A stretch of 36,069 nt of DNA from Victivallaceae bacterium. Its GTDB lineage: Bacteria > Verrucomicrobiota > Lentisphaeria > Victivallales > Victivallaceae. A program made the translations under genes and the position numbers. Numbering within the stretch: position 1 is the first letter of the stretch; the number at the start of each line of letters is the position of its first letter. Positions 1 through 36,069 of the stretch are shown here, one piece after another. The DNA lies in assembly GCA_045633645.1 (NCBI GenBank), contig JAZQYS010000216.1, positions 1-36,069 on the forward strand. Direction: 5' to 3'. A model generated the notes under the pieces. The model saw only the letters and a list, made by a program, of their open reading frames with translations, did no database searches and had not been told where the DNA came from.

Positions 1-83
1 ATAGTGATATATAACTCAAATTTTTTGAAAAACGATGATTTTTTCTGCTGGCGTAAAAAGATTTTATTTAGCAAATTTTAAAT

Positions 84-112
84 TTGCAAGTATTATATTT
101 TTATGGTATATT
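84..112 (+). promoter_or_regulatory. candidate sigma70-type promoter P1 upstream of the SIR2 operon
   Basis: TTGCAA (84-89), 17-nt spacer, TATATT (107-112), preceded by TGg (104-106) as an extended -10. It would give a ~170-nt leader. Host promoter rules are unknown. Confidence 0.25.
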
Positions 113-205
113 ACAGCAAGTAGCATTGGTTGGTAAAAAACTCTGCCACTGTTGCCCCAGATGAGTAAACTGAACAGGAACTAAAATATTAGCTTTGGAA
201 AGTTA

Positions 206-233
206 TTGTCATCGGGAAACATGAAATTAATAA
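206..233 (+). promoter_or_regulatory. candidate sigma70-type promoter P2, proximal to the SIR2 gene
   Basis: TTGTCA (206-211), 16-nt spacer, TAATAA (228-233). The predicted start lies just before the 244-262 palindrome. Confidence 0.25.
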
Positions 234-243
234 ACATAAAAAG

Positions 244-262
244 TTTTAGATACTATCTAAAA
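244..262. promoter_or_regulatory. perfect 9+1+9 palindrome TTTTAGATA-C-TATCTAAAA (operator-like)
   Basis: Read directly from the sequence. It sits between candidate promoter P2 and the GGAG RBS (277-280) of the SIR2 gene. Confidence 0.35.
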
Positions 263-290
263 AAATAGACATAAATGGAGTGTGAAAAAT

Positions 291-2933
291 ATGAATACAG
301 TGACTGACAAATTGGCTCACAAGAAGCGCTCTGTGAAAGATTTGGTACGTTTTATAAAAACCAAATCAGGAAATTTATCCAATTTTGCATTGCTTCTTGG
401 TGCAGGGTGTTCTATTACGTCAGGAGTACGTTCTGCTACAGAGTTGTCAGAAATATGGGCACGTGAAATTTATGAAAGCTACGATGGCGACCCTAAAGAT
501 AATTTGGGACGAATCAGAGATTATTTTAAGCAAAACTATTCAGACTGGTATAATCCCAATCACGAATATAGCAGTTTGTTTGAAAAGCGTTATGATTTGC
601 CAGCTCAAAGGCGTGCATTCGTGGAAGAGGAAGTTGCCGGAAAATTTCCATCCTTGGGATATGCTTATTTAATTCGATTGATCGAAAATCGGTATTTCAA
701 CACAATTTTCACCACTAACTTTGACGATCTCATAAATGAATCTTTTCATCTCTTTGCAGACAGCAACTTGTCAGATGACGAAAGTGTCAGAGATTTAATG
801 CGTCCCATTGTGTGTGCTCATGATTCATCTGTAAAAAGTATTTCTGTAACTTCTGTTAGACCTAAAATTATTAAATTGCATGGAGATTTCCTTTTTGATG
901 ATATAAAAAGTACTCTGCGTGAAACAGAGTCTTTAGAAGAAAACATTCGTAATAAATTCGTTGAATTTTGTAAGGAGTTTGGACTAATCGCTGTTGGGTA
1001 TGCAGGCAATGACAGATCTGTTATGGATGTCATAAATTATTTGCTAAAGAGTGATGATTATTTAAAGAACGGCCTTTACTGGTGTGTTAGAAAAGGAGAT
1101 CCCATCTCGGACGAATTGCATAAATTGTTATGGAAAGATCGAGTTTATTACGTTGAAATTGATGGTTTTGATGAGCTTTTTGCTGAATTATACGAAGAGG
1201 TAAATTTAGAAAAACGCAGTCTCCCATTGCCCCAAGATCTACCTAATAAGAACAATATAATTATAGAACGGTTGGTAAGTAACAGTACTTTATTAAATAG
1301 TTCGTCTGATATTATAAAAAATGTAATTGAAAAATTGCAAAATGAGAAAAAGAAAAATTCTTTTTTCAGCAGTGTAAGAGAAGTTTTATTTCCAGAAGGT
1401 AAAATTGATGATTTCCAAGGTCTTTCCAGTGATGAAACCTTTGAATTGTTCGAAATAGACCGTTTGCGTACAGCAAAACGTTATGATGAAGCTTTAATTC
1501 GAGTCAAGTCAAATATATCAAATCCTGATTATTCGTTTTCCTTTAAAAATCGGCTGAAACATATTGCTGCAAATATTTTGAAAAGGCAAAGTAAATTTGA
1601 AGAAGCTCTTAAATATTGTGATGAGATAATTGCCGATTCCATGAATAATCCAGAAGAGTATCTTTTTAAAAACAATTTTTTAAAAAAGCATGAAGATAGA
1701 ATTGAAAATTTAAGAGAATGCATTAAAAAACATCCCTTCTTTTCAAGAATATATGAACAAATTGTGCATTATGAAAAAGAACTTTTGTCTCACAATTTTA
1801 ATGATCGGACAACATTGCTGACACAATTGATTGAAGATTTGGAAAATGGAATCAAATGTAATCCGGCGATGGATAATGATTGCTATTCTGCGAAATTTTC
1901 ACTATTGCTGAGTAAACGTAAAGAATATAGTGAAAACTGGTATAGAGAAGCCTTAAATATTTGCAAAAATGCAGAATCACAAAATCCAGAACATCCATTG
2001 GTATTCGATTTTAAACGCCAATTAATAACAAATGATCCGCACTGTAGCTCTGATAAAAAGAAGGAAATGTTATTGGAGCTCTGGGATAAATCAATTCAGA
2101 AATTAGATGATAATTTTGATATTTATATCGGAACGTGTCTTCAGCTTTTAGACGAAACGATAGTATCAGCAGAAAAAATAGATTCTGTTACAAAGTATAT
2201 AGAGAAAAATGAAAATAGACTGAAAGGAAAAATTCGTTTTGCAAGAATGTTTGCGGATTTTTATGCAAGACGCAGTGGAAATATTACAAAAGCATTACAA
2301 CTGTGGTCAAGTATTCCAGAGGACGATTATGATTTTGAAATTCTTGATTCACTCAAGAGTTGTTATTCTATTCTCAAGAAAAAAACTGAATTTGAAGCTT
2401 TATTATTACGGGTTAAGGATAATTTTAATACCAAAGGGCAATTGCGTATTGATTTGATGATTGCTGAGAGTCAAGAGGATTATGTTAAAGCTTTAGATAT
2501 ACTGAAAAAATTACAGGCAGATCAAGCTTATGATTATGAATATTTTACACAAGAGATGTATGCAAATCTTTGCATAGAAAATTTTGAAGAAGTTTTTACT
2601 CGTTCAAACGATATGTTGCAAGATATCACCTCAAATGAAGATAGATCATACTGTGACTTGATTAACTATGAAATTGCCCGAAAAGAGATAAAAAATCGTA
2701 AGGTTCGAGACGATAAACTCGAACATATTATTAACAGCAATGCTTCAGTTCCTTTGAAAGTAGCTGCATATCTTTTGTTAGATAGAGATGGAGAAGCAAA
2801 GAATTTTATTATTGACGATATTAAATATGATTTTTTTGCTGTAGCACAGTATTTAAATACTTTTGTGTTCAAAAGGTATTTAGATGATGAAACAAAGAGA
2901 AAGCTAGAAGATAAGTTAACTAAAGTAGTCTGA
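291..2933 (+). CDS. SIR2-family (SIR2_2/DHS-like NAD-binding) domain protein with a long C-terminal helical, TPR-like repeat region; putative NAD+-depleting defence effector
   Basis: The ORF track gives 282-2933. I prefer ATG 291 because GGAG at 277-280 lies 10 nt upstream, whereas GTG 282 has no spacing. Motifs: LLLGAGCSITSG, TTNFDDL (Asn146, ORF numbering, nt 717-719), KLHGDF (His200, nt 879-881), GYAGNDRS. The C-terminal ~570 aa is K/E/L-rich and helical, with no P-loop and no TM segment. Confidence 0.8.
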   Translation: MNTVTDKLAHKKRSVKDLVRFIKTKSGNLSNFALLLGAGCSITSGVRSATELSEIWAREIYESYDGDPKDNLGRIRDYFKQNYSDWYNPNHEYSSLFEKRYDLPAQRRAFVEEEVAGKFPSLGYAYLIRLIENRYFNTIFTTNFDDLINESFHLFADSNLSDDESVRDLMRPIVCAHDSSVKSISVTSVRPKIIKLHGDFLFDDIKSTLRETESLEENIRNKFVEFCKEFGLIAVGYAGNDRSVMDVINYLLKSDDYLKNGLYWCVRKGDPISDELHKLLWKDRVYYVEIDGFDELFAELYEEVNLEKRSLPLPQDLPNKNNIIIERLVSNSTLLNSSSDIIKNVIEKLQNEKKKNSFFSSVREVLFPEGKIDDFQGLSSDETFELFEIDRLRTAKRYDEALIRVKSNISNPDYSFSFKNRLKHIAANILKRQSKFEEALKYCDEIIADSMNNPEEYLFKNNFLKKHEDRIENLRECIKKHPFFSRIYEQIVHYEKELLSHNFNDRTTLLTQLIEDLENGIKCNPAMDNDCYSAKFSLLLSKRKEYSENWYREALNICKNAESQNPEHPLVFDFKRQLITNDPHCSSDKKKEMLLELWDKSIQKLDDNFDIYIGTCLQLLDETIVSAEKIDSVTKYIEKNENRLKGKIRFARMFADFYARRSGNITKALQLWSSIPEDDYDFEILDSLKSCYSILKKKTEFEALLLRVKDNFNTKGQLRIDLMIAESQEDYVKALDILKKLQADQAYDYEYFTQEMYANLCIENFEEVFTRSNDMLQDITSNEDRSYCDLINYEIARKEIKNRKVRDDKLEHIINSNASVPLKVAAYLLLDRDGEAKNFIIDDIKYDFFAVAQYLNTFVFKRYLDDETKRKLEDKLTKVV

Positions 2934-2965
2934 TTCAAAAAACGATTTTGCAATGGAGAAACAAT

Positions 2966-3346
2966 ATGATTTATTCTGAAGAACAGTGGGAAATTCAAAA
3001 ACAGCAAACGGAAACATTGCAAAAATTTCTTGAAGGCTGTTGTAAGGCAATGGAAATAGAAAATGACCGGCAGGAAGCTATTGGAGCATTGCAGTTTTTT
3101 GATCGACAGAAAGCGATTAATACGTTGTTGAAGCTGCTGAATAAATATTATCTGCCAAATCAATTTTTTATGAATGCTTTACGGGACGGTAACATTTCAG
3201 ATTGGCAACTATGCAATGAGTTGAACAACATCGTTCAGAGCATTTACTTTGTTGCCATAATGAAATACTGTGCCGAAGAAGCAATAAAAAGTATGGCAAA
3301 ACAGGCATTGGAAACGAGCAGAAAAATAGCTGGAACTTTTAAATAA
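2966..3346 (+). CDS. hypothetical small helical protein (126 aa), co-oriented partner of the SIR2 protein
   Basis: ORF 2948-3346. ATG at 2966 is preceded by GGAGA (2955-2959) at 6-nt spacing. It starts 32 nt after the SIR2 stop and shares the same AT-rich composition. No recognisable motif. Confidence 0.55.
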   Translation: MIYSEEQWEIQKQQTETLQKFLEGCCKAMEIENDRQEAIGALQFFDRQKAINTLLKLLNKYYLPNQFFMNALRDGNISDWQLCNELNNIVQSIYFVAIMKYCAEEAIKSMAKQALETSRKIAGTFK

Positions 3347-3377
3347 CTCCTGCGCCTTAAAGTTTCTGTTATTTTTC

Positions 3378-3413
3378 AATATAAAAACACCGGTAGAATC
3401 ATGTTTTTATATT
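3378..3413. terminator. 12-bp perfect inverted repeat (AATATAAAAACA / TGTTTTTATATT, 12-nt loop) between convergent genes
   Basis: Read directly. Arms are 3378-3389 and 3402-3413. The stem is very AT-rich, so the hairpin is weak. It lies at the composition shift and overlaps the Fic stop codon. Confidence 0.3.
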
Positions 3414-4360
3414 TATTTTCCAAAGTATCCGCCGTTTTTAGTGGCACCGCGAAATGCGATTTTACCAGAGGTTTTGAGGCGGTTTAATTCGCGTTGAAGT
3501 GTGCGTAAGGGAATACCCAGGGACTCGGAGATTTGATTGGCTCGACAGCCGGGATGGTTGATGATGAAATCCAATACTGGATTGCCAGTTTCAATGGATG
3601 TTCCGGAGGTGTGCAGCTTCAGAGCGTTCAGGATTTCGTTAAGCATAAAGTCAATGAAAATGCCGCAATCATTCTTTGCACTGCTGGCATTGATCGCCCG
3701 ATAATATTCCGGTTGGTTGTTATGCACCATCGTTTCAACAGGAAGATTCTGAAATACAGGATTCAGTTGGGTCAGAATCAGCGATTGCCATAAACGTCCC
3801 AATCTGCCGTTACCGTCAGCAAAGGGATGGATGAATTCAAATTCATAATGGAATACGCAACTTTTTATCAGCAGATGGTCAGGAGCCGATTTCAACCAGT
3901 GAAAAAGGTCTTTGATCTGACCGGGAACTAATGCCGCCGGTGGCGCAATATGAACAACCTGTTTACCGTCTGACACTCCGACTCCACCTTTGCGGAACTT
4001 GCCGGGTTCTTCGATCAAAGCGGTCATCATCACATTATGCGCTTTCAACAAATCAGGCACCGAAAAGGGATCAAGTTCTGAAAAAAGATCATAAGCAGCG
4101 ATAGCGTTTTTGACTTCCTGAATTTCACGCAACGGAGCAACGACTCTTTTCCCGTCAATAATGTCAGTCACCTGTTTTAAAGACAGAGTATTGCCTTCGA
4201 TCGCCAATGTTGACTGGATCGTTTTGATTTTGTTGGCACGGCGCAGTTTCAGAGAATCAGCAGCCTCCTGTGTAATGGTATAACGTTCCAATAACGCTGA
4301 AATCCTGGCAACAAGCGAAACTGCCTGTGCTGAAACTGTAAAGCAAGGTTGATAGTCCAT
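3413..4360 (-). CDS. Fic family protein (AMPylase-type, class II with N-terminal inhibitory helix) with a C-terminal winged HTH
   Basis: Fic motif HPFADGNGRLGR (nt 3794-3829). Inhibitory motif TLAIEG ([ST]xxxE[GN], Glu55). C-terminal HTH-like ANQISESLGIPLRTLQRELNRLKTSGKI. RBS AAGGGA upstream. Confidence 0.9.
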   Translation of the reverse strand: MDYQPCFTVSAQAVSLVARISALLERYTITQEAADSLKLRRANKIKTIQSTLAIEGNTLSLKQVTDIIDGKRVVAPLREIQEVKNAIAAYDLFSELDPFSVPDLLKAHNVMMTALIEEPGKFRKGGVGVSDGKQVVHIAPPAALVPGQIKDLFHWLKSAPDHLLIKSCVFHYEFEFIHPFADGNGRLGRLWQSLILTQLNPVFQNLPVETMVHNNQPEYYRAINASSAKNDCGIFIDFMLNEILNALKLHTSGTSIETGNPVLDFIINHPGCRANQISESLGIPLRTLQRELNRLKTSGKIAFRGATKNGGYFGK

Positions 4361-4380
4361 ATTTTTCCCTTTCAGCAGTT

Positions 4381-4434
4381 AATATAGCATTTACTCCGCC
4401 AAAAATCAAGATTTACACCGCCATTTACTCCGCC
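4381..4434 (-). promoter_or_regulatory. Fic promoter (TTGATT-N17-TATATT with TGc extended -10) overlapped by three 12-bp direct repeats GGCGG(A/T)GTAAAT
   Basis: On the minus strand the -35 is at 4404-4409 and the -10 at 4381-4386. Plus-strand repeats ATTTAC(T/A)CCGCC are at 4389-4400 (inside the spacer), 4411-4422 and 4423-4434 (just upstream of the -35). Confidence 0.45.
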
Positions 4435-4554
4435 AAGATGGGTGACTTCTCAAAACAATCATAACGCCCTACCGAACCTTTTAACGATACCTTGTGATTG
4501 CTGCCGGGATATTTTACTCCCGACTGGCTCGGTCTGCTTGAACAGTGAAACGCT

Positions 4555-5346
4555 TCACTGCTGACGCTTTTTCCGTAAGGCCCCCGGAGTTACTCCAAGG
4601 ACCTTGCGGAAACGATCTGACATATAATACCGGCTGCAGAAACCGCATATTTCTGCAATCTCCTCAAGCGAATGATCGCTGTTGAGCAGCAGATTGCGTG
4701 CATTACGCAGTTGATGCTGCTCGCGGTAATTGCGCGGGGAGCATCCCAGTTCGCGCGCAAATGTGGTGTAAAAGGTCGAAACCGACACGCCGCATCTGCG
4801 GGCGATCTCCTCCATTGACGGGCAATCATCTGAAGTGAGCATTTTGAGCGCAAGATCAAGTAATTTGTGCGACAGTATGCTTTGTCCTGAATTTACCATG
4901 CACACGCGCAGAAGTGTGTTTTCAAGCAGGTTCAGAGCCAGTTCCTCCCAATTGTTCCGGTGATAATATTCAAGCTCACAGATCTCATCCAGATTGTCGG
5001 TGATTTTTTCAAGATCCTGATTTTCAGGGGTGAAACATCCCATTCCCGGCAGGACCTCCGGGAATGTGAGTATGTCAAGGATATGGCTGCGTACCGGAAA
5101 GTGGAACCAGATATATTTCCAGTATCCGTTGGCGTGGAACGTATAGGCATAGCCCGGCTTGTAGATCAGCAGTGAATGGTGCGGAATATCGATCTTTTCA
5201 TCTTTTAATGATATAGAACCGCTGCCATCGGCAGAAAAAAGCAGTCCCCACGGTTTGAGCAGACGCCGGTTCCAGTGCGAAGGATACAGATGTTTGTTGC
5301 AGCCGCCGATTATTTCAAGTAAAAATTGATCTGATGATTTTTCCAT
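4555..5346 (-). CDS. AraC family transcriptional regulator
   Basis: C-terminal double HTH typical of AraC/XylS (SMEEIARRCGVSVSTFYTTFARELGCSPRNYREQHQLRNARNLL...LEEIAEICGFCSRYYMSDRFRKVLGVTPGALRK), with an N-terminal cupin-like sensor. It is divergent from the glycan operon. Confidence 0.9.
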   Translation of the reverse strand: MEKSSDQFLLEIIGGCNKHLYPSHWNRRLLKPWGLLFSADGSGSISLKDEKIDIPHHSLLIYKPGYAYTFHANGYWKYIWFHFPVRSHILDILTFPEVLPGMGCFTPENQDLEKITDNLDEICELEYYHRNNWEELALNLLENTLLRVCMVNSGQSILSHKLLDLALKMLTSDDCPSMEEIARRCGVSVSTFYTTFARELGCSPRNYREQHQLRNARNLLLNSDHSLEEIAEICGFCSRYYMSDRFRKVLGVTPGALRKKRQQ

Positions 5347-5383
5347 TTTGTAGAAACACGTATTTTTTTTACAGAATTTCTGA

Positions 5384-5412
5384 TTGTTTCAACCTGCATT
5401 TTGTGATATAAT
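5384..5412 (+). promoter_or_regulatory. candidate promoter of the plus-strand glycan operon
   Basis: TTGTTT (5384-5389), 17-nt spacer, TATAAT (5407-5412), with TGa extended -10 at 5404-5406. Located in the AraC/GH127 divergent intergenic region. Confidence 0.35.
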
Positions 5413-5459
5413 ATACTGCATACAAGAGAAACATTCAAATATAACAAAAAATTTTAATT

Positions 5460-7373
5460 ATGGAAAAATATATATTTTCAGATCAGATAACTCCGCTTTC
5501 CATCGGCAGCTGCACTTTCAAAGGTGCGATCGCTGAAACCATGGAAAAATTCTTTTTTCAGCGCATCAATTCATCCGATGCCAGAAAAAAAGTCTATCAG
5601 GAGACCATCGATGCCTACCGCAACCGGATCGATGATGACCGCAAAGTCATCGGTATCTGGCAGGGGGAATACTGGGGCAAATGGATCATAAGTGCTGTCC
5701 GTGCGGCAAAGTACTCCGGAAATGCGGAACTGGTTTCTTTTATCCGCAGCGCAGTGTACGAACTGCTGACGCTCCAGCAACCTGATGGATGTATTTCAAC
5801 ATATAAAGATGTTACATTGTTTCATAGTGCACCGCCGGAGGAAGTCATAAAAGTCCTGGGGGTACCCTGTGACTGGAACTGGAACATCTGGTGCCGCAAA
5901 TATACCCTCTGGGGATTGCTTGAAGCATGGGAACTGCTTCAGGAACAGCCGATGCTCACCGCTGCTGAACGCTTGGCGGATCAGCTCATAACCAGTCTGG
6001 AAGAGACCGGAACCGATATCCATGATACCGGTACTTTCTGTGGTATGCCAAGCTGTTCGATATTGAAACCCATGCTGATGCTCTACCGTTACACCGGCAG
6101 AAAACGGTTTCTTGAATTTGCCGATTTCATCGTTGACGGCTGGAAACGCAGTGACGGAAAGCTGCCCAATCTGATAAACAATCCGCTTTCCGGCAAACCG
6201 GTACATCTCTGGGGTGAGGTGTCCGCCACCCGCTGGGCGAAAGCCTATGAGATGCTTTCCTGCTACGACGGACTGCTGGAGTATTACCGTGTGACCGGCA
6301 GTAAAGAGGCTCTTGATGCTTCGCAGCAGCTTTACAAATTGCTCAAAGAATATGAACTCAATCAGGTGGGCAGTGTCGGATTCAACGACCAGTTCGTACA
6401 CGCTGCACAGATCATGGAGTGCATCACAGAGCCGTGCGATGCCATACACTGGATGCGGTTCTGCGGAGAACTTTTCAAACTTACCGGTAAGCCGGAGTAT
6501 CTCGACTCATTTGAATTTGCATACTGCAATGCATTTCTCGCAAGTGCTCACCGCGACGGCAAATGGGGACTGCGCGGTGCAAGAAGCTCCGGGCACCACC
6601 TGGAGGCTCCCGGGCAGGCGAGGATGCTCTACAATCACTGCTGCGTGAACAATATGCCGCGCGGGTTCATCAACGCTGTGGAATGTGCTGTCATGAAGAA
6701 ACAAAATCAGCTTTACCTCAATTTCTGTTTTCCGCTGGATTGTCAGGCGGTACTTGATGACGGCAATCAGGTCTTGCTTTCAGTTTCCGACGGTTATCTG
6801 CAGTACGGTAAAGTCACCGTTACGGTCAATGCACAGAAGGCTTTTGTCATGCAGGTGCGTATCCCGGATTGGAGCCGGAATACAGTTGTCGTTTTGAACG
6901 GTACAAAGTTCGCTCCGGAGGCTGGAACTTTTGCCGCACTGGAATTGGCGGCTGGAGAAAACAGTTTTACCGTCGAATTTGACCATACCGTACAGCTGTT
7001 GGATGTTTCCGGGGCGGATCCGGCTGACCTTGATCCCTGGTACAGGCGCCGCTATTTTTCTGACGAACAAGGGGTGAAATCCGAACTTGAGATCATTACT
7101 TCTCCGGAAACAGTCATCCGGATCGGGCCTGTTCTGCTGGCAAGAAGCAGGATCATCGGAAATACTCTAGAAGAAATGTTCGATGCTCCGTCGATTCACG
7201 GCAGAAATTTCAAATGCAAGTTGACTCCGGCTGATATCGAGGGTGTTTTTGCCGGATTTGAAGCGGAATTCACATCTCCGGATGGAGAAAGTTTTACGAC
7301 AAAAGTCTGTGATTACGCTTCTTCCGGAAATGTCAAAATTGAAGAAAACCTCTTTTTCAATATGTTTTTCTGA
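5460..7373 (+). CDS. glycoside hydrolase family 127-like (DUF1680, beta-L-arabinofuranosidase-type) protein
   Basis: 637 aa with no signal peptide. It has TEPCD (Glu-x-Cys) and [10 protein letters not shown] (Cys-Cys), spaced roughly as the Zn/catalytic Cys cluster of GH127. No obvious SD precedes ATG 5460, so the start is uncertain. Confidence 0.6.
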
Positions 7374-7398
7374 TCCAACAAAAGAGAAAGGATTTGCC

Positions 7399-8220
7399 AT
7401 GAAAAGAAAATTTCTCCACCTGCAAAGCTGCCGTTTCACGTTGATCGAGCTGCTTGTTGTCATTGCAATCATTGCGATTCTTGCGGCGATGTTGATGCCG
7501 GCGTTGAACAAGGCACGCAGCAAAGCTCAGGAAATGTCTTGCATGAACAACTTGAAGCAGATCGCCCAAATACATGATCTCTACAGTTCGGCTCAGAAAG
7601 GTTATATGATCCCGAGTACACAATATGGTTTGAATGATGGCAGTTTGACAACCTTCTACTGGTATCGGACCGCTATCAATTTGATGAATTTTGCCCCCTC
7701 TTTTCTGGCTTGTCCGGCAAACAACATCAACATCACCCCCATAGGCAGTGTCTCCGGAAATACGACTTGCTATTGGAACTATACCGGATTGCAGAAAAAA
7801 CGCCGGACATACCAGCAGAATTTTCTGATCGGGCGGTGCAATCAGGCACCCACTCACAAGGAATACCGGGCAGGATGGTTAACAGGAAAATTTCGAAGAC
7901 CCTCCATCTCCATTGTCAATTTCTGCTCTTACTGGAAGGAAGCATATGATCCAGCTCTCGGTGTCGGTGATTTGCATTATCTTCGACTGAATTCTGCCGG
8001 AAGTGGAAAATATGAAACTGTCCATGAAGATAAATTTACCTTTTCCTTTGCTGATGGTCATGTTGCAATGGTTTCCCGTACCAGGTTTGAATCAAATTAT
8101 TATCTTGCCGACGGTACGGGGAAGGGCATTGCAGGCGGTACCGGCGCAAATAACGCCAAACTTACAGATGTAAACCGCGGGTGTGCGAATTTTATCCATG
8201 GTCAGGGAACTGACTGGTGA
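7399..8220 (+). CDS. prepilin-type N-terminal domain protein with C-terminal H-X9-DG motif (DUF1559-like)
   Basis: The ORF track starts at 7243, but the ATG at 7399 follows AAAGAGAAAGGA and yields [37 protein letters not shown]-terminal [12 protein letters not shown] fits H-X9-DG. Confidence 0.85.
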
Positions 8221-8248
8221 TTTCCAATTTATTTAAAGGCATGAACAA

Positions 8249-10387
8249 ATGAAAATCCAGATATTAAAAAACAACAGTATCAACTATTGTTCCAGACAGA
8301 CATATTTCTCAGAGCGTTTTGAAAACGGACGGCTTTTTTCTGAATACTGGAATGCCTGCGGGCAGGAGTTGAAAATGGTCGAACCGCGCGTTTGGGAAAT
8401 CGGGAAAGACACTTTCCGGCTGAGCATCGGTCCGCATGAAATGGAGGGAAATCTCCGTCTCAAAAGTATGGCCGCAGTGTCCGAAGACCACGCTGTCATT
8501 AAACTGGAACACAATAAACTTCCCATTGCAATCGAGGTCCATACCCTTGTTCCCGATGACGGTTTTCTCGTCCGCTATTTGACTGTCACCAATTGTGGGA
8601 GAAGAGCCTTGCCGATCTACAAAGCAGAGGTATTTTCCGGACAGTTGTGGAAACATCGTGTTGACTTGCATGTCGATGCCAATACCTCTCCATTCCGGGC
8701 TGCTTATACCCACGACTGTTCTTATAAACATGAAGGCGACTTTTATTACACACCTGTTGACTATGGACAGACGATCTGTGACGGAGGACTCCACGGACGC
8801 AGCGGCTGGGGGCGCCCCGCATTCTGGGCCAACGATCTGAGCAACGGGCAGACCTTTGTCTGCGAACTGGCATGGGGAGGAAACTGGCACTTCATCCTGA
8901 ACTGCGAATCAACGGAGATCCAGAACAAAATAAACGGAATGTTCGCCCCGCCGCTGCTCCGGAAGGTTGCGTCTCTCGACTTTCAAATCGGTCTGGCTGG
9001 TGAAGACATCCTGCGCGTATTGGATGCCGGTGAAACCCTGACGACCCCCGAAGTTCATTTCGGAATGTTTCATTGCAATAATGACGAAATTGTCCAGTTG
9101 ACTCACCGTCATGTCCGGGAGCAAATTGTCCCGAAATCACTGGAAGATCAGATAAACGATGTCGAGATATGCCATCGCGGCTATTGGGCAGGTGATGAGA
9201 ATACTGCCGACATTCTGGAAGATATCAAACTGGCCAAAGTAGCCGGCATAGAGTTATATATGATCGACGCCGGTTGGTTCGGGAAGCATCCTTTGCAATG
9301 GTATTCGTCCGCCGGTAATTGGCAGGAGGGCGCCTGGATGAAGGAAGGCGGTGGCTTGCGCACTCTGGCGAAAACCGCCCACTCGCTCGGCATGAAATTC
9401 GGGTTGTGGATCGAAGCGGAGGCTGCGGGCGCAGATACTGAAATCTTTAAAAAGCACCCGGGCTGGCTTCTGCACCGCAATGGAACGCTTCCCGTTGGAA
9501 ATGCGGGGCGGGCATTGGACCTTACTCACCCCGAAGTGTATGAACATGTAAAGAAAATCATCGTCTACTGGATCACGGAACTGAAACTTGATATGTTCCG
9601 GCTGGACCACAACCACTGGATCATGCCCGAACCCAACCGGATGTACCGGGGGTACCGCGAAGGATTGATCTGGCGTTATTATGAGGCGTTTTATCGCATG
9701 ATAACCGAATTGCGCGAGCAGTTCCCCGATGTGATGTTCCAAAACTGCGCCACAGGCGGCGGCCGCCTGGACTGGAAGACCATCTCCCTGTTTCACAACA
9801 GTGAAATTACCGACTGTACAGTGGAACCACAGCAGTTCAAGATCCTCAATGGCGTTACCATGTCCATTCCTCCGGAATTCCTGCTCTCTCGCGTCGGACT
9901 GAAGGAAAAATCCTTCGACATGGACGCCGGAATCTATGATCTGGCACGCGGTATGAGCCGTCTGAATATCCGCGGCATTGCGAAAAAGAAGGAAACTCTC
10001 GGACCTTATTTTGCCGGAGAGTTCTTCCGCGGGCTCCGGGCATACAAAGAAATTTTCCGGAATCTGTTGAAGAATGGGAAACTGTGGCATCACACACCAT
10101 TTTTACCTCTCGACGGAGCGGCGCCATGGTGCGCTTTGGAATGCAGCTCTCCTGATGGTTCCGCTTCTTATGCCGTCATCATGCGTTGCCGTTATGGAGA
10201 AAATGACACGTTCACATTCTATCCCCGCGGCATTGATCCCAATCATACGTGCCGCGTACAACTGCTGGTTACGAAACAGGAGTTTACCATTTCCGGCAGC
10301 GCATTGCTGCAAAACGGCATCCGTGTGACCCTGGATGCCCCCATGATGGCAGAAACGATCGTGTTCAATACAATCAATACCCAATAG
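8249..10387 (+). CDS. glycoside hydrolase family 36 (alpha-galactosidase-like)
   Basis: 712 aa. GH36-like blocks: YMIDAGWFG, LDMFRLDHNH (nucleophile region, cf. KWDMN) and NCATGGGRLDW (cf. CxGGGGR-D acid/base region). Confidence 0.7.
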   Translation: MKIQILKNNSINYCSRQTYFSERFENGRLFSEYWNACGQELKMVEPRVWEIGKDTFRLSIGPHEMEGNLRLKSMAAVSEDHAVIKLEHNKLPIAIEVHTLVPDDGFLVRYLTVTNCGRRALPIYKAEVFSGQLWKHRVDLHVDANTSPFRAAYTHDCSYKHEGDFYYTPVDYGQTICDGGLHGRSGWGRPAFWANDLSNGQTFVCELAWGGNWHFILNCESTEIQNKINGMFAPPLLRKVASLDFQIGLAGEDILRVLDAGETLTTPEVHFGMFHCNNDEIVQLTHRHVREQIVPKSLEDQINDVEICHRGYWAGDENTADILEDIKLAKVAGIELYMIDAGWFGKHPLQWYSSAGNWQEGAWMKEGGGLRTLAKTAHSLGMKFGLWIEAEAAGADTEIFKKHPGWLLHRNGTLPVGNAGRALDLTHPEVYEHVKKIIVYWITELKLDMFRLDHNHWIMPEPNRMYRGYREGLIWRYYEAFYRMITELREQFPDVMFQNCATGGGRLDWKTISLFHNSEITDCTVEPQQFKILNGVTMSIPPEFLLSRVGLKEKSFDMDAGIYDLARGMSRLNIRGIAKKKETLGPYFAGEFFRGLRAYKEIFRNLLKNGKLWHHTPFLPLDGAAPWCALECSSPDGSASYAVIMRCRYGENDTFTFYPRGIDPNHTCRVQLLVTKQEFTISGSALLQNGIRVTLDAPMMAETIVFNTINTQ

Positions 10388-10498
10388 AATTTTCAGAATG
10401 CCGGTCAAGTGGTCGGGAATTCTGTTGATTGATGATGTCTGCATTACGGCTCAGGCATCTGTAAAAATAATTCTGAAGCAGGAAAGTGAAAATATATT

Positions 10499-12583
10499 AT
10501 GAAATTACTGTTTTTTATATGTGCTGTTTTACTGCCGGCAGTTTCATTCGCGGATGATTTGCCTAAACCGGATGTCATTCGTGGATATGGCACAGCTCAG
10601 GGGGAACAGGCGATCTTATACTCCAATGCCTTCGAAAACCGGAATATTCCCGGGATGAAGCTGATGAACGGGTTCAAAATCGTTCCCGGCGAAGGCGCCA
10701 ATGGTACCAGTGCGCTGAAAATTTCGGCAAAAAATCCCAACAAAAAAGATCTCTACTGCATCTTGGAATTGCCTGATATTCCGGTCGGAACCAAAGCAAT
10801 CGTCAGTTTCGATGTCCGCGGAGAGGACATCCAGCTCAATGGAAAACAGCCGCCAAAGGCCTATTTCCCATACGCCGCAGTGGAATTTCGCAGCTTGAAG
10901 ACAGGGAAAATCAGCCGTTTGGGCACATGGACCCGTGTTCCCATTTCCCCGCAATTTGAAAAACGCCAATTCAACTTTACCGCAATGGAGGGATACAAAC
11001 CTTTTCTGGTTTTACGCTTGACTACGAATTGGAGCGGTACAATCTGGTTTGACAATATTTCGGTTACTTCTGCCGGAACCAAAAAATCGGTCTTCCTGAA
11101 TCAGCCGTTCATGCGTTGTTTCAACTTGTCACCTGAGTTCCGGTTGACTGTTTGTGCGGGAGAACTCAAATCTCCTGCGCTCCTTGTCGCCATAGAACAG
11201 AACGGCAGGATATTGGAAGAGTGTGTCATCGGTCCCTCCGCAGACGGCTCATATGAAGGGACTCTGAAAAAAACTTATCCCGATGGTTCGGCAACGATGG
11301 ATATCACCCTGGCTGATATCGCACAGCAAAAGCGTTTGTTTCACAGCCGTATTCCTGTGAATTTCCGGTTCAACGCAAAAGTTCCGGACAATGCAGTCAT
11401 CCCGGATGCTTACGGCCGCCTTCTTGTCAATGGAAAACCGTTTATGCCCATCAAAACCGATGTCTATTTGAGTGCGCATATTGCTCCCCATGGTTCCATG
11501 GAGGAATTCCGCAAGGTCTGTGCCGATCTGAAAGCTTCGGGGTTCAATATGATCTCTGATTCGGAGTTTCTCCGTACTTATAAAGACATCAAGAACTTCT
11601 GCAGTTTTTCAGATAACAAGGCAAATGACCTTCTCGCGGTATTCGATGTCCTGCAGGAATACGGTCTGAAAGGCATGGTTTCCATGGGTATTCTCTATGA
11701 CCACTATCGTTGGCAACCCAAAGATTTTTGCGGCAAAAGAGGCATGCGTGCCATGTCGGCAAAGGTCGTTGAAACATTGAAAAATCATCCGGCTTTATTC
11801 CTGTGGTATATCTGCGATGAATCCCCGGTGGAACAATGGAACGATGTTCTTGCCATGCGCGAAATCTGTCATTCTCTTGACCCCTGGCATCCGACACTGG
11901 CATGTAATTATATCGGGACACTTCTGCCGGAAAATGCACAGTTGGGCGATGTGTTCGGTGTTGACAATTACCCTGTTTCGAATGAAGCAGTATCCGATAT
12001 CTCATCAATCTACAGTATGATGAAGTTAGTCCAGACCAGTAGCGTACCTCTCTGGGGCATCGTTCAGGCCTTCAACTGGGCATATTACTCTCCGGCCAAG
12101 AAAGAAGAATACGGCAAGAGATACACAACTCCGTCCGAGGAAGCTCTGCGCGGCATGACGCTTCTCTACGCTCTGGGCGGAGCCAGGGGGTTTAATTTTT
12201 ACTCTTATCCCAAGACTTGGCATTATCGCAAACAGATGAAAAAATTCGGAGACAAGGATTATTCCGACATCATGTGGAAACGCACCTGCCGGGTCGTGAC
12301 GGATTTGAAAAAAATGGAACCGTATATTCTCGGCAAGGCCGCCATTCAGCCAATCGTTTTCAAGGACAATACGAAGAATATTCTTTACGGGGGGATTTTT
12401 ACTGCCGATGACGGTCGTCAGGCTGTGGCTGTCGTTTCCTCGCAGAATGTCGCAACCGACACGACATTTGAGATACCCGGTAAAGCCGATCTGAAATCCC
12501 TGCATGGCCGGATCCAGAACTTGGGCAACGGGAAATATCGCTGTGTCATGAATCGTATTGATGGTGACATCCTCCTGCCGTAG
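10499..12583 (+). CDS. secreted putative glycoside hydrolase: N-terminal CBM-like beta-sandwich plus TIM-barrel-like domain (family unassigned)
   Basis: Signal peptide MKLLFFICAVLLPAVSFADD. CBM4_9-like ending GTIWFDNISV. Clan GH-A-like blocks NHPALFLWYICDESP and VFGVDNYP. The family call is tentative. Confidence 0.5.
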   Translation: MKLLFFICAVLLPAVSFADDLPKPDVIRGYGTAQGEQAILYSNAFENRNIPGMKLMNGFKIVPGEGANGTSALKISAKNPNKKDLYCILELPDIPVGTKAIVSFDVRGEDIQLNGKQPPKAYFPYAAVEFRSLKTGKISRLGTWTRVPISPQFEKRQFNFTAMEGYKPFLVLRLTTNWSGTIWFDNISVTSAGTKKSVFLNQPFMRCFNLSPEFRLTVCAGELKSPALLVAIEQNGRILEECVIGPSADGSYEGTLKKTYPDGSATMDITLADIAQQKRLFHSRIPVNFRFNAKVPDNAVIPDAYGRLLVNGKPFMPIKTDVYLSAHIAPHGSMEEFRKVCADLKASGFNMISDSEFLRTYKDIKNFCSFSDNKANDLLAVFDVLQEYGLKGMVSMGILYDHYRWQPKDFCGKRGMRAMSAKVVETLKNHPALFLWYICDESPVEQWNDVLAMREICHSLDPWHPTLACNYIGTLLPENAQLGDVFGVDNYPVSNEAVSDISSIYSMMKLVQTSSVPLWGIVQAFNWAYYSPAKKEEYGKRYTTPSEEALRGMTLLYALGGARGFNFYSYPKTWHYRKQMKKFGDKDYSDIMWKRTCRVVTDLKKMEPYILGKAAIQPIVFKDNTKNILYGGIFTADDGRQAVAVVSSQNVATDTTFEIPGKADLKSLHGRIQNLGNGKYRCVMNRIDGDILLP

Positions 12584-12746
12584 AAGATATAAGCCGTAAT
12601 AACCGGGGAACATGGCAGATGTGATATATGCCGTCATAATGGAACAAACCTGAAAAGGTACGGTTTTGAGTAACGGCTGCACATGTGTGAAGTCCCGGTT
12701 TGGCATAGACAGTTGATTGATTTTGAACGGAAAAGAAGGATAAATA

Positions 12747-13676
12747 TTGAGCATGTGGAGTTGTTTTACTGGATTTTTACTGGTTTTTATCGCCGGTTTC
12801 TTCTGGATTGGGATCGGTGTTGCTGTAAGCAAATGTTCCGCGCGGGGGTGGAATTATAATATCGTTCAGGGACTGACCTATTTGGGGTCTGCCATGATTT
12901 GCGCCGTGATCCTGGCCGGTAAAAGTGTCAGTACCGGATCATCGGGAATATCTGGATTTGGATTCCTGATGTGCAGTCTGGGCGGATTTGCTAATTTCTA
13001 TAACTATGTTCTTACTGCAAAAGCTATGCAAAGAGGACCCAATGGACTGGTGTGGGGAATCATGCAGTCAGGACTGGTTGGAACGTTCCTGTTGGGAGTG
13101 ATTTTCTTCGGCGAAAAACCTGCTCCGCTCCGGCTGGCTGGTCTGTTTATGATCATCTGCGGTGTTCTTGTCATGGGGCTGGCAAAAAACAAAAAAAACT
13201 CCGTCCGAATTTCGGAGGGCACATCAAAAAACTGGGTGCTGTTCTCTCTTGGGGCTATGCTGCTTTCCATGGTTACACAATGCTGCAACATTTTGCCTTC
13301 CTATTTTCCGGAAATGGGTGAAAACGGCGCGGTCAGCCGGACTCTGGGAATGTATTTCGGCGGTGTGATCGGTTTCGTACTCACCACGCTGCCGGGAATG
13401 ATCCGCAGTAAAAATTTCGGTGGGGGCGGCGAATGGATTACTTCCGGTATCCTGATTATCACGAACACTTCCGCCAGTCTCTTCTTTTTTTACCGGGGGC
13501 TTGATTTGCTGACCAAAAGCAGCTGCGGCGGATTGGGATATCCTGTTGCAATCGGTGTCTGCGTCATCGGCTTTTCACTTTACAGTCTGTTGGCTTTGAA
13601 AGAAAAATTTTCCCGTCTCAGCCTGACTGGACTTACTGCCGTTTGCTTGGGAATCATTGTCATTTCCCTGAAATAA
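12747..13676 (+). CDS. multi-pass membrane permease, DMT superfamily-like (RhaT/GRP-type sugar transporter-like)
   Basis: ~10 hydrophobic segments in two halves and ~309 aa, located inside a sugar-catabolic operon. The start is TTG 12747 or ATG 12753. Confidence 0.55.
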   Translation: MSMWSCFTGFLLVFIAGFFWIGIGVAVSKCSARGWNYNIVQGLTYLGSAMICAVILAGKSVSTGSSGISGFGFLMCSLGGFANFYNYVLTAKAMQRGPNGLVWGIMQSGLVGTFLLGVIFFGEKPAPLRLAGLFMIICGVLVMGLAKNKKNSVRISEGTSKNWVLFSLGAMLLSMVTQCCNILPSYFPEMGENGAVSRTLGMYFGGVIGFVLTTLPGMIRSKNFGGGGEWITSGILIITNTSASLFFFYRGLDLLTKSSCGGLGYPVAIGVCVIGFSLYSLLALKEKFSRLSLTGLTAVCLGIIVISLK

Positions 13677-13747
13677 TCCTTGAGAGGAACCAGAGATTAC
13701 CGTAAAAACAGCAACTTTTCTTAAAAGTGGAAAAAGGGAAATCCAAT

Positions 13748-14656
13748 ATGATCATTGATGCTCATGCACATATCTATGAATATTGCCGCCCATACGGTCC
13801 GCGTGGTGAAGGCAGAGCAATCGGCGGTGGACTGATCCAATGGCCGAATGGTAAAGTGGAACGCTTTTTTCCGGAACGTTACGGCGACTGCGGATTTACT
13901 GCGGAAACATTGCTCGCCCTGATGCGGGAAAATGCGGTGGACAAGGCTGTGCTTTTGCAGGCATCCAATTACGGTTTTCAAAATGAATATATCGCCGATA
14001 TCCTGAAAAAATATCCTGATAAGTTTGTCGGAGCCTGCGCTTTTGATCCTTATGCAAAACGAGCTCCTGAATTGTTCCGGCATTTTTCAGATGAAATGAA
14101 CTATCGGATCGTAAAATTTGAGATCAGCGAAAGCTGGGGGTTGTCCGGCATCCATCCGGATTTGTCGCTGGATTCACCGCTTTTTAATCCTGTATGGGAA
14201 TGGGCTCAAGAGAAAAATGTTACCGTTGTTGTAGATACAGGGCCCCGCAGCAATATCAACTGGCGTACGGATACCATTGCCAATGTTCTCCGCCGATATC
14301 CGGAATTGCGCTTCGTTGTGGCACATGCGCTTTTCCCTTGCGACGACGGTTTTAATGATACCCGATTGAACATGTTGTCAACAATTGCAGGGAATAATTG
14401 TTATTTTGATATATCTAATATCATCCCTCGCAATGAAACATATCCTTATCCGAACCTGCAGAAGTATTTGCGGCAATTGGTTGATCTTGCCGGAGCTGAT
14501 CATGTAATGTGGGGCAGTGATTTGCCCTGGGCATTGTGCCTTTATGACTACCGTGCATTATATCAATATCTGATCGATGGAAAATCATTTTCTGCGGAAG
14601 AACTCTCCTGGATCCTCGGCAGTACAGCGGAAAATCTTTATTTCAATCAAAAGTGA
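13748..14656 (+). CDS. amidohydrolase family protein (Amidohydro_2 / sugar lactonase-like metal hydrolase)
   Basis: MIIDAHAHIY (HxH metal motif) at the N-terminus, plus VVAHALFP and WGSDLPW. ATG 13748 with AAAGGGAAA upstream is preferred over GTG 13727. Confidence 0.75.
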   Translation: MIIDAHAHIYEYCRPYGPRGEGRAIGGGLIQWPNGKVERFFPERYGDCGFTAETLLALMRENAVDKAVLLQASNYGFQNEYIADILKKYPDKFVGACAFDPYAKRAPELFRHFSDEMNYRIVKFEISESWGLSGIHPDLSLDSPLFNPVWEWAQEKNVTVVVDTGPRSNINWRTDTIANVLRRYPELRFVVAHALFPCDDGFNDTRLNMLSTIAGNNCYFDISNIIPRNETYPYPNLQKYLRQLVDLAGADHVMWGSDLPWALCLYDYRALYQYLIDGKSFSAEELSWILGSTAENLYFNQK

Positions 14657-14745
14657 ATATATGAACATGAATTATTTTCACAGAGGCAATTTCAAAAGAC
14701 ACTCAAAAAGATTGCCTTTCTTACAAACATTATGAGGTGATAATT

Positions 14746-16383
14746 ATGAATTGGGAAACAATTTACCAGAGTTCACTTGCAAAAATTTTTCCGGATCGTG
14801 CTCCGGATGAACCCTGTTTGCGTGAAATTCCGGCATGGGGCGGAGAAAGAGTTCATTTTCAGGCGGTATTCCGTCCTGATTTCAGCTGGGGCAAAGTCAA
14901 AGTTGAAATCGACTCTCCTCTGGCGGATAAGATCCGTCTGCGCACGGCAGAGCTGGTGCCGGTCGATTACCTGCCGCCGGAGTACGATGCCGACAGTGTA
15001 TATCACAAACCGGGAGTTTATCCGGATCTGTTGCGCGATCTTGAAGATAATGCCTTTTCCTCCGTGATCAATCAGTGGCGGAGTATCTGGGTGACGGTGG
15101 ATGTGCCGGAAGATCTTCCTGCCGGAGATTACCCCGTCACGGTCAGATTCAACGTGTTCAACATCGTCACCAAAGAGGATGCTGTCTTTTCCGGTCCTCA
15201 GCTGATACTCCGCATACAGGCAAAAAAACTGCCGCCGCAGACATTGAAAAACACGCACTGGTTCCATTGTGATAGTATTGCGGATTATTACGGAACTGAA
15301 ATGCTCTCTGAAGAACACTGGCGTCTGATCGGAAACTTTATGCATGCAGCTTCAGAGTGCGGAATCAATATGATACTGACTCCGATCGTGACTCCGCCGC
15401 TGGACACAGAAGTCGGCAGTTCCCGTCCGGTGGTTCAGTTGGTGGATATTTTCTGCGACAACGGCAAATGGAGTTTTGATTTTTCCAAACTTGAAAGATG
15501 GTGCAAACTGGCACAGGAAAACGGCATCAGATATTTTGAAGCGGCGCACTTGTTCACTCAGTGGGGCGCAAAATGCACTCCGAAGATCATGGCACGGTGG
15601 AATGGTGTGACAAAGCAGATTTCCGGCTGGGATTTGGCTGCAGATGCACCGGAGTACGAAACATTCCTGAGCGCATTTCTGCCTGCATTGACCGGCTGGA
15701 TCGATGCCAATGGTCTGCATGACCGCTTCTACTTCCACTGCTCGGACGAACCTCACGCAGAGGATTGCGAAATGTACGGCAAAGATTTTGCGCTGCTCCG
15801 GAAGTATTTATCAGGCATGAAGATTTTTGATGCGCTTTCGCGTCCGTCGATTTACGAAGCGACTGGTAAAAAGACCATTCCGGTGGTTTGCGAACACCAT
15901 CTGCACGAGTTTGAAGGGGTTGAGTTGCCGGAACGGTGGACCTATTACTGTTGTGAACCTTTTTCCAATTTCCCCAACCGTTTCATCCATATGCAGTCCT
16001 GGCGAAACCGCATTATTGGCGCATTGCTGTACCGTTACAATATGGAAGGATTCCTGCACTGGGGATTCAACTTCTACTATTCCCGTCTGTGCCGGTTCAA
16101 GGTCAATCCGTACTGCAACACCACAGCGGGCGGATCCTTCCCTGCCGGAGACGGATTTATCGTCTATCCGGGAGAAGGTGGAAAAGTTGAGTTGTCCATA
16201 CGCGCTGAAGTCTTTTATGATGCGCTCCAGGATATGCGCTGTCTGCAGCAGCTTGAAGCGGAATACGGTAGAGAAAAGGTCTGTCAGTTCCTCGACAGCT
16301 ACTCGGCAAATGGAACGTTTTCCATGACCGATTTTACCGTAAATCCGGAATTTTTCAGCGATCTGCGCACTGCCAGTTTGTGA
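14746..16383 (+). CDS. DUF4091 domain-containing putative glycoside hydrolase
   Basis: C-terminal block GDGFIVYPGEGGKVELSIRAEVFYDALQDMRCLQQLE resembles DUF4091. ATG 14746 follows GAGGTGA (14734-14740). The ORF track starts at GTG 14737. Confidence 0.5.
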   Translation: MNWETIYQSSLAKIFPDRAPDEPCLREIPAWGGERVHFQAVFRPDFSWGKVKVEIDSPLADKIRLRTAELVPVDYLPPEYDADSVYHKPGVYPDLLRDLEDNAFSSVINQWRSIWVTVDVPEDLPAGDYPVTVRFNVFNIVTKEDAVFSGPQLILRIQAKKLPPQTLKNTHWFHCDSIADYYGTEMLSEEHWRLIGNFMHAASECGINMILTPIVTPPLDTEVGSSRPVVQLVDIFCDNGKWSFDFSKLERWCKLAQENGIRYFEAAHLFTQWGAKCTPKIMARWNGVTKQISGWDLAADAPEYETFLSAFLPALTGWIDANGLHDRFYFHCSDEPHAEDCEMYGKDFALLRKYLSGMKIFDALSRPSIYEATGKKTIPVVCEHHLHEFEGVELPERWTYYCCEPFSNFPNRFIHMQSWRNRIIGALLYRYNMEGFLHWGFNFYYSRLCRFKVNPYCNTTAGGSFPAGDGFIVYPGEGGKVELSIRAEVFYDALQDMRCLQQLEAEYGREKVCQFLDSYSANGTFSMTDFTVNPEFFSDLRTASL

Positions 16384-16506
16384 AATACCGGTCATATTCA
16401 GTAGCTGACACAGACGCATTTTTTTGCCGAACAGATTCTGAGGCAGACTTATAAGTACAGTCTGTATGAGAGTGTTAAGCCCAATATACAACAGTTTGGT
16501 TATATC

Positions 16507-16519
16507 CAAGCAATAAAAT
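16507..16519 (+). repeat. 13-bp direct repeat CAAGCAATAAAAT, left copy (candidate attL core)
   Basis: Identical to 20373-20385. It lies in the intergenic DNA where the composition drops, 22 nt upstream of the 786-aa gene. Confidence 0.45.
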
Positions 16520-16541
16520 AAACAGAAAAACAGAGGTCGGT

Positions 16542-18902
16542 ATGGATAACATTTTTGAGGAAATGAAGCAGGTGTTTCAGAATTTCCGCTGGATCGATGA
16601 CATTCCGGAAGATCAGGTTCGGCGGGATGAAATCTGTATGGAAGCAAAAGCAGCTTTGCTGATTGAAGCAAATTGCACAAGTGAGCGTTTCCCGGCATTC
16701 ATCAGATTGGCTGAACAGGCACCAGGAGAAAAATGTTATTTGTTACCGGATGTTGTTTCAATAAGAGACTACGCAAGTTGTTATAACAGTAACATAATGG
16801 CAACTGTCACATGTGAGGCGTTTGAAGTTGGCAAGGTAAACCAGCAAGGTAAATATTGGAACATTGCAACCGTACTTAATCAAAACGCATTGACATGGGC
16901 TGGTCCCAGACATTCTGTAAAATTGGATTATCCTCTCCCTGAGAATGACTCTGTCCGTAATTTTTCTAATGAGATTACAAAGGCGTTTTATCAGAAATAT
17001 CCGACATTGTATTCCATTTGCAAAGGCTTGACTCCTTACAGTACCCCGGAACAAATATGCCGTTACTGGGGCGCTGCATCTACTCCGTGGAGTAAAATCA
17101 AACCACGCAATATGTTTCCTGACTACATTTGGGGAAGTTCCAATCTGAGCCAAAGTGAAAAAATGGGAAACTGGACTGATGCCAGATTGGAGCAGTGTGC
17201 ATTTCGTTCCCTGATTCCCTGCCAGCATGCAGAACAACCGGATTTCAAATTGCCCAACCGCTATTATGAGAATTGGTATTGTCATGTATTCCCGTTCCGC
17301 AATCAATACGGCGAAACAATTATGAATGTGATTAAGGTCTATGATCCGGAAAGTCAATGCAAGATTCTCCTGCCGCTGACGACCTGGCTTCGCACTAACT
17401 CTACCCGAAATCAACTTTTCTGTGTTACATATCCTGAAGATAAAACACCGCTTTACAATCTGGATTTAATTCTTAATCCGGAATGCAAAACGGTCATTTT
17501 GTGTGACAGTATCGAACTGGCTGATGCCAATCAGCGTGCTGTTGATACCCGGGAAATCGTTTTTACCAGTTTTATTTGCTCTCCGGGAAAATATGACCAA
17601 GTTGATTGGACTCCGTTGCAGGATAAAGAGCTGTTTGTGCTGGTTTCAAACCATTCCGGTATAAGTTTGGAATCTGCGACATTGAAAACTCGGGAACTGA
17701 TGGGATTCTTATCGGAGAACACCGATCTGCAAGCTGAACGACTGCTGGTTATGCCTGTTGAATATGAAACCAGAAGAATGCGCGGCTTTGAGCACGTCGA
17801 TGATATATTGAAAATGTATGGAAACTATCCTCCGCAGAGTGATCCTTATGAATTTCTGATTTTAACAAGTGAAAACGAAATAGAAGAATTTTTCCTGAAA
17901 GCAGAAGAAAAAATAAACAAGCGGCCTGAAAAATGGTGGCTGAAACCGGAGATACCTCAGGAAGAAAAACGCGTTGCAGAAAAGGTAAACAATAAGCCAC
18001 AACCGATTGATTTTATCATGAGACCTCTTTTGATTCGAGGTGAGGCAACTTTGATGTATGCAAAAAAATCTGTCGGAAAAAGTTCTCTGGCATACAGTAT
18101 TGCAGCCAGAGTCGCCGCTTCCGGATTTTCCTCATCACCTGTACCGTTATTGAAAGGAAAGTGGTGGTCGGTTCCTGCCCGTAAACACAAGGTACTTTAT
18201 CTTGATTTTGAGAATATGGGGGCTATGAAATCGAAACAAGAGATGTTTCAGTCAGGCTATATTCCTGCTAAAAATTCTGACAAATGTACAGCAAATCTGA
18301 TCATGGAAGATGTTTCAGAGTATAGTATTGATTTTTCATTGCCGGAAAATCATCAGAAAATTCTGGACATGATCGAAAATGCAAAAAATAACAGAGGCAC
18401 CCCCGGAAAGGCTGTTGATTTATTAGTCATTGATACTTATACCGGTTTGATCCGTACAGAAACTCCGGCAACTCCGGCAAACTTCAAAGAACTCATTGAC
18501 AAAATCAGAAAAATGGGGATAGCCATATTGATTACTCACCATGCAAATTCAGAAAATGAATTGCGGGGCTTACAGAGTAAATTGGATAAAGTTGCATTGA
18601 CGATTAAACTCAGCCGCAATGAGGAGGAGGAAGACGGCAATTTAGATGAACAGCCGTGTATCATAGAATACGAATACCCGAGATATCCCATGTGCGCAAA
18701 GTTGCGAAAGCCATTTGAAATCATCTTTGACAGTAAGAAAAAACAATGGAAGTTAAAAGATGCAAATCACGATGAAAATGCCGAACTTTTTTTGATTTCT
18801 CAAGACTTCAAAGGGTTGAAATTTGACCGTGATGCGATTTGCCAAATGGTCGGATTAAAGAAAACTGCGCTTTCAGCGAGACTGAAACCATTTAAAGAAT
18901 AA
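16542..18902 (+). CDS. RecA-fold P-loop ATPase (AAA_25/RepA-like, primase-helicase-type replication protein) with a large unassigned N-terminal region and a C-terminal HTH-like tail
   Basis: GAGGT RBS. Walker A AKKSVGKS (nt 18060-18083), Walker B LLVIDT (nt 18420-18437), ILITHHANS sensor-like block, C-terminal ICQMVGLKKTALSARLK. aa 1-315 carry no motif I recognise. aa 316-375 are only loosely Toprim-like (E present, no DxD). Confidence 0.6.
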   Translation: MDNIFEEMKQVFQNFRWIDDIPEDQVRRDEICMEAKAALLIEANCTSERFPAFIRLAEQAPGEKCYLLPDVVSIRDYASCYNSNIMATVTCEAFEVGKVNQQGKYWNIATVLNQNALTWAGPRHSVKLDYPLPENDSVRNFSNEITKAFYQKYPTLYSICKGLTPYSTPEQICRYWGAASTPWSKIKPRNMFPDYIWGSSNLSQSEKMGNWTDARLEQCAFRSLIPCQHAEQPDFKLPNRYYENWYCHVFPFRNQYGETIMNVIKVYDPESQCKILLPLTTWLRTNSTRNQLFCVTYPEDKTPLYNLDLILNPECKTVILCDSIELADANQRAVDTREIVFTSFICSPGKYDQVDWTPLQDKELFVLVSNHSGISLESATLKTRELMGFLSENTDLQAERLLVMPVEYETRRMRGFEHVDDILKMYGNYPPQSDPYEFLILTSENEIEEFFLKAEEKINKRPEKWWLKPEIPQEEKRVAEKVNNKPQPIDFIMRPLLIRGEATLMYAKKSVGKSSLAYSIAARVAASGFSSSPVPLLKGKWWSVPARKHKVLYLDFENMGAMKSKQEMFQSGYIPAKNSDKCTANLIMEDVSEYSIDFSLPENHQKILDMIENAKNNRGTPGKAVDLLVIDTYTGLIRTETPATPANFKELIDKIRKMGIAILITHHANSENELRGLQSKLDKVALTIKLSRNEEEEDGNLDEQPCIIEYEYPRYPMCAKLRKPFEIIFDSKKKQWKLKDANHDENAELFLISQDFKGLKFDRDAICQMVGLKKTALSARLKPFKE

Positions 18903-18923
18903 AAGCGAGCCTTATAAAAGCAT

Positions 18924-18959
18924 ACCGGCACTTCTCCCAGCGAGAGGTGCCGGTTTTTA
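18924..18959. terminator. bidirectional Rho-independent terminator between convergent element genes
   Basis: Stem ACCGGCACTTCTC / GAGAGGTGCCGGT (13 bp with one G-U), loop CCAGC, followed by TTTTT on the plus strand. The minus-strand reading is also followed by a T-rich run. Confidence 0.75.
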
Positions 18960-18961
18960 TA

Positions 18962-20284
18962 TCATTTTTCCAAGATTGCTTTTACCTGAGCCAGAACTTC
19001 ATTGCTTGAAGCTGTGGAACTGTTGATAAGAGCCAATGCTTCATCAATTTTTCTTTGGGCTGCGTTGGCAGGTGCCGTACCGGAAATTGCTGCAATCGCC
19101 TGTCTCTGTGCTTCATCGCCTACATGTGTATAATATTTGGTAATGATTTCGGAGTCAGCCCCCAAAATAGAAACAACCGTTGCCTGCGGAACTCCGGCTT
19201 CTGCACAATACGACGCAAAAGAATGGCGTAAAGAGTGGAACCCGTAAACAGTGACTTTTTTATCTCTGCCGGGAACAGTAACTGACGGTTCCAAACCGAT
19301 CCAGCGGATTACCCGCAGAAGATCTATATTTACGAGGTTATTGCCCACATTTTTCCCTATGGCGTTGGTTTTATTATAACGGGACGCAACATTGGGACAG
19401 ACATAATCAATATCTCCTGTTTTCCATTTCAGCGCCTCAAGCAGCACTTGGCGTAATTTTGGGGCAATCGGAAGAGTAACCTCTTTACCGGTTTTGAATT
19501 GTTTGACCCAGATACGGTCTATTTCCAGATTGATTTTGCTCCAGCGCAGCAGAACACAATCTTTCAACCGTTGCCCGGTATACATACCCAGATAATAAAT
19601 AACCTTGATTTCCCCTTTGTTCATGACTTTGAATTTGTCATCATCAAGAACATCCCGCAACTGCTGTTCCTGTTCTCTGGTAAAAGATAAACGATGAACA
19701 TCCTGCTCCCGTTCTTCGCGCTCTTTACGCAGCAGTACCGCAGATTGAAAGGGATTATCCTCGCCGCAGTATTCCGATAAAACTTTAAAAACGCGTCTGA
19801 TGCGTTTTATTTTGCGGTTATGCGTAGAAACCGCGATATTCAGCTGACGCATATAGTCAGCGTATTGTATGGCGACCTCTTCAGAAATATCACGCATTAC
19901 AGCGGCTGGATTATTAACCCATGCCACGAATTCCGCAAAGGTCGCCTTGTAAGCCAATGCTTCACTTACAGTATCCGGGTTTGCCCTGTCAGGACTTTTT
20001 TCATATTCTGCCCATGCTTGAGAGAGCAGCATATTTTTTTCCGGAGTGATCAGATTGCGGGCGTGCTGAACGTGGGCAGCAATGACTTCTGATGAGGTTG
20101 CCTGAATAAGCGGCACATACTTTTCAGCCTCTTTGAGAGCCTGCTGCTTGTTGCGGGTCCCCAAACTGACTGCCTTACGCTTACCATTGACTTGATAGCG
20201 GAAGTAGTAGATCCCGTTTTCTTCTTTTTGATAAACGGTTCCAACCTTGAGTTTGATTTTGTGGATTGCCATATCTTTTTCCAT
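18962..20284 (-). CDS. int: tyrosine recombinase / phage-type integrase
   Basis: Catalytic blocks TGQRLKD (Arg), HSLRHSFASY (HxxR) and ITKYYTH (Tyr), with an N-terminal arm-binding-like beta region IYYFRYQVNGKRKAVSLGT. The ORF-track start at 20341 is a TTG inside a hairpin, so ATG 20284 (or 20272) is preferred. Confidence 0.85.
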   Translation of the reverse strand: MEKDMAIHKIKLKVGTVYQKEENGIYYFRYQVNGKRKAVSLGTRNKQQALKEAEKYVPLIQATSSEVIAAHVQHARNLITPEKNMLLSQAWAEYEKSPDRANPDTVSEALAYKATFAEFVAWVNNPAAVMRDISEEVAIQYADYMRQLNIAVSTHNRKIKRIRRVFKVLSEYCGEDNPFQSAVLLRKEREEREQDVHRLSFTREQEQQLRDVLDDDKFKVMNKGEIKVIYYLGMYTGQRLKDCVLLRWSKINLEIDRIWVKQFKTGKEVTLPIAPKLRQVLLEALKWKTGDIDYVCPNVASRYNKTNAIGKNVGNNLVNIDLLRVIRWIGLEPSVTVPGRDKKVTVYGFHSLRHSFASYCAEAGVPQATVVSILGADSEIITKYYTHVGDEAQRQAIAAISGTAPANAAQRKIDEALALINSSTASSNEVLAQVKAILEK

Positions 20285-20323
20285 AGTCTGTTCCCGGATA
20301 TAGCTGAAAAGTATGCGTTTCAC

Positions 20324-20364
20324 AAAAGATAAAAACCCCAAACGGTACTAAATGGTACTGTTTG
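20324..20364 (-). terminator. hairpin plus T-run downstream of tRNA-Ala (minus strand)
   Basis: Arms 20339-20348 (CAAACGGTAC) and 20355-20364 (GTACTGTTTG) form 10 bp with one G-T wobble and a 6-nt loop. On the minus strand GGGTTTTTATCTTTT follows. Confidence 0.5.
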
Positions 20365-20372
20365 AGGCAAAA

Positions 20373-20385
20373 CAAGCAATAAAAT
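20373..20385 (+). repeat. 13-bp direct repeat CAAGCAATAAAAT, right copy (candidate attR core), abutting the tRNA-Ala 3' end
   Basis: Identical to 16507-16519. Its last base is the first base of the tRNA CCA end on the opposite strand. Confidence 0.45.
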
Positions 20386-20461
20386 GGTGGAGCTGGTGGG
20401 AGTCGAACCCATGACCTATACGATGCGAACGTATCGCTCTAGCCAACTGAGCTACAGCCCC
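20385..20461 (-). tRNA. tRNA-Ala (anticodon CGC), CCA encoded
   Basis: The reverse complement reads GGGGCTGTAGCTCAGTTGGCTAGAGCGATACGTTCGCATCGTATAGGTCATGGGTTCGACTCCCACCAGCTCCACCA. It folds as a cloverleaf with the G3:U70 Ala identity pair, anticodon loop TTCGCAT and T-loop GGTTCGA. Confidence 0.92.
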
Positions 20462-20475
20462 AAATCATTTCTTAT

Positions 20476-20503
20476 AATATAGCAGTGTTTTTTAACTTGT
20501 CAA
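20476..20503 (-). promoter_or_regulatory. candidate promoter of tRNA-Ala
   Basis: Minus strand: TTGACA (20498-20503), 16-nt spacer, TATATT (20476-20481), ~15 nt before the mature tRNA 5' end. Confidence 0.45.
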
Positions 20504-20530
20504 GTCTTTTAATACCTTTTTGAAAAAATT

Positions 20531-21460
20531 TCAATTGCCTGAAGCTATTCCAAAGGGTACATGCACTGAGGGCGTGAATTTCTGCGCCGCTGCCAGATGC
20601 GGATCCTGCTGGTCGTCAAAGAATATATGCGGCTGCAAGGTTTCAAGAATACGCCCCTTATCCATGCCGCCTAAAAAATGTGTTTCATCAACAGTGATAT
20701 TCCAATGCCGCAGGGTGTGGATCACACGGCGGTGTCCGGGCGCACTCCGCGCGGTGATGATCGCCGTTTGCAGAAAACGTTTATATGCGGGATCTGCTTC
20801 TTCCCGCTCATCTTCAAGTCTCCGCAAATTGCCCAGTTTGCGGAAAAGATCTCCCAACGGTCCCGGAGATATCGCATTTTCGGCATTGGCTGTCTCTGAC
20901 GCATAAAAAGCCTGTATTCCATGTGCCTGAAAAATCTTTTCGGCACTGTCATCGGCAATCACACCGTCAAAGTCAAAGGCAACACGCAATCCGGTGTCGT
21001 CCGTATCGTCTTTTGAAACGCTCGGCAGAACCAGTCCCGCCGGATAGCCGTTGCTGATGGCCTCGGTCACATCGCTTTTATTCCCTGAAAGAAACAGCGA
21101 AACGTTGTACGCCGGAATATAGCGGAACGGAGAATTTCCGCGCGTAAATGCAGCTCGGATAATCCCGAGCTTGTAATGCTCAATGGAATTGAACACCCTC
21201 ATTCCCGTATCGGAATCATTCCGCGAAAGCAGAACCACCTCCACCGGCTGACGTTCCGGAAATACCGTATTCAACTCCAGAAAGCGGCGGACAAAAGGAA
21301 AAGCAATTCCCGGAGCAAGAATATTATTTTCGTGTTCCCGCTGATAATTGCGGTAAGCCCGCACACCCTCTTTTCTGAAAACAGTATCCGCTTCATCCAG
21401 AGCAAACAGCGCACTTGAAGCAACAGCAACGACCAGTTTTTCTTCTATCGGATAGGGCAT
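20531..21460 (-). CDS. 5'-nucleotidase (HAD-superfamily, PF06189-like cytosolic 5'-nucleotidase)
   Basis: N-terminal LVVAVASSALFALDEADTVFR...YRNYQREHE, HAD-type DFDGV motif (RVAFDFDGVIADDSAE) and C-terminal FFDDQ. 309 aa. Confidence 0.65.
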   Translation of the reverse strand: MPYPIEEKLVVAVASSALFALDEADTVFRKEGVRAYRNYQREHENNILAPGIAFPFVRRFLELNTVFPERQPVEVVLLSRNDSDTGMRVFNSIEHYKLGIIRAAFTRGNSPFRYIPAYNVSLFLSGNKSDVTEAISNGYPAGLVLPSVSKDDTDDTGLRVAFDFDGVIADDSAEKIFQAHGIQAFYASETANAENAISPGPLGDLFRKLGNLRRLEDEREEADPAYKRFLQTAIITARSAPGHRRVIHTLRHWNITVDETHFLGGMDKGRILETLQPHIFFDDQQDPHLAAAQKFTPSVHVPFGIASGN

Positions 21461-21539
21461 ACTTCACCTTGTTAAACAGTTTTTGACTTTTGTTTACTAT
21501 ACTTTACATATCCGTTTTTTGCAAACGGTAAAGTGCTTT

Positions 21540-22166
21540 TCAATACTCCACCGGGGGCAGTCCTTTAAAAGTGCGGACGGCGCTGCCGCGTTCAAGGTGG
21601 TAGTGATCCAGCCACATGGATTCTTTTTCAGCTGCCTGACGGCGTGCGGAAATCAAGTTGAGTTTTTCCTGAATACGCAAAATTGCCAGTGCTTTGTTGC
21701 GGCTCTGGGAACGTTCTTCGCTTGCAACGGCTTCGGTTTTGCTCGGCAGGTGAATGACACGGACTGCGGTATCAGTGGTATTGACATGCTGTCCGCCGTT
21801 TCCTGAAGCACGGCAGGTCTCAATTTTTAAATCACTTAACTTGAAACTGCCGCAATCATTGGCTTCAAACTCAAAAAAAGTCACCTTGACGAACCAGTTT
21901 TTACGCGGCCAGTGCGGACGGATTGTGCTTTGCCAGATCCATTTGACTGTTCCCTCCCAGCGTTGGCGGAAAAGAGGGAGATTTTCTCCCTCAACGGCAA
22001 AACGCAAAGAGGCACTTCCACGTTCTCTTCCGGGAACATCGGACAAAAGATTGCAGCGCAAATTACTCTGTTCCGCCTCGCGGCAGATGATTTCTCCCAG
22101 AAGCGGAACAAATTTGCGGCACTCTTCAGGTCCCTGCCCTGAACTTATCTGTAATATAACAGGCAT
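21540..22166 (-). CDS. prfH: peptide chain release factor H (RF-H)
   Basis: ~208 aa, a truncated class-I RF lacking the codon-recognition domain. GGQ motif in [22 protein letters not shown]. It lies 9 nt downstream of an rtcB-type gene. Confidence 0.85.
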
Positions 22167-22175
22167 ACAAATTCC

Positions 22176-23279
22176 TTACGGTTTGATATTGACAATCGGA
22201 CGGAGTTCGGCAAGAGGAACTGCCAAATTGAAACTCTGCAAATCGGCAATGACGGTACTGACATCTTTGTACGCCTCAGGCGCTTCTTCATAGAGCAGAT
22301 CCTTGTCGGGACAGATGACGGCTGAACCGGCTTTGGTTTTCAAAAGCTGCTGAATGTCATCGTATTTGGCGCGGACTCTGTCCCGGGTGCTTTGCCGGTT
22401 CCACTTGCGTCCCGCCCCGTGTGCGATGGAGTAAATGTTTTCCTCACCGTCACCTGTCGGCGCAACGAGATAACTGTACGTTCCCCGTGAGCCTGCCACA
22501 ATGACGGGAGTTCCGGACTCCACATTGCTTGCGCCCTTGCGGTGGATAAACCTCTTTTCGCCAAACGGAGTAATGCTGTTATGGGTTGCATTGAGAATTT
22601 CAGATAATCCGCAGGCAGCCATTTCTCCCAACGCCCTGCCGATCAGACGGCGGTTGAATGAAGCCCATTGAATAAGTTCGGCGTGGTCTTCAAGGTAACT
22701 TTTTCCGTCAGGACTGTCAAACGGCAGTCCTTTATCACCGTGAACGGCGGCAATGGCACGCCAGAGCATTTCGCCGTAACAGCGGGAACCTGCGTGAATC
22801 AGCAGAAGAACATCATTTTTGTTGATATTCAACGCTTCACACTTTTCTCTGTCAATGACCTTATCCACGGCGAGAAACTCGACAAAATGGTTGCCGTGTC
22901 CGAGAGTGCCAAGCATATTTTCAGGATCTTCAACCGTTTGAGTCATGGATTCAAGGATTCTGCTGCTTGCCGTTTTAAGGGCATTTTCAGGCTCGTTTCC
23001 AAGTCGGCGGAAAAGTTTGTCTTTTTTGAATTTGTGTTCTTTGATACCGGTGGAAAAAAGTGTCATACCGCAGCCGATATCATTGCCGATTAAAGCGGGA
23101 TAAATGATATTTTCAGAAAGAAACGCAGCACCGACCGGCACACCTCTGCCGGGATGCAGATCAGGGAAAGCCGCTCCCTGCACGATGCCGGGAAAAGTCA
23201 TCACCCGTTTGAACTGCTCCACCGCAGGACCCTCAAGCCAGGTCTTCTGCCCGCAGAAAATTTTGGATTTTCCAATCAT
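22176..23279 (-). CDS. rtcB: RtcB-family RNA ligase, release factor H-coupled type (RtcB2)
   Basis: Blocks HPGRGVPVG, DIGCGM, LGHGNHFVEF, HAGSRCYG, THNS, HRKGA and AHGAGRKW. Strong RBS GAAGGAGGT at 23287-23295. Confidence 0.9.
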   Translation of the reverse strand: MIGKSKIFCGQKTWLEGPAVEQFKRVMTFPGIVQGAAFPDLHPGRGVPVGAAFLSENIIYPALIGNDIGCGMTLFSTGIKEHKFKKDKLFRRLGNEPENALKTASSRILESMTQTVEDPENMLGTLGHGNHFVEFLAVDKVIDREKCEALNINKNDVLLLIHAGSRCYGEMLWRAIAAVHGDKGLPFDSPDGKSYLEDHAELIQWASFNRRLIGRALGEMAACGLSEILNATHNSITPFGEKRFIHRKGASNVESGTPVIVAGSRGTYSYLVAPTGDGEENIYSIAHGAGRKWNRQSTRDRVRAKYDDIQQLLKTKAGSAVICPDKDLLYEEAPEAYKDVSTVIADLQSFNLAVPLAELRPIVNIKP

Positions 23280-23318
23280 AAATATACCTCCTTCATATTA
23301 CAGAGGTACAATATAAAT

Positions 23319-23351
23319 CAGCAGGTACGTCAAATGATGTCATACCTGCTG
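23319..23351 (-). terminator. hairpin ending the minus-strand glycan operon
   Basis: CAGCAGGTA (23319-23327) pairs with TACCTGCTG (23343-23351), a 9-bp stem. On the minus strand TGATTTATATT follows. It lies 28 nt past the stop of the last operon gene. Confidence 0.45.
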
Positions 23352-23378
23352 AAAAAATTATGTTTTCTGCTAAAAAAA

Positions 23379-24536
23379 TCAGGCCTGCTGATAATATTCG
23401 TCCGTCACTTTTTTGATCGTATCCAGCATGGCAGTACCGTAGAAGGTATCGGGAATGAGATACATGCCCTCGGTCCACTCGTTCCAGGCGTTGATGATGA
23501 CGGCATCTATATCAAAGGAAAGTGCCTCTTTGAGCATCTGTCCGATACGTTCAGGCGTATTGTTGACCATGACAGGATAGTAGCCCAGTTTTTCGTAATC
23601 CCAGGGATACTGAACCTTGCGGTTCCAGCGCGGCGCAACGTCCAGTCCCAGGGTGATACTCGGCACAAAGGGCAGTCCCTGTTCGGCAATGCGCTCCCAG
23701 CAGTAACGCTGATTTTTCATCATGATTGAATAATCAATCGTCGGTTCTCCCGGATTGACGCACTGTTCGTAATCACTTTTGAGACCGCTGTTGTAGGCAA
23801 AGACGGAATCAAATCCGGCATCGCGCATTTTGGGAATACGTCCCCAGCCGCAGAAGTATTCGTTATCGTTGCAGCAGCCGATGTTCATCAAGGTATAGAT
23901 TCCCGGGAAGCCGTGTTTCTGCGCAACTTCATTGACGATACGCAAAACATCTTCAGGCGGGATGAATTTGAAAAGCGTATTGCAGTTGTAGAAACTGTAA
24001 ACGGGTTTGCCGTCAATTTTCCAGTAATTTTCGCACTTGAAATACTTTTCACAACTGTATTCCATCACGGCGCGCAAATCCTCTTCGGAGTGATGAATCG
24101 GCAGAAAGATTTTGCTGGACTGGTTTTCGTTGCCGTTCATACCGCGGACTTCATTTTCCAGCGCGGGCCAGACACCCCAGTTGTGATTTGCCCACATGAG
24201 AAAGAACTTCAGTCTGTTGCGGTTGGGCGCATTCAAAAAAGCCTCATTGAGCGGCTTATCAAGAAACTCCGTGCCGTCATACCAGAACCAGTCAAACATG
24301 AAGCCGGTAATGCCGTTGTCGGCGGCAAGATCGATCTGTTTTGCCATGTACTCCGGATCGGACTCATCAAAGTATCCCCACAGGGGTTTCTTGGGGTGCT
24401 GATGTCCCGCAAAAAGCGGCTTGGTGGTTTTCAAAAGTTCCCATTCGCAAAATCCTTTACCGTACCATTCGCCGTAATGCCGGTCGGGGTGCCAGCTGGG
24501 AAAGTAAACGGCAAAAACCTCTTTTTTCTGTTTCAT
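23379..24536 (-). CDS. glycoside hydrolase family 99-like / WbsX-like domain protein, copy A
   Basis: N-terminal FAVYFPSWHPDRHYGEWYGKGFCEWELLKTTKPLFAGHQHPKKPLWGYFDESDPEYM resembles the PF14307 (WbsX/GH99-like) signature. AAGGAG RBS. ~80% aa identity to 33666-34820. Confidence 0.7.
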   Translation of the reverse strand: MKQKKEVFAVYFPSWHPDRHYGEWYGKGFCEWELLKTTKPLFAGHQHPKKPLWGYFDESDPEYMAKQIDLAADNGITGFMFDWFWYDGTEFLDKPLNEAFLNAPNRNRLKFFLMWANHNWGVWPALENEVRGMNGNENQSSKIFLPIHHSEEDLRAVMEYSCEKYFKCENYWKIDGKPVYSFYNCNTLFKFIPPEDVLRIVNEVAQKHGFPGIYTLMNIGCCNDNEYFCGWGRIPKMRDAGFDSVFAYNSGLKSDYEQCVNPGEPTIDYSIMMKNQRYCWERIAEQGLPFVPSITLGLDVAPRWNRKVQYPWDYEKLGYYPVMVNNTPERIGQMLKEALSFDIDAVIINAWNEWTEGMYLIPDTFYGTAMLDTIKKVTDEYYQQA

Positions 24537-24577
24537 AAAAAAATCTCCTTTTACACATTTTCCGCAGAAACGGAAAA

Positions 24578-27439
24578 TTATTTATTATTTACTGATCGGG
24601 GTATTTCTTCAAGACAAATATTGTCTACTCTCATCGTTCCTGACGCCGCTCGGAGTGCGGCAATGACCACACCTTTGGAAGGAATATTTTTCCAAGTGGT
24701 GATTTCGTAACTCAAACGGTTCCACGGATGAGTCCCTGAAAGCCGTCCCAGACGCATGGGATGAATGGCTTTTTTTCCGGCATAAAGAGAGACATCCAGA
24801 CCTTCACCTTTGACATTATCCAGTTTGCAGAAGAAACTCAAACGGTATTTCGTATCAGGTTTGAGTCCTGAAACAGGCAGCTGAAAGGACATCTGTCCTT
24901 TTTGACTTCTGCTTTCAAAAAGTACGCTCTGTCCGCCGGAAACAAAGCACTTTTTATCAAAAGAAATCTTCTGATTGGGTTTATCACGGAAAGCGACGAA
25001 AAAGCGGCGGGACTTCCAGTCATTGATATCAAGTCCTTCAAGAGTGCCGTCTTTGAGCATATTGGAGCTTTTCTTACCCGAAAGATCAATCAAGCCCCAG
25101 TATTCAGGCGTGTGAAAATTGGGCGGATCCGGAATCGCAAGCCAGGCGTAAAACTCCTCTTTCACTTTCGGACCGGTCTTTTTCAATACACGGCGGCGCG
25201 CCAGCAGCGCCGGGAATGTACTGCGGTATTTGCCGAGCATTGCTTTGGGAATGACAAGTTTTCCGTTCCAGCTGTCCTGATTGCGTTTGACAGAAAGGGA
25301 GGAAATATTTTTCTTCTGAAGTTTTCCGTAAACAAAAGTATCCATAACGCCGTTGGCATTGATACAGAACTGAATGAAATTTTTTCTGTCGCCGGAGGGA
25401 TTGAGGAAAATTTCCACTTCAGAATCGCGCCAGACTTCTCCCGTACAGTCTTTTACCGCAGCAGCGCGGATGTGTTCCATGGCAGGTTCCTGACAGTTGA
25501 ACTCAAATTCAAGAGCCTCTTTCTTTTCAATCACCCTGAAAGTTGTGATAACTTCTGCGATACTGCCTTTGCGCGGTCTTGCCCAGACGGTTTCGCCGGG
25601 ACGCATGACCCAATTACCGATGGCTTTCTGATTTTCGGCAAATTTCTTCTGACGGGCAAGCAGCGGCGCATAAAGAGATTCGCGCATGAATTTCACACGG
25701 GAACTTGCGGCTTTGTCATTGCGGACAGCTCTTGCGGCTTTATCCCACAAGGAATCAAAGTGTTTGATACGTGCGGGAGAAAAAACTTGTGTCCATGTTT
25801 CAATTTCATTGGCAATGACAGCTTCTCCGCCCATCATGGAGTCTTTCATTCCCTTGATAAGTTCCTTATCCCAGATTTTCTCAAGAATATCAAAGTATTC
25901 ACGGATAAAAGGTGCGCCTTTGCCGTACATGTTGACAAAATACTCGTCCATGACACCTTTCAGATCGGCATTGTTATTCCAGGCGTATTTGAAAAACAGA
26001 TAAAGGTTGAGGTGACGGAAGAGAAAGTAATCAATACACTCCGAAAGAAATACGCCTGAAAACCAATCCTTGCGCTGTTTGAAGTAATCACAGAGAATAT
26101 TGTGGTGAAAATCAGGCACTCCGGGAAAACGGCGGAGCATATATTTACCTGTCCAGGCACGGAGCAGGATACGTCCGTTGCATTTTTTCTGCCATGCTTT
26201 TATGACATTATCGTTGCGTTTGAGTGTCGGCGTATCGCCCTGGACACCCGGAAAAACCACAACGACCGGCAGAATATTGTCGGGAATATCGCAATCAGGA
26301 ACAATATCATACGGCACATAAGCAAGCATGATAATCCGGGCATTGGGAACTTTCTCTTTTTTGAGACGGTTGGCAATGCGTGCAGTGAACTTCCACACTT
26401 CGGTACTGATTCTTTTGCGGACAGCAGGATTTTTATAGGCGTGTTTATCCAGTCCGGCTTTGCGGCACTTGGCACAGGCACACCAGAAAAAAGCATCGTC
26501 ATGCGTCATATTGACGCCTCTCGGAGAAAACATGACTGGCGACCATCTTTCCAAACCGCGGCTTGAAGCGGGCTTACCGAGAAAATAAGCCTTGATATCC
26601 TGATAAATTTCTTCTTCAATACCGCTGTTGAGGCAGAATTGAGTGCTGTACTCTTTGCGGACTTCAGGCAGACGTTTTCCGTTGGGATACAAGGCAAAGT
26701 ATTCAGGATGTGTCTTATAAAAGCGTTTAAGATAATTTCCGCGCTGAAGCGCATTGGTCATGCCGGGAGAGATGGTATCAGAACGCAGCCGCAGCGTATT
26801 GAGCAAGTGCGCCGGCGGTCTTTTGTACTCATGACAGCCGGGATACATTTTGCCCGAAGTTTCCACCCAGGGCAGATAAGAGCGTTCCTCCATATCCGGA
26901 AAGTCAAGGATATCAATTTGTGCGGGAACTGCCAGTTTCTTTGCAGGAACGACGGTTCCGACCTCTCCCGGAAAATAAAATCTGACACCGGCAAAACGCT
27001 CCAGAAAATCATAAGTTCCGTAGAGACTGCCTTTATAATAACCGAATGCATTGGGGCGTGTCAATTTTTTCACATCTGCCGACGGCGTATCAACTCCGAA
27101 AATGTAGACATTATCTTTTTCTCTTATGATTCGGAAAGCTCCGGACGGAAACTGACTCATATCCTGCACAGTCACGGGGTAAGCCGGATTTTTACCGATA
27201 ATAAGATTAAGAGCGTCCGCTTGAGGCTTTCGCACCTGAACAACTTGCACACCGCCGCGTTTGAGCAGACGGAAAGCCTCTTCAGCAGCAAAAGCCGCCA
27301 TTTTATTACCGGGAGCAGCAATAACAGCAACCTTGCGCGGAAAAACTGCCGCTCCTGAAAACTGTATGCTTCTTCTGACTTCCGCTCCCGGAAGAGTCAA
27401 CAGAAACAGACAGAGAAGAAGAAGTGCGCGTTTAATCAT
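24578..27439 (-). CDS. secreted DUF4838-like putative glycoside hydrolase with CBM9-like and C-terminal beta-sandwich modules, paralog A
   Basis: Signal peptide MIKRALLLLCLFLLTLPGAEV. Blocks YDFLERFAGVRFYFPGEVGTVVP and GKPASSRGLERWSP. CBM9-like DSEVEIFLNPSGDRKNFIQFCINANGV. Homologous end to end with the next gene. Confidence 0.6.
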   Translation of the reverse strand: MIKRALLLLCLFLLTLPGAEVRRSIQFSGAAVFPRKVAVIAAPGNKMAAFAAEEAFRLLKRGGVQVVQVRKPQADALNLIIGKNPAYPVTVQDMSQFPSGAFRIIREKDNVYIFGVDTPSADVKKLTRPNAFGYYKGSLYGTYDFLERFAGVRFYFPGEVGTVVPAKKLAVPAQIDILDFPDMEERSYLPWVETSGKMYPGCHEYKRPPAHLLNTLRLRSDTISPGMTNALQRGNYLKRFYKTHPEYFALYPNGKRLPEVRKEYSTQFCLNSGIEEEIYQDIKAYFLGKPASSRGLERWSPVMFSPRGVNMTHDDAFFWCACAKCRKAGLDKHAYKNPAVRKRISTEVWKFTARIANRLKKEKVPNARIIMLAYVPYDIVPDCDIPDNILPVVVVFPGVQGDTPTLKRNDNVIKAWQKKCNGRILLRAWTGKYMLRRFPGVPDFHHNILCDYFKQRKDWFSGVFLSECIDYFLFRHLNLYLFFKYAWNNNADLKGVMDEYFVNMYGKGAPFIREYFDILEKIWDKELIKGMKDSMMGGEAVIANEIETWTQVFSPARIKHFDSLWDKAARAVRNDKAASSRVKFMRESLYAPLLARQKKFAENQKAIGNWVMRPGETVWARPRKGSIAEVITTFRVIEKKEALEFEFNCQEPAMEHIRAAAVKDCTGEVWRDSEVEIFLNPSGDRKNFIQFCINANGVMDTFVYGKLQKKNISSLSVKRNQDSWNGKLVIPKAMLGKYRSTFPALLARRRVLKKTGPKVKEEFYAWLAIPDPPNFHTPEYWGLIDLSGKKSSNMLKDGTLEGLDINDWKSRRFFVAFRDKPNQKISFDKKCFVSGGQSVLFESRSQKGQMSFQLPVSGLKPDTKYRLSFFCKLDNVKGEGLDVSLYAGKKAIHPMRLGRLSGTHPWNRLSYEITTWKNIPSKGVVIAALRAASGTMRVDNICLEEIPRSVNNK

Positions 27440-27464
27440 CTTGTCATACTCTCAACAAAAAACA

Positions 27465-30362
27465 CTATTTTTCTTCAATCAGTTCAACGTGGTCGATCCA
27501 GACTTTGCCTTTTTCCTTGTCGCTGACGAAAAGATTGACTCTCGGTTTATGCTGTTTACCGAAAACTTTGGGTGCGGTAAAGACTTTATCAACACGATGC
27601 CAGTTGTTGGTACCGCGGATGTAATCTTTGTACGTTCCGAGGACGTAAACAGCCTGGGCAGGCGCACCGCCGAAACGGATGATGCCGCGCACGCCGGGGG
27701 AGGCATTTTCAGTTTTGACATAGAAACTGAAGCGGTACTTTCTGCCGGGAACGACGGGAAGAATCTGAAGGGCGTTATTTCCTTTGGCTTCAAGGCGCAG
27801 GGAAGCACCGCGGGTGAGGAAGACTTCAGTATCGCGGTTGATGACTTTTCCTGCACTCCAATCGCCGGGACCGATGTGACGTTGGGCATGAACTTTCTTT
27901 TCAAAATCAGGACTTTTGATCAGATTTTCAGGGAGACTTGCCGGATCAAGCACAAGGATACCACAGTTTTCAGCGATATTGCGGTCTTTGGGATACCAGA
28001 CATAGAAGCTCGTGCCGACTTTGGTATTTTTCAAAGTCCTGCTGCGGGTAAAGTTTGCCATCAGATTTTTTCTTCCGGCAAGTTCGGGCATACTCTTGCG
28101 GGGGATACGCACTTCAACAAAGTATTTTTTGCCGGGTACTGTGGAAACTTTGGCGGTGAATCCCGAGTTGAAATTGACATCCACACCGACTGTTTCATTC
28201 CGCAGATCGCAAGTGGCTCCGGCGGCATTGATCATGAACTGATAGATGAAATTGCTGCCGCTTTCGGCGGAAAGGAAGATTTCCACACCGCTGTCACGCC
28301 AGATTTCAGTGCTGTCTTTTCCACGGGTCAACAGGGCTGAAATTTTATCGGTAAGAGGTTCTTCCGCCTCAAAACCGAAGTAGAAATAATCTTTATCCTG
28401 CAGAACCTTGACGGTGGTCTGCACTTCAACTTTTTTCCATTTGCTGCCGACAAGGTTGATGGGAACAGCCTTTTTCCATGCCGTTTCATTGAGTTTGCCG
28501 TCAACGGTGATTTTTCCGGCATCGGCGGCGATGAGGGTCCAGGCGGAACGGCTGGCGTTTTCTTTGGCAAAAGTGGCAGCACCTTTGAGGACGGGTCCCC
28601 AGAAATACTGACGCATAAAGCGCAGACGCTCCAGAGACTTTTTATCTTTTGCAGCAGCTTTTTCAGCTTTGTCAAAGAGGGAAGTCAATTCAGCGACTTT
28701 GGCGGGTGAGTAGATTTTGGTCCAGATATCACGCCGGGTGGGCAGGAGCCAGTTTTCACCCCAGGGGGTCTGAACGGTTTCTTTCAAAATCTTATTCATC
28801 CAGAGATTTTCAATTTCAAGATAGAGTTTTGCCATATAGGGCGCACCGGCACCGTACATGAGACGGCAATGTTCATCAATGATTTTTTCGGTATCAACGT
28901 CAAAATCCCACATGACTTTGCCGCAGATATAGTGGTTGAGGAAACCGAAGAGCCAGAAGTCTGTTCCGGATTCAACAAAACCGCCGTAAATATGGTTTCT
29001 CTGCGATTTGTAGAAAGCGGAAATCGCGCGGGGTGTGAAGTTGGGAACGTAAGGCACGGCGGCAACGGCTTTGGTGGGATAAGTCCAGGTGCTGATTTTG
29101 TTGTTCAAGCGTTTGTGCCAGGCTTTAATGCGGGCAGCGTCGTTGGCACGTTTGCGCGGATTGCTCATCGACCAGGGACCGCGGACGGCAACCCCCAGAG
29201 AGATGTTGTCGGGAATATCAATGGTCGGCATGGCAGAAAATGCGCCGTAACTGTTGACAATGACCATACCGGGGATGTTGTTTTCTTTAAGTTTTTTTGC
29301 AATTCCGGTGAAGAACTTCCAGATATGATTGCTGCGATCCTGTCTTGAGGTGATTTTTTTGCAGCGGGGGCAGAGACACCACAACATTCCGTCATTGGGG
29401 GCGGGGTTGACGTGGAAGGTATTCCAGCGCGGACTCCATTTTGAAATGCCTCTGGAAGAGGCGGGTTTGCCGGTCAATGCGGCGACTGCGTCTTTGTAAA
29501 CCTCTTCAAGCAATCCCTCTGAACTGTAACAGAGATGTCCGTGTTTGTGGTAACTCATGGTATTATCGGTACCGTCACGCCGTCTGCCGTCGGCAGTCAT
29601 GGCGAAAAATTCAGGATTGCTCTTGCGGAAACGTTTGGCAAGCTCAAGGTCATTCAAGCCGTGGCAGGAACGGACGCTGTTAAGAGAACTGTTGCGCCAG
29701 ATATCGGGATTGTTTTCTTTCATACCGGGGTAGGCATAGACCACATCACCGCCGCCGCGGTTGCTGGGACTGGTCCAAATCCAGCGGTACTGAGTGTCGG
29801 GACGTTCCGCGATGTCGATTTCGGGAATGCTCCAGTTTTTCTTTTCAGGAACGATGGTACCGATTTTGCCGGGGAAATAATAACGGACTCCGGCAAAACG
29901 TTCCAGAAAATCATAAACGCCGAAAAGCGTTGCCCACTGTTTCATGCGGGGATTATTGCTGTCCACACCGGTAATAAAAATTTTATTGCCGACGGTCTTA
30001 ATGTAAAATCCGTCACGGTCAAGTTTTTCGGGATTGATTCCCGCCGCTTTGGATTCAGGACAGATACCAAGATAAAAAGCGGGAACTTTGCCTGAAGCTT
30101 TTTTGACGGCAGAAATCTTTTTTCCCGTAATTTCACTCAACCGGGCGACAAGTTCTCTTGCGGCTCTGCCGGCAACGGGATTGGCGGGCGTGACGACTTC
30201 AAAACACGCTTTTCCGTCTTTAACAAGGGTCAGCGCAGGTTTACTGCCGATATTGATAACTCTCTTTGAAACGGCATAAGGGGTGAACAGGCGTTTTTCA
30301 GCGGCACCGAGTGTACCGGCAAGAGTCAACGCAAGGATAGAAAATATAATTGTCTTGTTCAT
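27465..30362 (-). CDS. secreted DUF4838-like putative glycoside hydrolase with CBM9-like and C-terminal beta-sandwich modules, paralog B
   Basis: Signal peptide MNKTIIFSILALTLAGTLGAAEK. Blocks YDFLERFAGVRYYFPGKIGTIVP and GKPASSRGISKWSP. CBM9-like DSGVEIFLSAESGSNFIYQFMINAAGA. Confidence 0.6.
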   Translation of the reverse strand: MNKTIIFSILALTLAGTLGAAEKRLFTPYAVSKRVINIGSKPALTLVKDGKACFEVVTPANPVAGRAARELVARLSEITGKKISAVKKASGKVPAFYLGICPESKAAGINPEKLDRDGFYIKTVGNKIFITGVDSNNPRMKQWATLFGVYDFLERFAGVRYYFPGKIGTIVPEKKNWSIPEIDIAERPDTQYRWIWTSPSNRGGGDVVYAYPGMKENNPDIWRNSSLNSVRSCHGLNDLELAKRFRKSNPEFFAMTADGRRRDGTDNTMSYHKHGHLCYSSEGLLEEVYKDAVAALTGKPASSRGISKWSPRWNTFHVNPAPNDGMLWCLCPRCKKITSRQDRSNHIWKFFTGIAKKLKENNIPGMVIVNSYGAFSAMPTIDIPDNISLGVAVRGPWSMSNPRKRANDAARIKAWHKRLNNKISTWTYPTKAVAAVPYVPNFTPRAISAFYKSQRNHIYGGFVESGTDFWLFGFLNHYICGKVMWDFDVDTEKIIDEHCRLMYGAGAPYMAKLYLEIENLWMNKILKETVQTPWGENWLLPTRRDIWTKIYSPAKVAELTSLFDKAEKAAAKDKKSLERLRFMRQYFWGPVLKGAATFAKENASRSAWTLIAADAGKITVDGKLNETAWKKAVPINLVGSKWKKVEVQTTVKVLQDKDYFYFGFEAEEPLTDKISALLTRGKDSTEIWRDSGVEIFLSAESGSNFIYQFMINAAGATCDLRNETVGVDVNFNSGFTAKVSTVPGKKYFVEVRIPRKSMPELAGRKNLMANFTRSRTLKNTKVGTSFYVWYPKDRNIAENCGILVLDPASLPENLIKSPDFEKKVHAQRHIGPGDWSAGKVINRDTEVFLTRGASLRLEAKGNNALQILPVVPGRKYRFSFYVKTENASPGVRGIIRFGGAPAQAVYVLGTYKDYIRGTNNWHRVDKVFTAPKVFGKQHKPRVNLFVSDKEKGKVWIDHVELIEEK

Positions 30363-30388
30363 TGTTTTTTGTTTTTTCTTTGTTATGA

Positions 30389-31201
30389 TTATTTTGCAAA
30401 CGGATTCACATCAGGTCCGGCATAGGGGAAACGGTCTGAACTGTATTTGAATGCGGGAATATCTTCAGCATTGACGGCTTTAACATGTCCGTCAGCGTAA
30501 GCAATATTGGCATTTCTGTTGTGCCGGGCAGAGAGAGAATCATCATAATACTTTTCAGCAGTATCCAGATGTAAACGGGTATAATAACTGGTGTACCCTG
30601 AACCTGAACTGTCACCGTAAACAAGCAATCTTGACGGATGTTTGACTGTCGTCATACGGACAGGTTTCATACCATAGTTATTGATCATATTGCTGTTGAC
30701 GGCATAACTTCTGAAAACAGAGTTCAAGACAAAAGGATAATTGGGAGCAATCGTGTCCAGGCGTTCAAATCTCATATCAGCATCAGTTGTCCCGGGACAG
30801 GCGTACTTACTGACACACATACCCCTGGCAATCTTTTCAAAACTGCCCCAGCGCGACGCACCCATGCCGCCGCTGCCTATATCAATTTTTTCTGCGGGGA
30901 AGAAATCACGCAAAGGCGACTTGAAACGGTTTGCTGCAGTAGAATCTTTGGTATACAAATTCCAGAAATAACTCATTGAAGCATCATAAGCCCCCCAGGG
31001 GAAAAAGTCTTCAAAAGCATCCTGATAAAACATCGTTGCCTTTGAAAGTTGAGCGATGTTGTTGAGACAGTTTGATGCCTTCGCCGTGTTTCTTGCCTGC
31101 TGCAAAGCGGGCATAAGCATCGCCGCAAGAATGGCGATAATTGCAATAACGACCAAGAGTTCAATCAAGGTGAAACGGAAAAATTTTTTTGCTTTCAACA
31201 T
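30389..31201 (-). CDS. prepilin-type N-terminal domain protein with C-terminal H-X9-DG motif (DUF1559-like), second copy
   Basis: [49 protein letters not shown] fits H-X9-DG. Strong RBS AAGGAGGA upstream. Confidence 0.85.
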
Positions 31202-31291
31202 AGGATCCTCCTTTTTTTATTTAATTTGAATGAATCAGAAATTTCTTTGCTTGTATCCGTTCCGGAAAATAAATGGTGAAGTTTTCCTCTC

Positions 31292-33619
31292 TTACGTTCC
31301 TGTTCCTGTTGTTTTTACCATAGTCTGTTGAAAAGAGATCTCAACGACCGGATGCCGGACTTTTCCGCCGGGGGCATAGGGCTGAAGCCATCGGGGATTG
31401 TCTCCCGGCCGGAGATTGACAAAACGCTCTTGCCCGAACATCGGACCGCATGAAGTGTATCTTTCAATCCTCAATTCAACGGTTTTTCCTGCGAGGTGCT
31501 CCGGAATTCTCCAAATGTACGGCGTCCGGAAGCCTTCGGACATTTTTTCTCCGTTGAGGAAAAGTTCCGTAAAGAGTCCGTCTGTTTCAAATTGAAGAGT
31601 GAATGCGTCGCTGGGAATATCTACCGTACCGGTCTGAATGAGTTTACCGATGTAATTTTCCAGTCCGGCTCCGTCTTGCTGATATTCTGAGATACTGCTG
31701 CCGGAAGCGGCAAAGTTTCCTGCCAGAAATGCACAGGGCAGGAAAGGATATTCCGGAAAGTCACCCTTCATTTCAATTACATGTTCTCCTGCAGAAAGCC
31801 GGAGAGGAACACTTTCCTTATAAAGTTCCCTGAATCCTTCGGGCAATGCGCTTGTAAAACCTGAGATTTCAACGGGACGACCGTCCAGTTCAAGAACAAC
31901 AGCGTCATCACATTGCCGCAGCAGCAGAACAAGATTTTCAAGAGCGGAATCCAACTTGATACGGCAAAATCCGTTTTCAAAAGAAAGACGTTTCAGATCA
32001 GGTCTGTCAAGTTGAATCCGCCATCCGCAAAAGGAAACAACGCCCTCAGGAGGCAGCTCAAAAACGACTTTTCTGCCGTTCCGGTGGAGACAAAGCCTGC
32101 GTGGATCCTGTGAATTGGAAAAGTTGACAACCTGACATGAACCATCCGCAAAAGTCCGGATAAAAATATCCCGGGCAAGAGAACCATCCGGTTCCCGGAT
32201 TGCCGTTTTCAGCGGACTTGCTTTGTCAAGAATGTTCAAAAACGCAGTAAAAGAAGAACATCTGTGATATGAACCGTCGGGCATTTTTTCGGTGGAAATA
32301 CCCTCTTGTTCAACCCGGAGAACCACAGGAGCGGAACTTGGCTCATCTTCTCCGATAAGACTCCACTGCCTCTGTTCTTTTACCAGTTGAATCAGCAGTT
32401 CAATCAGTTGAGCTTCACTGCCGGGACGGCGGATTTGTATCTCAGGCGTGTACCCTTTCCGGGCAACAGCAGCAGCGTTTACCGCGTCACTTTTTAATGC
32501 GGCAAACGCAGGAAAACACGGCTGAGCCGGAGAAAAGGCATTAAAATACTGAGTTTTGACAGCGTTGCCCCGCATATCAAACGGCGAAACAGCAAGCAGG
32601 TAATGATCTATGCCGAACATGGCAAAAAGGTGAATCTGTCTTCTGATTTCGGAAAAACTCATATCGCAGGGTCCCAGAGCGAAAAGCTCTGCCAGTCCGC
32701 CGTTCCCGTTTTTCCTGACAGCGTGTTCAACGGTCGCAAGCGTGAGCCATTCAATGCTGTGAATCGCCGAATTGGTGCCGATTTCATCCACAGCAGGCAG
32801 CGAAAAAGCATCTGTAACAGCCATGGGAGTTCCGCTGGCATAAGATGAACCGCGGAGTGTATGCTCATTCAGCAGATGTCCGGTCAGCAGAAGTCCGTGC
32901 GAATCGCACCATCTGCGGACAGGCAGAATAAAAGCGTCAAGGAAACGCCTTCCCAGCAGTTGATCGGCAAAGGGTTTCCAGAAAGGAGCGCACCGGTTGC
33001 GGAGACAGAAAACCATGTCATGCCGCAGAGAACTGCCCGTCATTTTTTCGTAATCTTCTTCCAGTCCCGGATAATAAGCAATATCCGCCAATGGACCGTT
33101 ACCGGGTTCTCCGCCGATATATGCGAAAGCAGGTTCATCGGTAAAAAATCCTTTGATGAGAGATCCGAAATCCCTGCCGAAATGTTCTGCATATTTTTCG
33201 TGCGTACAGGCAATAAACTCCCGTGCCGCTCCGGGATTCAACACATCAGGCGCATTGGGATTCGAAAACAAGTCAAAAGAAAAACTGCCGTTCTTTTCGG
33301 ACACACGGAAATACTTGAGGCTGTATTCCGGATTTTCCCGCATAAGCCTGCCGCCGCACTGACCGCTGGGCCAATTGAATTCGTCATAAAGCCAGACAGA
33401 AGCAAAGCCCAGATTCCGGCATTCGTCCAAAATGCTGCCGCAGGTATCAAACCATTCACCGGACATATATTCCAGTTCACACCCGGAACGCGGATAGATC
33501 ATAAATTGGGAAAAGCCCGCTTCCCGTAAAGAGCCCAGAAAAGCGCGGATTTTGTCCCTGTCGGGACGTCCGGTCACGGCGCCCATCGGAATCAGCGGAT
33601 TTTCAGCGGTATTAAACAT
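31292..33619 (-). CDS. large cytoplasmic putative glycoside hydrolase (family unassigned; YDE-x-NWPSG-x-GG block as in GH106 / GH2-sugar-binding-like proteins)
   Basis: 775 aa with no signal peptide. N-terminal TIM-barrel-like region with WLYDEFNWPSGQCGG. Sits in an operon with other glycan enzymes. Confidence 0.45.
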   Translation of the reverse strand: MFNTAENPLIPMGAVTGRPDRDKIRAFLGSLREAGFSQFMIYPRSGCELEYMSGEWFDTCGSILDECRNLGFASVWLYDEFNWPSGQCGGRLMRENPEYSLKYFRVSEKNGSFSFDLFSNPNAPDVLNPGAAREFIACTHEKYAEHFGRDFGSLIKGFFTDEPAFAYIGGEPGNGPLADIAYYPGLEEDYEKMTGSSLRHDMVFCLRNRCAPFWKPFADQLLGRRFLDAFILPVRRWCDSHGLLLTGHLLNEHTLRGSSYASGTPMAVTDAFSLPAVDEIGTNSAIHSIEWLTLATVEHAVRKNGNGGLAELFALGPCDMSFSEIRRQIHLFAMFGIDHYLLAVSPFDMRGNAVKTQYFNAFSPAQPCFPAFAALKSDAVNAAAVARKGYTPEIQIRRPGSEAQLIELLIQLVKEQRQWSLIGEDEPSSAPVVLRVEQEGISTEKMPDGSYHRCSSFTAFLNILDKASPLKTAIREPDGSLARDIFIRTFADGSCQVVNFSNSQDPRRLCLHRNGRKVVFELPPEGVVSFCGWRIQLDRPDLKRLSFENGFCRIKLDSALENLVLLLRQCDDAVVLELDGRPVEISGFTSALPEGFRELYKESVPLRLSAGEHVIEMKGDFPEYPFLPCAFLAGNFAASGSSISEYQQDGAGLENYIGKLIQTGTVDIPSDAFTLQFETDGLFTELFLNGEKMSEGFRTPYIWRIPEHLAGKTVELRIERYTSCGPMFGQERFVNLRPGDNPRWLQPYAPGGKVRHPVVEISFQQTMVKTTGTGT

Positions 33620-33665
33620 TTTTTTGAACCCCGGCGTTACTTATCAATATAAACACACTTTTTGT

Positions 33666-34820
33666 TCACTTGTTGTGTACATCAGTAATCTCTTTGATTT
33701 TATCCAGCAGAGATGTACCATAGAAAGTATCGGGAATAAGATACATGCCCTCGCTCCACTCGTTCCAGGCATTGATGATAACAACATCGGTATCCATTTC
33801 AAGAGCCTCTTTGAGCATTTCGCCGACTCTTTCAGGCGTAGTATTGACTTTGATTGGATAATATCCCATCTTTTCATAATCCCATGGATAGGTCAATTCT
33901 CTGCTCCAACGGGGCGCAACGTCGCCGCCCAGAGTGATACTCGGCGCAAAGGGGAGTCCCTGTTCAGCAATCATTTTCCAGCAATGCCGCTGATAGGTCA
34001 TACTGTAACTGTAATCAAGCGTCGGCGCATCGGGCGCAACGACTTCGGCGTAATTGGTCCGCAAGCCGCTGTTGTAGGCAAAGACAGCATCAAAACCGGC
34101 ATCGCGCATCTTGGGAATACGTCCCCAGCCGCAAAAATATTCGTTATCATTACAGCAGCCGATATTCATCAAGGTATAGATACCGGGGAAGCCGTGTTTG
34201 CGGGCAACTTCATTGATGATACGCAAGACATCTTCAGGCGGAACAAATTTAAACAGCATATTGCAGTTGTAAAAACTGTAAACGGGTTTGCCGTCAATTT
34301 TCCAGTAATTTTCACATTTGAAATACTTTTCACAACTGTATTCCATCACATTGCGCAAATCCTCTTCAGAGTGCGTAATTTTAAGAAAAGGTTCACAGCT
34401 TGCCTGATTTTCATTGCCGTTCATACCGCGCAGACCGTTATCCATGGCGGGCCAGATACCCCAGCTGTGATTCGCCCACATGAGGAAAAATTTCAATCTG
34501 TTGCGGTTGGGCGCATTCAGAAAAGCCTCGTTGAGGGGTTTTTCAAGAAATTCCTCTCCGCTGTACCAGTACCAGTCAAACATAAATCCGGTGATACCGT
34601 TGTCGGCGGCAAGGTCGATTTGTTTTGCCATATATTCAGGATCGGACTCATCAAAATATCCCCACAAAGGCTTCTTGGGCTGATTGTGTCCCTTAAAAAG
34701 CGGTTTGGTGGTTTTCAAAAGTTCCCATTCACAGAAACCTTTTCCGTACCACTTTTCATAGTGACGGTCAGGATGCCAACTGGGAAAGTAAACGGCAAAC
34801 ACCTCTTTTTTCTGCTTCAT
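33666..34820 (-). CDS. glycoside hydrolase family 99-like / WbsX-like domain protein, copy B
   Basis: The ORF track runs to 34829 (MIQMKQKKE). I prefer ATG 34820 (MKQKKE), which aligns with copy A and lies 9 nt after AAGGAG. Confidence 0.7.
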   Translation of the reverse strand: MKQKKEVFAVYFPSWHPDRHYEKWYGKGFCEWELLKTTKPLFKGHNQPKKPLWGYFDESDPEYMAKQIDLAADNGITGFMFDWYWYSGEEFLEKPLNEAFLNAPNRNRLKFFLMWANHSWGIWPAMDNGLRGMNGNENQASCEPFLKITHSEEDLRNVMEYSCEKYFKCENYWKIDGKPVYSFYNCNMLFKFVPPEDVLRIINEVARKHGFPGIYTLMNIGCCNDNEYFCGWGRIPKMRDAGFDAVFAYNSGLRTNYAEVVAPDAPTLDYSYSMTYQRHCWKMIAEQGLPFAPSITLGGDVAPRWSRELTYPWDYEKMGYYPIKVNTTPERVGEMLKEALEMDTDVVIINAWNEWSEGMYLIPDTFYGTSLLDKIKEITDVHNK

Positions 34821-34825
34821 TTGTA

Positions 34826-35905
34826 TCATCTCCTTACTTGAGTGCTGACTCTTTCTGACAGGTGGTGGGGCGTCAGCATAAACGGCATAGATGTTATATT
34901 TTTCATTTTCATTTCAAGCAGAGTTCTTACGGAACTTCTGCCGATTTCCAGATAATTAAAATCAATTGCCGACAGCGGCGGAGAAAGAAAATCGCAGCCG
35001 ATCAAACCGCCGCACGAAAGAACGGCGATATCTTCGGGGATACGGATATTTTTCTTTTGCAGATATTTGTAAAGACACACCGCCAGAAAGTCAGAAAAAC
35101 AGAAAACGGCAGTCGGCATTTCTTCAAGCGCGTCAAAAAATGCGGCAATTTCTTCAGAGATGATTTTTTCATCGCTGTAACTTGAAATTTCAGCCCGCAG
35201 AGCCGGATCATCATCCAGACCGATATTCCGGAGCAGAGCAAAGTACTCCTCTTTGCTGATACGGTTGGGACGGCAGGCAAGATAACTTACTTTTTTGTGT
35301 CCCTGACGGAAAAGGTATTCCAGTCCGTCACGGATTACACCGGGATAATCCGTTCCCATGACTGCAAAACCGGTTGTTTTCACATCCTTTTCAATCGCAT
35401 GAACAAGTATCACCGGAAGTCCCGTCGCTTTTAAAATCCCGATAGCCGGTTCATTGCCGCAGAAGTTTCCTGAAAAAGAGAGTATTCCCAGGTAATTTTT
35501 CTGTTTGATAAGTTCAACGATTTTGTCTTTTTCAGCCAGTTCCAGAGAGATTTTGGAGCAGGTTTCAACGGTAAATCCCGCAGCGGCAGCCTCCTGCTGG
35601 ATCCCCGGCAGAATGTAACGCCCGGGATCAATGATGCTGTCAATATCTCCGACAATGACAAGGATTTTCTTTTCAGTTTCATTCCCGCAGATAAAAGTTC
35701 CTTTGCCCTTGATGCGTTCGACGATATTTTCCATCGCCAGACGTGAAAGCGCACTCCGCAAAGTTTTGCGTGAAACACCCAGCTCCTCAGCCAGAACCGG
35801 TTCAACCGGAAGCATGCCGCTTGAAGAATATACACCATCTGCTATTTTTTTCTTAAGCAGACAATAGACTTCTTCAGTCTTGGGAGCTGTTCTGAAACGT
35901 ACCAT
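34826..35905 (-). CDS. transcriptional regulator: GntR-type winged HTH fused to a LacI/PBP1-type sugar-binding domain
   Basis: N-terminal LPVEPVLAEELGVSRKTLRSALSRLAMENIVERIKGKGTFI (GntR wHTH). The remaining ~280 aa is Peripla_BP-like (ILVIVGDI..., GLPVILVH, TAVFCFSDFLA). It is the first gene of the minus-strand operon. Confidence 0.8.
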   Translation of the reverse strand: MVRFRTAPKTEEVYCLLKKKIADGVYSSSGMLPVEPVLAEELGVSRKTLRSALSRLAMENIVERIKGKGTFICGNETEKKILVIVGDIDSIIDPGRYILPGIQQEAAAAGFTVETCSKISLELAEKDKIVELIKQKNYLGILSFSGNFCGNEPAIGILKATGLPVILVHAIEKDVKTTGFAVMGTDYPGVIRDGLEYLFRQGHKKVSYLACRPNRISKEEYFALLRNIGLDDDPALRAEISSYSDEKIISEEIAAFFDALEEMPTAVFCFSDFLAVCLYKYLQKKNIRIPEDIAVLSCGGLIGCDFLSPPLSAIDFNYLEIGRSSVRTLLEMKMKNITSMPFMLTPHHLSERVSTQVRR

Positions 35906-36069
35906 GTAACCTCCATGTATCCTTTACGAAAGTTACGATATTCCCATGTTCCCTTTAAGTCAAGAGAAAAAATCCACTTTTTTGAATATTTTTTAAATGA
36001 CGGCGGAGTGCAGGCTCAGGCGCAAAACTTACCCCAAGGGATATGCAAAACCCAAGGCTGCGACCAACG

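Follow-up and report, generated by a model that had tools for sequence, protein, structure and literature searches.

A predicted single-protein SIR2–TPR sensor–effector carried in a defence hotspot of Lentisphaeria-type gut bacteria

Bacterial SIR2 defence systems deplete NAD+, and defence by DSR2 depends on N133 and H171, two residues predicted to lie in its SIR2 active site (10.1101/2021.12.14.472415). DSR2, from Bacillus subtilis, is a single chain of about 1000 aa in which an N-terminal SIR2 domain with the Asn/His pair precedes a long α-solenoid sensor, arranged as SIR2, MID and HEAT-like CTD; it forms tetramers and is activated by a phage tail-tube protein. DSR1 is likewise a single-gene SIR2 defence protein (10.1101/2021.12.14.472415), and Avs5 (AVAST type 5) combines SIR2, STAND and TPR parts (PMC11897194, PMC12931631), also with effector and C-terminal repeat sensor in one chain. 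In SPARSA, a short pAgo system, the SIR2 domain is joined to APAZ, as in the Geobacter protein GsSir2 (8in8/8jkz/8jl0). At the P2/P4 defence hotspots variable cargo lies between conserved flanks in mobile or island DNA, and position predicts defence function (Rousset et al. 2022, PMC9122126).

The window, by which we mean the whole stretch of 36,069 nucleotides analysed here, carries near its left end a gene for a SIR2 protein with a TPR-like C-terminal region, set in a locus with the following features.

1..29, + strand: 3' end of a conserved left-boundary element of about 85 nt bordering a variable cargo region, 100% identical to L097 57–85
83..112, + strand: putative promoter-like site 5' of the SIR2–TPR gene, from a consensus scan (TTTGCA/TTGCAA, 17–18 nt spacer, TG-TATATT)
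145..290, + strand: degenerate remnant of a vsr gene, from its 3' end, with 72% DNA identity to L001 5476–5630
291..2933, + strand: SIR2–TPR gene, 880 aa, a predicted single-protein NADase sensor–effector
372..1205, + strand: SIR2_2 (SIRim-type) Rossmann domain, aa ~28–305, including the GAGxS loop, from Pfam, PADLOC, PDB and Foldseek matches
717..719, + strand: codon of catalytic Asn143 (Asn146 if counted from GTG), aligned to FTTNFDD of GsSir2
879..881, + strand: codon of catalytic His197 (His200 if counted from GTG), aligned to KIHGD of GsSir2
1242..2927, + strand: fast-evolving TPR-like α-solenoid, aa ~318–879, the presumed sensor, from the AF2 model and profile matches
2966..3346, + strand: ORF B, encoding an orphan four-helix protein of 126 aa; the gene conserved to the right of varying defence cargo
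3413..4360, − strand: SoFic-like Fic/DOC gene, convergent with ORF B, its product bearing a winged HTH at the C terminus

The SIR2–TPR open reading frame (282/291..2933, + strand) encodes 883 aa from GTG 282 or 880 aa from ATG 291. A GGAG lies 11 nt 5' of the ATG, and the database copy of the protein, P0001, likewise has 880 aa. An earlier note on this DNA had proposed a SIR2 ORF of about 880 aa with an Asn/His pair, with no Walker A motif or TM segment in its C-terminal part and of foreign, AT-rich composition, and on each of these points it was right. All four hallmark motifs, LLLGAGCSITSG, TTNFDDL, KLHGD and GYAGND, are present in the translation. The catalytic pair, renumbered N143/H197 from the ATG, is retained on alignment with FTTNFDD and K(I/L)HGD of the solved Geobacter SIR2–APAZ protein and is invariant across an alignment of 35 homologs with identities down to 31%, as are G37, G39 and S41 of the GAGxS loop. 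A motif scan of the 880-aa protein yielded no Walker A, and a scan for TM segments found no hydrophobic 20-mer anywhere in it. The GC content is 0.32 in the SIR2–TPR gene and 0.36 in ORF B, against 0.47 in the remainder of the window.

Pfam SIR2_2 (PF13289) matches the protein with an E value of 4e-11 and a score of 43.5 bits, against a gathering cut-off of 24.5, and this score together with the GAGxS loop, the Asn and the His places the domain in the SIR2_2/SIRim superfamily. The PADLOC Aga_SIR2 models (PDLC02419) match residues 30–308 at E 5e-57, a PDB sequence profile search matches the SIR2–APAZ entries 8jkz/8in8 at E 5e-27, and the best Foldseek match of the 880-aa model is 8jl0_A.

Structure prediction of the protein alone with AF2 gave a model of pLDDT 85.9, in which residues 318–879 are all paired helices and no β-strands occur beyond residue 290, that is, a SIR2 domain followed by an all-α solenoid. 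The pTM is only 0.60, so that the interdomain arrangement, and hence autoinhibition, is not established by the model. Pfam TPR matches in the protein itself fall below threshold, and the repeats are recognised at the level of the family: homologs bear the TPR domains PF13428, PF14559 and PF07719, the family profile matches TOM70 (E 1e-7), LapB and designed TPR (CTPR) proteins, and the model displays helix-pair repeats. The suggestion that a SIR2 effector is joined here to a helical-repeat, TPR-like region is thus borne out. Mean pairwise identity is 0.22 for the solenoid versus 0.62 for the SIR2 part; on these sequence comparisons the SIR2 domain is conserved and the solenoid divergent, as is usual when a putative sensor diversifies beside a conserved effector.

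No PADLOC v2 model covers the protein over its full length; matches are confined to the SIR2 part, in keeping with the claim that the protein has no full-length match to DSR1, DSR2, ThsA, SIR2–HerA, Avs5 or SIR2–APAZ. By both profile and fold, the nearest SIR2 domain is that of SPARSA SIR2–APAZ, whose FTTNFDD and HGD motifs are identical to those of the window protein, and the window domain falls in the Ago-associated SIR2 clade. The similarity nevertheless ends at residue ~308, the matches spanning profile positions 6–287 of 558 and chain residues 19–308 of 584, and the TPR solenoid stands in place of APAZ. The window locus holds no short pAgo gene, the neighbours being ORF B and Fic, and no Piwi/pAgo family occurs among the 25 most frequent families of 150 neighbour ORFs near SIR2–TPR homologs. 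As neither APAZ nor a pAgo gene is present, guide-dependent nucleic-acid sensing is not expected.

The DSR2-like layout in shorter form that had been suggested for this protein holds as a loose resemblance. The single-chain layout is the same, the window protein is ~120 aa shorter with TPR-like repeats, and N133/H171 of DSR2 would by analogy be equivalent to N143/H197. In Foldseek, alignments to DSR2 chains extend over ~1050 columns (E ~1e-8), but with a TM of ~0.22, an rmsd of ~24 Å and an identity of 12–14%. The PADLOC model for DSR2 gave no match at E ≤ 1, PDB sequence searches returned no DSR2 chain, and the window SIR2 domain belongs instead to the pAgo-associated clade. Membership of DSR2 was rejected on the lack of a PADLOC match and the poor superposition.

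Avs5 was set aside since a STAND NTPase is absent from the window protein, which has no Walker A, is all-helical after residue 310 and has no PADLOC Avs match. For DSR1 there was no PADLOC v2 match at E ≤ 1 and no DSR1-like chain in PDB searches. Thoeris ThsA was dismissed because PADLOC gave no ThsA/ThsB match and the locus has no TIR gene, and SIR2–HerA because the window locus has no HerA ATPase gene and 54 related loci have no recurring neighbour. The PADLOC candidate PDC-S65 matches in part (E 1e-22, aa 31–354 against profile positions 32–340 of 592), the match comprising the SIR2 part and ~45 residues beyond rather than the full length. Its profile of ~590 positions points to a different, shorter architecture, akin to relatives of 530–620 aa in loci L071–L086. 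Literature searches under SIR2-TPR, TPR-SIR2 and PDC-S65 found nothing, and a broader search on SIR2, TPR and defence returned only work on DSR2, Avs5, SPARSA, SIR2–HerA, FAM118/SIRanc and SAMD9, although the family may be listed elsewhere under a different name.

Relatives of the SIR2–TPR protein number more than 1,900 in the searched collection and come from many phyla, and a scan in which each species was represented by one genome gave 199 confirmed SIR2–TPR stretches. The family stands alone, without a conserved partner gene. Within 2.5 kb of the gene, any given neighbour family is shared by at most three of 54 full-length loci taken from different species, no antitoxin-like conserved neighbour is found in these loci, and a search for a tightly linked gene upstream or downstream of distant homologs found none; the neighbours of these distant members are defence and mobile genes mixed with housekeeping genes. 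In L001–L006 the SIR2 gene follows a MTase, an AlwI/FokI-type REase and Vsr on an integrase-bearing element, and in L087 a homolog of 67% identity lies between hsdS and DarT–Macro–hsdR, that is, in a Type I R–M operon in which DarTG comes after it. A full-length PHROG family, phrog_14359, matches at E 5e-153, a 612-aa relative is encoded in a Vibrio prophage, with the CI repressor on one side and the integrase on the other, and one homolog resides on a conjugative plasmid. Across phyla, prophages and plasmids, these pAgo-type SIR2 proteins might represent the SPARSA effector domain re-wired to a protein-binding TPR sensor.

At present the SIR2–TPR gene occupies the cargo position of a defence hotspot, whose left boundary is the ~85-nt element and whose right boundary is ORF B followed by the Fic–HTH gene. 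The first base of the window falls within the left element. In its full extent (L097 1–85, corresponding to L001 1676–1760) the element contains the palindrome CACTATAGTG and lies just 5' of differing cargo in L001–L005 and L097/L103, which with the window are the only places where it was found. Homology between the window and L097 covers window positions 1–29 and then resumes exactly past the SIR2 stop (2946). The Fic gene (Pfam Fic E 1e-18; PADLOC SoFic E 6e-42; under the NCBIfam SoFic cut-off) is kept together with ORF B in L097/L103, and synteny with L097 is accompanied by 80–84% DNA identity. The vsr relic corresponds to the end of the Vsr ORF of L001 (5203–5619), where vsr precedes the SIR2 gene. 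Sister genomes hold other recognised defence systems in the same slot, and we infer that the cargo changes by cassette exchange. The hotspot resembles the P2/P4 hotspots and similar islands in its variable cargo between conserved flanks and differs from them in host lineage, here Lentisphaeria-type gut bacteria, and in its flanking markers. The search for a phage or satellite backbone near the window copy found none. A connection with the integrase and AAA_25 genes (16.5–20.3 kb) was considered and rejected: this integrase shares 52% identity with the one on the L087 element, which carries a SIR2–TPR homolog, but it lies 13 kb away, past host glycosidase genes, and is therefore treated as part of a separate element.

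ORF B starts 32 nt past the SIR2 stop, with a GGAGA 8 nt 5' of its ATG, as had been noted earlier. Judging from its homolog alignment and its AF2 model (pLDDT 89), it is a real, conserved gene. Searches of Pfam, NCBIfam, PADLOC and PHROGs gave no significant match, and comparison of the predicted fold with the PDB and BFVD by Foldseek gave a best E value above 0.7, with no DNA-binding or other recognisable fold detected. A profile search returned five matches among 1.84 billion (1.84e9) representatives, and a scan of metagenome contigs two short loci only. In a context census based on 9 of 12 exact-protein look-ups, ORF B homologs are found directly 3' of Tmn (E 1e-81) and of HEC-01A/B with a GmrSD/HEC-06-like gene; another follows EcoRII R–M and a PD-Lambda-5_B-like MTase with an AAA ATPase, and others are located beside integrases or alone. 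Often ORF B is the last gene of an operon, 10–32 nt past unrelated defence genes, and in L101 and L113 it follows genes for proteins without matches. ORF B is thus independent of the SIR2 gene and not a component of the SIR2 system.

We consider it probable, with some reserve, that the 880-aa protein acts on its own, as a one-chain NAD+-depleting defence protein of the abortive-infection type encoded in a hotspot. Homology and context point to NADase activity and a role in phage defence. In the mechanism we propose, the N-terminal SIR2 (SIRim) domain would be a latent NAD+ hydrolase, with the C-terminal solenoid acting as sensor and putative autoinhibitory part. By analogy with DSR2, the ligand bound by the solenoid would come from the phage and would most likely be a protein, and its binding would relieve inhibition or drive oligomerisation. 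NAD+ would then be depleted and phage replication halted, an outcome that, like the nature of the trigger, we infer. More tentative, and in our judgement somewhat short of an even call, is the joint proposal that pAgo-type SIR2–TPR proteins are widespread single-protein NAD+-depleting phage sensors distinct from DSR1, DSR2, Avs5 and SPARSA, and that the window copy occupies an undescribed cassette-exchange hotspot of Lentisphaeria type marked by the left element and ORF B.

ORF B might instead be a generic, lineage-specific accessory of whichever defence operon lies upstream, modulating SIR2–TPR non-specifically; it could act as a regulator on the left promoter/operator element or as an anti-toxicity factor. 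Its repeated position closing operons of unrelated defence genes, its well-folded, conserved, helical nature and the palindrome-bearing element 5' of cargo in two lineages are in favour of this. In L092, L106, L107, L109 and L110, however, ORF B has a long intergenic region of its own in front of it and follows no defence gene, its fold offers no sign of DNA binding, and the left element is confined to the few loci named above. We regard such an accessory role as unlikely.

SIR2 domains can also act in deacylation or ADP-ribosylation. PMC12700824 mentions the SirTM class. The SIR2–TPR protein could accordingly be a regulatory deacylase or ADP-ribosyltransferase with a TPR region that binds a host partner, or an addiction toxin stabilising mobile elements, on which the family is frequent; the many housekeeping genes next to distant homologs would fit a non-immune function. 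Against it, the characterised bacterial proteins with a SIR2_2/SIRim domain, as found here, are antiphage NAD+ processors, the closest proteins in sequence and fold are the SIR2 proteins of SPARSA, the slot holds recognised defence systems in sister genomes, and the antitoxin-like conserved neighbour is missing. A non-immune role therefore appears quite improbable.

The earlier note had suggested that SIR2–TPR and the 126-aa protein may form a dedicated two-gene NADase system; in such a system ORF B might be a sensor adaptor, inhibitor or antitoxin. The tight same-strand spacing (32 nt here, 14 nt in L001–L006), the RBS before ORF B, the AT-richness of both genes and an adjacency preserved at 86% protein identity make this appealing. 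The gene neighbourhood is nevertheless not conserved across homologs: ORF B homologs are present in 0 of 80 genomic loci of SIR2 relatives and are absent beside SIR2–TPR homologs of 67%, 44% and 40% identity; they accompany other cargo; and their family is taxonomically tiny against the many phyla of SIR2–TPR. The sequence histories are also decoupled, window ORF B being 97.4% identical in nucleotides to a copy beside non-SIR2 cargo and 92.3% identical to a copy beside SIR2. The low GC of ORF B is not evidence of joint acquisition, because its homologs have a GC of 0.29–0.39 in all contexts examined. The two-gene system, very improbable on co-occurrence and sequence history, was discarded, and an appealing but wrong annotation is thereby corrected. 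The gap of 14–32 nt in the window and L001–L006 contains no terminator-like or strong promoter-like site, and ORF B is probably co-transcribed with SIR2–TPR here, merely by position; a lineage-specific functional link may exist.

If SIR2–TPR defends alone, a common and very widespread architecture would be added to the NAD+-depletion arm of bacterial immunity, and the effector domain of short Argonaute systems could be coupled to a protein-repeat sensor without an Argonaute or an NTPase. The fast-evolving TPR tail would then offer a tractable case for identifying the phage component that is sensed. As hotspot markers, ORF B and the left element provide a handle for mining defence genes in little-studied gut Lentisphaeria, with candidates such as the 346-aa (L101) and 235-aa (L113) proteins encoded upstream of ORF B.

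The first 3.4 kb of the window have a GC content of 0.30–0.34, as against ~0.47 elsewhere. The features at this end are as follows.

145–290: decayed 3' vsr (very-short-patch repair) fragment, a relic of the MTase-REase-Vsr module that precedes SIR2 in database locus L001
282/291–2933, + strand: long ORF encoding SIR2-TPR, with GTG 282 or ATG 291 as start
2966–3346, + strand: ORF B, 126 aa
3413–4360, − strand: convergent 315-aa Fic/DOC gene, with a C-terminal winged HTH

Translation of the long ORF probably begins at ATG 291, which is preceded at 11 nt by a GGAG; P0001, a database protein of the same sequence, also has 880 residues. The ORFs of an earlier sequence-only note and all four SIR2 motifs quoted there are present in the translation; its N146 and H200 were counted from GTG 282 and correspond to N143 and H197 in the 880-residue numbering, at the same nucleotides (717–719 and 879–881). 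As that note described, ORF B begins 32 nt past the SIR2 stop codon with its own ribosome-binding site, GGAGA, 8 nt before the ATG. The AT-richness it had noted in both genes is real (GC 0.32 for SIR2 and 0.36 for ORF B; 0.45 for Fic), but ORF B is AT-rich in every context examined and the common composition is therefore no evidence of a common origin. The best PADLOC match of the Fic/DOC protein is SoFic (E = 6e-42), far under the NCBIfam SoFic cut-off; its gene, kept beside ORF B in L097–L100, may have a defence or toxin role of its own.

SIR2-TPR scores above threshold for Pfam SIR2_2. Its strongest PADLOC matches, to Ago-associated SIR2 models (E down to 5e-57), span only residues ~30–308 and only the N-terminal part of the profiles; the candidate PDC-S65 is matched more weakly and in part (profile positions 32–340 of 592), and the DSR1, DSR2, ThsA, SIR2-HerA and Avs models give no match at E ≤ 1. 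Using a profile built from an alignment of 35 full-length homologs, A1, the only PDB match for the SIR2 part is SPARSA SIR2-APAZ from Geobacter, with the FTTNFDD and K(L/I)HGD motifs aligned. A1 shows no variation in the GAGxS loop, N143 or H197, so that the proposed SIR2_2-type domain retains its Asn/His pair on alignment.

For the C-terminal region, the A1 profile matches TOM70, LapB and designed TPR proteins. The AlphaFold2 model (pLDDT 85.9, pTM 0.60) consists of a Rossmann-type domain to residue ~305 and thereafter of paired helices only, to residue 879, and a scan of the sequence finds neither a Walker A motif nor a hydrophobic segment, bearing out the earlier reading of this tail as TPR-like without Walker A or TM segments. 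Mean pairwise identity is 0.62 in the SIR2 part and 0.22 in the solenoid, a contrast that would be expected of a fixed effector and a diversifying sensor. A few solenoid positions stand out from this fast change: P525, N529 and N792 do not vary and Y793 hardly does (A1 query residues 525–529 and 792–793; motif IINYExARK). They may belong to a conserved interface or touch the SIR2 domain.

The top Foldseek match is SPARSA SIR2-APAZ, via the SIR2 domain, followed by DSR2 chains (~1050 columns, TM ~0.22, rmsd ~24 Å, 12–14% identity). The DSR2-like layout suggested earlier holds in that both are single proteins with SIR2 fused to a solenoid, and SIR2-TPR would work most like DSR2; however, with these values and no PADLOC DSR2 match, the two share an architecture class and are different families. 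In its effector domain SIR2-TPR is a homolog of SPARSA SIR2-APAZ, but it lacks the APAZ domain and pAgo partner, as it lacks the NTPase of Avs5. It is a member of neither the DSR2 nor the SPARSA SIR2-APAZ family. No PADLOC v2 model matches it over its full length, and we found no paper presenting an NTPase-free SIR2-TPR protein as a tested defence system.

SIR2_2/SIRim is the immunity-associated sirtuin subfamily. SIR2 domains deplete NAD+ in DSR1, DSR2, SIR2-HerA and SIR2/pAgo defence, and N133 and H171 are needed for defence by DSR2 (10.1101/2021.12.14.472415); two further papers describe recognition of a phage tail-tube protein by the DSR2 solenoid CTD (PMC11850899, PMC10981675). We suggest that the TPR solenoid of SIR2-TPR would bind a phage component, that binding would relieve inhibition of the SIR2 domain or drive its oligomerisation, and that the activated domain would hydrolyse NAD+ and so abort infection. 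As a whole, this mechanism seems to us moderately probable.

In DNA, the window and L097/L103 are homologous over two stretches only: 2946–4423, which begins ~20 nt 5' of ORF B and covers B and Fic, and 1–29. The latter, 100% identical to L097 57–85, is the final part of a conserved element of ~85 nt (L097 1–85; L001 1676–1760) that holds a 10-bp palindrome, CACTATAGTG, a stem (CCCTGC...GCAGGG) and a promoter-like pair, TTGATC...TATAGT. The left end of the window thus falls within the left boundary, suggesting that the assembly broke at a shared or variable junction. The element lies immediately 5' of defence cargo that differs among three lineages and, in L001–L005, is of the MTase-REase-Vsr-SIR2 kind. 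Since homology is limited to the flanks and a relic vsr is present, the SIR2-TPR gene is the exchangeable cargo between the left element and ORF B, and the locus is a defence hotspot. The variable defence cargo is bounded on its 3' side by ORF B, be that cargo Tmn, HEC-01 with a GmrSD-like gene, EcoRII with a PD-Lambda-5-like gene, or SIR2-TPR. Homologs of ORF B occur without SIR2 in these settings.

L102: directly after a Tmn-type YobI ATPase
L093, L094: after HEC-01A/B and a GmrSD/HEC-06-like gene
L097/L103: after Dcm-EcoRII-Vsr, an AAA ATPase and a PD-Lambda-5_B-like methyltransferase
L092: adjoining an integrase
L101, L113: after genes of no assigned function
L106–L112: alone, with their own upstream intergenic region

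The genes upstream of B in L101 (346 aa) and L113/L114 (235 aa) match no defence library and could be as yet unrecognised defence genes. B itself is 125–126 residues long across homologs, with a confidently predicted four-helix fold, and sequence and structure searches found no relative of known function. It looks like an operon partner because it borders the exchangeable slot; a sequence scan finds no terminator-like or strong promoter-like site between SIR2 and B, from which B is probably co-transcribed with whatever adjoins it upstream. A generic action of B on its upstream cargo would suit this arrangement; set beside the homologs that stand alone, it is unlikely.

Recognised defence systems fill the same slot in sister genomes, and this is strong positional evidence of a defence role for SIR2-TPR. 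The family is large and stands alone. A word-indexed search (8,000 candidates scored) gave at least 1,980 relatives at E ≤ 0.001, and most of the best 120 of these are 850–895 aa long with >90% query coverage. In a scan with a single genome for each species, 199 stretches were confirmed to encode relatives; the 80 loci retained represent Proteobacteria, Bacteroidota, Verrucomicrobiota, Firmicutes, Deferribacterales and other groups, and share no conserved, tightly linked gene up- or downstream. When the 939 ORFs lying no more than 2.5 kb from 54 full-length homologs were compared all against all, no neighbour family recurred in more than three loci. The neighbours are mixed (integrases, R-M enzymes, Abi_2, Fic, QatC, dGTPase, and also housekeeping genes). 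Mobile DNA carries the family too: there is a full-length PHROG family (phrog_14359, E = 5e-153), a conjugative Pantoea plasmid has a stand-alone copy, and a Vibrio prophage has a 612-aa relative flanked by its CI repressor and integrase. A non-immune protein or an addiction toxin might also be met in such mixed company; weighed with the defence slot, either is unlikely.

A shorter family of 530–620 aa has the same SIR2 domain (L071–L086, L115; phrog_23427) and is possibly PDC-S65 of PADLOC. Its copy in L115 (Vibrio prophage PQ189330, P2/186-like) lies in the lysogeny module, between CI repressor and integrase.

ORF B is not a SIR2-specific partner. The earlier note had proposed a dedicated pair, yet a B homolog is found in none of the 80 genomic SIR2-TPR loci, and closer relatives lack it: P0005 (67% identical), in a Type I R-M operon of an element that bears an integrase, is followed by DarT and Macro genes; P0014 (44%) precedes a 111-aa gene and one for an HD protein; and P0021 (40%) has no nearby same-strand partner. 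Homologs of B make up a very small family from a narrow lineage, with 48 clusters, all at least 61% identical, in the word-indexed search, where the sole organism named is a Lentisphaeria MAG; a profile search gave five matches among 1.84 billion representatives. The DNA of B in the window is 97.4% identical to that in L097, with its non-SIR2 cargo, but only 92.3% to that in L001, with SIR2 cargo; the SIR2 genes of window and L001 are ~83% identical. SIR2-plus-sensor fusions are a familiar theme, and given the lack of co-occurrence, the non-SIR2 contexts of B and the closest B DNA being at a non-SIR2 locus, the supposed new two-gene system is very unlikely to exist.

Another mobile-element signature, where GC falls to 0.40–0.42, spans 16542–20341 and contains two genes.

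Within 16542–20341, + strand: 786-aa AAA_25 protein
Within 16542–20341, − strand: 459-aa tyrosine integrase

This integrase is 52% identical to that of L087, the element whose 67%-identical SIR2-TPR lies inside a Type I R-M/DarTG island. There (1917–13512), the SIR2-TPR homolog and a DarT-Macro (DarTG) pair separate hsdS from hsdR in a Type I R-M operon adjoining the integrase, a defence island nested inside an R-M system. The remaining regions of the window, 4555–16400 and 20500–35900, encode an AraC regulator, GH127, a melibiase, two DUF4838/CBM9 proteins and RtcB, and resemble host chromosome from a bacterium that degrades polysaccharides; the protein at 7243–8220 has a prepilin-type N-terminal motif.
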